A DNA stretch of 64,000 nt from a bacterium (GTDB lineage: Bacteria; UBA8248): positions 64,001 to 128,000 of the forward strand of contig CBDATS010000004.1 in the NCBI GenBank assembly GCA_965200245.1, written 5' to 3'. The position numbers and the translations under genes were made by a program. Numbering within the stretch: position 1 is the first letter of the stretch; each line of letters begins with the position of its first letter. Below the pieces are notes generated by a model. It did not search any database, was not told the origin of the DNA, and saw only the letters and a list, made by a program, of their open reading frames with translations. Shown piece after piece: positions 1 through 64,000 of the stretch.

Positions 1-94
1 TAATGACGATCAAAATGAAAAAGCGACGTTTGGCGATCTGACAGGCGATGGGCTGAACGTCCAGATCCTGGATGCTGTTCAGGATAAGATATAA

Positions 95-181
95 TGGTGC
101 CCGGGGCCGGACTCGAACCGGCACGGCCTCCCGGCCAAGGGATTTTAAGTCCCTGGTGTCTACCTATTCCACCACCCGGGC
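95..181 (-). tRNA. tRNA-Leu (anticodon TAA), long variable arm, encoded CCA
   Basis: Reverse complement reads GCCCGGGTGGTGGAATAGGTAGACAC-CAGGGACTTAAAATCCCT-...-GGTTCGAGTCC-GGCCCCGGGCACCA: acceptor stem, D-loop GG, anticodon loop CTTAAAA, TTCGA T-loop, 87 nt. Confidence 0.97.
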
Positions 182-299
182 AGGTGCGGGGAAGAATATC
201 CCACTAAACGGCGTTCGCGCCACATTCACATTTCCAGTGAGTGGCGAAACCAAGATTGAGAACGGGAGCAAGGACAAGCGTGTCTTATCCAGGGAAACG

Positions 300-345
300 A
301 AAGGGCCGCGGGCGCGAGAGAAAACCCCGCGCGACACGGCCCTTT
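300..345 (-). terminator. GC-rich hairpin downstream of the LVIVD gene, probable intrinsic terminator
   Basis: AAAGGGCCG...CGGCCCTTT inverted repeat 20 nt past the stop at 366. Confidence 0.55.
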
Positions 346-365
346 ACGGAAAAACCGGTTCAATC

Positions 366-1640
366 CTAGCCTGTGAACTCCATGATGTGGAGGCCCAGCC
401 CCCAGCGGTCAGCCATGTAGATGAGGCCGGTATCCTTGTCCACCTGCACGTCGTTGCTTTGCGGGCAGCAGCGCTCCTTCGTGCCTGCGGGGATGTAGTA
501 GCCCACCTCCCTGGGTCGGAAGGGGTTCGACCAGTCCACCACGCGAAGGCCTGCGTTGAACCAGCATATGTACATCAGGTCGTCCTTCGTCATGTCGAGC
601 CAGATGTTGTGCGCGCCGTGGCGCGAACCTGTCTTGCTCCATTTCTCATCGAGGGGACGCATCTCGATCGGATCGATCTCATAGGGCATGAACGTGCTCA
701 CCGGCAGGGGTTCGTTGATGTTCCTCAGGTCGTAGAAAGTCACGAACGCAGGGGGATGATCACAGTTCACCGTTGTGGTCTCCTGCGTCACGATGCCGAA
801 CTCGGAACCCTCCGGCACCAGGAAACTGTGGTAACAACCCGCCCAGCCGTGCGTCTCGTGCGGGTTGTGGCGCCACATGAGTTCGGGCTTGGTCGGATCG
901 GTCAAATCGAAGAGCGCGATGCCTGCGTCCCAGTAGCCCGCCGTCACGTAGTTGCCCCAGGGATTGCCCTCATGAATCCACGCTCCGTTTCCCACGATCT
1001 CGGGATCCCAGGAAGGCTCCTCACCATCTTTCTGACCGGGGACGTGGCCCAAGCCGATGAACTCGGGCGCCCAGGGGTCCTTCATGTCGTGGACGAGGAG
1101 CACCTTCCCCTCATAGCCGTCCTTGAAACCCGAACTGTAGAGAAGTTGGCGCTTTCTGTCATAAATCGGCCGGTGAATGCCGAAACCGTCCACCTCCACG
1201 TAGTTCACGAACTTGGGGTTGAACGGGTCGCGGTTGTCGAAGATACGCAAGCCGCCGACGGCGTCGGGGTACTGCTCCCGCAGGGAGGGCCTGAGTTCCG
1301 AGTTCGTGAGCAACACCTCGTCGTTGATGCGCAGCACCTTGTGCGTGCGCGCCGCCGGGCTGTCGATGAGCTGGTTGATGATCTTCGGGTTGGCCGGGTC
1401 CTTGACGTCCAGAATCGTCATGCCGTCATGGCCGTTCACGCCAGAGGCTGCGACGTAGCAGATGCCGCCTCCGACCTGAATCTGGAAGGCGTCGCCCCAG
1501 CCGTTCAAGTCCGAATGGGCAACGAGGCGAACGTTGTGCGCCTCCTCTTTCCAGGGTTCTGTGAGCACGTGGTCCACACCGATATAGGCGTCGTTGCCGC
1601 CTCCGCGAATGGGGTTTGGATGATACCAGGGTCTGGGCAT
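366..1640 (-). CDS. LVIVD-repeat beta-propeller protein
   Basis: Repeated motifs GMTILDVKDPANP, GLRIFDNRDPFNP, GIALFDLTDPTKP, GLRVVDWSNPFRP; His-rich turns; no signal peptide. Confidence 0.85.
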   Translation of the reverse strand: MPRPWYHPNPIRGGGNDAYIGVDHVLTEPWKEEAHNVRLVAHSDLNGWGDAFQIQVGGGICYVAASGVNGHDGMTILDVKDPANPKIINQLIDSPAARTHKVLRINDEVLLTNSELRPSLREQYPDAVGGLRIFDNRDPFNPKFVNYVEVDGFGIHRPIYDRKRQLLYSSGFKDGYEGKVLLVHDMKDPWAPEFIGLGHVPGQKDGEEPSWDPEIVGNGAWIHEGNPWGNYVTAGYWDAGIALFDLTDPTKPELMWRHNPHETHGWAGCYHSFLVPEGSEFGIVTQETTTVNCDHPPAFVTFYDLRNINEPLPVSTFMPYEIDPIEMRPLDEKWSKTGSRHGAHNIWLDMTKDDLMYICWFNAGLRVVDWSNPFRPREVGYYIPAGTKERCCPQSNDVQVDKDTGLIYMADRWGLGLHIMEFTG

Positions 1641-1738
1641 GTTTCCTCCATCTGGAATGAATGTTGTCGAGAATCGCCGCGCATTCTAGGGGAAAAAAGC
1701 GAGTCTGGAAAAGCGCCCAAAGGAGTTTTTTCCGAAAA

Positions 1739-2860
1739 TCATCCTTCGCGGAACAGACGGATGAAATCCTCGAACCGGGCGGGTGGAGACTTGGCGACTT
1801 CGAGGTTTTCGGCGACATGGGCCGTCTGCCGCATCCCCACCAGGGCGACGGCCACCCCGGGTGTGCTGCGTGTGAACTGGATCGCGCGCTGCCCGTCTGT
1901 CGAAAATCCCGGAAACACATCTCCAACCACGGGAGGGAGTCCCTAGGCGGCGCGTCCCTGGAGAATGGAACCGCTCGTCATGGTGGTGATCCCGCTTTTC
2001 GCTGCCGCGGCGAGAAAACACGTCCTCTCCGCACCCAGCGTCTGGTTGGGCTTGGAGAAAGCCTCGGGCATTCCCAGGTTGAGCGGTAACTGAACCACCC
2101 GGAAATGATGATTCTCACCGCCTGCCTGCCGCGCCACGCCCAGCACCTCTTCCAGCGAGAGATACTCCCCCTCTTCCGGTGATACGCGGTAGCCGTTCCA
2201 GGTGGCCGTGTCGTAATTCCTGATTTTCCCCTCCGCCACGGCTTCCTCGAGCGTTTCGAAGGCGTCTCTCAGACGGGCCAGGAAGACTTCGCGCGAGACT
2301 TCCTGTAGCTGTGTCTCCGGGTTGTGGACGTAGTAGATGTCGATGGTATCCAGCCCCAGGTTAACGAGGCTCGCTTCGAGTTCGTGCCTGATGTAGGCGG
2401 GCGTCATGCAGTGGCAGTTCGCGACGATATCCTGAGGAACGCAAACGCCCGGTTCGAAATAGGTTCTTCTTGTATAGTCCATGAAATCGGCCGGTCCGCT
2501 CGGGGGATGGGTATCGAAAGGGATGAACCCGCCTTTGGTGGATATCACCAGCGCCTCCCGGCCGACTTCGCCGCTCGCGAATAAATCATCAAGTGCCGCG
2601 CGGATGCTTCTCTCACTGCGCTGGTAACGGTAGTTCACCGCCGTGTCGATGACGTTGCACCCGCCGCGAACGGCGGCGGTTACCGAGTCCCGATAGGCCG
2701 TGTCGGTCGCCTCGTCCGCTTCTCCGAGGTAGGTGCCGATGCCGATCGAGGAGAGCCAAAGACCGTTCAACTGCCTGAAATGCTCGGGGTGACAGGCCGT
2801 GGAATGGGCCTTTGCGAAGTTTTGCGTACCCTCTGTCGTGGCGAAACCTGCGTGGGCCAT
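1739..2860 (-). pseudogene. Aldo/keto reductase interrupted by one in-frame TAG at 1943-1945
   Basis: AKR motifs SSIGIGT, IDTAVNY, STKGG, IDIYYVHNP, VQLPLN. ORF 1739..1930 (AIQFTRSTPGVAVALVGM...HVAENL, AKR C-terminus) lies in the same frame after CAG GGA CGC GCC GCC TAG GGA CTC. Confidence 0.8.
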
Positions 2861-2972
2861 CAATTCATATCCTGAGCGGAGTGGGAAGATGGGACATCCT
2901 ACACACATTTGCACCCGAATGCGATTCGGCGGTCCGGAACGCCAGGGCGCGGGCACTCAAGATTTGCCCCTC

Positions 2973-3001
2973 TTGACGCGCCCAGACCGATCCATCATAG
3001 T
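2973..3001 (+). promoter_or_regulatory. sigma70-like promoter of the coxSLM-like operon
   Basis: TTGACG-17 nt-CATAGT upstream of 3073. Confidence 0.5.
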
Positions 3002-3072
3002 GCCATCACTCGATAATTTCATGGAGGAACGCGCTATTCTTCGGTGATGGAGATATTCCCCGTTGAGGGGAT

Positions 3073-3576
3073 ATGTTTCGTACTTTTTTCTTTCGTGGGG
3101 GCCCGAAGACCTTGGAAATAAATATCAGTATCAACGGCGAGAGCCGGGCGTTCGACGTGGAACCCAGAACCCTCCTTGTTCACCTGCTGCGTGACGACGC
3201 AGGCCTGACAGGCACGCACGTCGCGTGTGAAACCTCGATATGCGGCGCATGTACCGTTCTCGTTGACGGCCAGGCAGTGAAAAGCTGCACGGTCCTTGCC
3301 GCGCAGGCGCAAGGCTGCGAGGTCACGACCATCGAGGGACTGGCCAATGGAGATCAGCTCCACCCGCTTCAGGAACAGTTCTGGGAAAAACACGGCCTGC
3401 AGTGCGGTTTTTGCACGCCGGGCATGATCCTGACAGCGAACCAACTCATTGCATCCAACTCCGATCCGACGGACGAGGAAATCAGGCACGGCATAGAAGG
3501 TAACATTTGCCGCTGCACGGGTTATCAACACATCGTCGACGCCATTTCCGCGGCGGCGGCTCAGATGAGGGAATAA
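3073..3576 (+). CDS. coxS: (2Fe-2S)-binding small subunit, CoxS/xanthine dehydrogenase family
   Basis: [11 protein letters not shown] and QCGFCTPG...NICRCTGY cluster motifs; start may be the TTG at 3112. Confidence 0.9.
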
Positions 3577-3579
3577 GAG

Positions 3580-5907
3580 ATGGCCCAAGCACCCAAATTC
3601 ATAGGCGCACCCATCAAAAGACGAGACGACCCGCGGCTCATTCAGGGCCTCGCCCACTACGTGGACGATTTCAACCTATCCGGTACCCTGCACATGGCGT
3701 TGGTGAGAAGCCCGTACGGCAAAGCCAACATACGTTCGGTCGATACATCCGGAGCGGCCGGGGCAGAAGGCGTCGTCGCCATCTACACACACGAAGAGAC
3801 CAAGGGCATCGGCCCCGTTCCCGTGGGCGGCCTCGTACCCGATGCCAAGGTGCCTGAACAGCCGATTCTGGCCGACAAGCAGGTTCTCTTCGCAGGCGAA
3901 CCCGTTGTCGCAGTGATCGCCGAGACGCGCTACGGGGCCCGCGACGCGGCGGAACTGGTCGATATCGACTACGAGCCGCTCGACGCCGTGGTGGACCTGG
4001 AAGCCGCTCTTGAACCCGGCGCCCCCCAGGTACACGACGACTATGAGAGCAACCAGGCCTTCACGTGGGGCATCGCGGGCGGCGACGTAGAAGCCGGCAT
4101 GAAAGAGGCGGACGTCATCGTCAAGGAGAAGATGACCAACGCACGCGTCGCTCCGCTGGCCCTGGAACCAAGGGGCGTTCTGGCGCACTACCTCCCCGGC
4201 GAAGACAAGATGACTTTATGGACCTCCACCCAGGTTCCGCACAAGGTGCGCACACTGGTGGCGGGCCAGATCGGCATGCCGGAGAACCGCATGCGCGTCA
4301 TCGCTCCCGAAGTTGGCGGTGGCTTCGGCAGCAAGCTCAACATCTACCGCGAAGAGGCCCTGGCCGCTTTCGTCTCGCGCGAACTCGGCGTACCGATCAA
4401 ATGGGTGGAGAGCCGTTCGGAAAACTTCATGACCACCATCCACGGGCGCGGCCAAGTGGGCGAGATCGAGATGGGCCTCAAGAACGACGGCACCATTACC
4501 GCGTTCCGCTACAACGTGCTCGCCGACTGCGGAGCCTACTACCAGTTGCTCACCGTCGCTATCTTCACCCTGACAGGCCTCATGCTTCCCGGCCCCTACA
4601 AGATTGCGAACATCGAGATGAACGCTACCGGCGTGTTCACCAACAAGGTGGCGACCGACGCCTACCGGGGCGCAGGTCGTCCCGAGGCAACCTATATCCT
4701 GGAACGCATGATGGACATCGCGGCGATTGAACTCGGTATGGATCCCGTGGAGATCAGGCGCAAGAACTTCCCGGACAAATCCGAGTTCCCCTTCGACACT
4801 TCCGCGGGCCTCAGCTACGACAGCGGGGACTACCACGCCGCGCTCGACCGCGCACTCGAAGCGGCGGACTACCCCGCCATGCGCGCCCAGCAGGAAGAGG
4901 CCAGGAAAGATGGCAGGTATCTGGGAATCGGCTTTTCCACCTACGTCGAGATTTGCGGCATGGGTCCCTCCGCAGCACTGGGCGGCCAGGGCTGGGAGAG
5001 CGCGCGCGTACGTGTGGAACCCACGGGCAAAGCCACCGTGTTCTCGGGCGCATCGCCCCATGGACAGGGCCAGCAGACTTCTTTCGCACAAATCGTTGCG
5101 GACGGCCTCGGCATCGACCCGAACGACGTGACCGTCATCCATGGGGACACCGACGTGGTGCCCTATGGCGTGGGCACCTTCGGCAGCCGTGGCACCGTAG
5201 TGGGTGGCTCAGCGGTCGTCTACGCGCGTGACAAGGTGCGCGCCAAGATGGCCAAGTTCGCGGCCCTGGAGTTCGAGGCGGATGCGAACGACATCGAGTT
5301 CGAGGACGGCAAGGTCTTCGTGAAGAGCGCACCTGAGAAATCGGCAGGCTTCTCAGACATCGCGATGCTCGCCTACAGTGCCATTGCGCTTCCTGAAGAC
5401 ACGGAACCGGGCCTCGAGGAGACGCATTTCTTCGAACCGGGCAACTTCACATTCCCCTTCGGGACGCACATCGTTCTGGTCGAGGTCGACCCGGAGACAG
5501 GCGAGGTGGAGATTCTCCGCTACGTGGCGGTCGACGACGTGGGCAACATGATCAATCCACTGCTCGTTCACGGGCAGATCCACGGTGGCATAGCCCAGGG
5601 GGCGGGACAGGCCCTGGAGGAGGAGATGCTCTACGGCGAGGGCGGACAACCGCTCAACGCGTCGTTCATGCACTATGCGCTCCCCAAGGCGAACCGCCTG
5701 CCCCGCTTCGAGCTTTTGCATACCACCACGCCGACGGACGTGAACCCGCTCGGTGCGAAAGGCGTGGGCGAGGCCGGCACCATCGGCTCCACGCCTGCCG
5801 TCGTGAACGCCGTTATCGACGCGCTTTCGCCTTTTGGCATCACGCATATCGACATGCCGCTGCGCCCCGAGAGGCTGTGGCGCGCCATCGCCGAGAAGAG
5901 GGCTTGA
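3580..5907 (+). CDS. coxL: Molybdopterin-binding large subunit, form II CoxL-like (xanthine oxidase family)
   Basis: VGGGFGSK, active-site loop AYRGAGR (form II; form I is AYXCSFR), GQIHGG, AKGVGEAG. Confidence 0.9.
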   Translation: MAQAPKFIGAPIKRRDDPRLIQGLAHYVDDFNLSGTLHMALVRSPYGKANIRSVDTSGAAGAEGVVAIYTHEETKGIGPVPVGGLVPDAKVPEQPILADKQVLFAGEPVVAVIAETRYGARDAAELVDIDYEPLDAVVDLEAALEPGAPQVHDDYESNQAFTWGIAGGDVEAGMKEADVIVKEKMTNARVAPLALEPRGVLAHYLPGEDKMTLWTSTQVPHKVRTLVAGQIGMPENRMRVIAPEVGGGFGSKLNIYREEALAAFVSRELGVPIKWVESRSENFMTTIHGRGQVGEIEMGLKNDGTITAFRYNVLADCGAYYQLLTVAIFTLTGLMLPGPYKIANIEMNATGVFTNKVATDAYRGAGRPEATYILERMMDIAAIELGMDPVEIRRKNFPDKSEFPFDTSAGLSYDSGDYHAALDRALEAADYPAMRAQQEEARKDGRYLGIGFSTYVEICGMGPSAALGGQGWESARVRVEPTGKATVFSGASPHGQGQQTSFAQIVADGLGIDPNDVTVIHGDTDVVPYGVGTFGSRGTVVGGSAVVYARDKVRAKMAKFAALEFEADANDIEFEDGKVFVKSAPEKSAGFSDIAMLAYSAIALPEDTEPGLEETHFFEPGNFTFPFGTHIVLVEVDPETGEVEILRYVAVDDVGNMINPLLVHGQIHGGIAQGAGQALEEEMLYGEGGQPLNASFMHYALPKANRLPRFELLHTTTPTDVNPLGAKGVGEAGTIGSTPAVVNAVIDALSPFGITHIDMPLRPERLWRAIAEKRA

Positions 5908-5910
5908 GAA

Positions 5911-6783
5911 ATGATTCCAGCTTCTTTCGACTACGTTCGACCACAATCGCTAGAAGACGCTCTTGCGCAACTCAGGGAACATGGAGACGACGCGCGGGTC
6001 CTCGCCGGAGGCCATAGCCTCCTGCCCGTGATGAAGGCGCGGCTCGCTGCTCCGGGCGTCCTCGTCGACATTGCGCACATCGAGGGTCTCTCGGGCATCA
6101 GTGAATCAGAAGGCGGCTTCAGCATCGGCGCGATGACGACACACGCCGAAATCGAGGCGTCCGATCTGGTTCAGGAAAAATGCCGGGCACTCGCCGAGGC
6201 GGCGGGCTCCATTGGTGACTTGCAGGTCAGAAACCGCGGTACGATAGGTGGCTCCCTCGCCCATGCCGACCCCGCCGCTGACTACCCGGCGGCCGTTCTG
6301 GCGGCGGGAGCGGAAATCACCGTTGCCGGCGTGAACGGGGAGCGCGTCATCGGTATTGACGATTTCTTTACCAGAACCTACGAGACATCCCTGGACGACG
6401 GCGAGATAATCACCTCCGTCCGCATACCGGCTCCGGCCGCGCGGGGCGGAAGTGCCTATCTCAAGGCAGCCCAGCAGGCCAGTGGTTTCGCGGTATGCGG
6501 CGTGGCTGCACAACTCGCCCTGGATGAAAACGGGTCGGTCGAGTCCATCCGCGTGGGTGTGACGGGCGTGGCCGCTCCCGCCTATCGGGCCACGAACGTC
6601 GAAGACACCCTCATGGGCAGCGCGCCGAGCGCCGAGTCGATTCGCAAGGCGGCTATGGCGGCCGGTGAAGGTGTCGATGCACTGGATGATTTTTACGCCG
6701 GGGCGGACTTCAGACGTCACCTCGCGGGCGTATACGCCGCACGTGCCATCGGCAAGGCCTGGATTCGCGCTTCCGGCAATTAG
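5911..6783 (+). CDS. coxM: FAD-binding medium subunit, CoxM-like
   Basis: MIPASFDYVRP start, LAGGHSLLP, QVRNRGTIGGSLAHADPAAD. Confidence 0.9.
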   Translation: MIPASFDYVRPQSLEDALAQLREHGDDARVLAGGHSLLPVMKARLAAPGVLVDIAHIEGLSGISESEGGFSIGAMTTHAEIEASDLVQEKCRALAEAAGSIGDLQVRNRGTIGGSLAHADPAADYPAAVLAAGAEITVAGVNGERVIGIDDFFTRTYETSLDDGEIITSVRIPAPAARGGSAYLKAAQQASGFAVCGVAAQLALDENGSVESIRVGVTGVAAPAYRATNVEDTLMGSAPSAESIRKAAMAAGEGVDALDDFYAGADFRRHLAGVYAARAIGKAWIRASGN

Positions 6784-6834
6784 TTTTCTTGCCGCAAGCG
6801 CGTAAGCGTTCACCCATAAAACCTGTACTCCCAT

Positions 6835-6866
6835 ATCGCCCCCACTCGCTGGGGGCGATCTTCTTC
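6835..6866 (+). terminator. Intrinsic terminator after coxM
   Basis: ATCGCCCCCA-CTCGC-TGGGGGCGAT perfect 10-bp stem followed by CTTCTTC. Confidence 0.6.
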
Positions 6867-6883
6867 AGCCCGGTGATTTCGAA

Positions 6884-7708
6884 TTGAACGATGATCCACT
6901 TCTTCCATCCATCCCTTGGCTCGCGCACGAGAACGCGTGTTTCATCAGGCAGCTTCGTGCGATGCCTGACGCTGATTGGACGAAACCTACCTTCTGCCCG
7001 GAGTGGAATGCGGCCCGACTCATCGGCCACATGACGGGTGGTGCCATCTCCTACACCGAGCGCATGCGGGCGGCGCGCCGATGCGAGGTCATCATTTCGC
7101 TCGGTGCGGAAACACCCGAGGAATTTCAAGCGGCGCGCGATGAGATTATGCGACAATCCATCGCCATGTCCCCCAAAAAGCGCATCGACTGGCTCGAACA
7201 CAGCCAGGACGAACTCCAGGTCGAAATCGAGCGCCTGGAACCGGGCGACCTAGACCGCGACCTCTGGCACCGCAAGGGAAACACGAAGGTGCGCACCTTC
7301 CCCGCTCAAAGATTATATGAGGTGGCACTCCACGGCTGGGACCTAACTAACGATCCGGACGCCCCGATCAACACCGAATCGCTGAGCGCGCTGGTCGAGA
7401 TTCTCGAATCAAGGATTCCCCTTTACTTCAACCGCTCGGGCGCAACCGGCCCTGCCGGCACCTTCCGTTTCCAGACGAATCAGCCTGTGGCCACATGGGA
7501 GATGGTGATAGCAGACGGCGAGGCGTCGGCCCTGCAAGGTCTTTCCTCCTCTCCTGATACGGTTTTTTTGGCATTTGCAAGCGACATGGTGCTCCTGTGT
7601 GCGGGCCGGGCGAATCGCGCCGAAAAAATCGCGGGAGACTCCCTCACTATCGAAGGGGACGCGTACAAGGCTGCCACGCTCATGGATGTCCTCTTCCAGC
7701 CCTTTTAG
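6884..7708 (+). CDS. Maleylpyruvate-isomerase (MDMPI_N/DinB-like) family protein with SCP2-like C-terminus
   Basis: DWTKPTFCPEWNAARLIGHM and EVALHGWDL metal-binding motifs. Confidence 0.8.
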   Translation: MNDDPLLPSIPWLAHENACFIRQLRAMPDADWTKPTFCPEWNAARLIGHMTGGAISYTERMRAARRCEVIISLGAETPEEFQAARDEIMRQSIAMSPKKRIDWLEHSQDELQVEIERLEPGDLDRDLWHRKGNTKVRTFPAQRLYEVALHGWDLTNDPDAPINTESLSALVEILESRIPLYFNRSGATGPAGTFRFQTNQPVATWEMVIADGEASALQGLSSSPDTVFLAFASDMVLLCAGRANRAEKIAGDSLTIEGDAYKAATLMDVLFQPF

Positions 7709-7726
7709 ACAGATGCAAGTCTAGGC

Positions 7727-8242
7727 ATGCGCATCGTCATCGACGGATACAACCTCATCCCCGCCATCCCCGAACTCAGGCGCGTGCTCCATCAGGACCT
7801 CGAAGCCGGACGCGAAGGATTGGTCGGGATGCTCGGGAACTATCGCCGAAATTCCAGCGGCAATCCCCGAATCACCGTCGTTTTCGACGGCAAACCCCAT
7901 CACGATCACGGGGGCAGTAAAAACGCGGGCGGCATCGAAGTGCTGTTCTCAAGGCACGAAATCGCGGATGTCCTTATCCTTCGCCTCCTTAAGGACCGCT
8001 ACAAGGGCACCGTTCTCGTCACTTCAGACAGGATGCTCGGCGAGGCGGCTGCTCCCTTCGCCTCGGCCGTTGTGAAAACGGGAGAGTTCCGGGACCGGCT
8101 CTACCAAGCGGCCTTCATGGAGGAAGATGACCAGGAGGATGAACCACCCAGGACACCAAGGCGCGATACGAAAAAGAAGGGCAACCCCAGACGCGCACCC
8201 AGAAAAAAGCGCAGGCGGAACCAGCAACTCAAGAATCTTTGA
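7727..8242 (+). CDS. NYN domain (YacP/Rae1-like) ribonuclease
   Basis: IVIDGYNL, VVFDG, ADxxI, LVTSDR motifs; basic C-terminal tail. Confidence 0.85.
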   Translation: MRIVIDGYNLIPAIPELRRVLHQDLEAGREGLVGMLGNYRRNSSGNPRITVVFDGKPHHDHGGSKNAGGIEVLFSRHEIADVLILRLLKDRYKGTVLVTSDRMLGEAAAPFASAVVKTGEFRDRLYQAAFMEEDDQEDEPPRTPRRDTKKKGNPRRAPRKKRRRNQQLKNL

Positions 8243-8456
8243 GGCAGATTAGCCTCAGACGCACCTCCTCTGTCATCTCAAACAATATCCAACCAGTAGA
8301 AATTATCGGGATTATCTGAGGGATGATGATCTGATGAGCAATCGGGACTTATGGGATGAAATAACAGGGGAGTTATCTACTTGAATCCGCAAGTCTTCAT
8401 ATCTTGATTTTTGCGTTTCCGGGTGTATCGTTTACGTCACAGGCGGAATTGCTGCC

Positions 8457-8506
8457 AGAACCGGTGCATGGGCCGCCTTCCTCCAATCAGGCCATACACC
8501 GGATCT
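8457..8506 (-). terminator. Hairpin downstream of NHLP gene inside the cassette (same at 20611..20660)
   Basis: CCGGTGCATGGGCC...GGCCATACACCGG imperfect inverted repeat about 40 nt past the stop. Confidence 0.45.
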
Positions 8507-8547
8507 GACTGTAACTCAGTGGGGCACTTTCGTACATAATTTCCTTT

Positions 8548-8808
8548 TTAGAAAGCATCATCCCAATCATAGTATGCGCCACTAGCGGCTTCCAACTGTT
8601 CCTCGGTGAGCCGGGACGGGGGCGGAAGGACGAGATAGCTGTTCTCGGCGTCGTCTTCCATCACATGCAGGTTGAAATTCTCCGGCATCGTTACCCCGAA
8701 CTCCTCCGATATCACGGCCTTCGGTTCAGAAATCAGACGGGCGCGGAACTCCTCACTGTCGCCTGCCTTCTCGATCAGGTGCTCGCGCATCTCGGTGACG
8801 GATTTCAT
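8548..8808 (-). CDS. NHLP-leader (nitrile hydratase-like leader / proteusin) RiPP precursor, core YYDWDDAF
   Basis: 86 aa. LIEKA-DSEEFRARLISEPKAVI...VMEDDAENSYLVLPP...LTEEQLEAASGA is the canonical NHLP leader ending in a double-Gly-type site; RBS AAGGAG upstream. Confidence 0.9.
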   Translation of the reverse strand: MKSVTEMREHLIEKAGDSEEFRARLISEPKAVISEEFGVTMPENFNLHVMEDDAENSYLVLPPPSRLTEEQLEAASGAYYDWDDAF

Positions 8809-8882
8809 TCTGGTCTCCTTTCCATGAGGAAATGAGCATGAGTGGATACCCCCGATGCCTTTTTTGCATCGTTGCCATGAAC

Positions 8883-8912
8883 AGGGTATGGGACATTCCG
8901 GTGGGAAAGCAA
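8883..8912 (-). promoter_or_regulatory. sigma70-like promoter of the NHLP precursor, conserved in all three copies
   Basis: TTGCTT-18-TACCCT here; TTGCCT-18-TATCCT at 50559..50588. Confidence 0.5.
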
Positions 8913-9062
8913 GAAATTTTTGACGTTTACTGGTGAGAAACAGGGTTCCGCCCGGAAGCCCGTCCGTGTGTCCCCTGCTCTCCCGGGAAACCGGCGGCCG
9001 AAGGCTTCGTTTTTCCAAATTCAGGTATTCAGACTTGTGGAATGAAGTATGTAATTCCCAAA

Positions 9063-9932
9063 TTATTCGGAGCGCAGTCTGGGGTCGAGTGTATCGCGCA
9101 CGGCGTCGCCGAAGAGGTTGAAGGCGAACACCGCGGCAGTGATGGCGAGTCCCGGAAAAACGGGAATCCACGGTGCGCTTTCGGCATATTCCTCCGCACC
9201 TCCCTGAAGCATCAGCCCCCAAGCGGGAGTGGGTTCCTGGACGCCCAGCCCGAGATAGGAGAGCGAGGCTTCGAGCAAGATGGCCCGACCGAGAAACGAA
9301 GTGAGCATGATCAGATACGGAGCCATGACGTTGGGAATCATGTGCCGACAGATGATGCGAACGTGCGCGAAACCCAGTGCGCGTGCGGCGTCCACGTAGG
9401 GAATTTCGCGAATCGCCAGCGCGCTCGATCGTACCACGCGGGCGCACCGAGGGATGAGCGGAATCGTGATTGCCAGGATCACGTTCTGCGTCCCCGTGCC
9501 GAATATGGAAACCACCGAGAGCGCCATGATGATGAGCGGAAACGAGATGAAAATATCCATGAAACGCTGGAAGATGAGGTCGAAGCGTCCACCGAAATAA
9601 GCGCTCCCCACGCCCAGGATGAGGCCTGCGGTGGAACCCAGGACGGAGGCCGAAAACCCCACGAAGAGCGCTGTTCTGGCACCGTAGACGATACGCGTAA
9701 AGATGTCGCGCCCGAACTGATCCGTCCCGAACCAGTGCGCGGCACCTGGTGCGAAGTGCATACTGTCAAAAGAATTCTGTACCGGGTCATAGAAGGTGAT
9801 GATCTCGGCAAAGGCGGCCAGAAGTATCATCACCAGGACGGAGCAGGCACTCACGGCACCCAGCGGTTTTTTCCGCGCCGTATCCTTGATCCTGTCAACC
9901 CATGAGCGTTCGGGAAGATTGTCGAAATCCAT
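9063..9932 (-). CDS. dppC: Peptide/nickel ABC transporter permease (DppC/OppC-like)
   Basis: HWFGTDQFGRDIFTRIVYGAR, YVDAARALG EAA loop, FNLFGDAVRDTLDPR; start uncertain (9932 or up to 9965). Confidence 0.9.
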   Translation of the reverse strand: MDFDNLPERSWVDRIKDTARKKPLGAVSACSVLVMILLAAFAEIITFYDPVQNSFDSMHFAPGAAHWFGTDQFGRDIFTRIVYGARTALFVGFSASVLGSTAGLILGVGSAYFGGRFDLIFQRFMDIFISFPLIIMALSVVSIFGTGTQNVILAITIPLIPRCARVVRSSALAIREIPYVDAARALGFAHVRIICRHMIPNVMAPYLIMLTSFLGRAILLEASLSYLGLGVQEPTPAWGLMLQGGAEEYAESAPWIPVFPGLAITAAVFAFNLFGDAVRDTLDPRLRSE

Positions 9933-9975
9933 TTCGGAGACGGCGAGGTTGCCCGGAGACGCGATGATCGATCTC

Positions 9976-10947
9976 CTAGCTGTAGCGTATGCGCGGGTCA
10001 AGCCACGCATAGAGAATATCGATGAACAGGTTCGTCAAGATGAAGACGACGGCCACGAGCATGACGAGGGATTGCGTCATGGTGTAGTCATGGTTCGTCA
10101 CCGATTCGACGAAGAGTTTTCCCAGGCCGTTGAGGTTGAAGACCTGCTCGGTCACCACCAGCCCGCCCATCAGGAAGGCGAATTCCAGGCCGATAATCGT
10201 CGCCACGGGCAAGAGCGAATTCTTGAGCGCATGGCGGTTGATGATGAGTTTCTCCAAAAGTCCCTTGGCGCGGGCGGTACGTACGTAATCCTCTCGCAGG
10301 ACTTCCAGCAGGGCCGAGCGCGTCATGCGCGTTGCGACGGCAGAATAGCGGTAGCCCGTCGCGACGGCCGGCCAGATGAGTTGGGAAATATTCGCCACCG
10401 GATCTTCCCATATCGGCGTGTAGTGAATCGGCGGCATCCAGGGGTTTCCAAAGAATTTCTGCGTCATGATCAAGAGGCCGAGGATAATCAGGATGCCCAG
10501 CCAGAAGGATGGCATGGCGATGCCTGCGATGCTGAACGAACGCACAACGTAGTCGATCCAGGTATCCTGTTTGATGGCGGAGATCGTGCCCAGCGGAATG
10601 GCAATGATGGTAGCCGTGAGCGTCGCCATGATGGCGACCTGAAGCGAAAGTTCGAAGCGCAGACCGATCTCATGCAGTATCGGTTTGCCCGTCCACATGG
10701 ATTTTCCCAAGTCGAACGTGAAGAATCCGGTAATGAAATCGATGAACTGCACGAAGATGGGTGCGTCTATCCCCAGATTCTTCTGGCACGTCGCTATCGC
10801 TTCCTTGTCCACGTACATGCCCGTGCCAGCCATGCGGAGTTCACACACGTCGCCGGGAATCAGGCGAAGCATGAAGAATACCAGCACCGCCGCTCCCAGC
10901 AGCGTAGGGAACATCAGCAGGATTCTCTTGATTGTGTACTTATACAC
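9976..10947 (-). CDS. dppB: Peptide/nickel ABC transporter permease (DppB/OppB-like)
   Basis: EDYVRTARAKGL, HALKNSLLP, DILYAWLDPRIRY. Confidence 0.93.
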   Translation of the reverse strand: MYKYTIKRILLMFPTLLGAAVLVFFMLRLIPGDVCELRMAGTGMYVDKEAIATCQKNLGIDAPIFVQFIDFITGFFTFDLGKSMWTGKPILHEIGLRFELSLQVAIMATLTATIIAIPLGTISAIKQDTWIDYVVRSFSIAGIAMPSFWLGILIILGLLIMTQKFFGNPWMPPIHYTPIWEDPVANISQLIWPAVATGYRYSAVATRMTRSALLEVLREDYVRTARAKGLLEKLIINRHALKNSLLPVATIIGLEFAFLMGGLVVTEQVFNLNGLGKLFVESVTNHDYTMTQSLVMLVAVVFILTNLFIDILYAWLDPRIRYS

Positions 10948-11010
10948 CTTTCGCGCCCTTGCATTTCAAACGATTGGCAACTCCCGGAACCGAAAACCCC
11001 AGGAAGCGTC

Positions 11011-11043
11011 TCCACCGTCGCCTGGTGTCCAGGCGACGGTGGA
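11011..11043 (-). terminator. Perfect 15-bp stem hairpin just after the SBP gene (mRNA stabiliser/attenuator)
   Basis: TCCACCGTCGCCTGG-TGT-CCAGGCGACGGTGGA. Confidence 0.6.
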
Positions 11044-11054
11044 AGTGATGCAGC

Positions 11055-12677
11055 CTATTTTTCGATCCAGACGTTGTCCAGGTGCTGGTTCAGGTAGTGG
11101 CTCGGCGCTATCTTCCAACCTTTCACATAGCTACGGTGTGGGTTGATCTTGTACCACCAGAGCGTCACGAATTGATGGGCCATCTCATCGAGTGCGCGCT
11201 TTTCGTACTTGCGCATGATGGCGCGCTGCTTGTTCACGTCGGGCTCGCGGTTCATCTGATCGTACCATTTGTCGAGCTGGCGATCGTGGTACTGCGCGTA
11301 CTGGTTGCCCGCCCTGTCGTCGGAGATGAATTTCGATACATCCACGAGCGGGTTAATGACCGACTGGCAGTTGAAGTCGATGGACACGTCGAAGTTCTTC
11401 TTCTTACGCAGCGTGGCATAGAAAGGTCCGGAGGGCTGCACCCACTGCTTGACCTTCAGGCCAATTTTGCGCCACTGGTCGATGACCCAGGTGCCCACAA
11501 CCTTATAGGGCTGGTCCACACCCCGGTTGTGCAAGGAGAACTCGAAGCCGCTCGGATAGCCAGCTTCTTTCAGCAGCCTTTTCGCCTCGGCGCGGGATTT
11601 GTTGATGTCCGGCCAGTAGCCGGCGATCTTGGTCAACTCCTCTTTCGTCGCCGCCAGAGGGTGTTTCGGGAAAACCACGCCGCCCACGGTCTTCACGATA
11701 GCGATGCGCGAGAGGTACTTCGATCCGCCCCAGCGATCGATTGCAAGCGTCAGTGCCCGGCGCACGCGTGCGTCGTCGAAGGGTTTGCGCTTGTGGTTGG
11801 GCGTCACCATGAGGTTGCAGTTCCAGTCGCTCTCCTGAACGGTGAGCTTGTCGCCCAGCGCTTTTTTCAGGTCGTCACGCGCCTTGGGCGGAAATCCGCG
11901 GAATTCGATGGCCGCGCGGTCGCCGCGGATGGCCTGGAGGCGGATCGCCATCTTGGGCGCAGAGATCGCTCGGTAGCCGTCGAGATAGGGTTTGCCCTTG
12001 TGGTGATATTTCTCATAGCGTTTGCCCTCGACGAATGCGCCCGGCTGGTGCTGCACGAAGCGGAACGCGCCCGTGCCGTTCACGTTCTTCTGGTGCCATT
12101 TGTAACCGTGCTTGTCGAGGTCAGCCTTCGAGTAGATGAAGTTGTAGGGCAGCGCCAGCGCAGGGACGAAGGCACCTGTGGGATATTTCAGCTTGAACAC
12201 CAGCGTCCGGGCGTCGGGTGCGGTGACTGATTTCACCATGCTGAAGAAAGCCTTGCGGTTGCTCTCAATGCCTTTCGGCGGATTGACAATCTTGTCATAC
12301 GTCGCCTTCACGTCCGCCGAGGTGAGTTTCTGGCCGTTGTGGAACGAGATGTCGTCGCGGATCTTGAAGGTGTACTTCGTGTGTCCTTCGGTCGGCTTCG
12401 GTACGCCACCTTCACACACATCGCAGACGAAATCCGTCGGTGATGCAGGGTTGTCGGGATTCACTCGAATTAAAAGGCTGTAAAAGGGACGAATGGGGTG
12501 AATCATCCCGAAAGTGGATTCGATATGGCCGTCGTAAGAGGGAATCTTGCTTCCGACGACAAACTTGAGCGTGCCACCCTTCTTGGGAGCCGCTCCGGCG
12601 GGCGGGGCAAAGCTCCACGCCGCCAGGGCGAGCAGTGACGCCCCTACAACCAGGAATACAAAACGAGTCTTCCACAT
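11055..12677 (-). CDS. ABC transporter substrate-binding protein, family 5
   Basis: Signal peptide, PKKGGTLK, FHNGQKLTSADVKAT, GTGAFRF, PFDDARVRRAL. Confidence 0.92.
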   Translation of the reverse strand: MWKTRFVFLVVGASLLALAAWSFAPPAGAAPKKGGTLKFVVGSKIPSYDGHIESTFGMIHPIRPFYSLLIRVNPDNPASPTDFVCDVCEGGVPKPTEGHTKYTFKIRDDISFHNGQKLTSADVKATYDKIVNPPKGIESNRKAFFSMVKSVTAPDARTLVFKLKYPTGAFVPALALPYNFIYSKADLDKHGYKWHQKNVNGTGAFRFVQHQPGAFVEGKRYEKYHHKGKPYLDGYRAISAPKMAIRLQAIRGDRAAIEFRGFPPKARDDLKKALGDKLTVQESDWNCNLMVTPNHKRKPFDDARVRRALTLAIDRWGGSKYLSRIAIVKTVGGVVFPKHPLAATKEELTKIAGYWPDINKSRAEAKRLLKEAGYPSGFEFSLHNRGVDQPYKVVGTWVIDQWRKIGLKVKQWVQPSGPFYATLRKKKNFDVSIDFNCQSVINPLVDVSKFISDDRAGNQYAQYHDRQLDKWYDQMNREPDVNKQRAIMRKYEKRALDEMAHQFVTLWWYKINPHRSYVKGWKIAPSHYLNQHLDNVWIEK

Positions 12678-12752
12678 AAGAAATCTCCTTTAGGTGCTCC
12701 GTAGAAATAAATACACCTCGAATCGCAGAACGAAACAGCGTCTTCAAGAATC

Positions 12753-13787
12753 TCATACTTCCGTACAGGCCACCCAATGGCCTGGTTTTATCTCCCGTAA
12801 TACAGGAATTTCCCTCGAACAATTCTCCACGGCGACCGGGCATCGGGGATGAAACACGCAGCCCGAAGGCGGATTTATCGGGCTCGGTACCTCTCCCGTG
12901 ACAATTCTGATGTCCCGTCCCTGCTCGACCTCCGGATCCGGCACCGGAACGGCTGAAAGCAAAGCCCTCGTATAGGGATGCATGGGATTATCGTACAACT
13001 CATCGCAATCCGCCAACTCCACGATTCGGCCCAGGTACATCACAGCCACGCGGTGGCAGAGGTGTCGAACCACACTCAAATCGTGCGCAATGAACAGATA
13101 GGTGAGGTTGTACTCGCCCCTCAAATCCTCGAGCAAATTGATGATCTGGGCCTGGATGGAAACGTCGAGGGCAGAGACGGGCTCGTCGCAGATGATGAAT
13201 TCGGGCTTGAGGCTCAAAGCGCGGGCGATTCCCACGCGCTGGCGCTGTCCGCCGCTCATCTCGTGGGGATACCTGTCCGCCATCTTGGGGTTGAGGCCAC
13301 ATACGCTGAGCAGTTCGTTGATTCTTTGTTTTCTCTTCCTGGCGTCGGGTTCTATGCCATGGACGTACATGGGCTCGTCAATCATTTCGCCGATCTTCAT
13401 GCGCGGGTTCAGCGAACTGCAGGGATCCTGGAAGATGACCTGAATTCTCTGCCGGTATTCACGCAGCGCCACGTGATCGAGTTTCGCAAGGTCCACGCCC
13501 TCGAAAAAAATCTCGCCTTCCGTGGGGCGTTCGAGCTGGAGGATGCACCTGCCCGTCGTCGTCTTGCCGCAGCCGCTCTCGCCCACGAGACCGAGCGTCT
13601 CGCCACGTCTGATGTGTAAATCCACGCCGTCGACTGCCTTCACGAGGCCGACGACCTTGTTGAATACAATCCCCTCGGTGATGGGAAAGTACATCTTGAG
13701 TCCCTTGACTTCCACGAGCACCTTCCCCGCCTCTCCGTTGCGGGAGAGTCGGGTGTGGCTTTCCAAGACGGGCGCGTCGGGAGTCAT
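12753..13787 (-). CDS. dppF: Oligopeptide ABC transporter ATP-binding protein (DppF/OppF-like)
   Basis: GESGCGKT Walker [20 protein letters not shown]-terminal GCVFHPRC...ACT. Confidence 0.93.
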
Positions 13788-13791
13788 CCTC

Positions 13792-14781
13792 TTATCCTCT
13801 CATCGTTTCGAGGTTTTCTTTTTCCCAGCAAGCCGATAGATGGCCGTTTCCCACCATCTCAAGCGGCGGAATCTCACTCGCGCACCTGTCCACGACGAAC
13901 TTGCACCGGGGCAGAAAAGAACAGCCCCCGCCCAGCCGCGTGAGGTCGGGCGGCTGTCCGTCGATGGGGTCAAGGCGCTTTTGTCTGGGCTGATCGAGTC
14001 TCGGCACCGAACTCAGCAACCCCAAGGTGTATGGATGCCTCGGTTCACGGTAAATGTCAGCCGCCAGACCGCGTTCAATGATCTTTCCGGCGTACATGAC
14101 GTTCACGCGATCCGCGTAGCGGGCCACCACGCCGAGGTTGTGTGTAATGATGATGAGCGCGACGCCCATGCGTTTGGTGAGGTCTTTCATCAACTCCAGA
14201 ATCTGAGCCTGAATGGTGACGTCCAGGGCCGTCGTCGGCTCATCAGCGATGATGAGCTTGGGCTCGCAGCAAAGCGCCATCGCTATCATCACTCTCTGGC
14301 GCATCCCACCGCTCAGGTGGTGCGGGTATTGCCGGAGGCGCCGCTCGGGCTCGGAGATACCCACCAAGCGAAGATATTCGACTGCTTTTTTCTCCGCATC
14401 GGCCCTATCCATGCCGAGATGGTGTTCCATGGTCTCGGTAAGTTGCAGCCCGATGGTCAGAACGGGGTTCAGGGAAGTCATGGGTTCCTGGAAAATCATG
14501 CCAATCTGTCGACCCCGGATGTCTCTGATCTGCATGTCGTCGAACTGAAGCAGATCGTGATCCTGAAAACGTATTGCTCCGCCCACGATGCGGCCAGGTG
14601 GATTGGGGATGAGACCCAGAATGGAGAGTGCACTGACGGATTTCCCACAGCCCGACTCGCCGACTATCGCCACCGTCTCGCCTTCCTCCACGTCATAGGA
14701 GATGCCGTTGACAGCTTTAACGATGCCGGAGGAGGTGAAAAAATGCGTTCTCAAGTCTTCGATTTCAAGAAGCGCGCTCAA
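13792..14781 (-). CDS. dppD: Oligopeptide ABC transporter ATP-binding protein (DppD/OppD-like)
   Basis: [32 protein letters not shown]. Confidence 0.93.
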
Positions 14782-14963
14782 AAATCCCTACCCTTCCAAA
14801 ACCAACCGATACAAATCGCAAAAATGTTATTTATTCTCGGGGGAATCCAAAGTGCCGAGAACCCTAAATATTGTTGAATGCAAAGTCAAACGCCAATTTT
14901 TATCTTTTGTGAGACCTTTCTCCGGAATTGCATGGATACCCGAAACGCTGCGCAAGCATCGTT

Positions 14964-17060
14964 TCAGGTGATGATGAGGGCATCGGCCACCAGGCATCCC
15001 CTACCCTTCTCGCGCAAGAAAACGGGGTTCAAATCCATTTCCTTGATTTGCTTGCGATAGGCGAAAGTGGCGTCTCCCAAGAGGCAGATGATCTCGCCGA
15101 GGGCTTTGACATCCAGTGGCCTGCGGCTACGGTGGCACCTGAAAATATCCCTGCACCGGAGTTCGTCAATCATATCGCAGGCGTCATCGAGCAAAAGAGG
15201 TGCCGTTCGCGCGCTCACGTCTCCCAGGAGTTCCACGTCTCTCCCGCCGAGACCGACTGTCACTATCGGGCCGAACTGTGGATCTCGCTTTACCCCAAGG
15301 ATGAACTCGACACCGTCCATCACTTGCTCCTGAAGCAGATAACCTTCCAGCGCACACTCCTCCCGGAGACTCGCGATCTCTGCGAGCGCGCCTTCGAGAG
15401 ACACCTCATCGCCGAGACCTGTTTTGACCAGCCCCCATTCCGACTTGTGGTGAATCGTCGAGGACACACCCTTCAATACCAGCGGAAAGTGCAGGTCGTG
15501 GGCCGCAAACCGTGCTTCCTCGATCGTCCGGCAGAATCGATGGGCCACAACAGGCAATCCGAAATCAAGAGCGAGCGCCAGAGATTTCGCCTCGTTCAGC
15601 GCCCCTGCGTCAGACAGTCTTTCCGCAATCGAGGGAGACGGCACAACACTGGCAGGAGGCGCGCCCTTCGCTTTTCTCCTCAGAATTTTTGCATACCGCA
15701 CTAGGGCCTCCGCCGCGCGGGCACAGCCGGAAATCGATTGAAAAGAAGCGATTCCCTCTCTGGCCAGAAGCCTGTGCGCATCCTCGGCATGGGGATTGAA
15801 ATAGGTCAGCATGGAAACGCCGGGATTCGTCGGCTTGAGTCTTACGATGGGTTCCACCCCCATCTCGGGCTTGAACTGCGCGCTTGAACCCACAATGGAG
15901 ATCACTGTATCGAACGATCCGCTACCCAGAAAAGATTCGAGAAAATCCGAATAGAGATGAATGTCCGCGATGGTGGTATCGAGCGGATTCACTATCCGCC
16001 CGAATCCGGGGTATTTTGCCTTGAGCCGGGCATGGAGAGCCTCATCCACCTCGGCGACTTCCAAGCCGAGTGCACCGCATTTATCGGCCATCAAGGCGCC
16101 CGCCCCGCCCGTCGTCGTAACGATTCCTACCCTTTCCCCTTCCGGGAGCTTCGAGACGCAGAACATATGGGCAACCTCGAAAAGTGCCTCCAGATCATCC
16201 ACCTGTGTGACGCCCCATCCCCGAAAGAGCGCCTTGTACACCCTGTTCTCCCCCACCATGGCCCCCGTGTGGCTCAAGGCCGCCTTCGCGCCCTCGCGCG
16301 CCTCACCCAGTTTGAGAACAACCAGAGGCTTTTCTCGCTGCAGGGCCTTTGTGAGAACTTTTTTGAGTTTCTCACCTTCGCGCACCCCCTCGAGATAAAC
16401 TGCAATGGCGCGGGTCTGGGGGTCGTCGATCAGATAGTCGAGGTAATCAGAAACTTCCAGATCCATTTCGTTCCCGCAGGAGATGAGATGGCTGAACCCG
16501 ATGCCGCGCTGTGTTGCGCGCGAAAGCAGCGCGCCGCCGATACTTCCGCTTTGACAGACCACGCCAATGTTGCCGGGCAACATCTCCTCAACGTCGAGCG
16601 CGATCAGGCCCGCGAGGTGGAAGTTGTGATGAAAGTTGTGCACGCCCGCCGTGTTTGGCCCGCATACGCGGATTCCGGAATCCCGTGCGATGCGCTGAAT
16701 TTCGGCTTCCAGACGCGTGCCCGTCTCATCCGATTCGGAAAATCCTCCTGTGTAGATGATGGCTGCTCCCACCCCTGCACCGGAGCATTCGGCCAACACG
16801 CCCGCCACACGCTCTCGTCCCACGGTGATGAAGGCGACATCCGGTATCTCGGGCAGCGCATCAAGACTCGGCGAACAGCACAGACCAGCCACATTTTCAT
16901 ATTTGGGGTTTACGGGATAGACCCGGCCCGCAAAGCCATGGCGCAGGAGATTCTTCACCACGCGGCCATTGAATTGCTCCAGGTTCGCCGACGCCCCGAC
17001 GATGGCTATTGATTCAGGTTTCAGAAGGCGCGCAAGGCTCTCTGCGGTTGTGGTCTGCAT
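14964..17060 (-). CDS. Acetate--CoA ligase (ADP-forming) family acyl-CoA synthetase
   Basis: SIAIVGAS CoA-binding domain, GPNT, QSG, phospho-His SHTGA, C-terminal ATP-grasp (HKSE, EMDLNP). Confidence 0.9.
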   Translation of the reverse strand: MQTTTAESLARLLKPESIAIVGASANLEQFNGRVVKNLLRHGFAGRVYPVNPKYENVAGLCCSPSLDALPEIPDVAFITVGRERVAGVLAECSGAGVGAAIIYTGGFSESDETGTRLEAEIQRIARDSGIRVCGPNTAGVHNFHHNFHLAGLIALDVEEMLPGNIGVVCQSGSIGGALLSRATQRGIGFSHLISCGNEMDLEVSDYLDYLIDDPQTRAIAVYLEGVREGEKLKKVLTKALQREKPLVVLKLGEAREGAKAALSHTGAMVGENRVYKALFRGWGVTQVDDLEALFEVAHMFCVSKLPEGERVGIVTTTGGAGALMADKCGALGLEVAEVDEALHARLKAKYPGFGRIVNPLDTTIADIHLYSDFLESFLGSGSFDTVISIVGSSAQFKPEMGVEPIVRLKPTNPGVSMLTYFNPHAEDAHRLLAREGIASFQSISGCARAAEALVRYAKILRRKAKGAPPASVVPSPSIAERLSDAGALNEAKSLALALDFGLPVVAHRFCRTIEEARFAAHDLHFPLVLKGVSSTIHHKSEWGLVKTGLGDEVSLEGALAEIASLREECALEGYLLQEQVMDGVEFILGVKRDPQFGPIVTVGLGGRDVELLGDVSARTAPLLLDDACDMIDELRCRDIFRCHRSRRPLDVKALGEIICLLGDATFAYRKQIKEMDLNPVFLREKGRGCLVADALIIT

Positions 17061-17097
17061 GGTCAGGAAAATTCCCTAAAACTCATGGCGGATAAAA

Positions 17098-18249
17098 TTA
17101 CGCTTTCGGCGGACGCTGGCTGAAAGGGCGCTCGTAGATGAGGGAGGCCAGGCGGTTTCTCAGAATCTCTGTGGACCCCCCCGCGATGGACCATCCGCGA
17201 ATCTTGCGGTAGAGAAACTCCAGTGGCATTCCGGTCGAAAAGCCATATCCACCGTGAAGCTGAATGGCGTCATCCGCCACTTGGCGCGCCATTTCGTTGC
17301 AGTAGAGTTTGGCGCTCGTCGTCTCCATTGCCGAGGGCAAGCCCGCGCGCGCGTTCGAGAGCGCCCGATAAAGAAGCAGGCGCGCCGCTTCGAGCTTCAC
17401 CCGCATGTCCGCCACCATCCATTGCACTCCCTGAAACTCGCAAAGGGGGCGGCCGAACTGGCGCCTCTCGCTGGTGTGGGCGACCGTCATATCGTAGGCC
17501 GCCTGCGCCAGGGCGAGACAGCGCGTGGCGTTTCCAAGACGCTCCACGTTGAACACGGGCATGAGCACCCGGAAACCCTCCTTATCGACCAGCACGTTCT
17601 CTATCGGCACGCGCGCGTTCTCGAAGTGAAGTGCGCAGTGCGCCTCCCCGCTCATGTAGTGTTCGGTCATTCCCTTCGTGAAGCCAGGCGTTCCCGTTTC
17701 CACCACGACGGCTCCGCAATCGCGCGTCCTGGGGCCGAAGCGGACGTAGACGACGAACAAGTCCGCGTGCGGGGCGTTTGAACTGAAGCATTTCTGGCCG
17801 TTGATGAGCACGCTCTCGCCGTCATATTCCGCCGTCGTTTGCAAGTCCGTGGCCGCCGAACCGGCGTCCGGCTCCGTCATGCTGATGGAAATGATTTTCT
17901 CCCCCCGACAAATCGGTGGCAGGAAGCGTTCTTTTTGTTCGGCAGAGCCCAACTCGTCAATCACACGGATGGGCCCCATATTCCCCATCTGCACTACATC
18001 GCCGCTGTGGGGACACACTTGAGAAACCGCCTCCATGACCAGGCAAGCCTCGAAAATCGATTGCCCTCCTCCATGTGGCTCGGCCACCGTCATCCCCATC
18101 ATCCCGTGCTCGGCCAGCACCTTCATCGAGCGTCTGGGATATTCGCCCGTTCTCGCATAGGAGAAGGCATCCGCAGCAAACTCTCTCAAGGCGAGTTCCC
18201 GGGCCGTCTGCCGGAACAGTCGGTCCGATTCTTCGAGCCTGAAATCCAC
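17098..18249 (-). CDS. Acyl-CoA dehydrogenase
   Basis: MTEPDAGS, NGQKCF, ERRQFGRPL, AIQLHGGYG, IAGGSTEI. Confidence 0.93.
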   Translation of the reverse strand: MDFRLEESDRLFRQTARELALREFAADAFSYARTGEYPRRSMKVLAEHGMMGMTVAEPHGGGQSIFEACLVMEAVSQVCPHSGDVVQMGNMGPIRVIDELGSAEQKERFLPPICRGEKIISISMTEPDAGSAATDLQTTAEYDGESVLINGQKCFSSNAPHADLFVVYVRFGPRTRDCGAVVVETGTPGFTKGMTEHYMSGEAHCALHFENARVPIENVLVDKEGFRVLMPVFNVERLGNATRCLALAQAAYDMTVAHTSERRQFGRPLCEFQGVQWMVADMRVKLEAARLLLYRALSNARAGLPSAMETTSAKLYCNEMARQVADDAIQLHGGYGFSTGMPLEFLYRKIRGWSIAGGSTEILRNRLASLIYERPFSQRPPKA

Positions 18250-19203
18250 GTAACTTCCCCTTCAGTCCATTCAGATGATACCGCGGCGAAATTCCAAATG
18301 CGTCCCCCGACCAGGCGGAGCATTCCTCCAAGACACGCGCGACGGCCCCAAGTTTTACAACACTTTCGATTTTAGGGCGAGGCGACATGCATGCCGGCAC
18401 AGTAGCTCTGGTACGGCAGCATCCCCGCTGATTCCGCTTTGACCGCCACCTGAATCGCTCGACAACTCCCGGATCCATCACCTGCCCAAGAGTCTGTGAT
18501 GACAGCACAAAAGAAGCCTGATTCCACGTCGGTTTCCTAGCTCCCTCATCCAATACTCCACATGTGGACGCCACGGTTGATGCAGGAATGTCGTTTGAAC
18601 GGTTCTGGGTCTTTTCTTTGGCCAGGGGCCGTGTCGTGTGTCCGGCCTCCTGATGCGGCGAGTCACAAGCCGCTGGCCCGGCGCGCAGCTGGTCCGGCTT
18701 GATGATGCGAACCGGAAAGCTCTCCGTCGCATCCGGGTTTTCCCGCTCCCGTCCCGTTGATCGTTTCCCTTTCCCGCTCTTCCGACCCGCTTACATTCCC
18801 GGATGTATCCATATACCAGCGGTTTGGACAGTGGGCACCGGCTTCTTTCTCCCCCGAATGAGCGAGGTGCGCATGATATTCCTCAGAATGACGACTATCG
18901 TGCCGGACGCGCGCTGTCTCAGACTCATCTGGACCATGACGGCAGGGCTCTCTGCGGCACTGAACAATCATCCGACGCCCGACCTCGCCTGGTGATCTGT
19001 ACCTATACTGATTCCACCATGTCTACACGAAATGCATAAGCTCGCTGGCCATTCTCCGAACGGAAAAACGACTCTGCCATCACGACTCAGAGATTTGTAA
19101 TCACGAAATTCATTCCCCCCTGAACTCTTTTTCTTTGAATATTCACCGACTTTCAGATATTTTGGAAAAAGCAAACGAACACTAGGAAAGAGGAGAACGG
19201 ACA

Positions 19204-19704
19204 ATGAATAAACCGTTTGTCGGAATTGTCCTTGCCTTGATGATTCTCGCTTGTTTCGCGCATGTCGCAGAAACGGCAGAGAGCGGAAGCTTCCGCCTCA
19301 TCGAAAACCACAGGCACGAGTTCAGCGTGATGGAACACGCTGACGCCAAGGTCACTGCAGGTCCGATGCACGGAACCGCCACTGTCGTCAAAAGCAGTGG
19401 AGGCCTCTTCGAAGAGGGTGAACACTATATTTCCACTTGCCTGGTCTACGCGCGACGCTCTCGGTTGGGTCTCGACCTGGAATCGGCTTGCAAGTTCACC
19501 AACAATGAAAAAGAGACATTCTACGCCCTGGCCCGGAGGCGAGCGGGCGACACAAAATCGGGTGGTGGCGGCAAGGGCGTCCAGAAACTCATTGGCGGTA
19601 CAGGGAAATACTCAGGCCTGGCCGGAGAATGTCCCTACACCAGCAAGTATCTGCCAGGCAAATGGATTGTTTCTACGGGAGATTGCACATGGAGCAAGCA
19701 ATGA
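19204..19704 (+). CDS. Secreted small beta-barrel hypothetical protein (paralog 1)
   Basis: Signal peptide ending AETA-ES; GGTGKYSGLAGEC motif; 4 conserved Cys; RBS GAGGAG. Confidence 0.75.
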   Translation: MNKPFVGIVLALMILACFAHVAETAESGSFRLIENHRHEFSVMEHADAKVTAGPMHGTATVVKSSGGLFEEGEHYISTCLVYARRSRLGLDLESACKFTNNEKETFYALARRRAGDTKSGGGGKGVQKLIGGTGKYSGLAGECPYTSKYLPGKWIVSTGDCTWSKQ

Positions 19705-19772
19705 TGCCCTGGAGGCTGCGTGGTACTGCCATCTTTCGGACAATGAATCGCATATAACCGGAGATTGCGAAA

Positions 19773-20282
19773 ATGAAAAAACTTGTCCACAGAACCTTCC
19801 TCGCGCTGGTTGTCGCGACCGCCATCGTTTGCGCCGTACCGCTGGCCTCGGCTGCCGAAAGCGGCACGTTCAAACTTCAAGGGTCATACCAACACAATTA
19901 CACTGTGCTGGACTTCGCCGGGTCGAAGATCACCTCGGGTTCGATAGCCGGAACGAGCACCATCATCATGAGTAGAGGCGGCCCATTCACAAAGGGAGAA
20001 CATTACAATGCCGCTTGCGCGGTTTACTCAAAACGCTCCGCCACAGAATTTGATCTCGAAGCTCCCTGCATCCTGTCCAGCAAAGCGGGCGACAAGATAT
20101 ATTTGATGGCGAAGAGACGCAGCGGCAACCTCAAGACGGGCGGCGGCGGCAAGGGCACCCACAAGATAATGGGTGGTACGGGGAAATACGCGGGCATGAC
20201 CGGAACCTGCTCCTACACAACCGCTTATCTGCCAGACCGATGGCTGGTCGTGTCTTCCGACTGTAAGTGGAGCAAGCCCTGA
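19773..20282 (+). CDS. Secreted small beta-barrel hypothetical protein (paralog 2)
   Basis: Signal peptide ending ASA-AES; GGTGKYAGMTGTC; colinear with 19204..19704, both end in DCxWSK. Confidence 0.78.
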   Translation: MKKLVHRTFLALVVATAIVCAVPLASAAESGTFKLQGSYQHNYTVLDFAGSKITSGSIAGTSTIIMSRGGPFTKGEHYNAACAVYSKRSATEFDLEAPCILSSKAGDKIYLMAKRRSGNLKTGGGGKGTHKIMGGTGKYAGMTGTCSYTTAYLPDRWLVVSSDCKWSKP

Positions 20283-20521
20283 CACTCCAGTGACGCGACG
20301 AGAGTCTTATGGAAAAACTGGATGCGCCCGGCGGTCAGGTTGCAGATTAATATTTGGCTTATCGGCACAAGACCTCTCGCCTGCCGGCCCGGATGCAATC
20401 AGCCGAATCGTACCTCCATTCCCCCCTATGGTTTTCAACCTCTCGTTTTCATGCAGATTTGGCGGGCCGCAGCTTAATGAATCTATCAAGCGGCGCGTTC
20501 GAATAAATCACTGAAAATTCA

Positions 20522-21213
20522 GGGAGTTATCTACTTGAATCCGCAAGTCTTCATATCTTGATTTTTGCGTTTCCGGGTGTATCGTTTACGTCACAGGCGG
20601 AATTGCTGCCAGAACCGGTGCATGGGCCGCCTTCCTCCAATCAGGCCATACACCGGATCTGACTGTAACTCAGTGGGGCACTTTCGTACATAATTTCCTT
20701 TTTAGAAAGCATCATCCCAATCATAGTATGCGCCACTAGCGGCTTCCAACTGTTCCTCGGTGAGCCGGGACGGGGGCGGAAGGACGAGATAGCTGTTCTC
20801 GGCGTCGTCTTCCATCACATGCAGGTTGAAATTCTCCGGCATCGTTACCCCGAACTCCTCCGATATCACGGCCTTCGGTTCAGAAATCAGACGGGCGCGG
20901 AACTCCTCACTGTCGCCTGCCTTCTCGATCAGGTGCTCGCGCATCTCGGTGACGGATTTCATTCTGGTCTCCTTTCCATGAGGAAATGAGCATGAGTGGA
21001 TACCCCCGATGCCTTTTTTGCATCGTTGCCATGAACAGGGTATGGGACATTCCGGTGGGAAAGCAAGAAATTTTTGACGTTTACTGGTGAGAAACAGGGT
21101 TCCGCCCGGAAGCCCGTCCGTGTGTCCCCTGCTCTCCCGGGAAACCGGCGGCCGAAGGCTTCGTTTTTCCAAATTCAGGTATTCAGACTTGTGGAATGAA
21201 GTATGTAATTCCC
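20522..21213. mobile_element. Non-autonomous TIR-bounded NHLP cassette, copy 2, with 8-bp target-site duplication
   Basis: Identical by eye to 8368..9059; flanked by AAAATTCA at 20514..20521 and 21214..21221. Confidence 0.85.
20702..20962 (-). CDS. NHLP-leader RiPP precursor, identical to 8548..8808
   Basis: Same 86-aa translation ending ASGA-YYDWDDAF. Confidence 0.9.
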   Translation of the reverse strand: MKSVTEMREHLIEKAGDSEEFRARLISEPKAVISEEFGVTMPENFNLHVMEDDAENSYLVLPPPSRLTEEQLEAASGAYYDWDDAF

Positions 21214-21249
21214 AAAATTCAGGGTTCCAGTAGCTGAAAATCAAAAGGT

Positions 21250-22887
21250 TCATGGGTTTTCCCACGAAATCGACCCTACAGGAATAGGGCGCGCCCAAAA
21301 ACCATCTTCAGCTTTTTTGACGAAAACATTCACCCGCCAGTTCGCGTCGTCAGATTCTGGATAATCCACCCGAAAATGCGCGCCCCGGCTCTCTGTCCGC
21401 GTAAGGGCGGCCTCCACCACTGCTTGTGCGCTTAAACACATGTTCTCCGCCTCCAGGGCCTCCACCAGCCTCGCTGGTTCGCTGCCCCCGCAACCGGCCA
21501 AGCCGCTCTGGACATCTGCGAGTTCGTCCCTCGCCTCTGCGAGCAGGCCCTCCTCGCGCACGATGCCTGCGTTCTCCCAGCAGATTCGCTTGATCTCACG
21601 GGTAAACCCTACGGCACGGCTCATATTGCCAGAGCGCGCCGCGAGGGCATCGGCATGGCTTCGGGCGAGTGCGGGGTCGAGTTTTCCGCTCGTCTGACGC
21701 GCGTATTCGCTCGCGGCCTTCGCCGCGCGCCAGCCCAGCGTGTGAGCCTCCGTGAAGGCGTTGTTCGAGAGACGGTTTGCCCCGTGCGCGCCGGCACTCG
21801 CCTCCCCCGCCGCGTAAAGGCCGGGCATGGCAGTGGCGCCCGAGCCTTCTATCGGCACCCCGCCCATGAAGAAATGGGCCTTTGGCGTGACAAATATCTC
21901 GCTGCTATGGGGCGAAATGCCCCTCCTGGCGAAGAGTTTCAAGTTGTCCGGCGCAAAATGCTCCAGATACTCAAGCGAGATGCCGGACAGATCCATCTGC
22001 ACGGCACCCTCCACGCCGCCGCCCTGCATGAGTTCGAGATAGACCGCCCGCGCCATCAGATCGCGCGTGGCGGCACCTCCACCGGGCACGTCGCGCAGGA
22101 TGTCCTTTCCATCCCGGTTCAGGAACCGCGCCCCGAGCGGGAACAGCGTGGGCGCCACGACCATATTGCTCTCGGGCCGCTTGATGACGGCCGGATAGAA
22201 CTGCACGAATTCCATATCCGAGAGCGCGAGGCCAGCCCTCAGCACCATGCCGAAGGCATCTCCCGTGATGCCGCCCGCGTTGGTGTTCTCCGCAAAAATC
22301 TGCCCCGCCCCGCCCGTGGCCAGAATGGTGGCAGGGGCGGAAATGGCGTAAATCTCCCCGCTTCTCGTGTGAAAACCCAGGATGCCCCGGCAGACATCCT
22401 CATCCACGAGCAAATCGACGGCCATGATGTTCTCGAGAATGCGCGCCGAATCGGCGTCGAGTTTCCTGCGCAGCGGCCTCGCCACCTCCACGCCCCAGTT
22501 CCTGACCGGGTAGATGCCGCGATCGCGATTGTGACCGCCCTGGGGGTGCAAGTCGAACGAGCCGTCCTCGCGCGTGAGAAAGGGGATTCCCCACTCATAC
22601 AGATCGCGAATCCGCGCGGCGGAATCGGCGCACATGGCATGGGCGACGTCCGGGTGATTGAGGTGGGCACCGCCTTCCAGGGTGTCTTCCAGGAACAGGG
22701 CCGGGCTGTCGTCTGGAGCGAAATTCGCCGAATGTCCCGCCCGGGCCATCACGATGTTGCCCGAATTCCCCGGGAACTGCTTGCAGACCAACAGCGCGTC
22801 CACGCCACTCTCCATGGCGGCGACTGCGGCCGTCATGGCGGCGGGTCCGCCGCCGAGAATCAACACGTCACAGGAGAGGGTTTGCAT
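21250..22887 (-). CDS. SdhA/FrdA/NadB-family FAD-dependent oxidoreductase
   Basis: ILGGGPAA, LATGGAG, MEFVQFYP, HFFMGG, HGANRL, RTESRGAHFR. Confidence 0.88.
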   Translation of the reverse strand: MQTLSCDVLILGGGPAAMTAAVAAMESGVDALLVCKQFPGNSGNIVMARAGHSANFAPDDSPALFLEDTLEGGAHLNHPDVAHAMCADSAARIRDLYEWGIPFLTREDGSFDLHPQGGHNRDRGIYPVRNWGVEVARPLRRKLDADSARILENIMAVDLLVDEDVCRGILGFHTRSGEIYAISAPATILATGGAGQIFAENTNAGGITGDAFGMVLRAGLALSDMEFVQFYPAVIKRPESNMVVAPTLFPLGARFLNRDGKDILRDVPGGGAATRDLMARAVYLELMQGGGVEGAVQMDLSGISLEYLEHFAPDNLKLFARRGISPHSSEIFVTPKAHFFMGGVPIEGSGATAMPGLYAAGEASAGAHGANRLSNNAFTEAHTLGWRAAKAASEYARQTSGKLDPALARSHADALAARSGNMSRAVGFTREIKRICWENAGIVREEGLLAEARDELADVQSGLAGCGGSEPARLVEALEAENMCLSAQAVVEAALTRTESRGAHFRVDYPESDDANWRVNVFVKKAEDGFWARPIPVGSISWENP

Positions 22888-22936
22888 GAGATCACCTGGG
22901 AAACCGGGCGAATTTTCGTGAAGACGGGATGGTAAT

Positions 22937-25207
22937 TTACTGCCTGGCTTCTTCTATCGCCTCAAGTACGCGCTCCGGGCTGATGGGCAGGGATCGTATC
23001 CGCGCGCCGCCCGTAGCGTGATAGATGGCGTTGCAAATCGCCGCCGTTATCGGGTTTATCGCCACCTCGGCCAGTCCCTTCGCTCCATAGGGACCGTAGG
23101 GGTCCATGGATTCGAAGAAATCGTGCTCTATCGGCGGGGCGTCCATCGAAGTGGCAATCAGGTAGTCGTGAAAATTTTTCCCGCGCAGATGCCCTTCCAG
23201 CGGTGCCAGACCCTCCATCATCCCGTAACTCATGCCCTGAACAGCACCGCCCTCGACTTGCCCCTCGGCGCCCAGCCTGTTGATCACCCGGCCCGGATCG
23301 TGACCGCAACAAATCCGCAAGACGGTGACGACTCCCGTCTCCATGTCCACTTCCACCTCTGCCGCGTGGGTGCTGAAGGAATACGTGGTCGAGGGATTCC
23401 CGTATTTTTCCTTATCGAGAACCTCTCCTCCGGCCAGCCACTTTCCGTTGCCCTCGATCACACTCCCCGCACGCCTGACAACCTCGCCTACCGTCATCTT
23501 CCGTTCGGGGAGAGCCTTCGCCCGGACTTCTCCCTCGATGATTTCAAGCTCATCCGCAGGGATTTCCATACATTCCGACGCCGCATCCAGAAGGTTCTTG
23601 CGCGCGTCTTCCGCAGCGAGCTTCACGGCGTTGCCGCCAATCAGGGTGATGCGGCTCGCGAACGCTCCCATACCGAAAGGCATGTAACCCGTATCCGTGG
23701 GAGGCACTTTGAACTGGCCCACGGGAATTCCCATGACTTCGGAGGCAATAAAGGCCAATACGCTCGTCGCCCCCTGGCCCAAATCCGACTCGCCCGACCA
23801 TATCTCGACCTTGCCTTCCGTATCTACACGCACCACGCCACTCGACGGGTCGGTGTCATCAGGCCCCAATTCCACGGAAAAGCCTTTGTTCCCCGATACA
23901 TGAATGCAACTGGCGAGACCCACGCCGCGCCCCTTTCCTCCCTGTGCACGCTTCGCTTTCCAGTCCATCTCCTCAACCACGTATCTGGTGGCGTCCGCTA
24001 CAGCGCAACTTGCGATTTTCCAGCCGTGGATCGAGACATCGCCCGTTTTTGTATAGTTTTTGAGGCGTAGATCGGCCGGATCCAGACCCAAACTGTCGGC
24101 TACGTTGTCCAGATGGCTCTCCCAGGCGTAGGTCGCCTGCACGTTGCCGAACCCCCGCATCTGACCCGAGGGGATGATGTTCGTATAGACGAGTTTTCCC
24201 TGGATTTCGGCGGCGGGCGTCTTGTAGAGATTGTCCGTCCTGAGCGCGATGGAACTCATGATGGCCGGGGAGAGCGAACTGTAGGCTCCGTTTTCCGCCA
24301 CGATCCTGACGCGCTTGCCCGCGAGCGTCCCATCGCGTTTCCACGCAGACTCCAGGGAGATATGTACCGGCATCCTCGGACGCATGGCGATCAAGTCTTC
24401 TTCGAGGCTCATTATGAACCTGACCGGTTTTTCCGTCGCCCGGCTCAGCATTGCCGCCATGAGAGCTGCCTTTACGTCCAGTTTTCCGCCGAAGGCGCCG
24501 CCGGGTTTGGTTTGCGTCACGCGAAAATCATCGAAGGACATGCCCATGACGGGCGCCAGCATGAAGGTGCGAATCAGGAAAACCGACTGCAGACATCCCC
24601 ATATGGAGATTTTCCCGTCCGGATGCCACTTTGCGGCGCAACCCGTGGGTTCGATATAGGCCTGATGGGCAAGATGGGTATGAAATTCATCCGCGAACGC
24701 AGCATCCGCCGTATGAAACGCGTTGTCTATTTCACCTCGTTTGAGGTGAAACTCGTTCGCAATGTTGCCGGCAACGGATGCATGGACAAGAGGCGCGTCA
24801 GGCTCCATCGCGACGAAAGGATCCGCGACCGTGGGCAGCAGTTCATAATCCACGCGAATCAGCGAAAGCGCCTCGCGCGCCGTATCCTCGTCGACGGCCG
24901 CCACGGCGGCGACCTCGTCTCCCACATAACGGACCTTCTCACGGCAGAACGCGGTTTCATCCTTTTGATTGATGCCGAATGGCGCGTCGGGCGTGTTGTT
25001 CCTCGAAAGAACGGCGGCGACACCCGGCAAGCGTTCCGCATCCGAGGCGTCGATGTTCAATATCCTGGCGTGAGGATGGGGACTTCGCAGGGCCATACCG
25101 GTGAGGGCATCCGGAAGATCCAGATCGTTGATGAATATCGTCGCACCCGAGACTTTCTCCACGGCGTCGATAATGGGATGAGGCCGGCCGACGACGCGCG
25201 TGCTCAT
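22937..25207 (-). CDS. Xanthine dehydrogenase family molybdopterin-binding subunit
   Basis: LRSPHPHARI, GGAFGGK, MRGFG, EGQVEGG, AKGLAE; start MSTRVVG overlaps the upstream stop. Confidence 0.9.
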   Translation of the reverse strand: MSTRVVGRPHPIIDAVEKVSGATIFINDLDLPDALTGMALRSPHPHARILNIDASDAERLPGVAAVLSRNNTPDAPFGINQKDETAFCREKVRYVGDEVAAVAAVDEDTAREALSLIRVDYELLPTVADPFVAMEPDAPLVHASVAGNIANEFHLKRGEIDNAFHTADAAFADEFHTHLAHQAYIEPTGCAAKWHPDGKISIWGCLQSVFLIRTFMLAPVMGMSFDDFRVTQTKPGGAFGGKLDVKAALMAAMLSRATEKPVRFIMSLEEDLIAMRPRMPVHISLESAWKRDGTLAGKRVRIVAENGAYSSLSPAIMSSIALRTDNLYKTPAAEIQGKLVYTNIIPSGQMRGFGNVQATYAWESHLDNVADSLGLDPADLRLKNYTKTGDVSIHGWKIASCAVADATRYVVEEMDWKAKRAQGGKGRGVGLASCIHVSGNKGFSVELGPDDTDPSSGVVRVDTEGKVEIWSGESDLGQGATSVLAFIASEVMGIPVGQFKVPPTDTGYMPFGMGAFASRITLIGGNAVKLAAEDARKNLLDAASECMEIPADELEIIEGEVRAKALPERKMTVGEVVRRAGSVIEGNGKWLAGGEVLDKEKYGNPSTTYSFSTHAAEVEVDMETGVVTVLRICCGHDPGRVINRLGAEGQVEGGAVQGMSYGMMEGLAPLEGHLRGKNFHDYLIATSMDAPPIEHDFFESMDPYGPYGAKGLAEVAINPITAAICNAIYHATGGARIRSLPISPERVLEAIEEARQ

Positions 25208-25701
25208 AAGTCGCCTCCCTGGTTCATCTGCCGGGCGGCGGCTGAGACCGCCTCGAAAATCTTTTTGTATCCCGTGCAGCGGCAAAGATTTCCCGCGAGG
25301 CCGCGCTGTATATCCTCGCGTGTTGGCGCGGGGTTTTCATCCAAGAGCGCCTTCGCGGATACGACTATCCCGGGCGTGCAAAAACCACACTGCACGCCTC
25401 CTTTCTCGATGAGCTGCTCCTGAATCGAATGGAGGTTATCCTCTGTTCCGATGCCGCGTACGGTGGTGATCTCGGAACCATCCGCCTGCGCGGCGAACAT
25501 GAGACAGGCGTTCACCGCTACGTCGTCGAGCAATATTGCGCAGGCACCACAATCGCCGCCCTCGCAGCTTAGCTTCACCTCTACATAGCCAATGCGTCTT
25601 AACGCGCGCAGGAGCGTTTCATCTCCTCGCACAGAGAGGGATTCCTCTTTCCCGTTCACGCGCAACCTTATTTCATACTTGCCCATCGTCTTCTCTGCCA
25701 A
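25204..25701 (-). CDS. (2Fe-2S)-binding subunit, xanthine dehydrogenase family
   Basis: [25 protein letters not shown]. Confidence 0.9.
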   Translation of the reverse strand: MAEKTMGKYEIRLRVNGKEESLSVRGDETLLRALRRIGYVEVKLSCEGGDCGACAILLDDVAVNACLMFAAQADGSEITTVRGIGTEDNLHSIQEQLIEKGGVQCGFCTPGIVVSAKALLDENPAPTREDIQRGLAGNLCRCTGYKKIFEAVSAAARQMNQGGDL

Positions 25702-25716
25702 AATGAAAAACTCCCA

Positions 25717-26571
25717 TCACACGACAGCAGTCTCCGGGATACCCAGCGCTTTCTTCAACAAGCGGCGAACCAGAACGCCGCACATCTTCTTTCGATACGC
25801 CGCACTCGCCCTTACGTCGTCGATGGGCCGAGCGCTTTCTGCCGCTGCTGCCGCCGCTGCCTCGATTTCCGCCTCTCCGATTTCCCTGCTGCGTAGATGT
25901 GCCTCTGCGTCGTGCGCGCGATATGGAATCGCGGCCACAGACCCAAGACCGATGGCAGCCTCAGCGCAAACGTCTCCTTTCATGCGAAGGGTGATCGCCA
26001 CACCCAAAACGGCGATGGCCATCGCACGCCTGAGCTGAAGTTTGTAATACGCACAACGATCTTCCGGCCCCAGGGGTGGAACGACGATGGCCGTAACGAG
26101 TTCATCCGGTCGTGCAGCCGTTTTTCGGTAGTCCAGGAAGAATTCCGAAAGTGCCATGGCGCGTTCCCCCTCCACCGAGGCCAATTCGACGACGGCGTCT
26201 TGCGCCAACAGGGGGGGAGCCAAATCGGCTGCGGGAGATGCGTCCATGAGATTGCCCGCCACGCTCGCCCGGTTTCTGACCAATGGACCTGCGAATTCGA
26301 GAGCGCTCTCGTACAAAGGGGAGGCCGCCGTGCGGATCAAATCGGATTCCAGTAAATCCGTGACCGTCGCCAGCGCCCCGATCCTGATTTTTCCGTTCGC
26401 CTCTTCAATGAAACGGAGTTCATCCAGGCGGCTGATGTCCACCGCGCGACTTATTTTCTTGCGCCTGAAAAGCACGTCCGGCACGAGGTTTGTGCCGCCC
26501 GCAACGAAAGTAGCCCCATCGCGCGCAGCGGCCAGCGCTTCCTCCACACTTTTTGCGCGTACAAATTCCAT
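25717..26571 (-). CDS. FAD-binding subunit, xanthine dehydrogenase family
   Basis: VAGGTNL, RNRASVAGN, ASPAAD, PIDDVRASAAYR. Confidence 0.9.
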   Translation of the reverse strand: MEFVRAKSVEEALAAARDGATFVAGGTNLVPDVLFRRKKISRAVDISRLDELRFIEEANGKIRIGALATVTDLLESDLIRTAASPLYESALEFAGPLVRNRASVAGNLMDASPAADLAPPLLAQDAVVELASVEGERAMALSEFFLDYRKTAARPDELVTAIVVPPLGPEDRCAYYKLQLRRAMAIAVLGVAITLRMKGDVCAEAAIGLGSVAAIPYRAHDAEAHLRSREIGEAEIEAAAAAAAESARPIDDVRASAAYRKKMCGVLVRRLLKKALGIPETAVV

Positions 26572-26647
26572 TACCGACCCTGCTCTGAAAATTCCGTCTT
26601 GCCGGGTGCTGCTTTCACCCGGCACTCACCCGAAAGCGCTTCGCGAA

Positions 26648-27445
26648 TCATGGCCGGATGTCCGATTCAATCTGCATTCCCGTCGCCAGGGCGTTGAAAC
26701 TGTTGTAGTGATCCACCACCCCGAGAATCTCAAGGATTCGCCCGGGATCCCAGCCCAGATTCACCAGATAAGTATGAAAATACCGTATGAAATACTTCGA
26801 TCCATTCGTGGCACTCACGCCGAAACCAACCGCTGCTTTGGCCTGAATCTCGAGAACGCCCCCATCGAGCATGAGCTTGTGCTTGTTCCAGGTCGATTCG
26901 AAATAATGCCGATTTCGTGCCAGTAAACGCCAGTAGATCGGAACGCCTCCTGATCCACGACGCGCAGATTCCACCTCCGCCACGTCATTCAACAACTCTT
27001 GCACGACCGGGTCGGAATCCGCCTCTTCCGGATAGGGGAGAAGGGGGGGTGTATCCTCATCGTCCAGTAACAGTCCAGAGGCGACCTTGTTCATCCCCGT
27101 GACATGATCCGTCAAACCGATCAATTCCGTGATCCCCACCTCTTCGACTCCCATCCGCATGACCGCGGCGATGTGCGAATCAATTCAGTATTCACACGCA
27201 TTGACGATGGAAACCGCCGAGGCAACCATCTCCTTCACCAGGGGAGGGACATCCCCGCGCTGCATCGTGGCTCGTGAGCGCTCCCAACTCGCCCTGATGT
27301 ACTCGGGGTGATGTGTCATGGAGCGCCAAATGTTCGATAGCGTATCGATGCCAAAAACACGCTTCTCGCGCATTTTGACACGCTCTACGATTTCGCGTGC
27401 CGCTTCGGGCACCTCGTTATCGGCCAACAGGCGGATTGTCGTCAT
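26648..27445 (-). CDS. AhpD/carboxymuconolactone decarboxylase-like two-domain protein, probable selenoprotein (CxxU, TGA at 27185-27187)
   Basis: ORFs 27185..27445 and 26648..27160 are in frame: KEMVASAVSIVNAC-E-Y-TGA-IDSH aligns with the AhpD NxCxYCxxxH motif. Confidence 0.85.
27145..27184 (-). promoter_or_regulatory. Candidate bacterial SECIS element
   Basis: Directly 3' of the UGA: ...CAUCG-CCGC-GGUCAU-GCGG-AUG stem-loop, apical loop starting GG about 20 nt from UGA. Confidence 0.55.
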
Positions 27446-27473
27446 ACAACCCCCAACAGCCTGGGTCAGGAAA

Positions 27474-28682
27474 CTATCTCGGATACCTGAACTTCGCGTT
27501 CGCCACGCTCTTCGGCCCCACCGTCTTGCGTTTTCCGTCCTGCACCTGGAACAAGACGATGGCGCTCGCTGCATTCATGTTGCGCTTGTCGAACTTAACG
27601 GGACCGAAGAAAGTCTGCAGATTGATGTTCGCAATCGCGTCGCGGACCTTCTTCTTGTCCAGCGTTCCCGCCTTCTCGATGGCCTTCTGTGCGACGATAC
27701 CCGCGGCCGTCGAAGCCGCGGCGACGTAATCAGGCTCCTGTTTGAACTTGACACGCCAGATCTTGCCGAAATCGCGCGCCGTGCCGATGAATTCGCCCTT
27801 GTAATCGAGTGCCTCTCCCCACCAGGCGGCGGTCAGGATATTATTGGCCGTGGCGCCGAGCGATTCGGTGAACTGCGCATAGACCGGACCCACCATGGTG
27901 AACAGGATTTTGGGCTTCACTCCCAACTCGTTCGCCTGCTTGGTGGCGAGCAGCGTGTCGGGAAGGTAGCCGGCCACCATGAGCACATCCGGATTCTTGC
28001 CCTTCACGATCGTGAGCCAGGTGGACATGTCCTTCGAGTCTTTCGGAAATTCGGCGTAGTACACATCCGAGAAACCTTGCTTTTTCGCCGCTGCCCTGAC
28101 CATCTTCGTGACGGCGCGCGGAAAGAAGTCGTTTCGCGTCACGAAAGCGATGGTCTTCGGCATTGGTTTTTGCTCTTTCAGGAGCGTAAGGAAGTTGTTC
28201 GGCAAATACGCATTCGGTGCAAGAAGACCGAAGAGGTATTTGTAACCCTGGTCGAAGATCGGCTCCGAACTCGCCACGGGCGCAATGAGGGGCACCTGAT
28301 AACGCTCCGTGATCGCGGCGACGGATTTCGTCGCCCCGCTTCCGAACGGGCCTAGCAGGAGGTCCACCTTTTCCTTGGTAATGAGCCGCTGGGCGAGCTT
28401 GGTGGCCGTCGGCGTCTTGCTCTCGTAGTCGTAGTAGACGATCTTCACCTTCATCTTCTTGCCGCCTACGTTGATGCCACCCGCCTTGTTCACGCGCTCG
28501 CGCCAGATTTCATAGCCTGCCTGCTGTTTTTTCCCCTCGGTGGCGAGGGGCCCGGTGAGCGGTAAGGCGGCACCGAACTTGATCTCCGCTGCCTGGACGC
28601 CTTCCAGCCCCTGCAGGCCCGTCACGCCGAAAGAAACAAACAAGACTACTGCGAAGAGAAACAACAAATTCCGTCTTCTCAT
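27474..28682 (-). CDS. Branched-chain amino acid-type ABC transporter substrate-binding protein
   Basis: Signal peptide; IKFGAALPLTG, NKAGGI, LLGPFGSG. Confidence 0.9.
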   Translation of the reverse strand: MRRRNLLFLFAVVLFVSFGVTGLQGLEGVQAAEIKFGAALPLTGPLATEGKKQQAGYEIWRERVNKAGGINVGGKKMKVKIVYYDYESKTPTATKLAQRLITKEKVDLLLGPFGSGATKSVAAITERYQVPLIAPVASSEPIFDQGYKYLFGLLAPNAYLPNNFLTLLKEQKPMPKTIAFVTRNDFFPRAVTKMVRAAAKKQGFSDVYYAEFPKDSKDMSTWLTIVKGKNPDVLMVAGYLPDTLLATKQANELGVKPKILFTMVGPVYAQFTESLGATANNILTAAWWGEALDYKGEFIGTARDFGKIWRVKFKQEPDYVAAASTAAGIVAQKAIEKAGTLDKKKVRDAIANINLQTFFGPVKFDKRNMNAASAIVLFQVQDGKRKTVGPKSVANAKFRYPR

Positions 28683-28778
28683 GACCTGCCTCCTCAGTGG
28701 TTGAGTGTTACCCTTCCGTTGCCGATTCTCTCACGATATTCACACAAATTGGTTACAGACAGATTAAACGAAACCGCG

Positions 28779-29519
28779 CTAAATGCCCAGGTACGCCTTT
28801 TTCACCTGCGGATTCGCCAGAAGCTCATCCGAGGTGCCGGAGATCGTCACGCGACCGGTTTCAAAAACGTACGCCCGGTTCGCGAGTTCGAATGCCGTGA
28901 GCACGTCCTGTTCCACCAGGATAACGGCGACACCCTCCTCGTTGATCTGCCTTACGAAACCGCACAACTCCTCCACCAGCCTGGGCGCGAGGCCCAGGGA
29001 GAGTTCGTCGATCAAGAGCAGCCTGGGACGCGCCATCAGACCCCGGGCTATCGCGCACATCTGCTGCTCGCCGCCGGACATGCTTCCTGCAAGCTGCGAT
29101 TTTCTCTCCGCCAATCGCGGAAAAAATCCGTATACCCTCTCTAAATCCGCCGCCAGTTCCTGGTCGGCCATTTTCCGGGCGTAGGCGCCCATCAGAAGGT
29201 TCTCCTCCACGCTCATTGCGGCGAACAGCCTGCGGCCCTCGGGCACATGGGAAATCCCTTTGGAGACGATACCCTCAGGCGCCATTCCTCCAATGGATTC
29301 GCCATCGAGTTTCACCTCGCCCTCCTGGTGGGGCAGCACCCCCGAAAGCATTCGCAGGAACGTGGATTTTCCCACACCGTTGCTGCCGACGATGGCGACA
29401 ATCTCCCCTTTGCGTACGTTCAGATCGATGCCCCAAAGAACCTGCACATCGCCATAACCTCCCGCCAGGCCGCGCACTTCGAGGAAGCTCGCATCGCTGC
29501 GGGATTCACCTGTCGTCAC
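28779..29519 (-). CDS. livF: LIV-type ABC ATP-binding protein (LivF-like)
   Basis: GSNGVGKS, VPEGRRLF, MSGGEQQM, KAYLG. Confidence 0.92.
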   Translation of the reverse strand: MTTGESRSDASFLEVRGLAGGYGDVQVLWGIDLNVRKGEIVAIVGSNGVGKSTFLRMLSGVLPHQEGEVKLDGESIGGMAPEGIVSKGISHVPEGRRLFAAMSVEENLLMGAYARKMADQELAADLERVYGFFPRLAERKSQLAGSMSGGEQQMCAIARGLMARPRLLLIDELSLGLAPRLVEELCGFVRQINEEGVAVILVEQDVLTAFELANRAYVFETGRVTISGTSDELLANPQVKKAYLGI

Positions 29520-30289
29520 GCCTGGGACTCCTTATCCAGCTTTTTCATCATCGTAACGTATTTTTCGCCCAAATATGCCTTGATTACCTGCTCGTCGCTT
29601 GTCACCTCGCGCGGCGGACCTTCCGCAATCTTCTCCCCGTGGTGCAGGACGACGACACGATCCGAGAGGTCTGTAATCACCTTCATCAAATGTTCGATCA
29701 CCAGTATGGTGACGCCCTGCTCTCTCACCTTGTAGATGAGGGAGATGGCATTCTCAATTTCCTTCGTGTTGAGACCCGCATTCACCTCATCGAGAAGCAG
29801 CACCTCCGGTTCCGTGGCCAGGGATTTGGCGAATTCGAGGCGTTTTCTCTCGGCAAGCGTGAGTTGGGAAGCGAGTTGCGCGGCCTTATTGCTCAACCCC
29901 ACGAACGCCAGCATCTCATCGGCGAGTTCCTGGGCACGCCTCACCTCCTTTTTCGACTGTTGGGAGCCGAACAGCGCGCCCATCACGACGTTCTCGCGTA
30001 CCGCGAGGCCGGCGAAAGGCTGGACGATCTGAAATGTCCGGGCGATTCCCTTGCGCGTGATGGTATGTGGCTTCAAGGTTTCGATGCGTTCGCCCCGAAA
30101 GAGAATTTCGCCCTCGTTCGCCGGATCGAGGCCCGTAATGCAATTGAGCAGAGTCGTCTTTCCCGCGCCGTTGGGGCCGATGACGCCCAGGATTTCCCCC
30201 TTGCGGACGGTGAAATCCACCGCCGATACGGCGGTGAGACCGCCGAAGCGCTTCGTGACGCGCCTGCCTTCCAGAAGTGTTTCGCTCAC
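29516..30289 (-). CDS. livG: LIV-type ABC ATP-binding protein (LivG-like)
   Basis: KRFGGL, GPNGAGKTT, ARTFQ, LLLDE, AYLG. Confidence 0.92.
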   Translation of the reverse strand: MSETLLEGRRVTKRFGGLTAVSAVDFTVRKGEILGVIGPNGAGKTTLLNCITGLDPANEGEILFRGERIETLKPHTITRKGIARTFQIVQPFAGLAVRENVVMGALFGSQQSKKEVRRAQELADEMLAFVGLSNKAAQLASQLTLAERKRLEFAKSLATEPEVLLLDEVNAGLNTKEIENAISLIYKVREQGVTILVIEHLMKVITDLSDRVVVLHHGEKIAEGPPREVTSDEQVIKAYLGEKYVTMMKKLDKESQA

Positions 30290-31269
30290 ACCCTGAACCT
30301 CTGTATGTTGCTCTTAAGAATCACTCCCAACGACCCCCAGCCGCGGCTCTTCACCTCCTGGGCGAGGGTCATCAGGCCGCGCGGGATGAACAAGACGACC
30401 AGTACGATGATGATCCCGAGAAACGCGCTATGAAATTCCGTGAACGCCCCCCACAGGTAATCCGACAGGTATTCCATCATCAACGCGCCCACGAGCGGAC
30501 CCATCACCGTCCCCACGCCGCCAAGCATCGACATCACAATCGCCTTGATGGAATACAAGACGTCAAAAACGTCGATGGGCTCCAGAAACGCAGCCTGGTA
30601 GGCGTACACGCCACCGGCCATCGCAGGGAAAATGGATGAGAGCACGAAGGCGATAATTTTGTACTTCGTCGTATCCACGCCCGTCATGGCAGCCGCGTCC
30701 TCGTTCTCCCGGATGGCGACGAGTCCATAGCCCAGGCGGTGTCTGGTGACGAAGTACTGCGTCAGGATGGCCAACACGGCCACACCGAGCATGGAGAAAT
30801 AGAAAAAGCGCGTGAAGTAATCCGGCCCGCCGGTTATCTGGGGAAGATTGATGCCGTCTCCCCCGCCGGTAATGCGCAGGTTATCCGCCAGTTCGCGAAA
30901 GAATTCCGCCACGCCAAAAGTGGCAATGGCGAAGTAGTGACCCCGCAATCTCAATATGGGAACGCCCAGGGCGAGCGCAACGAGAGCACCCAGGCATGCG
31001 CCGACCCCCAGGGTAAGGAAGAAATTGAAGCCCGCGTTCATCAGGATGGCCGTTGTGTACGCCCCCAGCCCGAAAAAAGCGGCCGGCGCGAAGGAAGGAT
31101 AGCCCGTAAGGCCGCCGATGAAATTCCAGCTCGTCGCCAGGATGGCCACCATCAGAATGTCCATCCACTTTCTGATCTCGTCGTTCTCCACGAAAGAGGG
31201 CAAGAGGATGAGGGCGAACACGCCCACCCCCATGCCGAACCATTGAACGTGGGACCAGGGTCTGAACAT
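30286..31269 (-). CDS. livM: LIV-type ABC permease (LivM-like)
   Basis: LRLRGHYFAIAT, AIRENEDAA, LGGVGT, PRGL. Confidence 0.9.
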   Translation of the reverse strand: MFRPWSHVQWFGMGVGVFALILLPSFVENDEIRKWMDILMVAILATSWNFIGGLTGYPSFAPAAFFGLGAYTTAILMNAGFNFFLTLGVGACLGALVALALGVPILRLRGHYFAIATFGVAEFFRELADNLRITGGGDGINLPQITGGPDYFTRFFYFSMLGVAVLAILTQYFVTRHRLGYGLVAIRENEDAAAMTGVDTTKYKIIAFVLSSIFPAMAGGVYAYQAAFLEPIDVFDVLYSIKAIVMSMLGGVGTVMGPLVGALMMEYLSDYLWGAFTEFHSAFLGIIIVLVVLFIPRGLMTLAQEVKSRGWGSLGVILKSNIQRFRV

Positions 31270-31270
31270 G

Positions 31271-32146
31271 TTATTCGAAACCCTTTCTGCCCAGCAGGCC
31301 CGACGGCTTGATGAAGAGCACGAGAATCAACAGCACGTAGCCGATGGCGTTCTGCAGTCCGGGACCGAGGTAAAGGGCGCCGAAATTCTCGGCAAGCCCC
31401 AGGAGCAGCCCCCCTGCGAGCGCACCCGTGATGTTCCCCAGGCCCCCGATGGTGCAAATGATGAAGGATTTCGAGAGGAATTCCACATCGCTTACCGGCG
31501 ATATGGCGAAACCCACGCTGACCAGAGAACCCGACGTGGCGGCTGCCGCCGCGCCAATTCCATAGGTGATGGCGTAGATTCTGCCGATGTCGACGCCCAT
31601 CAACTGAGCGGAATCCAGATCCATTCTTGTGGCGCGTATCGCCCGACCCGTGCGCGTACGCCCCATGAACCAGAAGAGAATACTCGTGAGAATGACGCCC
31701 AGCACGAATATGGAAATCCGGACGAAGGGAACAGAAAGACCCATGAAGGGGATGGAAAACCCCGCATAGGAGGGCTGTACCGACCTGAAATCGCCGGTGA
31801 AGAAATAGATCGCGAGCCTCACGATGAGCAACTGAAGTCCGAAGGTGAGAATCAGGGACATGAACATGGGCGCACGCACGATCTTGTTGATCAACCCGCG
31901 CTGCACCACGTAGCCCGCACAGAACATGGAGACGGCGGACAATGGAAGGGACAGGAACGGATCCAGTCCGTAGAGCTTGAACATCCAGTATGTGACGTAA
32001 CCGCCCAGCATCAAGAACGTGCCGTGCAGGATGTTGAGGATGTTCATCACACCCCAGACGAGCGAAAAACCGACCGCTATGCAGGCGTATATGCCCCCCA
32101 GCAGAATGCTGTTAATCAGGATCTGGGCGTAAACCATGTTTCCCAC
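31271..32146 (-). CDS. livH: LIV-type ABC permease (LivH-like)
   Basis: GFSLVWGVMNILN, TRTGRAIRA, IGGLGN, KPSGLLG. Confidence 0.9.
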   Translation of the reverse strand: MGNMVYAQILINSILLGGIYACIAVGFSLVWGVMNILNILHGTFLMLGGYVTYWMFKLYGLDPFLSLPLSAVSMFCAGYVVQRGLINKIVRAPMFMSLILTFGLQLLIVRLAIYFFTGDFRSVQPSYAGFSIPFMGLSVPFVRISIFVLGVILTSILFWFMGRTRTGRAIRATRMDLDSAQLMGVDIGRIYAITYGIGAAAAATSGSLVSVGFAISPVSDVEFLSKSFIICTIGGLGNITGALAGGLLLGLAENFGALYLGPGLQNAIGYVLLILVLFIKPSGLLGRKGFE

Positions 32147-32167
32147 CCACGGGCTTTTCGCACGACG

Positions 32168-33223
32168 CTAGGTGATGATCTCCCACTCGCTGGAATACCT
32201 GTCAAGTTGCGCCGCGCTGTATGGATCCACGTGATGCTCACGTTCTGGAATCTCGATGTTTTTTTCTTCCCCGCACAAGGCGGTGGTGAAATAGCGCTGT
32301 CCCGTGTCGTTGATGTTCGTGACGATGTTTTGCAGTTCAGGATGCCTGCGGGCCAGCTTGAGGGCGGCCATCACGTTGCAGCCCGAGGAGATGCCGCAGA
32401 AAACCCCCTCCTCTCGCGTGAGGCGCCGCGCCATCTCGATCGACTCCTCCGTCGTCGTCGTCACGATGCCCGTAAGCTGGGAGAGGTCGAGCGCCCTGGG
32501 CACGAAGCCGTCTCCGATGCCCTCGATGCCGTGCGGTCCCCAGCCCCTTTGGCTCAGGAGCGGGCACTCTTCGGGCTCCACAGCGTATAGTTTTACGTCG
32601 GGGTTGTCCTCGCGAAGGAATTTCCCCACGCCGCTCACCCAGCCGCCCGTTCCCTGCGATGCAACGACGGCGTCGACGCGCCCATCCAGTTGCTCGTGAA
32701 TCTCGGGCCCCGTCGTGAGATAGTGCGCCTCGTTGTTGTCCAGGTTGTCGAACTGGGCGGGAACCCAGTATTGCTCCGGCGAAGCCGAGCGGATTTCCTC
32801 GAGTTTTTCGAGTGCGAGATCGACGTCGCTCTCCCCGCCCGGCGTAAATACCAGGTCCGCCCCGTAGGCGCGCATGAGCTTTTTGCGCTCATCGCTCATC
32901 CCTTCGGGCATGACAACGACGCAAGGGTAGCCTTTCACCGCGGATACGAATGAACACGCGATGCCTGCATTGCCGGTGGAACATTCGAGCACCGTCATAC
33001 CTGATCTCAAGTCGCCGCGCTCCTCCGCTTTCAGGAGCATGTTGTAGTAGATGCGATCCTTGAGGCTGCCAGAGGGCGAATACCATTCGAGCTTTACGTA
33101 GATATCCGGCACCACATCCGCCGCCACCCTGTTCAAGCGAATCAGGGGCGTAGCCCCGATGGCGTCAAAAATGTTTTCCGAATAGCGTCTGTAGGAATCC
33201 CAATCTCTTCTTTGAATGCCCAT
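32168..33223 (-). CDS. PLP-dependent cysteine synthase family protein (paralog 1)
   Basis: IGATPL, KLEWYSPSGSLKDR (PLP Lys), HYLTTGPEI, GTGG, GISSG. Confidence 0.88.
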   Translation of the reverse strand: MGIQRRDWDSYRRYSENIFDAIGATPLIRLNRVAADVVPDIYVKLEWYSPSGSLKDRIYYNMLLKAEERGDLRSGMTVLECSTGNAGIACSFVSAVKGYPCVVVMPEGMSDERKKLMRAYGADLVFTPGGESDVDLALEKLEEIRSASPEQYWVPAQFDNLDNNEAHYLTTGPEIHEQLDGRVDAVVASQGTGGWVSGVGKFLREDNPDVKLYAVEPEECPLLSQRGWGPHGIEGIGDGFVPRALDLSQLTGIVTTTTEESIEMARRLTREEGVFCGISSGCNVMAALKLARRHPELQNIVTNINDTGQRYFTTALCGEEKNIEIPEREHHVDPYSAAQLDRYSSEWEIIT

Positions 33224-33253
33224 CTCATCTGCCCTGGAAAGAAGGGGAAAACC

Positions 33254-34306
33254 TCATTCGATGATTTCCCATGAGGCCCTGAATTTCTGGAGCATCACCT
33301 CCCTGTCTCCTTCGACGACATCCTGGAGTGCCGCCTCCATCTCCGATTCATCATGGCAAAGCGGGGTGGAGAAGTAACGCTGTCCCGAGTCCCCGAAAAT
33401 GGTGACGATTCGACCGACCTCGGGGTAGGATCGTGCGAATTTTATCGCTGCCGCCAGATTGCAGCCCGAGGATATCCCGCAGAAAAGCCCCTCCTCACGC
33501 GAGGCGCGTCTCGCTATGCGGAGCGATTCTTCGGTCGAAGCTGTGATGATGCCGTCGATGATGGATAGATCCAGAATGTTGGGAATCAGACCGTCTCCGA
33601 TTCCCGCGATGCCGTGCCCGCAACATATGCCCTCGCTGATCAAGGGTGATTCCGTTGGCTCCACGCCATATATCTTGAGATTCGGGTTTTTCTCCCTCAA
33701 ATATCGCCCCACGCCCGTGAGCCAGCCGCCCGTGCCTACAGCAGCAATGAGCGCGTCCACATCGCCATCCAGTTGCTCCCAGATTTCCGGACCCGAAGTG
33801 GTGTAGTGCGTGTCCACGTTGTCCATGTTCTCGAATTCGGCGGGAACCCAGTATTTTTCGGAGTCGCTCGCGGCCATTTCCTTCATGCGAGCGAGCGCAA
33901 CGTCCACATCGCTCTCTCCACCCGGGGTGGTAATGAGTTCGGCACCAAAGGCGCGAATCATCTTCTTTCGCTCGGGGCTCATCAACTCCGGCATCACGAT
34001 AATGCACGGATAGCCCCTGACCGCAGCAGCAGCCGCGCAGGCGATGCCCGCACTGCCGGACGAGCACTCCAGGATCACCTTTCCGGGCACAAGATCCCCG
34101 CGCGCCTCTGCACGGGAGATCATCTGTTCATAAATACGATCCTTGAGGCTGCCCGTGGGGGAATACCACTCGATCTTGGCGAAAATTTCAGGCCGAAGTC
34201 CCTGCGTGATTCGTCCCAGCTTCACCAAAGGGGTGAAACCCACCGCGTCGAAAATCGTCTCCGAAGCCGAAGACAGGCTGTCCCATTTTCTCGATGTTGC
34301 CTGCAT
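33254..34306 (-). CDS. PLP-dependent cysteine synthase family protein (paralog 2)
   Basis: KIEWYSPTGSLKDR, HYTTSGPEI, GTGG, GISSG, DSGQRY. Confidence 0.88.
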   Translation of the reverse strand: MQATSRKWDSLSSASETIFDAVGFTPLVKLGRITQGLRPEIFAKIEWYSPTGSLKDRIYEQMISRAEARGDLVPGKVILECSSGSAGIACAAAAAVRGYPCIIVMPELMSPERKKMIRAFGAELITTPGGESDVDVALARMKEMAASDSEKYWVPAEFENMDNVDTHYTTSGPEIWEQLDGDVDALIAAVGTGGWLTGVGRYLREKNPNLKIYGVEPTESPLISEGICCGHGIAGIGDGLIPNILDLSIIDGIITASTEESLRIARRASREEGLFCGISSGCNLAAAIKFARSYPEVGRIVTIFGDSGQRYFSTPLCHDESEMEAALQDVVEGDREVMLQKFRASWEIIE

Positions 34307-34343
34307 CGTTCTGCTCCCGTGCGCGGCGCGTGACTGAACCGAT

Positions 34344-35300
34344 CTACATCGATCGCAGACGGGGGATAATTTCCTTCGCCACGATTTCCACCTGTTCCAT
34401 CCGGTATTTGTAGGGAACGAAAATGAGCCGGTTCACCCCGGTCTCGACATGGGCCTGAAGTTGCGCCACGCATTCATCCACATTTCCCATAATGGCGCTC
34501 TTCGCCGTGGACTCGCTCCAGGAGGCGTAGTCCCACTCGGTGTGAAGCCATTTGTTCATCGGCCCTTCGACGTCCGCGCGCGAGTCGCCCACCATGATGG
34601 GCAGCTGGTTCGTGCTCTCGAGCACAGCGGGGTCGCGCCCGGCTTCCTCGGCGAAGCGACACACCTTCTCCCAGGATTTCGTGAAACTCTCGGGCGTGTA
34701 GAAATAGGTGAGCCAGCCATCACCCTTCTCTCCCGCGCGTCTGAGCACGCGATCGACGTAGCCTCCGATGAGGATGCTCGGCCTCGGGCTTTGCACGGGT
34801 TTCGGGAACATGACGGAGTTTCTGAGATTGTAGGGGCCGTATTCGGCGCGAACCATGTCTTCCGTCCAGAGCCTCGTGATGATCTCGATGTTCTGATCCA
34901 TGATGTTGCCGCGCTTTTCGAAAGGCACGCCCACCGCATCGAACTCGCGCTTGTACCAGCCCGACGCCATGCCGACGATGAGGCGGCCGTTCGATATCTG
35001 GTCGATGCTGGACAGTTGTTTCGCCGCGACGAGTGGATTCCTGAGCGGCAAGACGAGCACGCCCGTGCCGAGCTTGATCCTGCTCGTGCGCGCGGCCACG
35101 GCCGTCAGGAGTGTCAACGACTCGATGATGGGAAAGTGCGGCTCCACGCCAAGAAGAATATGATCCCACACCCACAGGGACTCGAAGTCCAACTCCTCCA
35201 GGGCAACACCGTATTCGATGAGTGCCGCCGCGCCGGGAAGTTCGGGATACGCGGTGAAATTCCGCATGGCGATTCCGTACTTGACATCTTGTCCTGACAT
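34344..35300 (-). CDS. LLM-class (luciferase-like, flavin/F420-dependent) oxidoreductase
   Basis: SLWVWDH, RIKLGTGV, SNGRL, PKPVQSPRP, GDGW. Confidence 0.9.
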   Translation of the reverse strand: MSGQDVKYGIAMRNFTAYPELPGAAALIEYGVALEELDFESLWVWDHILLGVEPHFPIIESLTLLTAVAARTSRIKLGTGVLVLPLRNPLVAAKQLSSIDQISNGRLIVGMASGWYKREFDAVGVPFEKRGNIMDQNIEIITRLWTEDMVRAEYGPYNLRNSVMFPKPVQSPRPSILIGGYVDRVLRRAGEKGDGWLTYFYTPESFTKSWEKVCRFAEEAGRDPAVLESTNQLPIMVGDSRADVEGPMNKWLHTEWDYASWSESTAKSAIMGNVDECVAQLQAHVETGVNRLIFVPYKYRMEQVEIVAKEIIPRLRSM

Positions 35301-35316
35301 GTCGGTTCCCTCGGTA

Positions 35317-36585
35317 TTATTCCGCTCCGCACCAATCCAGAATGGCGAGAGCCAGGGTTTTCGTCGCGTCGATTACGTCCTCCACCGCCACCCACTCGTT
35401 GTTCGCGTGCATTTGTGTAGTGGGGCCCGGGCCGAAGATCACCGTCGGGATGCCGGCGAAACCGTTGAGAAAACGCGTATCCGCCGCTCCCTGGCGCCCG
35501 GAAATCTCAGGGGTGTTGCCCGAGACTTCCCGGTAGGCATTCGCCACCGTCTTCACAATGGGATGATCGGCTTCTACCGCTGCTGACTCGGCATAATAGC
35601 CCACGAAACGTACATCCGGGGGATGATCCCTCATCCAGGGATCTTTCGCCGCCGCCTGCGCCACCTGATCAACCAGGCTCTGTTTGGCCGCGTCGTGATC
35701 CTCGCCGGGTACCGTGGCGAGACTTCCCTTTAGCACGCAGGTATCCGGGAAAGCACTCGGGAAGCTGCCCGCCTCCATCGATCCGACCATGCATGGAATC
35801 GCGTCGATGATTTTGGGATACAGCGGATGGGATACGGTTTCGAGGCGTTTTTTCTCGAGATCAGCCACCGCCTGTACGATCTTGTAGCCCAGGTCGATGG
35901 CGTTCACGCCCTCATATCTCCGTTGAATGCCCGCCGCCTTTCCGCATACCAGTATCTCGAACCAGATCCTGCCGATGCAGCCGGGCTGAACGGCGTTTCC
36001 GCTCGTCTCGCAGCAAATCCCCGCATCCGCCGTGTAACCGCGCAAAATGGTGTCGAGCGTGCCGTGGCCGCTCAGTTCCTCATCCACAACGAAATCGAGA
36101 ATCACGTCTCCCCTGGGCTTGAGCCCTGCCGCCATGAAGCATTTCGCCGCCATGATGATGGCCGCCACCCCGCTTTTCATGTCCGAGGCGCCACGCCCAT
36201 AGAGGCGGCCGCCCGCGATGTCTGCGGAGAGCGGCCCATGTTCCCAGGCGTCGAGCGGGCCATTGGGTACGGTATCGGTGTGGCCGTTCATCAGGAGCGA
36301 CCTGCCTCCGCCCGAGCCCTTCAGCACGCCGACCACGTTGGGTCTTCCCTCGTAGCCTCTGGTGACAGGCACGTATTCAGGATGTTTTTTGAGTTCCTCC
36401 CAGTCCGATTCCCATACGTCGACCTCGATGTTCATCTCGCGCAAAAAATCGGCGATATAGGCCTGGATTTCTCCCTCATCACCCGTCACGCTCGGAATCT
36501 GAACGAGTCTGGTGAGCAGGGTGATTATCTCGTCCCGATGGGCGTCAACCTGTTGAAGAATCTTTTCTTTTTGCTCGGTGCTCAT
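35317..36585 (-). CDS. M20 ArgE/DapE family deacylase
   Basis: NGHTDTVP, GRGASDMK, DEE, HANNE metal-binding motifs. Confidence 0.92.
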   Translation of the reverse strand: MSTEQKEKILQQVDAHRDEIITLLTRLVQIPSVTGDEGEIQAYIADFLREMNIEVDVWESDWEELKKHPEYVPVTRGYEGRPNVVGVLKGSGGGRSLLMNGHTDTVPNGPLDAWEHGPLSADIAGGRLYGRGASDMKSGVAAIIMAAKCFMAAGLKPRGDVILDFVVDEELSGHGTLDTILRGYTADAGICCETSGNAVQPGCIGRIWFEILVCGKAAGIQRRYEGVNAIDLGYKIVQAVADLEKKRLETVSHPLYPKIIDAIPCMVGSMEAGSFPSAFPDTCVLKGSLATVPGEDHDAAKQSLVDQVAQAAAKDPWMRDHPPDVRFVGYYAESAAVEADHPIVKTVANAYREVSGNTPEISGRQGAADTRFLNGFAGIPTVIFGPGPTTQMHANNEWVAVEDVIDATKTLALAILDWCGAE

Positions 36586-36600
36586 GGCGACTCCATTTGC

Positions 36601-37374
36601 TTATGCGGTGTAAACCTTGTCCGGGTCCAGCTTGCGAAGCGTGGCCAACTCCTCCGCTGTGGGCGGCTCGGTGGCCGGAATGGAGGAACCCATGATGAGT
36701 TCGAAGCCCGTGTTCTCCTGCACCTGTTCGGGCGTAACGCCCGGGTGCAGGGCCTCGACGCACATCCTGCCCGTATCCTCATCGAATCCAAGAATCGCGA
36801 GATCCGTGACAACCCGGTACATACCGCCTGCTATCAGTCCCGAATCGCGTCTCGACGTTCCGCCCCGGATGTAGCCCGGACTTGTAATGAAATCCACGTT
36901 CTCCACGAACCGGCGCTTCTCCTGCGGCATTGCTACGATCATCCTGGTGAGACTCGAAATGTCGTTCCCCCCGCCCGTGCCGGGCAACCGAACGGAGGGA
37001 TCGTCCGCGCTCCCGATGAAGGAACTGTTCAGGTTGCCGTACTGATCGATTTGAGCACCCCCCATAAAGCCCACATCCACGTAGCCGCGCTGAAGCAGGA
37101 GCAGCACCTCGGTGATGCTCACCAGCATGTTCGCCTTTCGCGTGCAGCGCTGTTCGTTCGTGGTGGGCGGAAGCTGGCCGGGCACGACGTGCGGACCGAT
37201 CGTTCCACCCTCGAAGAGAATTGTCACACCGGGCGCATGGAGGCGCTGTGCCAGCGTGGCGGCCAGAAGCGGAATCCCCACGCCCGCGAAAACCACCTGC
37301 CCGTCTTCGAGCACGCGGGCGCTCATGACGCACAGAAGCTCGGACGCCGTGAAGTCTTTCGTCTCAGTCGTCAT
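36601..37374 (-). CDS. Family I CoA-transferase beta subunit (GctB/PcaJ-like)
   Basis: FAGVGIP, LFEGG, GGAQIDQYGNLN, PGTGGGND, VDFITSPG. Confidence 0.9.
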   Translation of the reverse strand: MTTETKDFTASELLCVMSARVLEDGQVVFAGVGIPLLAATLAQRLHAPGVTILFEGGTIGPHVVPGQLPPTTNEQRCTRKANMLVSITEVLLLLQRGYVDVGFMGGAQIDQYGNLNSSFIGSADDPSVRLPGTGGGNDISSLTRMIVAMPQEKRRFVENVDFITSPGYIRGGTSRRDSGLIAGGMYRVVTDLAILGFDEDTGRMCVEALHPGVTPEQVQENTGFELIMGSSIPATEPPTAEELATLRKLDPDKVYTA

Positions 37375-38329
37375 AAATGCTCCTCCCCCTGCGGGCCGCA
37401 TCCAACAGCTTCTCCAGGCCGATGAGATTCAGATATTCTGTCCAGTTCCGAGGTGCGTAGCAGTATTCATCCAGATACGCCTTCACGCCCTCTATCGGTT
37501 TTTTTCTCGTGAGTTCGGCGTAATAATCCATATGCGAGAACAAGGGCTCATAGACGCCGAAGCATTCATGCGGCGCGCAGCCGTAGGGAGCCTCCACCAC
37601 CGCGTCAACGGTGAAGAAAGGGATTCTCGTCTGATCCGGCCTTCTGCGAATCTGATCGTTCGAGATAATGCGCTCGGTGGTGAGGATGACGCGGTTCGCC
37701 GCCATCGCCATATCGATGTCCATGAACGTGAGACCGTCGAGTTGCGCGTTGCCGTACGGGTCGCAACGCTGCACGTGGATCAGCGCCACGTCGGGATTGA
37801 GAGCCGGAACGAGAAGAATCTTCTCGCCCGTGAACGGACACGACATCTCTTCCAGGTTATCGAGTCTGCCCGCCACGTCCGAACCCATCATCGAGCGCAT
37901 CGGCATGAACGGAACGCCCATGGCTCCCGCCCGGAAGCGCAGACCGATGGACATGTGGCTCCACTCCTCGAAGCGCGCCAGTTGGTTCTCGGTAAAATGG
38001 CGCATCACGCGTGAAACACCCCAGACGATTCCCTGACTGAACCAACTCGTGAGAATGTGATTCCCGATACCCGAGGCGAAGATGAGATCGCCTTCGGTGG
38101 AGACGATACTTCGAGAGAAGGAGAGGTTTTTCTTCCTCGCGCGTATGAGCGCCCAAATCATGGCGAAAGGGGTTCTCGAAGCCGTGGAACCACCCATGCT
38201 GACGTGATCGCCATCATTCACGAAATCGCACGCTTCCTCGAGCGTCATCACCTTCTCTCTCAGGCTTCGATCCCTTGCCTGGGTCCGGTCTCTGAGCGAA
38301 AGATATTCTTGCGTCACGTTTTTCTCCAT
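37364..38329 (-). CDS. Family I CoA-transferase alpha subunit (GctA/PcaI-like)
   Basis: DGDHVSMGG, AGAMGVPF, PDVALIHVQRCDPYGN, VDAVVEAPYG. Confidence 0.9.
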   Translation of the reverse strand: MEKNVTQEYLSLRDRTQARDRSLREKVMTLEEACDFVNDGDHVSMGGSTASRTPFAMIWALIRARKKNLSFSRSIVSTEGDLIFASGIGNHILTSWFSQGIVWGVSRVMRHFTENQLARFEEWSHMSIGLRFRAGAMGVPFMPMRSMMGSDVAGRLDNLEEMSCPFTGEKILLVPALNPDVALIHVQRCDPYGNAQLDGLTFMDIDMAMAANRVILTTERIISNDQIRRRPDQTRIPFFTVDAVVEAPYGCAPHECFGVYEPLFSHMDYYAELTRKKPIEGVKAYLDEYCYAPRNWTEYLNLIGLEKLLDAARRGRSIYDD

Positions 38330-38640
38330 CACGCCGGGAACCGGGATTCTCCCCGTGTAACGACGCGCTGAAAGCACCATCCCGAATGCCGAAAAACAAA
38401 AACTCTCCATTCGCAGATTAAACGCAAGACACCGGATTCGCAACAGGAAAAATCAGAATCGAATCTATTGAATAATTTAATGAATATTCCGTATGATATT
38501 TTTCCAGTTTCAGGGTTCCAAGCAAATTGTTGCACATATCGGGAGATACCGAGAAGGAACAAAGCCGGAATCGGCCTTCATATCATCAAAATTCGCAATA
38601 TGATGACAACTGCCGCGGCAAATGATTTCGCGAGGTTTTC

Positions 38641-39529
38641 ATGCTCAACCTGAGACAACTCGAGTATTTCTACCATGTGGCAAAACACGGCGGCTTCACC
38701 CGCGCGGCGAAACGGCTGCCCTTTCCCATCCAGCAACCCGCCCTCAGCATCCGGGTGAAGGCGCTCGAAACGGATCTCGGGGTAAAGCTTTACCGGATCG
38801 TGGTCCGCAAATTTCACCTGACGCCAAGTGGCGAATATCTCTTTGACACTGTCAAACCTTTTTTCGACTCCCTGGAGACCGTCGAACGGCATCTGCGTGG
38901 GGAAACCGCACGGGCGACTCGTCGTGGCCGAGGCAGCACCCATGCTGATCCTGAAGGGTCACAAGGCTGCGTTCCTCAAGTTTCGGGAACGCTACCCGAA
39001 CGTCCGGATATTCGTGCTGGAGAGAAACTGGACGAATCTGCTCGAATACGTCTCGGAAGGCACAGTCGATTTCGCATTCGGCTCGGCACCCGAGACGCGG
39101 GGGAATTTCTCTTTCGAGGAGTGGACAGAGACGGACTATCTCCTGTTGTGTCCCGAGGGACACGCCGTCCTGAAGGAGAAAGAAATCGCACTCGAAAGCA
39201 TCGCGGACCATCCTCTCATCCTGCTCGAACGAGGCACGGCGGACCGACAGCATGTCGAGCACACCTTCGAGAAGGAAGGTTTGTCTATCGATGTCGTCTT
39301 CGAGACTTCCTCCTACAGTCTGATCAACGAAGCCGTGCTGAACAGGGCGGGCATTGCCGTTGTCAACGCGCTCTGGCCCCGGCCCGAGTCCGCAACGAGA
39401 TGTGAAACCGCCAACACATCCCACCTGTTCGGAAAAAAGCGCATTGGCCTGTTCCGGCGAAACGACGTCTACCTCCCCCCCTACACCGGTGATTACCTCG
39501 TCATGCTCAGAGAAACCCTGATGGCGTAA
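38641..39529 (+). pseudogene. LysR-family regulator, frameshifted at about 38899-38902
   Basis: HTH (LRQLEYFYHVAKHGGFTRAA...QPALS) in ORF 38641; substrate-binding domain (GRLVVA...FRERYPNV...VDFAF) in the +1 frame. Removing one G from CGTGGGGAAACCG restores a single ORF. Confidence 0.85.
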
Positions 39530-39552
39530 CAATTGCACCCCGCACTGTGCTT

Positions 39553-39581
39553 TTGACGCTCCCTGCCCCATTTGTCATCAT
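39553..39581 (+). promoter_or_regulatory. sigma70-like promoter, possibly giving a leaderless ubiD mRNA
   Basis: TTGACG-17-CATCAT ends 6 nt before the ATG at 39588; no Shine-Dalgarno. Confidence 0.45.
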
Positions 39582-39587
39582 ACGCGC

Positions 39588-40937
39588 ATGAATGTTCACG
39601 ATCTGAAAAGCTGGCTCGCCCGCCTCGACGAACGGGGTTCGCTCAAGCGCGTATCGCGCAGCGTATCCCTGCGCCATGAACTCGCCGCTCATTCCCAGAA
39701 TGCGGACGGCGATACCGCACTCCTCTTCGAGCGGACCGACGGCCCGCCGGTGCCCGTCGCCGCCAATATCGCCTGCAGAAGAGAATGGTACGCCGACGCC
39801 ATGAGAGTCGCACCCGAAGAGTTGCTCCGCGAGGTTCAGCGCAGACAGGAAATCAAGATGAAACCGCACACGGTCGCGGATGCGCCGTTTCTCCATAACG
39901 TCATCACGAAGAATATCGACGTTCAGAAAATCCTTCCTCTCCCCGTTTATCATGAACTGGACGGAGGCCCCTACATTTCCGCAGGGGTTTTTGTCGCACA
40001 GGATCCCGATTCCGGCACAGGCAACGTATCAATCCACAGGATGCACGCCCTGGAACCCGACCTCTTCGGCCTACTCGTTCTGCCACGTCATCTGAAGGGG
40101 ATGATCCGGCGTGCCGGGGAACGCGGAGAAACCCTCAAGGCGGCCGTCTGCGTGGGCCTCGACCCCTTGCTCCTGATGGCGAGTCAACTTGTACTCGCAC
40201 CCGGAGAAGACGAACTCGAAGTGGCGGGCGGGCTCAGGGGTCGTGCCGTGGATGTCGCCCCCGCTCCCTGGTCGGGGATTCCCGTGCCAGCGGGCACTGA
40301 AATCGTGATCGAAGGGGAAATTCCGCCGGATGAGCGCAGGCGCGAGGGGCCTTTCGGTGAATTCCCGCGCTATTACAGCCCGGCGGGGGAACGCGAGGTA
40401 TTCCGGGTGAAATCCATCGCCATGCGCGAGGATCCCGTCTTCTATTCCATCGTGGCGGCGGGTTACGACCATCTGCTGATGGGCGCCATTCCCAGAGAGG
40501 CGGGATTACTGCGGGACTTGCAGAAAGCCGTCCCGGCCGTGACAGACGTCGTGCTCCCCCTCTCCGGTGCGGGTCGTTTTCATTGCGTGGTCCAGATACG
40601 GAAAACCAACGAAGGGGAGGCGAAAAGCGCGCTCATGGCAGCGCTCGCCGCACACTACGACGTAAAGCACGCCATCTGCGTGGATCACGACATCAATATT
40701 CACAACCCGGCACAAGTCGACTGGGCACTGGCAACGCGCTTTCAGGCAGACAGAGATTTGTTTGTCGTTCCCGGCGCATGGGGCAGCCGTCTCGACCCCT
40801 CGGCCCGGGACGGCGTGACAGCAAAGATGGGTCTCGATGCCACTGCCCCGCTTGGAGAACTGGAAGGCCACTTCCGTTCTCTCAGAATTCCGGGCGCAGG
40901 GGACGCGGACTTCCAGACCAGACAGACCCGAACCTGA
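39588..40937 (+). CDS. UbiD-family (prFMN-dependent) decarboxylase
   Basis: DGGPYI, NVSIHR, EGPFGEF, WALATR, KMGLDAT. Confidence 0.92.
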   Translation: MNVHDLKSWLARLDERGSLKRVSRSVSLRHELAAHSQNADGDTALLFERTDGPPVPVAANIACRREWYADAMRVAPEELLREVQRRQEIKMKPHTVADAPFLHNVITKNIDVQKILPLPVYHELDGGPYISAGVFVAQDPDSGTGNVSIHRMHALEPDLFGLLVLPRHLKGMIRRAGERGETLKAAVCVGLDPLLLMASQLVLAPGEDELEVAGGLRGRAVDVAPAPWSGIPVPAGTEIVIEGEIPPDERRREGPFGEFPRYYSPAGEREVFRVKSIAMREDPVFYSIVAAGYDHLLMGAIPREAGLLRDLQKAVPAVTDVVLPLSGAGRFHCVVQIRKTNEGEAKSALMAALAAHYDVKHAICVDHDINIHNPAQVDWALATRFQADRDLFVVPGAWGSRLDPSARDGVTAKMGLDATAPLGELEGHFRSLRIPGAGDADFQTRQTRT

Positions 40938-40989
40938 ACAAACCTGCCGGTTTCAAAAAGATCCAAGGATGAAACGCCGGGAAACCACC

Positions 40990-41952
40990 CTACTCCAGGT
41001 TCAGATGCGGCAGTACTTCTTCCGTGAAACGATCGAGCTGGCCCATCTGATCACGGTGTGTGAAGCGCAGGGAAATGTGCTCGACTCCCGCATCGATGAA
41101 GGAGTTGATGCGCTCTATGAGGTCTCCTGCGGGACCGTAGGTGCCCCATTTTTCGATGGAATCGCCCCAGAAGGGAGTGTAGTAGTAATCGAGCAGGAAC
41201 GCCTCACCGTTTTTCATGGCCGATTCCTTGTTATCGTCGATGCAGGTCGTCATGTACCATGCGGGTGTTCCCGGATCGCGTCCGTTTTCCTCGGCGAGGC
41301 GGAAAATCTTTTTCCAGGTATTGCGGAATTCCTCGGGCGTTACACGGTTGGGGAACCACCCGTCCCCGTACTTCGCCACCCTTTGCCAAGCGGTGTCCAC
41401 CACGGCAGAAGCTATCCACATGGGTACGGTTTTCTGAATGGGCCTATGTGCAAGCGTCACATTCTCGATCTGGTAATACCGACCCTGATAAGTCACGTTC
41501 TCCTCTGTCCAGAGTCTCCGCATGAGCGTCATGTGCTCCTGCATGTAGAACATGCGCTTTCGGAAAGGCACACCCAGGGTCTCGAACTCATGGACGCATT
41601 CTTGGGGTTTCGGTGGACCGATGCCGACGCCGAGAATCACGCGGCCACCCGAGATGACGTCGAGCGTCGCCACCTGATAGGCAAGAAATACGGGATCTCT
41701 GAGACAGGGTAGGAAAACGGCGGTGCCCAGCTTTACGCGCTCGGTTCTCACGGCCACGGCGGACAGCACGCTGAGCGCTTCGAGCCTCGGCTTGGCGAGC
41801 ACCGAATCGCCTACGAACACCGAATCGTAGCCGAGTTCCTCTGCGCGCGTGGCCAAGTCGATTATGGGGCTGATGTCCGGGACGCCGGCGTTCCAGAGCA
41901 GTACGCCACGCGTGGGGAGAAGGACACCGAGTTTTACCCTTCGCTCGCTCAT
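40990..41952 (-). CDS. LLM-class flavin-dependent oxidoreductase
   Basis: LLPTR, DSVFVGDS, TERVKLGTAV, SGGRVILGVG, YGDGW. Confidence 0.9.
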   Translation of the reverse strand: MSERRVKLGVLLPTRGVLLWNAGVPDISPIIDLATRAEELGYDSVFVGDSVLAKPRLEALSVLSAVAVRTERVKLGTAVFLPCLRDPVFLAYQVATLDVISGGRVILGVGIGPPKPQECVHEFETLGVPFRKRMFYMQEHMTLMRRLWTEENVTYQGRYYQIENVTLAHRPIQKTVPMWIASAVVDTAWQRVAKYGDGWFPNRVTPEEFRNTWKKIFRLAEENGRDPGTPAWYMTTCIDDNKESAMKNGEAFLLDYYYTPFWGDSIEKWGTYGPAGDLIERINSFIDAGVEHISLRFTHRDQMGQLDRFTEEVLPHLNLE

Positions 41953-43343
41953 CCTGACATCTGGAGGCGGATGCCCGCGCTCTCGAGAATGCCGCGTACG
42001 CGCGCGCGTTGGGCATCGGTAATGTAGAGCCGCTCCGCGAAATCGCGGCCTGCGGGCTTGGTGGCGTCGATGCCGACTTTCGTGAGGGTATGATCCACGG
42101 GATCCGAGGTCGGGTCCAATATGGCGCCCATCGCCGCGTGGATAAAGTTGATGTCCTTGTCTGCGCGCGTTCGGGTGATGACCGCCCAGGCGACGTCGGA
42201 GAGATTGAAGATATCCACGTCTTCATCCACCACGACCACACACTTGCAGTAAAACTCCGTGCCCAGTGCCGCCATGATGGCCTGCTGGGGCTGGCCCTCG
42301 GCCGTTTTTTTCATCTGAACGATGGCCAACAGCGCGCCAGCCGTGTTCGATGGGACGTGTACGGCGGATACGCCCGGCAGGTTGCGTCTGAGCGTGTTGA
42401 GAATCTCCGCTTCACGGCTCACGCAGGAGATGAGAATGTGATCCGCCGACATGCCCGAGGCCACGCTGTGCAGCATGGCGTCTGCGCGCATCTGTACGCG
42501 CTTGACGACAAACACGTTCTGCGTGCTGCGGTAGGACGCATAGCCAGTGAACTCGCTGAAGGGTCCCTCCTCCTCGCGGACATCGTTCAGAATCTCTCCT
42601 TCCAGCACGATCTCCGCCCCCTCGGGCGCTTCCAAACCCGCCGTGCCGCATCTGGCTACGCGATAGGATTCTCCGAACAAGGCGCCGATGATCTCGTATT
42701 TCCGCACTCCCGGCGGGTAGTGATAGGCCATCGAACCCATGTAGTGCACCGGATGGATGCCGATGACGACCGCCGCAGGCAGAGGTTCGCCTGCGTCCTC
42801 GGCCTTCTTGTGGAAATGGTACATGCGCCGTCTCGAGTGCAGGGAGAGACCGAGCCTGTTCCTGCCCTTGAGTTGCAGGCGGTGGAAACCGGTCGTGTCA
42901 ACACCTGTTTCCAGGTCTCGCGCCACGATCTGGCCCGCCGTGATGTATGGAGCCGCATCCACGGGGAAATGGAACGGGATGGGCAGCTTGTAAAGATCCA
43001 CCTCGTCTTCTTCGAGCACGACTTCGCGCCAGGGAGCGTCCTCCACCACCTCCACGGACTGGTAATTCTGGCAGCGATCCTTGTACGCCGTCGGCAAATC
43101 GCCCGGCTCCACGTCGAGACAAGCCGCGAGGAGCGTCCGGTTGGCCGCAACGTTGGTGACGACCGAACCCTCGAAACCCTCCACGCGTTCGAAAACGATG
43201 ACGGGGTATCTGCCCGCGCGCTCGAACTCGAACACCGTGGGCGTTATGTCCTCCCTGCCGACGGGCTCCTTGATGCGCACCAACTCTTCAGGGTGGTTTC
43301 GCTCCACCATTGCCAGGAAACCCCGCAGGCTTTGGTCCACCAT
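41949..43343 (-). CDS. UbiD-family decarboxylase
   Basis: DAAPYITAG, GFHR, EGPFSEF, VVDEDVD, KVGIDAT. Confidence 0.92.
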   Translation of the reverse strand: MVDQSLRGFLAMVERNHPEELVRIKEPVGREDITPTVFEFERAGRYPVIVFERVEGFEGSVVTNVAANRTLLAACLDVEPGDLPTAYKDRCQNYQSVEVVEDAPWREVVLEEDEVDLYKLPIPFHFPVDAAPYITAGQIVARDLETGVDTTGFHRLQLKGRNRLGLSLHSRRRMYHFHKKAEDAGEPLPAAVVIGIHPVHYMGSMAYHYPPGVRKYEIIGALFGESYRVARCGTAGLEAPEGAEIVLEGEILNDVREEEGPFSEFTGYASYRSTQNVFVVKRVQMRADAMLHSVASGMSADHILISCVSREAEILNTLRRNLPGVSAVHVPSNTAGALLAIVQMKKTAEGQPQQAIMAALGTEFYCKCVVVVDEDVDIFNLSDVAWAVITRTRADKDINFIHAAMGAILDPTSDPVDHTLTKVGIDATKPAGRDFAERLYITDAQRARVRGILESAGIRLQMSG

Positions 43344-43354
43344 CTCGGGCGCCT

Positions 43355-44146
43355 TTACCTGGCCCAGGAGCCGCGATCCGTATAGGGATTGTCAAGAGGC
43401 GGCAAGGGGGGAGCACCGTCGCGGGGCGGCTCCTCGTCCCAGAATTCGATGGCGATAACGCGTGCGGGTGCACCCTCGGTGTCCTTGAGCTTCACCGCGC
43501 CCGTGACGAGCAGGACACGTTCTTTCTGGATGGCGCCCATGTTCGTGCACCACTCGATAAGGCATATTCCACGCTCCAGGAACTTGATATGGTTGGGACT
43601 CCAGTTCGGAGCGGGCCACTTGCGTTCCTCGGGCGGATAGAGCGGGGAGTCGCACGTCATGAAATCCTGGACGAGTGCCTTGATCCCTTTGTCGATGAGC
43701 CAATCGGCCGCGTCGGTTGAGAGATAGACCATGTGCTCCCAGAAATCGCGAGAACCCCACATGCGGTCAGTCCATTCCGTGCTGACGATGGCGATATCGC
43801 CGGGGCGCACCTCCACGCCCGTGGCTTCCAGATCCTCGGCCGTAACGGATTCGGAGTTGCCCTTGCCCGGCACCTTGATCACGCAGGCGTCGCCGCATAC
43901 GTGATCGAGGGGTAACTCGTCGTTCTTCAGCCCGTCGTGGAAAAAATGGTAGGGCGCGTCATAGTGCGTGTAGCTCTGCGTGGTCGTGGTGAAGCCGAAG
44001 TTGCAAATATGGTCCACATCCAGCGTCGCGATGGGGGTGATGGTCGTGCCCGGAGCCGGCTTGTCATAAATCTCGTCTCGCGGAAACTGAACGTAGGTGT
44101 CCTCCGGATCGACGGTAAGTGTGAGATCGACGAAGCGGTACGGCAT
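43355..44146 (-). CDS. Cyclase family (kynurenine formamidase/isatin hydrolase-like) metal hydrolase
   Basis: FVDLT, THYDAPYHF, LIEW, EGAPARVIA. Confidence 0.85.
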   Translation of the reverse strand: MPYRFVDLTLTVDPEDTYVQFPRDEIYDKPAPGTTITPIATLDVDHICNFGFTTTTQSYTHYDAPYHFFHDGLKNDELPLDHVCGDACVIKVPGKGNSESVTAEDLEATGVEVRPGDIAIVSTEWTDRMWGSRDFWEHMVYLSTDAADWLIDKGIKALVQDFMTCDSPLYPPEERKWPAPNWSPNHIKFLERGICLIEWCTNMGAIQKERVLLVTGAVKLKDTEGAPARVIAIEFWDEEPPRDGAPPLPPLDNPYTDRGSWAR

Positions 44147-44184
44147 GACTTTTCCCCTGTCGGAGCAAACGGAATTTGAAATGG

Positions 44185-44224
44185 AAGCTCCCGCCACACA
44201 TCCCCGGATGAGCGGCGGGAGTTG
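44185..44224 (-). terminator. Hairpin after the TAXI gene
   Basis: CTCCCGCC...GGCGGGAG inverted repeat in the intergenic region. Confidence 0.4.
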
Positions 44225-44306
44225 AACCCTGGTTCACAAAGCGATATCTGTTCTCGCAACGTGCCTTTTCAGGCAAGGGAGCACATCCCCCGCCGATTGA
44301 GGAAAA

Positions 44307-45284
44307 CTAATTCCAGCCCTTCTCCTTGCAGTAGCGGGCCGCGCCGTCATGAAACGGTACGCCCACCTGCGCTTGCTTACAACCGGTTTTCGCCGGGTCG
44401 AAGTTCCTTAGACCCTTATGCCCCGCGCGCAAGTCCTTCACGTTGTCCAGCAGGGCTTTCACAATATTGTACGCCGCCTTGTTACTCAGGGCAGTGGAGG
44501 CGATGACCGCGGTAGTGAAGCCGAACGTGTCCTTGGGTTTCGCCTGTCCCGGAAAGGTCTTGGCCGGCAAGCTGGCTTTCAGGAAGCCGATGCCCAGGAG
44601 CTTGTCCCGGAATTTATCGGCGACGCCCAGGAATTTCAGTTTTTTCTGAACCGCAATCGAGGTGAGCGCCGGATGACCCGCGTTCACGGTGTGGCTCAGC
44701 ATATCGGCCTGGCCGTCCTTCATCCGGCTCTTGATGGCCCCGAAGCCGGTGTGCGTGACCGAACCGCCCATCTTCTTGATGGCATCATAGGTAATACCGT
44801 GCGCTTCGAGCATCGCACGTGTGGCCCACTGACCCAGTCCGCCACGCGGAACTGTGACGTAGTTCACAGGCACTTTCTTCAGGTCGAGAATGTCGTTCAC
44901 CTTGGGGTTCGTGGTGACAATCCCAAGGTAGTACTGGTCAAGGCCACCGATCAGCCCGCGCAGGTTGTTGTAGGGTTTCTTGTAGGCCACCTTGCCCTGA
45001 TACGCCCAGGACGCTGCCACACTGAAGGTGAGTCCCATGTTGAATTTGCCGGTGCCGACCAGCTTGGGGTTGCCCACGCCGCCACCTTTGGAGAGGGCGT
45101 CGATCTGAACGCCCACTTTCGCGTTGTTCACGATGTTCGCCATGGTAGCCGAGTAGACGTGCCAGCCGCTGCCTTTTTTCCAGCTGCCCATGGTGAGGCG
45201 GTCCGCCGCCTCGGCCTGAACGGCCACGAATGAGCCGATGGTCATCGCAAGAACGACAACCATTTTCCAAGGTGTACGCTTCAT
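44307..45284 (-). CDS. TAXI-family TRAP transporter solute-binding protein
   Basis: Signal peptide; GGGVGN, AYQG, VPFHDGAARY. Confidence 0.9.
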   Translation of the reverse strand: MKRTPWKMVVVLAMTIGSFVAVQAEAADRLTMGSWKKGSGWHVYSATMANIVNNAKVGVQIDALSKGGGVGNPKLVGTGKFNMGLTFSVAASWAYQGKVAYKKPYNNLRGLIGGLDQYYLGIVTTNPKVNDILDLKKVPVNYVTVPRGGLGQWATRAMLEAHGITYDAIKKMGGSVTHTGFGAIKSRMKDGQADMLSHTVNAGHPALTSIAVQKKLKFLGVADKFRDKLLGIGFLKASLPAKTFPGQAKPKDTFGFTTAVIASTALSNKAAYNIVKALLDNVKDLRAGHKGLRNFDPAKTGCKQAQVGVPFHDGAARYCKEKGWN

Positions 45285-45342
45285 GCTGAAATCTCCTCTG
45301 TTGGAAATACCACGAATAGTTTCGCCTGTATTGCGTTATCCA

Positions 45343-47214
45343 CTATGAAGTCGGATCCACCAGACCCATGTCTAACGCGCCTTTCTTCGCACGCACCAGA
45401 TGCCGCCAGAAAACAATGACCAGCAATACAGAGCCGATGACGTCCGTCAGTTTCTCGGGAACGATCAGCCCCAGACAACAGATGAAGAAGACCACCCGCT
45501 CCCAACCCGCCAGGGGAATCGATATATGCCCGGTAATCGCCGCCGCCAGGGCTGCTACCCCGATAATGCAGGTGATCGACACCCAGAGCGTCTCGCCGAG
45601 CGAGCCGATGAACAGCATGGATGGATTATATACGAACGCGAAGGGAATAAGAAATCCCGCCAAAGAGAGTTGAAACGCCTTCCAGCCCGTGGCGGTCAGA
45701 TCCGATTCGGCCACGCCCGAGGCGACATAGGCCGAGAGTGCCACCGGCGGCGTCAGCATCGAGAGTATGGCGAAATAGTAGATGAACATGTGCGCCGCCA
45801 GAACGGGGAGGCCCAGCTTGAAGAGTGCAGGCCCCAGAAGCGTGCCGGCCATGATATAGGCGGCGGCTGTGGGCATTCCCATGCCCATGATGACGCAGCC
45901 GATGAGCGTGAGGCCCAATGCAGGCAGAATCATGCCGCCCGAGATATTGACGATGAGGCCCGAGAATTTGAGGCCGATTCCCGTATCGTCCACCACGCCG
46001 ACCACGACACCTGCGATAGCGCAGGGAATAGCGACGGGGACCGTCATACGACCGGCCTTCTCGAGCGCTTCGATTATCTTTTCAAACCCCATACGGGTCG
46101 ACTTCCGCACCCAACTGAGCACCACTACGCCGATGGCCGCCGAGGTGGCCGACCACATGAGCGTAAAGCCCGCGACCATGTAGCCCAAGAGCAGGATGAT
46201 CGGAAAGAGCAGGAGGCCGCGCTCCAGGAGGATGCTCTTGAGTTTGGGCATCTCGTCTTTGCTCAATCCCTTCAAGTCCAGCTTCTTCGCTTCCAGATCC
46301 ACCATAAAGAACAGCGAGACGTAGTAGATGATGGCCGGAATGGCCGCCGCACCCGCTACCCTCAAGTAAGGTGTGCCCGTCATGTCCGCCAGGATGAAGG
46401 CCCCCGCCCCCATGATGGGAGGCATGAGTTGCCCGCCTGTGGAAGCTACCGCTTCCACCGCGCCCGCGTAATGAGGGGCGAAGCCCAGGCGCTTCATCAG
46501 CGGGATGGTGAAGATGCCGGTTCCCACGACGTTCGCTGTCGCGCTTCCGCTGATGGTTCCCATAAGGCTGCTGCTCACGATTGCCGCCTTGGCCGGACCT
46601 CCTCTGAACGAACCGGTGAGCCGGATGGCCAGATCGATGAACATGCGCCCGCCGCCCGAGACCTCGAGCGCCGCCGAGAAGAGCACGAAATAGAACACCA
46701 CCTCGACGCTCACGCCCAGCGGAACGCCGAGAAGGCCCTCGACACCCAGGATTTGAAACTCGATAAACTCGGTCAACAGGATGAAGCGGTGCCCCAAGGC
46801 ACCCGGTATCAGGTGACCCAGAAAATTATAGACCAGCGCCACGACGGCGACCGAGGTAACGCCCCAGCCGAGATAACGCCTCGAGGCCTCGACGGTCAGG
46901 AGGATGTAGGCGAGACCCAGATAGATATAGCGCGGGGGCACCTCGTCCACGTCTCGGATACGTTCGTTCAGGAAATCCCATTCCCACAGGTAGAGCAGCG
47001 CGATGCACATGGCGAGGACGGTCAGGACGTAATCGACCACGCCGACGCGGCCTTCCTTGCGAAACGGCTTTGTTAAAAAAACGATACCAAGCGCGAAACT
47101 CAGGTGGAGGGGTCTGGAAGTAAAGACGTGAAGCATCCCGAAAAAAGCCCAGTAAAGCTGGATAACGGACCAGACAATGGCCAACAGAGCGACCGGGCTC
47201 AGGAAACGTTTCAT
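45343..47214 (-). CDS. TRAP transporter fused 4TM/12TM permease
   Basis: GGPAKAA, SGSATAN, EAVASTGGQLMPPIMGAGAF, GMGMPT, TPPVA. Confidence 0.93.
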   Translation of the reverse strand: MKRFLSPVALLAIVWSVIQLYWAFFGMLHVFTSRPLHLSFALGIVFLTKPFRKEGRVGVVDYVLTVLAMCIALLYLWEWDFLNERIRDVDEVPPRYIYLGLAYILLTVEASRRYLGWGVTSVAVVALVYNFLGHLIPGALGHRFILLTEFIEFQILGVEGLLGVPLGVSVEVVFYFVLFSAALEVSGGGRMFIDLAIRLTGSFRGGPAKAAIVSSSLMGTISGSATANVVGTGIFTIPLMKRLGFAPHYAGAVEAVASTGGQLMPPIMGAGAFILADMTGTPYLRVAGAAAIPAIIYYVSLFFMVDLEAKKLDLKGLSKDEMPKLKSILLERGLLLFPIILLLGYMVAGFTLMWSATSAAIGVVVLSWVRKSTRMGFEKIIEALEKAGRMTVPVAIPCAIAGVVVGVVDDTGIGLKFSGLIVNISGGMILPALGLTLIGCVIMGMGMPTAAAYIMAGTLLGPALFKLGLPVLAAHMFIYYFAILSMLTPPVALSAYVASGVAESDLTATGWKAFQLSLAGFLIPFAFVYNPSMLFIGSLGETLWVSITCIIGVAALAAAITGHISIPLAGWERVVFFICCLGLIVPEKLTDVIGSVLLVIVFWRHLVRAKKGALDMGLVDPTS

Positions 47215-47365
47215 GGAGTTCCTGCCCTCAATTAAGACCGTTTTCACGGTCATGCGTCAGACGTTCGAGGAAGCGTCTCACATGATAATGACGAGCGCAT
47301 TGCAAGCGCACAGAATCCATACTTGTTTCGCGGGCGAATTCATCCCCCTCCATGCGGCACCCGAC

Positions 47366-48550
47366 TCACTCCGCCCACGGGCGCGTGGTCGTCGTCGTGA
47401 GGAGTTCGCATCCATCGTCCGTCACGAGCACCATCTGTTCGATGTTCGTTCCCCCCAACTCGGGCAGCACGAACTGTGGCTCCACGCAAAGCACCATGTT
47501 GCGCTCGAGCACCATCTCGTTATCGGGCCGGATGATGGGCGCCTCCACGGTTTCGAGACCGATGCCGTGCCCCGCCATGGGGAAGAGAAACTGTCCCGCC
47601 CCGTTCGCGTTGGCATCCAGAAACCGGCTCGCGGCCGCGTGAATTTCGGAAGCTCTTGCGCCCGCTCGAACCGCGCCCATCGACGTTTCTGAAGTCGCGA
47701 TGGTCAACTCGAGCATCTCCTCTACGCCCCTTTCAAGCTTCCTGCCCGGAACCACGGAGGTTCGGTTGACGTCGAACCCGTAGCCCTCCACAGCACCCAC
47801 GTAATCGAAGCGAATCAAGTCGCCCGCCTCCAGTTTTCTTTGCGTCGCCTGCGGCCAGCGCGAGCCCCAACTCGACCACGGACCACTGTGAACACGGACG
47901 TAACGCACGAAATCTGCACCTGCGCGCATGCCCGCCGCGTGACCTTCAGCGCACAAGTCGCTCTCCCGTACGCCGGGGCGGACCGCGTCGAACATGGCGG
48001 CGTAGCCCGCTTCTACGATTTCCGCCGCGCGCTTCAAATAAGCGACCTCGGTCTCGCTTTTTCTCGCGCGGAGTTGTTCCACCAGGGCGTTCGCGTTCGA
48101 GAATAGTGCATCGGGGAGTGCGGAGATCAGGTCGATATACATCGTGGCCGGCATGATGTCCTCACCGGCAACGCCCACCCGGGCGCGCTCCGCTCCCAGA
48201 CGCTTGAGTTGGTTCACCATGCCAGCGGAGATATTCGCCTCAACCTGCACCTTTTGGACGTGCACCATCTCGCGGCGATAGTTGCGATGATCCACGAAGA
48301 GGAGAGGCTCTTCTTCAATCGGCAAGACGAGCACCCCATGGCCCATTCCCCGGACCGTCTTGCTGAACGCGCCCGGAGGAAACGGCGGAAAATGGTTCGT
48401 GAGATAGGTCAGGCTCCCCATGCGATCATAAAAGGAACGCCCGATGACGAGGAGCACATCAAGTCCCGCCTCGCGCATGAGGCCACGCGCGTCCGAAATC
48501 CTCTGGCCAACTTCCTCCCGGGAAGCGCCCGTTCCGTTCTCCAGGACCAT
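47366..48550 (-). CDS. M24 (Xaa-Pro peptidase/creatinase fold) hydrolase
   Basis: RARKSETE, D..G.VEGY..D..RT, GHGIGL, CVEP, IEQMVLVT. Confidence 0.88.
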   Translation of the reverse strand: MVLENGTGASREEVGQRISDARGLMREAGLDVLLVIGRSFYDRMGSLTYLTNHFPPFPPGAFSKTVRGMGHGVLVLPIEEEPLLFVDHRNYRREMVHVQKVQVEANISAGMVNQLKRLGAERARVGVAGEDIMPATMYIDLISALPDALFSNANALVEQLRARKSETEVAYLKRAAEIVEAGYAAMFDAVRPGVRESDLCAEGHAAGMRAGADFVRYVRVHSGPWSSWGSRWPQATQRKLEAGDLIRFDYVGAVEGYGFDVNRTSVVPGRKLERGVEEMLELTIATSETSMGAVRAGARASEIHAAASRFLDANANGAGQFLFPMAGHGIGLETVEAPIIRPDNEMVLERNMVLCVEPQFVLPELGGTNIEQMVLVTDDGCELLTTTTTRPWAE

Positions 48551-49519
48551 CTACCTGAACCTCGGCAAGAGTTCCGAGACAAAATTCTCAAGCTGCTCTT
48601 CCTGGCTGCCGCCTGCGAAGCGAACGACAAAGACACGCGCTCCTTGCGCCGCGTATTCTCTTAGTTCCTCCTCCACGCGGTCCCCATCCCCGGCGACGAC
48701 GAGGAGTTGTTTTCGCACCTCATCGAAGGTCTTGTGGTAGTATTTCGAGAGAAATTCCCCGCATTGCGCCTCGGCCTTCGCACCGTCGGGATTGATGTTC
48801 ATCGTGACGTATAGACACTGGGGAATGCTCTTCACCTGCTCGGTCCTGCCGAATTCTTCGGCATAAGTTAGAATCTTCTCCCAGCACTGGCGGTAGAGAT
48901 CCGCCGTGATGGAGTTCGTAATCCAGCCGTCTGCGAAGCGCGCCACACGCCTCAACCCTGAATCCACCAGATTGCTCGAGAGCCAGACAGGCGGGCCACC
49001 GGTGGTTTTGGGCCTCGGTTCGAGCGTCACGCCCTCGAATGAGAAATGCTTGCCTGCATAATCCGCACGGGACTCGCGCAGGAGGAGTTTGAGTATCTCC
49101 ATGGTCTCGGAAAAACGGCGGGCGCGCTCGTTCAACGGCACGCCGATGGTCTCGAACTCGAACTTCAGGTCCGTACGACCTACACCCAGACCGGGGAGGA
49201 CGCGCCCGGGGAACATGCAATCGAGAGTGCTTATCGACTGGGCGAGCATAACCGGATGCCGGAGCACAGCCAGCATGACCGCCGTGCCCACTTGTACGCG
49301 CTCGGTGGAGGCGAGAACCGCCGCCCACGTCGTGAAACTCTCCATGCGCGGCTTGGCCAGCACGCTGTCGCCGAGCCACACGGAGTCGAGGCCCAGATGC
49401 TCAGCTTTTTTCGCCAAAGTAAATATGGGGTCGGTGTCCGGTACTTCGCCCGCCGCCGCCACGACGACGCCGCGCGTGGGCAGCAAATAGCCGAAATGAA
49501 AGTTTCCCGCCTTGCTCAT
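48551..49519 (-). CDS. LLM-class flavin-dependent oxidoreductase (paralog of 40990..41952)
   Basis: LLPTRG, DSVWLGDSVLAKPR, TERVQVGTAV, FADGW. Confidence 0.9.
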   Translation of the reverse strand: MSKAGNFHFGYLLPTRGVVVAAAGEVPDTDPIFTLAKKAEHLGLDSVWLGDSVLAKPRMESFTTWAAVLASTERVQVGTAVMLAVLRHPVMLAQSISTLDCMFPGRVLPGLGVGRTDLKFEFETIGVPLNERARRFSETMEILKLLLRESRADYAGKHFSFEGVTLEPRPKTTGGPPVWLSSNLVDSGLRRVARFADGWITNSITADLYRQCWEKILTYAEEFGRTEQVKSIPQCLYVTMNINPDGAKAEAQCGEFLSKYYHKTFDEVRKQLLVVAGDGDRVEEELREYAAQGARVFVVRFAGGSQEEQLENFVSELLPRFR

Positions 49520-50668
49520 GGATTCAAACCCTGCCTCCTGCTCAAAAGAAAGATGTCCTCATTGAGAGGCGAACAAAATGTCAATTTGAGCACATTAGTA
49601 ACACTTTTAGAGTCCCCCCGCAAAACGCAGGCATATGAGGGGCCAATCACCAAGATTCATCTCATCTGGCGAAGCCATCACTGCGCAATGCGTCGCAATT
49701 CTCGGACGCAAGGGCAAGTTCCGGCAACGCGTCCTCTATCATCATTTCGTTCTTGATTCGCTGGTGTCCTGCTTTGCCGGGATTGCAATCCTCGGCAAGA
49801 CATCACTCGTAGCCCGCGAAACAGAACCCCGGATATATAAGGCGCGGAATATCCCGCAGAAGGAAACGATGTTCCAGGCCTGTCGCAACCGATTGGTGAT
49901 CCTGCCTCCCACAGTGTGCCTGCTTCATTTGGCGAGTTGTTTCATATAAGGAATTTGATTGCCTCTCCTTTGACACAAACAAGAGTACGGATATATGTAA
50001 TCAGACTTTGCAGGAGGTGAGGATAGGGAAAAACTTGAGAAAGTGTTTGTCAACTTTCGGTTATAATTCCCTTTCGAAGGGAAGCAACCTAAAATACCGC
50101 CGATGGCCGATCCTTATACCGGAAAGGCCATGCAAGCGTCGCTGTTTCAAGAAAAAACCCGACCAATGTCCGCCCGCCAACTATAGTCTCTCAAGCACCT
50201 TTGCAAGTGCAACATTTGAATTCTTCAGACCCTCCGTATTCTCGGCCATCGTTTCCATGGTTCGGTGGAGAGCCTTTCACAACATCCACAATAAACCTGG
50301 CAAGTTGGGAAAATAATGCCATGGAAATTGCATAATCCGCAATGTTCGGTTTTGCTCTTGTATTTTCAAACTGACCCACTACCTTGTCTTTTGGTTTGTG
50401 GTTTTTTGCGGATCCACGTGATTGCTACTTGGCGAGCGCACCACTAGAAGAGCACAGGAGTCAACTCTGCGAACCCGACAACCCTGTTCAGGCAATAGAT
50501 GTGCACCTGTCTGTTCGCAATAATGAAATAAAAAACGAGAAAAACGTCAACAAATTTCTTGCCTTTTCATCGGAATATCCCATATCCTGCTCATGACAGC
50601 GATGCAAAAAAAAACGAAAGCATCGCGGGTATCAACCCATACTCATTTCCTGAGGACAGGAGACCGAC

Positions 50669-50926
50669 ATGAAATCCATTACCGAGATGCGCAATCACCT
50701 GCTCGAGAAGGCGGAGGTCAGCGAGGAGTTCCGCGCCCGCCTGATCTCTGACCCGAAGGCCGTGATATCCGAGGAGACCGGAATCACTCTTCCGGATGAC
50801 TGCAACCTCCATGTCGTGTCGGATGACGCGGAAAACGGCTATCTGGTGCTTCCGCCTTCGCCCCGGCTCACCGAGGAACAGCTGGCGTCCGTCCAGGGCG
50901 GATATTACAATAGGATATTTGACTAG
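50669..50926 (+). CDS. NHLP-leader RiPP precursor, diverged paralog, core YYNRIFD
   Basis: 85 aa; leader closely similar to the cassette copies, ending LTEEQLASVQGG; RBS AGGAG. Confidence 0.9.
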   Translation: MKSITEMRNHLLEKAEVSEEFRARLISDPKAVISEETGITLPDDCNLHVVSDDAENGYLVLPPSPRLTEEQLASVQGGYYNRIFD

Positions 50927-50929
50927 AAT

Positions 50930-51001
50930 GATACACCCGGCAACGCAAAAACCGGGGAATCAGGATATCAGGTCTTGCGGGATTTCAGTATGTGATTCCC
51001 C
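50930..51001 (+). repeat. Diverged terminal-repeat end of the NHLP cassette (third copy)
   Basis: GATACACCCGGCAACGCAAAAA...ATCAGGATATCAGGTCTTGCGGGATTTCAGTATGTGATTCCC resembles the reverse complement of 8368..8432 and 9017..9059; followed by AAAATTC as in copy 2. Confidence 0.7.
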
Positions 51002-51018
51002 AAAATTCGGCAGGGGAC

Positions 51019-51444
51019 TCAGTCGAAATCGTGTTGATGGTGTTGCTGTTCGTGCCACACTTTGCCGAGGGCGTGAATAACGTCCTCGGCAGTGATGATC
51101 CCCAGAAGTTCCGTTGGGTCCTCCCTGCTCACGACGGGCAGTCGTGATATGCTCCTGTCGCCCAGCTTCGCCATTACCGAATCAAGCGACTGATCCAGAT
51201 GGGCGTGCATGATGTATTTCTTCTTCGCAATCTCGCTCAAGGGCCTGTGCAGAATGCCTGCAGCCTGCGCCTGGCTGAAGTCGTAGTTGCTGGCCATTCC
51301 GGAAAGTCTCCCGTTCGCGTTCAGGACGGGATAGCCGGAAATGGTGCTTCCCCTCGTTCTTTCTATCGCCTCTTGTATCGTGATGTCCTCATCCGGTGCG
51401 TCGAACATCAGTTCGGACACTACATTCGTATTGAGAATCACCAC
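51019..51444 (-). pseudogene. Chimeric remnant: FitB/VapC PIN N-terminus fused to a CBS pair (ClC C-terminus-like)
   Basis: VVILNTNVVSELMFDAPD resembles the VapC/FitB start (ILDTNVVSELM); then GYPVL...G, SRLPVV...LLGIITAEDV CBS motifs. Confidence 0.7.
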
Positions 51445-51448
51445 CGAT

Positions 51449-51694
51449 TCAATCGAAGCGGGGCGGCTCACGCATTGCCTCTCGCGACGGGAACTCCAGT
51501 TCAACACCACTGAAGGGCTTGAACAGTTCGTTGATCGCCGTGCCCAGGTCCTTCACCGGCACGTCCACCCCTCCGACGGCCTCGCGCAGAATCAGACGCG
51601 CTTCCTCTTCCATGGAGCGACCGTTCTCGGCCGCTCGTATGCGCAACCGGGTCTTCACGTCATCGTCCAGATTGCGGATCGTGATGTTTGCCAT
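51449..51694 (-). CDS. FitA-like ribbon-helix-helix antitoxin
   Basis: MANITIRNLDDDVKTRLRIRAAENGRSMEEEARLIL signature. Confidence 0.88.
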   Translation of the reverse strand: MANITIRNLDDDVKTRLRIRAAENGRSMEEEARLILREAVGGVDVPVKDLGTAINELFKPFSGVELEFPSREAMREPPRFD

Positions 51695-51712
51695 CGATGT
51701 CCACTCCATTTT

Positions 51713-51726
51713 TGCTTCATGATGCA
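51713..51726. promoter_or_regulatory. Palindromic operator upstream of the fitA-like gene
   Basis: TGCTTCATGATGCA near-palindrome 19 nt upstream of the ATG, similar to FitAB-type TGCT.TCA half-sites. Confidence 0.5.
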
Positions 51727-52069
51727 ATCATATTATCGACTTTACAAAACTACACGATACTCCGATGTGGCCCCCTGGCGCGAACCACATCTTTGAGTCA
51801 CCGACGGCCGGGCAGAGTGCGAATCATTATAACGAAATAACGGGTCAGCCTGAGCGGCATCCCCTAAGCTCACCGTGCGCGGTTTGAAGAACATTCTTAT
51901 ACACAAGTCACGAATTGAAACGTTCTTCTCGACGGGCCCACTCCTGGAAATGATGCCTGTCCCCAAAATATCTCTCACGCCCTCGACCATGGGCCTGCAG
52001 CTTTTGGTGAACATCTTGCGTGAGGTCCCATGGCTGCGACAATGATGATTTCCTGCATGGGAGGACATA

Positions 52070-52260
52070 CCGCTGGCCCGGTGCGTGGGAGCGGTTACTG
52101 GGCGACCCTACCGGTCGCAGAGAGCATAGTCGATCCGAGTACATCGAGTAGCGGGTGTTCGAACAGGACCCCCCGAACCGTCGCTCAGGTTCCAGTCCGC
52201 ATCCTGGAGCAGTTTATCGATACCGGTACACGCAAATGCTTCGGTCGTACTTCTCATGTG
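52070..52260 (-). pseudogene. Degraded N-terminal fragment of a type I restriction enzyme R subunit (HsdR-like)
   Basis: TEAF...IDKLLQDADWNLSDG...DYALCDR*GRP resembles HsdR N-termini (E..R..ID..L..AGW...ADY.L); contains stop/frameshift. Confidence 0.5.
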
Positions 52261-52892
52261 TCCTCTCATGAGCGGAGACCTCGACGCCGAGGACATTGAG
52301 CGTCGCGCACACACGAATCTTCACGTCGTCATGGTTGCAGGTCTTGATGTCTGTCATGACCACGCTTCCAATCACCGGGAAACCCAATCTACGCGGTGCT
52401 TGCGGCGCCATCAATATCCAGCAAACGAACGTGCCTGACGAAGTTGGTCACCACAACGACTTGATCACACCGACGGTCGCCAGCGGAATACGTTCGGGCG
52501 AACAGTGACCATCAATACAGAATACAGTTGATTCAATTCCGGCGAAATTTTCCGGGCCAGGCTGAAAGTCGTCCAGATACCGGGATTTCGGTCCTTATTC
52601 GCGTTCAGAATGGCGTCGCCCACCCGTAGGAGAACATCGGATACAGAAACCTCATCAGATGCGTCGGGGACGCCGTCGTCTGTCAGGAGTTTCACGAACA
52701 GGAGAATATACGCTTAACCAGCCAAGGTCCGTTTCTGCCTTGTTTTTGCAAACTTGAATCGGGCTTCTTTACAGCAGAGAAGATCGCGCGGATAACCTGC
52801 TCCGGTGATGTGTTGAATCTTCGGAAGTCGACCTCGAGAGCGAACAGGAGTTGATCTCTGCTTGTCCGGCATGATGTTTCCAGGCGACAGCT

Positions 52893-53294
52893 TTAATTGC
52901 TCAAAATATAGAAGTCATCATACATGGTTATATGAAACGCAGATATAAAGTCCATGCCGAGAAGAACATCGTGATTGCCCGGCTCATACGGGAGCAGGCC
53001 AGCCTCTGAATCCTTGCCGCGCAAAACCAAATGCCTGCCTGGCTCCCCGCCAGGCAAAGCGAGATTGCTCTCCATTGGAATATCAATCCTCACTCCATGT
53101 TTCTCCGTCTCTACGGGGCTTCCCGTTACTGGAGTGATCCGCATGTGACCAATAGCATTCAACCCCGCAGATTTTACAACCTTTTTGGAAAGAACCAGAT
53201 CGACCGACTGCGCCATGGGTATTTCTTCGATGGCGGCAGCAAGGCGGGCCTGTTCGGTCAGGATGAGATGGCTACCGAACAGTGCGATGGCCAT
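52893..53294 (-). pseudogene. Retropepsin-like aspartyl protease remnant
   Basis: C-terminal DVLLGMDFI motif and S.KVV...GL...G segment; catalytic DTG not found. Confidence 0.4.
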
Positions 53295-53662
53295 ATCTGA
53301 AGTTCAGGTGTCGTTCTCGTGGCTTCAGAGCCGAACAACACGGTACGATCCACTCGACGTGAAAGCGATGGAAGCGATCCTTGCCGATTTCGAGAGATGC
53401 GTATTGTGGCCAATGTGAAGCATAGAAGCATAATGAATGCTTGGCCCTCGTTCTGCCCCGTGAGCATGGGTTTCGGTCCATGATGCTGCCTGCCTTGAGC
53501 GGTCGAGACCACCGGGCAGGGACACCCTTGCGGATGAAGTTCATTATACTCAAGGGAGGGTTCGTCGCGGTGCGATTGCCTTGGCGGGACAGGCAGTGTC
53601 TTCCGAGAGATTGGCTTGCTTCCGTAGCGGGGAGGTGCCTTGTCCATGCAGCCCTGCTGCCG

Positions 53663-55063
53663 TCATCCCGTCCTGCCCAGATACGTCAGACAATCGTTCG
53701 CTGCCTTGATGCTGCTCGACATCACCCCGTTTACGCTTGGGCTGTTGATCCAGCCTCCTGCAAAGAACAATCCGTGCACCTTCGGCACTTCATTGTCGAG
53801 CATGTCGTGAATTTCGGTCAGCACCTTTCCGGGAACCAGGCACCCAGTCTCCGCCCAGCGATAGACACGGGTGAAAATCGGCTCGACACCATCCATTTTC
53901 GGCCAGAACCGCCGGATTTCATCCACGATGCGCTTCGCAATCTCCTCATCGTCCAGCTTGAACAGTTCACGCGCGTAGTCGGCCATGACCAGGACATGAT
54001 ACATGAATTTGCCGTCAGGGACGCTGTCCGGCGTGATCAGTCGATTGTTCTCGACTGCGGTCAGCATCGTGTCGACCTCTTCCTTGAACACGGCCGCGTA
54101 GGCAAAGGCGGGCAGAAGCTCGACGTCAAGCCCCATGGCCATCTTGATGCACGGCTCGGAGGTGACTTTCGACAGTACGTCCGGGATGCTTGATGGCCCG
54201 TTGCGCAACATGGCCGGTATCCGGCTGGCGGGTGCGCAGCAAATGACGGCATCTGCCTCGATCGTCTCGCCGGTCGTGGTGCGGACTCCCTTGACCTGGC
54301 TGTTGTCGATCACGATCTCCTCTACCGCGGTCGAGATGCGGATGTGGTCCCGGTACCTGTCCGTCAGCGCGGTACAGAGTTCGCTGACACCACGGGATGG
54401 CAGTTGCACGTCCGACTCCGGCCCGGTATTGATGGAGAAATTCCAGAGCATCGTCATGGCCACTGCCGGACTCATTTGATCGGGGCTCCCGCCTGTGTAG
54501 CCGCGCAAATCATTTCTCAGGAAATCACGCAGACAATCAGCCATTCCGTTTGCCTTCATGTATTCCGTGAAACTGGCGTGCGCATCCAGGTGGAGCAGCA
54601 GCCTGGAGTCATTGATGGAAAGGCTGTCCTTCAGCGAATTCAAATGGTTGCGGAACCGGGCAAACTGCATCAGTGATTTCGGCGTGCCGAGGCCGAACGC
54701 AAGGGCCTTGAGTGTGTGCAGCTTATCCCATATCGAACCAAAAGGAGACATCGTATGAAACTTTCCGTTGTTGTAAACAAGTCCGGCTTTCTTGAAGGTC
54801 GGCGTATGTAACGGCAGGTTCAGGTCTGCGGCAATCGACTTGACAGAGTCATACGACGCGAGGAACAGGGAGGCGGCACGGTCGATAATGAAGCCTTCCA
54901 CTTCGTCGCGTCCTATCCGGCCACCGATGAAGTCGCGTTCTTCTAGGGCGGCGACCTCGAGATCCGGGTTTTCCTTCAACAGGCAATGCGTTGCCGCCAG
55001 TCCACCCGTGCCGGCACCGACAATGGCGACTTTCTGGTCACGACCAGAACTCAAGTCATTCAT
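53663..55063 (-). CDS. FAD-dependent oxidoreductase (amine oxidase/protoporphyrinogen oxidase family)
   Basis: VAIVGAGTGGL, E....IGGR, EADAVI, LFFAGGW. Confidence 0.85.
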   Translation of the reverse strand: MNDLSSGRDQKVAIVGAGTGGLAATHCLLKENPDLEVAALEERDFIGGRIGRDEVEGFIIDRAASLFLASYDSVKSIAADLNLPLHTPTFKKAGLVYNNGKFHTMSPFGSIWDKLHTLKALAFGLGTPKSLMQFARFRNHLNSLKDSLSINDSRLLLHLDAHASFTEYMKANGMADCLRDFLRNDLRGYTGGSPDQMSPAVAMTMLWNFSINTGPESDVQLPSRGVSELCTALTDRYRDHIRISTAVEEIVIDNSQVKGVRTTTGETIEADAVICCAPASRIPAMLRNGPSSIPDVLSKVTSEPCIKMAMGLDVELLPAFAYAAVFKEEVDTMLTAVENNRLITPDSVPDGKFMYHVLVMADYARELFKLDDEEIAKRIVDEIRRFWPKMDGVEPIFTRVYRWAETGCLVPGKVLTEIHDMLDNEVPKVHGLFFAGGWINSPSVNGVMSSSIKAANDCLTYLGRTG

Positions 55064-55319
55064 GAATGGTTCCCTCCAGGTAGTTTGACCTATTCAAACC
55101 GTATTCCGGTTGCCGACATGAATATTATATACAATCTTAACGCAAAGGAGCAACAGATAGTCTGCCCGCCGTTGGATAAGAATATCTGGGAATAATTCTG
55201 CAAAGTTAACAAAATCCATTTAATATAGATATCATGATCCGCCGTTGACGCCTGACAGGGTCGCGACGGCGCTCCTGAAGGCGAGGTCGTGATTTCGGAA
55301 GTATCGCGGCAGAACTCCG

Positions 55320-56573
55320 CTAGAAGCTGTACGTCAGGTTCAGGGCGACGAAGCTGTCCCGCCTCGTATCGTAGGTGATGTCCTCCCTGTCGACATCCAC
55401 GAGAGCGATGGCCTCGAACTTCATGGACCACTGATCCGAGAGGCGTCGTTTCCACTCGACGCTCAGAATGCGTGTCGTATAATCCATGTCGGCGAGCACG
55501 CCCGCGATGAGTTCTGTGCTCTGGGCGTCGTTGAACCCGACCCGAACGGCGAGGAAGAGGTCGTTCTGGAACTCGGAACTCGAAAGCCCTTCGCGCCCGT
55601 CGTGGTTCCATTCGACGAGCAGGCCGAGGTCGGCGGGCGAACCCCGGATGGAATAGAAGGTGTATTCACCGCCGAGAACGAAGGCGGCAAAGTCCTCCCT
55701 TGCGCCGAGGCGGTTTCGCGCGCCTGTGCGGTGAATGGCCTCGAGCTTGAGCAGCCAGGACTCCAGGGTGAGCTGGGCGTCCACGCCGAACTGGCGAATC
55801 CCGTCGTAGTGATGCCGCAGGCTCGCCCCGCCGCGCGCATCGAAATGCGGCCGGATGGAAGGCTCCCGGCTCGTGCCGTCGAATACGCTCAGGCCCAGGT
55901 CGAGAGGTCCGAGGCTGCGGGTCAGGCGGGCGGCGAGGTCCACGTGCCACTCCCCGGCGGCGCTTTCGTATGTCACGCCCTCCTTGTCTACGGGAATCGG
56001 GAGACGCAGGCGGCCGTGGGGACCCGGGAAGGTACGCACGCGGTGCCCGGTCATGGCGAAGAGTTCCAGTATCCCCCACTCCGCCGACCACGTGAGATGG
56101 GCCATGGGCTGGCCCAGCTTGGTCTCCTTATTCGGATGTTCGACGAGGTCGGTCTGGTTGATGATGTCGACGAGGTGCTGGGATTCCGTGACGCCCCAGA
56201 ACACGCGGTCCACCCCCAGGCGGAACTCCCATTCTCCCCCTTTGGTAGCACCGTATGTTAGAAGATAGGCTTCGCGCAGGTCGGCGTGCGTGCGGCGCGG
56301 GTCCGCCGCGTCGTAGCGGGCGAACGGGGCGATGGTGACGCTCCAGTTGCCCGCGCCCTTGAGGTGGAGTCTGGGCTCCGCGACGAAACCGCTCGCGTGC
56401 GCGCGCTGTCCGGGGTGTGCGTTGGAGCGGGGATACCAGCGGCCCTCGACCCCGAGACTCCCCGAAAGCTCGTGTCCGGTGCTTTCGGCCCCGTGGCCCG
56501 CCCCCGCGAGGAAGAGCACGGCCCCTATCGAGAAGGCAGCGAGCGCGCAGCGCAGGGCGACGCGCATCGCCAT
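55320..56573 (-). CDS. Outer-membrane beta-barrel protein of MMPL-associated clusters
   Basis: Signal peptide; DLREAY, VFWGVTES.HLVDIINQTD; C-terminal LTYSF; TGATG coupling with the upstream gene. Confidence 0.8.
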   Translation of the reverse strand: MAMRVALRCALAAFSIGAVLFLAGAGHGAESTGHELSGSLGVEGRWYPRSNAHPGQRAHASGFVAEPRLHLKGAGNWSVTIAPFARYDAADPRRTHADLREAYLLTYGATKGGEWEFRLGVDRVFWGVTESQHLVDIINQTDLVEHPNKETKLGQPMAHLTWSAEWGILELFAMTGHRVRTFPGPHGRLRLPIPVDKEGVTYESAAGEWHVDLAARLTRSLGPLDLGLSVFDGTSREPSIRPHFDARGGASLRHHYDGIRQFGVDAQLTLESWLLKLEAIHRTGARNRLGAREDFAAFVLGGEYTFYSIRGSPADLGLLVEWNHDGREGLSSSEFQNDLFLAVRVGFNDAQSTELIAGVLADMDYTTRILSVEWKRRLSDQWSMKFEAIALVDVDREDITYDTRRDSFVALNLTYSF

Positions 56574-57376
56574 CAGCGTACCCGTCTCAGGCCGGTTCGC
56601 GTGAATTCGCTCTCCCTGAGACCGGTGCGGAATTTGTAGTCCTTCCAGCGCAGCACGGTGCTCTTGCCCGTCTGGTGGTTCACCATCTTCATCTCGTGCG
56701 ACTGCCAGAACCTGTCCAGAAACTTCCTGTACTTGCTGAACGTCAGCGTCTTCAGGTGCGAGTTCTTCCGGTCGTAGTACTGGATCTTCCAGGCGCGAAG
56801 CTCGTCCCTGTCCTGCCAGACGACCTGGCGCGTGTAGCCCGAACGCCTGTCCGTCGGGAAGCGTTCCACGACCGTGCACGTCAGCTTCCCGCAGGGCTCC
56901 TCCCCCCGGTAGCGGTAGGTGAACTTCTCGACCTCCTGGGTCCCCATGTCCTCGTAGGAGAACTCGCTGCCCATGAACGAGCCCGACCGGTTCGACGAAC
57001 TGATGCGCTTCACCCGCTTGAGGGCGGGCAGGTAGAGCCACTGGTCGTCGCCCCTGTCCCTGTGGGAGTGGACGAGCAGGGCCGTGCCCTTCACGTCGCG
57101 CGGGCGGTCGAAGACGAACAGGCTCTTGTTGCCGCCCCCTTCCGTCTCGAGAGTCTTCACGCGAAGCTGGCGGCGGCTCTCCTGTCCCTGCCTGTTGCGA
57201 AGCACCATGCTCTGCTCGGCCGTGAAGTTGCCGAAGCCCCTGCCTCTCTCGCGGGTCTCGCGGGCGATCCGGAGGCCCTGCTCCTCGGGCGTCGCGGCAT
57301 CCGCGCCCGGCGCAGACGGATGCACCAAGGCGTACAGGAACACCGGAAGAAGCAGGAGTGACAGTCGGGTGATCAT
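56573..57376 (-). CDS. Outer membrane lipoprotein-sorting (LolA-like) protein
   Basis: PRDVKGTALL, DDQWLYLPALKRVKRI, SFMGSEFSYED. Confidence 0.9.
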   Translation of the reverse strand: MITRLSLLLLPVFLYALVHPSAPGADAATPEEQGLRIARETRERGRGFGNFTAEQSMVLRNRQGQESRRQLRVKTLETEGGGNKSLFVFDRPRDVKGTALLVHSHRDRGDDQWLYLPALKRVKRISSSNRSGSFMGSEFSYEDMGTQEVEKFTYRYRGEEPCGKLTCTVVERFPTDRRSGYTRQVVWQDRDELRAWKIQYYDRKNSHLKTLTFSKYRKFLDRFWQSHEMKMVNHQTGKSTVLRWKDYKFRTGLRESEFTRTGLRRVR

Positions 57377-59649
57377 GGTTTCCTCCGATCGAAACGCATC
57401 AGCAGCGTCGGCAGAAAAAAGAAGTCGGTGAGGAGCCCGAGGCTGAGCATGAGTGTCACCATCAGGCCGAGCATCCAGATTCCCTCGTAGCCCGAGGTAG
57501 CGAACAGGGCGAAGCCCACTGAGAGGACCACGCTCGTGGTCCAAAGCGCATGGCCCACGGCGGAGAAGGTGCTACGCACGGCATCAGGTGCAGAGAGGCC
57601 GTCGCGACGAGCTTGCAAGTATTTACTCATAAAGTGAATTGTGTCGTCCACGATGATTCCGAAAGCGATAGCGGTCGTCACTGAGGTGGTAAGGCTGATG
57701 CGGCCGACTGCAAAGCCCCAAAGCCCGAAACCCATAGCCGGGGGAATGAAGTTGGGAACCAGGCTGATGAGCCCCAAGCGCCAGCTTTTGAAAACCCAGA
57801 TCAGGATGAGCGAGATGATCAGCATTCCGATGAACGTGCCACGCAGCATGTTTTTCATGTTACGCAAAGTGAGATGTGCGTAAACCATGGTCAAGCCTGA
57901 TGCTTCGGTTGCGAAGTCGGGTATGTTGGCGCGGAGCCAGTTTTGGACGCGTGCGTCGAATTCGCGCATACTGCGCGCCGAGAGGTCGATGAGCGTGAGG
58001 GTCATGCGTGTGGTGGACTTGGCGGCGTCGATGCGGTCGTTAAGATCGCCGCCGAACGGGATCGAAAACTCGTAGAGTAGCAGGTATTGCGCGGCAAGTT
58101 TGGAGTCGTTCGGCAACCGGTAGAAAGTCGGATCGTCGCCGTTCATGTTTCTGTTCAGGCGCTTCATGATGTCGGCGAAGGAACGGACATGGTTTACTTC
58201 AGGTTGCTTCCGTGCCCATTCGGCAAAAGTGTCGACTCTCTTCAGGTATTCAGGGTCGGCAATTCCCCCTTCCCTGCCCGATTTCAGCGAGTACTCCATA
58301 GCATTCAGGCCGGTCAGGTTTTTGTTGATGAAATCAGTATCACGCCGGAACTGATAGCGTTCGTCGAACTGCGCCGTCCACTTGTCGCTCATTTCGTTTT
58401 TGGGAATGCCGGTGAGCAGAATGAGCGTCAGGATTACGGTGAACCAGAGCAGGGGCGTGCGACGCTTCACTATGAATTCGCCGAAACGTTCAAAGAAGAG
58501 AGATTGCCCTTCGAGGGTTCGACGCGCACGTAGCGGCAGGATCGAAAGCAACGCTGGCAAGAGAGTCATAGAGTAGGAGAAAATACACAGCACCCCGAAC
58601 GCCGCGAGATTGCCCGTTTCTCGAATGGGCAGCGAATCGGAAGCGTTCAGGCTCAGAAAACCGATCCCCGTCGTAATGGAAGTCAGAAACACCGGCCAGG
58701 CGTTAGCGCGGAGTGATTCGGCCACCGCCGCGCTCCTGTCGAGTCCGCGACGCATATACGATAGGGTTGTCGAAATGATGTGTATCGAATGGGCCACGGC
58801 GATTACGATGATGATGATTGGCACGGCGGCTTCGATGGGAGAGAGTGCCACGCCGAGCCAGCCTGCGACCCCCAAGGCAGTATTCATGGAGAAAACGGTT
58901 ATGACGATGATTATCAAGGTACCGAGCAACGTGCGGAGGAGAAGAGCCGTGCCGAGGATCACGACACAAAAAACAATTGGCGTCGTGATCCTCAGCCCGT
59001 CTTTCATGGCTACGGCCGCGACATGATTGTAGACGACATCGCCGGTCATGTAGTAGGCGATTCCCGGATGGCGTGTACGGGCTTTCGCTAACATGGTGTC
59101 GAGGTAGTTCGCCACCTCGGTCACCATGTTGCCTTTCGTTTGAGGCTTGATGAAAGTGATCGCCACCCCGGCTACACGGGCGTCACGCGAAACAAGGCGT
59201 CCGGCGAGGTCAGTCGAGCTAAGCGCGATTTTCCGGATGGACGCCAGGTCTGCATCGCTCAGCGAGCGCGCGTCGTCCACGAGCGGTTTGACGATGAGTT
59301 CATCTCCCTCAGCCCGGCTGTGGTTGTAGTTGGTGAGGGAGTCCACCCTGCTGGAATGAGGGGCCTTCCATGCGGTTTCGGTCAATTCCTCAATGGCGCG
59401 TAGCGTCTCGCGCGTGAACACCGAACCCTCTTTGGGGGCAATGGCGATGAGGGCCGTGTTGGACGCAGAAAATGTGTTTTCCAGCGCTTCCAAGTTGCTG
59501 AGTTGCGGGTTGTCCTTTCCCAGCATAATACGGAAGTCATCCGCCGCCGTAAGATATCCCGCACCTATCGTAGCGAGTAACATCAAAAGGGAAGTGAACG
59601 CCACGACGAGCCACCGACGTCGTAGAATAATGTCAATGTAGCGAGCCAA
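57373..59649 (-). CDS. MMPL/RND family transporter
   Basis: Two TM repeats, LTSITTGIGF, GIIVDDTIHF; TTG start. Confidence 0.9.
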   Translation of the reverse strand: MARYIDIILRRRWLVVAFTSLLMLLATIGAGYLTAADDFRIMLGKDNPQLSNLEALENTFSASNTALIAIAPKEGSVFTRETLRAIEELTETAWKAPHSSRVDSLTNYNHSRAEGDELIVKPLVDDARSLSDADLASIRKIALSSTDLAGRLVSRDARVAGVAITFIKPQTKGNMVTEVANYLDTMLAKARTRHPGIAYYMTGDVVYNHVAAVAMKDGLRITTPIVFCVVILGTALLLRTLLGTLIIIVITVFSMNTALGVAGWLGVALSPIEAAVPIIIIVIAVAHSIHIISTTLSYMRRGLDRSAAVAESLRANAWPVFLTSITTGIGFLSLNASDSLPIRETGNLAAFGVLCIFSYSMTLLPALLSILPLRARRTLEGQSLFFERFGEFIVKRRTPLLWFTVILTLILLTGIPKNEMSDKWTAQFDERYQFRRDTDFINKNLTGLNAMEYSLKSGREGGIADPEYLKRVDTFAEWARKQPEVNHVRSFADIMKRLNRNMNGDDPTFYRLPNDSKLAAQYLLLYEFSIPFGGDLNDRIDAAKSTTRMTLTLIDLSARSMREFDARVQNWLRANIPDFATEASGLTMVYAHLTLRNMKNMLRGTFIGMLIISLILIWVFKSWRLGLISLVPNFIPPAMGFGLWGFAVGRISLTTSVTTAIAFGIIVDDTIHFMSKYLQARRDGLSAPDAVRSTFSAVGHALWTTSVVLSVGFALFATSGYEGIWMLGLMVTLMLSLGLLTDFFFLPTLLMRFDRRKP

Positions 59650-60307
59650 TTTTCGAATAGTTCCTCTTTATCAATAACTTCCTATGGGTTTGTGTGTTTT
59701 GCGCCACCTGACTCTCTTTGATAGTGAAATGGTTTTCGTGTCCTTGCCACGTCGCCATTCGGTGGTCCTTGGTGGCGTCGGCACTCTTCCGTTGGCACGG
59801 GCAGGTAGAATGTATGTAGTCGTTGAAAGAGGAATAGGTCTCTGGCAATGGGAAAATTCTCTTGTCGCATCTCGCATGCTTCCATTTTACCATACCACCG
59901 TGAATCAGGCCCTTTACTTCATGCCATTTCAATCGTTGCCTCAGTGTACCACATACACATTCTTCGTAGAAACCACGGTTGCCTGGACACAGGCGCCTTC
60001 GTGGTACGGACCGCTTCCACTTAAGCGGCGGGATGTTCAAGTCCTTTATAGTCTTTCGGGCGATGGTGCAAGATTCTGGAAAAGCGAAACTCACTGAACT
60101 CCACGCCGACCATACACCCTCCGGGGTGGTGCGCAGTTTCCAATGCCTTGATATCGAATTTGTCCCTTTGGTTGAATAGCGCTAAGAGCATTTGCTGGTC
60201 TGGACGCACAATCTACACGACAACAGTTCCGGGCCTTTCGATTATCCTGCTTTCCTTGCAGGGTTTTTCTTCAGATTTATCGTGTCGGGTCGAGGCGCAA
60301 GGATCGC

Positions 60308-61489
60308 TTACCAATCACTCTGTTCTGACGCTTTGTGGTGATCCGGCATCCTGTAACTTATTCCTCCCGTGTCGTGCATGGTAGCGTCGAAAAGTTGGAA
60401 AAACGCGTCTTTCTGAGTTAGTTGGGAGCCTTTCAATAGTTTGACAAGGGATTCCCTGAACTTGTAGTAGGTCAGAACCAGGAACCTGCTTCTCACGGTG
60501 TTCGGATATTGAAATTTGTCGGCGAGTTCGTTGCCTATGAGCGCTCGCGAAAGGCGGTAAGCGTACCTTGCCAAGGATTCTTTGGCGGCTTCGTCCTCCA
60601 GGCCCGACATTACAGGGATGGCCTTGAATACTGAGTTCGCGACGGCAATCGCATCAGCGTCCGGTGGCGGTTCGCATTTGCAAGCGGTTTTATAAAGTTC
60701 CTTCGCCTCTTGTTCATTTGTGAAGAGAATGGTTTCGGGAACTCCCAGCAGATAGCCGGCGTAGCGCCAAATACGGACGATGCTATCTCTTTCTTCCTGG
60801 GTGATGCTCGAACCCATCGCTACCGCGTGTTCGAATTGGCGTACAGAAAACGTATATAAAGCAACTCCACCTATGTGTGCCGCGCTGAGCGGCGTTCCCC
60901 AAGCTTCGTGGTCCCATTCGTCAGACTTCGCCAGCAGATTCCTGATCCGGGCATGGATGCAGCGAATGCGCATAGATATCTTCCATCCGTCGCCTTGTCT
61001 CTTCAAACCATTAGGATAATATATTTCGAGCATGTGGCGATTATTCTGCCTAAGGCGTCTGATAGCTCCTGGCCCTAAGCCAGGCACACGCCCAGTAATG
61101 AAGAAGGCTTTAGAGACAAGTGTCCCGAAGCCTTCGACCGCGCTACCGACGGCGTATGCGATAAGCATGTTGGTCATGTTATTGTAGAAGGCACGCATGC
61201 CCGGGCTGAATGCCTCGAAATCGACCCAGGAGGGCACGTCGGAATCGACTTTCTCGAAGAAATCGCGAAGAACCTTTGGCGCCTCGCGCAGGACGCCAAG
61301 GTGTTGTTCTATGCCAGCCTCGATAAACGCATGCAGGTCATAGGTAGACAAAGAGGAGAGTTCCTCCATAACCGGATCCAATTCGGCATCACCTATGGTG
61401 GTGTGCCGGATATAGTTGTCTACCACTTCCCGGTTAAGTAAATGAATATTCTTTTCGTAGGTTTCGGTATACACTGATGGTATTTTCAT
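60308..61489 (-). CDS. MpaB/rubber-oxygenase (DUF2236) family oxygenase
   Basis: PSWVD, RRLRQN, RIRCIHARIR, WGTPLS, WRYAGYLLGV. Confidence 0.85.
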   Translation of the reverse strand: MKIPSVYTETYEKNIHLLNREVVDNYIRHTTIGDAELDPVMEELSSLSTYDLHAFIEAGIEQHLGVLREAPKVLRDFFEKVDSDVPSWVDFEAFSPGMRAFYNNMTNMLIAYAVGSAVEGFGTLVSKAFFITGRVPGLGPGAIRRLRQNNRHMLEIYYPNGLKRQGDGWKISMRIRCIHARIRNLLAKSDEWDHEAWGTPLSAAHIGGVALYTFSVRQFEHAVAMGSSITQEERDSIVRIWRYAGYLLGVPETILFTNEQEAKELYKTACKCEPPPDADAIAVANSVFKAIPVMSGLEDEAAKESLARYAYRLSRALIGNELADKFQYPNTVRSRFLVLTYYKFRESLVKLLKGSQLTQKDAFFQLFDATMHDTGGISYRMPDHHKASEQSDW

Positions 61490-61595
61490 AGCTTATAATA
61501 CCCCTTGTACTCCTCTAATTCCCTGAGCATTAACGATCTTTACATATTTTCCACTAATTGTATAGTAATTTTTAAGACTTGTAGAATTTAAGTTT

Positions 61596-62360
61596 GTGGG
61601 CTTCGTGTGTCAGTTGGCGGACGAGTACCAAATCGATCAGGAGAACGAATTCGGGCTGCTTTGGGCGAAGGCATGGAATGGCAAGGGCGGGGTCGAACCG
61701 GAGACGGTTGGCTTTGGCGGTCCTCTTGCGGATGCCCTGCATCATCCGGCGGGGAGGCTGGCGGAGGCTGCATTGATCCGGTCGCAGAAATCTAGGCCCT
61801 CTAGAGGAGCAGGCATTCCCGGGGCGGTGCGGCGGTATTTTGATGCTATCGGTGTGGATCCGGGCGGGCACATGGGCCGCATGATGTTGGCGACACGGCT
61901 GCACTACCTCTTTGTGCTCGACCCTGCCTGGACTACGGAGCACTTGATTGCGCGCCTCAGACCCGGGAAGTCGCAAGAAGCAAGTAACCTATGGTCTGCT
62001 TACGGATGGTCGCCAAGACTCGGGCCCGACCTTCTGAGGGCATTCAAGGAGTCATTTCTCGAGATTCTGCGAGAGGAGAACCCAGACGACCGTAGGCCAG
62101 GCAATCTCAGGGGGCTGTTCGTGACAGCCTGTCTGGAAGCACCGGGAGAACTGACCGAGAAAGAGGTCCGCGGTGTCGTCAAGCAGTTACCGGAGGATGG
62201 TCTCAGAACGCTGCTCGAAAGTCTCAAGCAACGGCTCCAGGGAGAGGCTGTAGAGCGTGCGAAGATATGGAAGGAGAAGGTGTATCCTTGGCTTCGCGAC
62301 TTTTGGCCAAAGGAAGGAACTCGAAATACAGCGGGAACATCGGAAACAATTATCATTTCA
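61596..62360 (+). pseudogene. Internal/C-terminal fragment of a large SIR2-associated defence protein (Dsr1-like)
   Basis: HPAGRLAEA, GRMMLATRL..LF..DP.WT.EHL, W..Y.WSPRL, LPEDGL, IWKEKVYPWL..FWPK resemble, from recall, the C-terminal part of Dsr1-type sirtuins. No start context; ORF degenerates after about 62350. Confidence 0.55.
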
Positions 62361-62396
62361 TGGCGAAACCGGTCGTGCAAAACTGGATACCGGAGT

Positions 62397-63140
62397 CTAT
62401 CTTGCCTTCAGCCTTTCGGAAAATCCCCGAATCCGCCTGGCGTTCGCGCCAAAGTCGCCAACACCAAAGCGGGCCTTCGATCGAATGTCGAGGCGGGTCT
62501 CGCCGTTCCCCGACGTGACCCGTATGACGATGTCGTCGGTGAAGCCGTACCAGAAAGTCGTATCGTAGGCTTCGATGCGACCCGCGGTCGGTTTCGATGA
62601 CACAATCCGCCAGCCCATGGCGCGGGCAGTGTCCAGGGCGCGGTTGAAAACCTCTTCTTTCGATGCCTGGAAGATGAGTGGTTTCAGGTCCGGATATGCC
62701 TTTTCCTGAAGCCGCGCGATGCGCGCACCCTCGTAGTTCGCCGGGTTTCCTGCTCCTTTTCGCAGGGGGAGAAGGGCCTGAAAGGCCGGCGGATTCCGGG
62801 TATCCGTCGTGATGTCGCGAATATCGGGCACACGTCTCGCGATTTGCATTTGCGCATGAAAAAAACCCGCGACGGTGAAACCCAGGCATATGCCAAGGGC
62901 GGCGCAGACTGTCCTTGCTCTGGACGCGTCGCGCAGGGCGAACAGTCCGCCCGTCATCGAAATGACCACGGAGATCAGTGCGATGACGGCCGAGACCTTG
63001 AAAATCTGGAACCCCGTGCCGAAATGCCAAAGTCCACCACGATAGCCCAGCCCGGAAGCCGCGGCAGCCAGCACGCAAACGATCGATATGAGCAGACCCG
63101 CATACGGTAATGACGAGAGGGTGGTTGACCTGTCAGCCAT
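62397..63140 (-). CDS. DUF1499 domain membrane protein
   Basis: Three N-terminal TMs; DITTD...P.F, Q..AYPDL.P, GRIEA...T.WYGFTDD, DIRS..R.G.GD.GANARRI. Confidence 0.88.
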   Translation of the reverse strand: MADRSTTLSSLPYAGLLISIVCVLAAAASGLGYRGGLWHFGTGFQIFKVSAVIALISVVISMTGGLFALRDASRARTVCAALGICLGFTVAGFFHAQMQIARRVPDIRDITTDTRNPPAFQALLPLRKGAGNPANYEGARIARLQEKAYPDLKPLIFQASKEEVFNRALDTARAMGWRIVSSKPTAGRIEAYDTTFWYGFTDDIVIRVTSGNGETRLDIRSKARFGVGDFGANARRIRGFSERLKAR

Positions 63141-63417
63141 GAATTTTCCTTTTCAGCCTCTTAATGGCTGCCTGCAATTCCCCGGGACCTTCCGGGTATT
63201 GCTCCACATGCCCGCAGGCGTAGTTGATGGAATTGGCGAAGTTTCTGCAGGCCGTGGCTGCAATGATGTCGATGATGTTTTCCTCACTGAAACCGGCGTC
63301 CCTCAGACGCTCGATGTCCGTTTTTTCCATTTCATGGGGAGTGTGAGTGAATTTCCCTGCATAGTCGAGCATGACGCGGTCGGCGGAATCCGGGGAAATG
63401 GGTTGAATCCAGTTCAT
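63133..63417 (-). CDS. Short AhpD/CMD-like protein lacking the CxxC core (possibly internally deleted)
   Basis: MLDYA.K.T.TP......DIERLRDAGFSEE.I.DI......NF.N is the C-terminal half of peroxidase-related AhpD proteins. Confidence 0.6.
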   Translation of the reverse strand: MNWIQPISPDSADRVMLDYAGKFTHTPHEMEKTDIERLRDAGFSEENIIDIIAATACRNFANSINYACGHVEQYPEGPGELQAAIKRLKRKIHG

Positions 63418-63612
63418 GGCGGTCTCCTTCAGATATGGGAGAAGAGACTCTCAGGCATGGGAAAAATACGCAAGGGAGAAACCCGACAGGTCCGGATGTT
63501 TCTTCCTGCGGATGCACATGTTCTGCCGCATGGACTGCCGCCGTTGCCTGCCGTGGTGTGAATGTTTCATTATCTATATGGACGTTTCGCTTTCTGCATC
63601 ATGGAGGACACC

Positions 63613-64000
63613 ATGAGATTCGACCCAACGCTGATCGTCATCACCGACCGCATGATCCTGGCGCAGGCTTCCGGGTGGAAACTGCGGGATGCGGTCCGCG
63701 CGGCAGCGACGGGGGGAGCCACCATGATCCAGCTTCGGGAGAAGCACATGGGTGGCGTGGAGATGATTCGCCTGGCGGATGAACTGCGGGAGGCCCTGGA
63801 GGGAACCGGCTGCGCCCTGACGGTGAACGATCGCGTGGACGTCGCCATGGCCTGCGGCGCGGAAGGGGTGCACCTGGGGCAGGGGGACTTTCCGCTTCCG
63901 CGAGCCAGGGCGATTGCGGGAGACGCGCTGTTTTACGGCGTGACGGCCGGAAAACCCGAATGGGCGTCGCGGGCCGCCGCCGAGAATGCGGACTATATCG
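63613..64000 (+). CDS. thiE: Thiamine-phosphate synthase (partial, runs off window)
   Basis: VITD, GGATMIQLREK, VNDRVDVA, GVHLGQGD, ADYI; RBS GGAGG. Confidence 0.9.
   Translation, partial: MRFDPTLIVITDRMILAQASGWKLRDAVRAAATGGATMIQLREKHMGGVEMIRLADELREALEGTGCALTVNDRVDVAMACGAEGVHLGQGDFPLPRARAIAGDALFYGVTAGKPEWASRAAAENADYI

Follow-up and report, generated by a model that had tools for sequence, protein, structure and literature searches.

A 692-bp unit that is present twice in the window (the whole 64,000-nucleotide stretch of DNA analysed here) is very probably, in support of the original prediction, a mobile insertion cassette, a non-autonomous derivative of the IS1595 family that carries an NHLP-type RiPP precursor gene. 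Copies of the cassette occupy about twenty sites in the genome of a single sponge-associated bacterium. Judged from the sequences at the insertion sites, copies are shown to have been put into AT-rich 8-bp targets, with duplication of the target, by an apparent IS1595-type DDE transposase mechanism; on the same footing, transposition is shown as the likely process that raised the genome's stock of NHLP precursors to about 30, over five contigs. At least one duplication lacks terminal inverted repeats (TIRs) at its limits, so the cassette family has also been shaped by recombination and decay.

The two window copies of the unit are identical, as the original prediction had it; the identity extends over 695 nt (8368-9062 and 20522-21216), which comprise the 692-nt unit and three shared flanking A residues. 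The imperfect TIRs of about 43 bp described there were confirmed with the pairing listed in Table 1, and both open with GGGA. A minus-strand Opp/Nik-type ABC permease gene (9063-10010) has its stop codon 3 nt away from copy 1; this copy has no target duplication, its flanks AATAACAG and AAATTATT matching at 2 of 8 positions. Copy 2 does have the predicted perfect AT-rich 8-bp duplication on both sides, and a minus-strand gene for a flavoprotein resembling fumarate reductase / L-aspartate oxidase (21250-22887) stops 36 nt away. The copy is missing at the corresponding place in all seven relatives examined, where left-side homology extends for just about 25 nt, and would be a recent insertion, probably derived from copy 1 or an identical copy. 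The third cassette of the window is contained within a segmental duplication of 872 nt (99% identity; positions about 50526-51390 of the window, matching C15:389344-390215) that has no TIR boundaries. Neither this cassette nor the missing duplication at copy 1 figured in the original prediction.

Table 1. Cassette features in the window (positions counted from its first nucleotide)
Feature	Position	Strand	Remarks
Cassette copy 1	8368..9059	.	692 bp; putative non-autonomous IS1595-type mobile insertion cassette
Left TIR, copy 1	8368..8412	+	GGGAGTTATC...; 32/43 positions pair with 9015-9059
Long hairpin 3' of ORF	8454..8509	-	REP-like or terminator-like
NHLP-family RiPP precursor gene, copy 1	8548..8808	-	86 aa
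Right TIR, copy 1	9015..9059	-	GGGAATTACA...
Left 8-bp target-site duplication, copy 2	20514..20521	.	AAAATTCA
Cassette copy 2	20522..21213	.	100% identical to copy 1
NHLP precursor gene, copy 2	20702..20962	-	identical to 8548-8808
Right 8-bp target-site duplication, copy 2	21214..21221	.	AAAATTCA
Third, partial cassette	50526..51000	.	one weak TIR, ending at 51000
NHLP gene of third cassette	50669-50926	plus	core YYNRIFD; 72% identical to copy-1 protein

The 86-aa ORF is the only sizeable gene and the only family match in the 692-bp unit. A tblastn search of the unit with an IS1595 transposase query gave no match, and there is no room for such a gene. The NHLP precursors of the window score 69.1 (the copy-1 ORF) and 65.2 bits with TIGR03793, against a cut-off of 50.9. 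The predicted content, one NHLP precursor and no transposase, was borne out. Residues 18-71 of the 86-aa precursor match PF02979 (38 bits); the protein contains no cysteines and resembles nitrile hydratase alpha without the metal-binding cysteine motif. Excerpts of PMC4603692 describe the NHLP leader as related to nitrile hydratase alpha, devoid of metal-binding cysteines and equipped with a GG-type cleavage site. The copy-1 leader ends in ...EAASGA and is followed by a short aromatic core, YYDWDDAF; across the family, the variable end is preceded by SGA, SGG or QGA, a GG-type cleavage motif. A Shine-Dalgarno sequence (AGGAG) belonging to the copy-1 gene is found at 8815-8819. Two further signals that had been proposed were not recovered: a sigma-70 consensus scan detected no promoter upstream of the ORF, the single match falling within it, and the 5' region folds no better than shuffled sequences (z = -0.26 and -0.72). 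Nor was the label "proteusin-type" supported. Proteusins are peptides with an NHLP leader that undergo radical-SAM epimerisation and related modifications, and in the host genome we found neither a SPASM domain nor a maturase for the precursors, with none of its 18 radical-SAM hits located in the exporter cluster. One radical-SAM gene adjoins a cassette, in a flank conserved across all 22 congeners.

The further copies that had been anticipated are present in number. A TIR search using a degenerate pattern with up to 3 mismatches (a reversed-pattern control gave 0 matches in all 42 family genomes) yielded 31 TIR ends in the host genome, which holds 11 complete two-ended elements of 599-1005 bp; the TIR profile was made from 25 of the ends it afterwards detects. 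By blastn, 34 clustered loci match the 692-bp unit. Of 39 NHLP hits in the genome, 34 exceed the TIGR03793 cut-off. The 37 NHLP hits obtained by tblastn comprise 12 between two TIRs, 12 with one TIR within 900 nt and 13 without a TIR. Three pairs of elements share 100%, 99.8% and 100% identity over 695, 957 and 1005 nt, respectively; in each, the match breaks off where the elements end, and the flanks are different. The precursor is indeed the only cargo of the 692-bp form, but not of longer variants, which also hold an acetyltransferase gene fragment or a second NHLP gene. One 606-nt internal identity lacks TIR boundaries, a TIR-less copy adjoins an intact GNAT gene, and in several copies the reading frame is shifted, lengthened or cut short (for example C4:1517832 (123 aa), C4:571249, C2:26427/26504 and C2:3379). 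This NHLP subtype is nearly confined to the host genome, to which 8 of 11 database clusters belong. The 22 congeners have 0-5 NHLP hits over the cut-off each; those congener genes that were translated fall into two other types without TIRs. In three congeners, the same ends enclose unknown ORFs.

The 8-nt flanks of the 11 elements match at 8, 8, 8, 7, 7, 6, 6, 4, 4, 3 and 2 of 8 positions, corresponding to three perfect duplications, two at 7/8 and two at 6/8. The element at 3/8 rises to 7/8 if its mismatched first base is assigned to the element, and four of the 11, including window copy 1, have no convincing duplication. Mismatched flanks gave a mean of 3.06 (n = 110) and the observed sum was reached by no sampled derangement, placing the recurrent duplications far above the control; the flanks are 77% A+T. 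Empty sites in relatives, also foreseen, were clean at two of the six sites examined. The flanks of C4:1426664-1427368 are contiguous in five relatives (G004, G006, G008, G010 and G022), a precise empty site: in G004, a single AAAAATTC stands exactly at the cassette position within a 328-aa ORF, which the insertion breaks in the host genome. At C8:198493-199450, homology is continuous across the site in both relatives aligned. The sites of copy 1, C4:1371916 and C4:1517641 correspond to unrelated or variable intergenic DNA in relatives.

Outside the host genome, the exact TIR pattern was found in only one species representative, OY843749.1, an Arenicellales genome unrelated to the host. This genome contains 1229-bp elements encoding a 309-aa IS1595 transposase (PF12762, 147.5 bits; PF12760, 28.1 bits; NF033547, 186.1 bits) as well as 214-bp deletion-derived MITEs, with identical 8-nt flanks in 5 of 6. 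The ends of its IS agree in 22 and 24 of 26 positions with the cassette TIR in its commonest form. The same ends occur on a metagenome element that carries a DNA methylase and a restriction enzyme-like gene and has a perfect CAATAAAG duplication, and 7 of 10 congener loci with IS1595 transposase genes have at least one end opening GGGAATTATATAC, as cassette ends do. According to excerpts of PMC12561309, the IS1595-family element ISApl4 has 8-bp AT-rich repeats and GGGG-initial ends. An autonomous IS1595-type element with matching ends, as postulated, is thus found in OY843749.1 but not in the host. The host assembly, in which no cognate IS1595 transposase was detected, is 95.8% complete with 8.1% contamination, and the transposase could therefore be unassembled, lost or foreign. 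At C14:1818-2717 the host has its sole intact IS1595 gene, which shares 42% identity with the OY843749.1 enzyme, and the left end of its element has only about the first 10 nt in common with the cassette TIR; the remaining IS1595 matches in the assembly are fragments.

The cargo looks functional in view of leader selection, core hypervariability, an exporter and RNA-library contigs. For the 16 intact clade-1 genes among the 37 tblastn hits, leader dN/dS is 0.34, with values below 1 in 110 of 119 pairs. Identities taken from four of the 11 complete elements are 0.38 for the core, 0.89 for the leader and 0.76-0.91 for the non-coding arms, the core being far more diverged than the adjoining untranslated DNA (0.76-0.83). 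In 12 of the 16 analysed genes, the variable stretch begins immediately after a two-residue GG, GA or GS, and in 14 it is in frame and reaches a stop after 4-15 residues. An NHLP exporter gene is located at C8:219.6-225.6 kb (TIGR03796, 902.2 against a cut-off of 853.3); its neighbours score below their cut-offs (TIGR03797, 683.9 against 709.4; TIGR03794, 81.9 against 156.2). Two RNA libraries from a single study yielded contigs that span 8305-8865, and with it the entire ORF, at 0-1 differences; they are no proof of transcription, as such libraries can contain DNA. A variant with a replaced core was found in all four RNA runs examined.

It could be argued that the cassette is mobile while its cargo is a selfish or decaying passenger that makes no useful product, core hypervariability being relaxed decay. 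The lack of a detected maturase and of a consensus promoter, the frameshifted, extended or truncated copies and the near restriction of the subtype to one genome all fit such a passenger. We nevertheless consider it unlikely given the constraint on the leader, the position and in-frame termination of the variable stretch, the dedicated NHLP exporter and the RNA-library coverage of the ORF; neutral decay does not predict a core that diverges so much further than untranslated DNA. A less mobile origin, an ordinary paralogous family spread by segmental duplication and homologous recombination with the inverted ends as a regulatory or structural motif, would accommodate the 872-nt and 606-nt identities without TIR bounds, the TIR-less copy beside the GNAT gene and the 13 of 37 NHLP hits without a nearby TIR. 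Perfect 8-bp duplications at three sites and an in-gene empty site with a single 8-mer are not products of recombination, however, and the same ends flank a transposase gene and MITEs in OY843749.1, the methylase and restriction enzyme-like genes of the metagenome element and unknown ORFs in congeners. This reading is largely refuted by the empty site, and we regard it as highly improbable.

Several IS families make 8-bp duplications. The mover might then be a transposase of another such family, the IS1595 likeness of the ends being coincidental or convergent, and the host genome has no matching IS1595 copy to oppose this. That is very unlikely, since the ends agree with those of a genuine IS1595 element in 22 and 24 of 26 positions and GGGAATTATATAC ends recur at congener IS1595 loci. 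Least probable of all, to the point of being negligible, is an assembly artefact in which one locus was placed twice or a repeat collapsed. The two copies, 12 kb apart, are 100% identical, short-read contigs end within the repeat, and the assembly does have a clear contig-end duplication (C2:1023-5838 is the reverse complement of C15:1-4816). Against this, both copies lie inside a 1.54-Mb contig with unique, differing flanks, congeners have orthologues of each flank, a target duplication of its own brackets copy 2, and contigs from two studies (X1, X4) reach 27-30 nt into the element from each copy-1 flank with 0-1 differences.

Returning to the mobile insertion cassette, we propose that it keeps only the TIRs (~45 nt) of an IS, the precursor gene replacing the transposase. 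The gene would be self-contained, its ribosome-binding site, upstream region and 3' hairpin coming along with it, and would be moved by a transposase acting in trans from a source outside the assembly. The precursors would be translated, possibly modified by an enzyme from elsewhere, cleaved behind the GG/GA motif and secreted through the peptidase-ABC exporter of NHLP type on C8, each copy giving a different peptide of 4-15 residues rich in Tyr, Trp, Asp and Gly. A broader, tentative possibility, which we think more doubtful than probable, is a transposon-borne peptide-library generator: transposition would multiply and disperse the copies, only the core of ~10 codons would be rewritten by some localised process (either selection or a mechanism of exchange or insertion/deletion targeted to it), and one promiscuous maturation and export system would make ~30 different short aromatic peptides from as many loci in a sponge symbiont. 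As the same ends are found on the Arenicellales IS1595 element and the metagenome restriction-modification cassette, cassettes could pass between members of the host-associated community.

MIC231 of Bacillus cereus is one example of a mobile insertion cassette. Those carrying qnrS2 and qnrD, as described in excerpts of PMC3913671 and PMC5444012, likewise have IS-type inverted repeats round one or a few passenger genes, no internal transposase, target duplications and presumed movement in trans. In contrast to these, the cargo here is a RiPP precursor rather than a resistance gene, it contains a hypervariable module that gives a different product per copy, and the cassette has been amplified within one chromosome to 11 complete and many partial copies. 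The cassette has GG-initial repeats, A+T-rich duplications of 8 bp and a large number of copies per genome in common with IS1595-family ISs and MITEs (OY843749.1; ISApl4, in the excerpts of PMC12561309), but it lacks the transposase gene of the former, and its interior is a captured host-type gene as opposed to the IS deletion remnant of the latter. The prochlorosin (ProcA) expansion of marine picocyanobacteria, according to excerpts of bioRxiv 10.1101/2020.03.09.984088, is similar in its many scattered genes with conserved leader and hypervariable core, in core changes arising largely via small insertions/deletions, in one presumed shared maturation/export machinery and in a suspected transposase-related mechanism. 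ProcA genes co-locate with TnpA_REP, a single-strand Y1 transposase, and a later note by the same authors in that source states that the evidence neither supports nor rejects causation. Here, by comparison, discrete DDE-type elements enclose the genes and show target duplications, inverted repeats and an empty site, the leader is NHLP instead of Nif11, and the cores lack the lanthipeptide Cys/Ser/Thr pattern. Multiple precursors per genome and a peptidase-ABC exporter encoded apart from them are also features of the NHLP/Nif11 systems in the excerpts of PMC4603692; the difference is that here the precursors ride on transposable cassettes.

Prochlorosins and other NHLP/Nif11 systems are familiar cases of genomes in which RiPP precursor genes are scattered by the dozen. 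NHLP and Nif11 precursor systems with a dedicated three-gene exporter were reportedly recognised by Haft and colleagues in 2010. The closest printed proposal for precursor spread is the TnpA_REP association (excerpts of bioRxiv 10.1101/2020.03.09.984088); our literature text searches brought up no published account of an insertion cassette carrying a RiPP precursor, in agreement with the original statement that none was known. With each precursor inside a discrete element that has inverted repeats, duplications, a precise empty site and an IS family to match, the mechanism can be seen and tested, and the cassette shows directly how peptide-gene libraries can multiply and scatter. Cassette precursors are far from any biosynthetic cluster and are therefore missed by cluster-based genome mining tools; for natural-product discovery, the host genome offers about 25 distinct short Tyr/Trp/Asp-rich cores from a sponge-associated bacterium. 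For transposon biology, the cargo of insertion cassettes can be a diversifying one and need not be a resistance gene. If the library-generator reading were true, it would provide a general route to "orphan" RiPP precursors.

The 3' hairpin assigned to the unit in the original prediction was reproduced (~8454-8509; -48.4 kcal/mol, z = -3.25), with 1 of 200 shuffles folding as well. Pieces of 50 nt resembling this hairpin are present elsewhere in the genome and in relatives.

The stretches 8368-9062 and 20522-21216 were found to be identical over 695 nt, comprising the 692-nt unit and three flanking A residues shared by chance. At its two ends the unit bears inverted repeats, matching at 32 of 43 positions and each beginning GGGA. 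Copy 2 (20522-21213) carries AAAATTCA on its left and right flanks alike; the flanks of copy 1 (8368-9059), AATAACAG and AAATTATT, agree at 2 of 8 positions, leaving this copy without a target duplication. For the 86-aa ORF of the unit, the NHLP leader model TIGR03793 gives 69.1 bits (cut-off 50.9) and the Pfam model of nitrile hydratase alpha 38 bits; the cargo belongs to the NHLP precursor family. The 3' untranslated part is predicted to form a long hairpin (z = -3.25 compared with shuffles). The load-bearing parts of the original prediction, namely the duplicated unit, inverted ends, copy-2 duplication, NHLP gene and 3' hairpin, are real. A 5' hairpin and a promoter had also been placed within the cassette. 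These found no support: folding of the 5' part was no better than that of shuffled sequence, and a consensus scan upstream of the ORF revealed no sigma-70-type promoter. The conserved TTGCTT-N17/18-TAnnnT upstream of the ORF, read by eye from a comparison of the elements, is only a guess at a candidate promoter. An Rfam search yielded nothing in the unit and one sub-threshold His_leader match in a related element.

Look-alikes of the 3' hairpin (8454-8509), approximately 50 nt in length, also occur outside cassettes in the genome under study (G000) and its relatives G004-G006, which suggests a REP-like or terminator-like repeat spread across the genus. A stretch of ~146 nt immediately to the left of copy 2 (20323-20470) matches DNA in four relatives (G002, G008, G010 and G012) with 71-75% identity, at positions that are not syntenic. 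Elsewhere in the window, a 122-nt direct repeat (32349-32470 and 33432-33553) is present with 71% identity, its copies 1083 nt apart.

Coordinates of cassette-related features. Bare numbers are window positions; contigs without a genome prefix belong to G000, other G-numbers are congeners, and L-numbers are fetched loci.
Feature	Location	Strand	Remarks
Predicted NHLP precursor ORF, 86 aa	8548-8808	minus	sole real gene of unit; AGGAG 7 nt before ATG
Non-cassette look-alikes of 3' hairpin	C4:706371, C4:590319, C4:1055335, C5:733779, C5:817630, C8:133045
NHLP loci with LCCCW core (examples)	G010:C1:3820099-3827674; G013:C4:3525846-3533441
NHLP-type exporter	C8:219.6-225.6 kb		TIGR03796, 902 bits, above cut-off
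318-aa ORF	L070:5754-6710 = C8:217754-218710		adjoins NHLP exporter genes
GNAT fragments in longer variants	C8:198690-198921; C4:570948-571253; C15:316170-316423
Intact GNAT gene	C15:340171-340908		PF13302, 52 bits; tail to tail with NHLP gene without ends (locus C15:340171-341446)
1642-bp element	L087:1073-2714 (metagenome contig WASW01024416.1)		same end family; perfect CAATAAAG duplication
729-bp congener element	G022, L083:1557-2285
1090-bp congener element	G012, L082:1501-2590
901-bp congener element	G006, L084:1437-2337

The window corresponds to C4:64001-128000 in the assembly of G000 (3.68 Mb, 15 contigs), which contains unit DNA at 34 clustered loci, as identified by blastn. A profile of the ends recovers 32 ends with E < 1e-7, a partly circular count as the profile was made from 25 of them; an independent end-pattern search (up to 3 mismatches) gave 31 matches, with none for the reversed-pattern control in 42 family genomes. 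Both terminal inverted repeats (TIRs) are present in 11 elements, 599-1005 bp in length. TIGR03793 has 39 matches in G000 (34 above cut-off), and four of the NHLP matches represent two loci counted twice owing to a contig-end duplicate: C2:1023-5838 is the reverse complement of C15:1-4816 (100% over 4816 nt), which may be a genuine inverted repeat or a duplication made during assembly. When the NHLP protein of the window was used in tblastn, 37 matches were obtained, 12 of them bounded by two ends, 12 having a single end no more than 900 nt away and 13 lacking ends. Unit DNA was not found in 40 relatives, save for 48-50-nt matches to the hairpin region in three genomes.

Comparison of the left and right 8-nt flanks in the 11 two-ended elements gave 8, 8, 8, 7, 7, 6, 6, 4, 4, 3 and 2 matching positions, compared with a mean of 3.06 for mismatched-flank controls (n = 110), and the observed sum was unreached by any sampled derangement. 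Assigning the mismatched first base to the element raises the 3/8 case to 7/8. The flanks are 77% A+T. Three near-identical pairs (100%, 99.8% and 100% over 695, 957 and 1005 nt) have copies at unrelated places, with identity stopping at the element boundaries. The flanks of the cassette at C4:1426664-1427368, which bears the duplication AAAAATTC, are contiguous in G004, G006, G008, G010 and G022, and G004 has a single AAAAATTC where the cassette sits in G000. This site is located inside a 328-aa ORF, which is therefore interrupted in G000. In the two relatives aligned to the locus of the 958-bp C8:198493 copy, homology is unbroken across the insertion point; at the copy 2 site the element is missing in 7 of 7 relatives examined, with the alignment running through the site by only ~25 nt on the left. 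The sites of copy 1, C4:1371916 and C4:1517641 are uninformative, the relatives' intergenic DNA being unrelated or of variable length. We consider it highly probable that the unit is genuinely an IS1595-type transposable cassette, and it qualifies as a mobile insertion cassette. A composite transposon made up of the two window copies was rejected, as the outer flanks have no common duplication and the genes on both sides of copy 1 are syntenic in congeners. The relatives' spacer corresponding to window 8243-9062 (L058-L066) ranges from 29 to 3741 nt in the 16 congeners with both flanks aligned, and in several of these it contains other repeats ending in a common motif near the permease stop codon; the spacer has the look of a small-insertion hot spot.

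In a search of one genome per species, the exact degenerate end pattern occurs in one other record only, OY843749.1 (an Arenicellales MAG); it is also present in one metagenome contig, WASW01024416.1. OY843749.1 (L021-L029) contains three 1229-bp IS1595 copies, each encoding a 309-aa transposase (PF12762 147.5 bits, PF12760 28.1 bits, NF033547 186.1 bits), along with six 214-bp MITEs that are internal-deletion derivatives of the 1229-bp IS and keep the start of the transposase gene. Identical 8-nt flanks were found for five of the six MITEs, with three distinct 8-mers represented, and the OY843749.1 ends agree with the commonest cassette TIR form at 22/26 and 24/26 positions. Passages of a report on ISApl4, an IS1595 member, describe GGGG-initial ends and 8-bp A+T-rich repeats (PMC12561309). 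Judged by these resemblances, the cassette ends can be assigned to the IS1595 type. Several of the OY843749.1 MITEs have the same 10-nt flanks, as if they had landed in another repeat.

Congeners possess many IS1595 genes (36-52% identity), and 7 of the 10 loci examined have at least one end opening GGGAATTATATAC; beyond this opening they are unlike the cassette ends. Searches of G000 by tblastn and PF12762 revealed no cognate transposase, the matches consisting of one intact, non-matching IS1595 on the 10-kb contig C14 and fragments. The C14 gene product is 42% identical to the OY843749.1 enzyme, and the left end has ~10 nt in common with the cassette TIR. A candidate for the cognate transposase in G002 was rejected as a fragment only.

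The same ends also carry other cargo. The WASW01024416.1 element encodes a DNA methylase (PF01555, 78.5 bits) together with a BsaWI-like restriction enzyme (26.1 bits, compared with a cut-off of 26.2), and its cargo, from these matches, resembles a restriction-modification system. Elements with related ends (GGGAATTATATACTTAAATCCGCA...) in G022, G012 and G006 contain ORFs of 141, 155 and 196 aa respectively, none with a Pfam match; the 155-aa ORF resembles a zinc ribbon and has a hydrophobic tail. The end family thus serves as a vehicle for passenger genes in general, and the NHLP version is the one multiplied in G000. Text searches of the literature turned up no published example of a RiPP precursor carried in a mobile insertion cassette. 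Passages in published work concern a MITE interrupting a cyanobactin precursor (PMC3428304), general remarks on transposases near clusters (PMC4603692) and an association of TnpA_REP with prochlorosins, there left unresolved (bioRxiv 10.1101/2020.03.09.984088). The NHLP cassette makes the open question of precursor-library expansion directly testable.

Between the left arm and the NHLP gene of the 958- and 1005-bp variants lie the final 59 codons of a GNAT acetyltransferase gene. Over its positions 198-896, the 958-bp element runs colinear to the C15 locus, where an intact GNAT gene adjoins an NHLP gene. The C15 GNAT protein is 79% identical to its G010 orthologue, and no NHLP gene is found beside the GNAT gene in G010. 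We infer that the C15 locus is a candidate capture site and that the 692-bp form may be a deletion derivative.

The leaders of the cassette proteins end in SGG, SGA, QGA or similar, followed by a short, wholly different tail (for example YYDWDDAF, QYDPFGGRIP, YWGDVPNHV, APWYNDGWPE, IDRWGSRDYGP, YYNRIFD or EWVWH). For 16 intact main-clade genes of the 37 matches (second clade, pseudogenes and duplicates left out), leader dN is 0.089 and dS 0.259, a ratio of 0.34, with values below 1 in 110 of 119 pairs. Across four non-identical complete elements of the 11, mean pairwise identity is 0.38 for the core, compared with 0.89 for the leader, 0.76-0.83 for the untranslated interior and 0.87-0.91 for the ends. 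The core changes faster than DNA without obvious constraint, which points to either diversifying selection or a local exchange process, as described for prochlorosins (bioRxiv 10.1101/2020.03.09.984088).

Congeners have 0-5 NHLP genes above cut-off. The 11 such genes translated, from 11 congeners, represent two conserved types (cores LCCCW and TQTWQDFANAWNSLNQNS); their identity to the cassette type is 40-46%, and no cassette-type ends lie beside them. Among 5.8 billion proteins, 11 cassette-type clusters were found, 8 from G000 itself and the rest 70%, 55% and 45% identical. In many congeners the conserved LCCCW-core gene is located ~7 kb from a 435-533-aa ORF containing an NHLP-like domain; this is probably the native NHLP cluster of the genus, and an LCCCW-type cluster was not found in G000.

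The neighbours of the NHLP-type exporter in G000 match TIGR03797 and TIGR03794, both below cut-off. No SPASM domain was detected in G000, and none of its 18 radical-SAM matches lies in the exporter cluster. With these and the ORF neighbouring the exporter examined, no modifying enzyme could be assigned to the cassette precursors, leaving the proteusin label of the original prediction without support. That neighbouring ORF (318 aa) has a weak SQHop_cyclase_C match (E 2e-4, below cut-off) and no match among PDB sequences better than E 0.13. Its Atlas look-alikes are prenyltransferase/AstC-like alpha-alpha toroid proteins (score 0.96), making it a possible modifying enzyme and a lead; text searches combining AstC with RiPP returned nothing useful. 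A cassette-end remnant and an NHLP gene fragment lie near this ORF (L070:5510-5560).

In public sequencing data, 0.91-0.96 of sampled words from the stretch 7900-9500 are present in five runs of two studies. Two of these runs are labelled sponge metagenome, and the run with the fullest match may be the sample from which the assembly came. DNA-type contigs from two studies start in each unique flank of copy 1 and enter the element by 27-30 nt, with 0-1 differences; none reaches from one end of the element to the other, the longest entry being one nucleotide below the 31-nt bridging threshold. In two RNA libraries, both of one study, contigs with 0-1 differences cover 8305-8656 and 8693-8865, taking in the entire ORF together with 63 nt of the left flank that belongs to copy 1 itself. 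All four runs compared also contain a variant whose core region is changed, 53 nt being swapped for 78 other letters. These data fit transcription of several copies, and are no proof of it because DNA may be present in RNA libraries. The RNA-library contigs lack cover over 8872-9033 and most flanking genes, where the DNA runs have cover; these gaps carry no evidential weight and were not used to place a transcript start. On balance we lean, with modest confidence, towards the peptides being made and matured.
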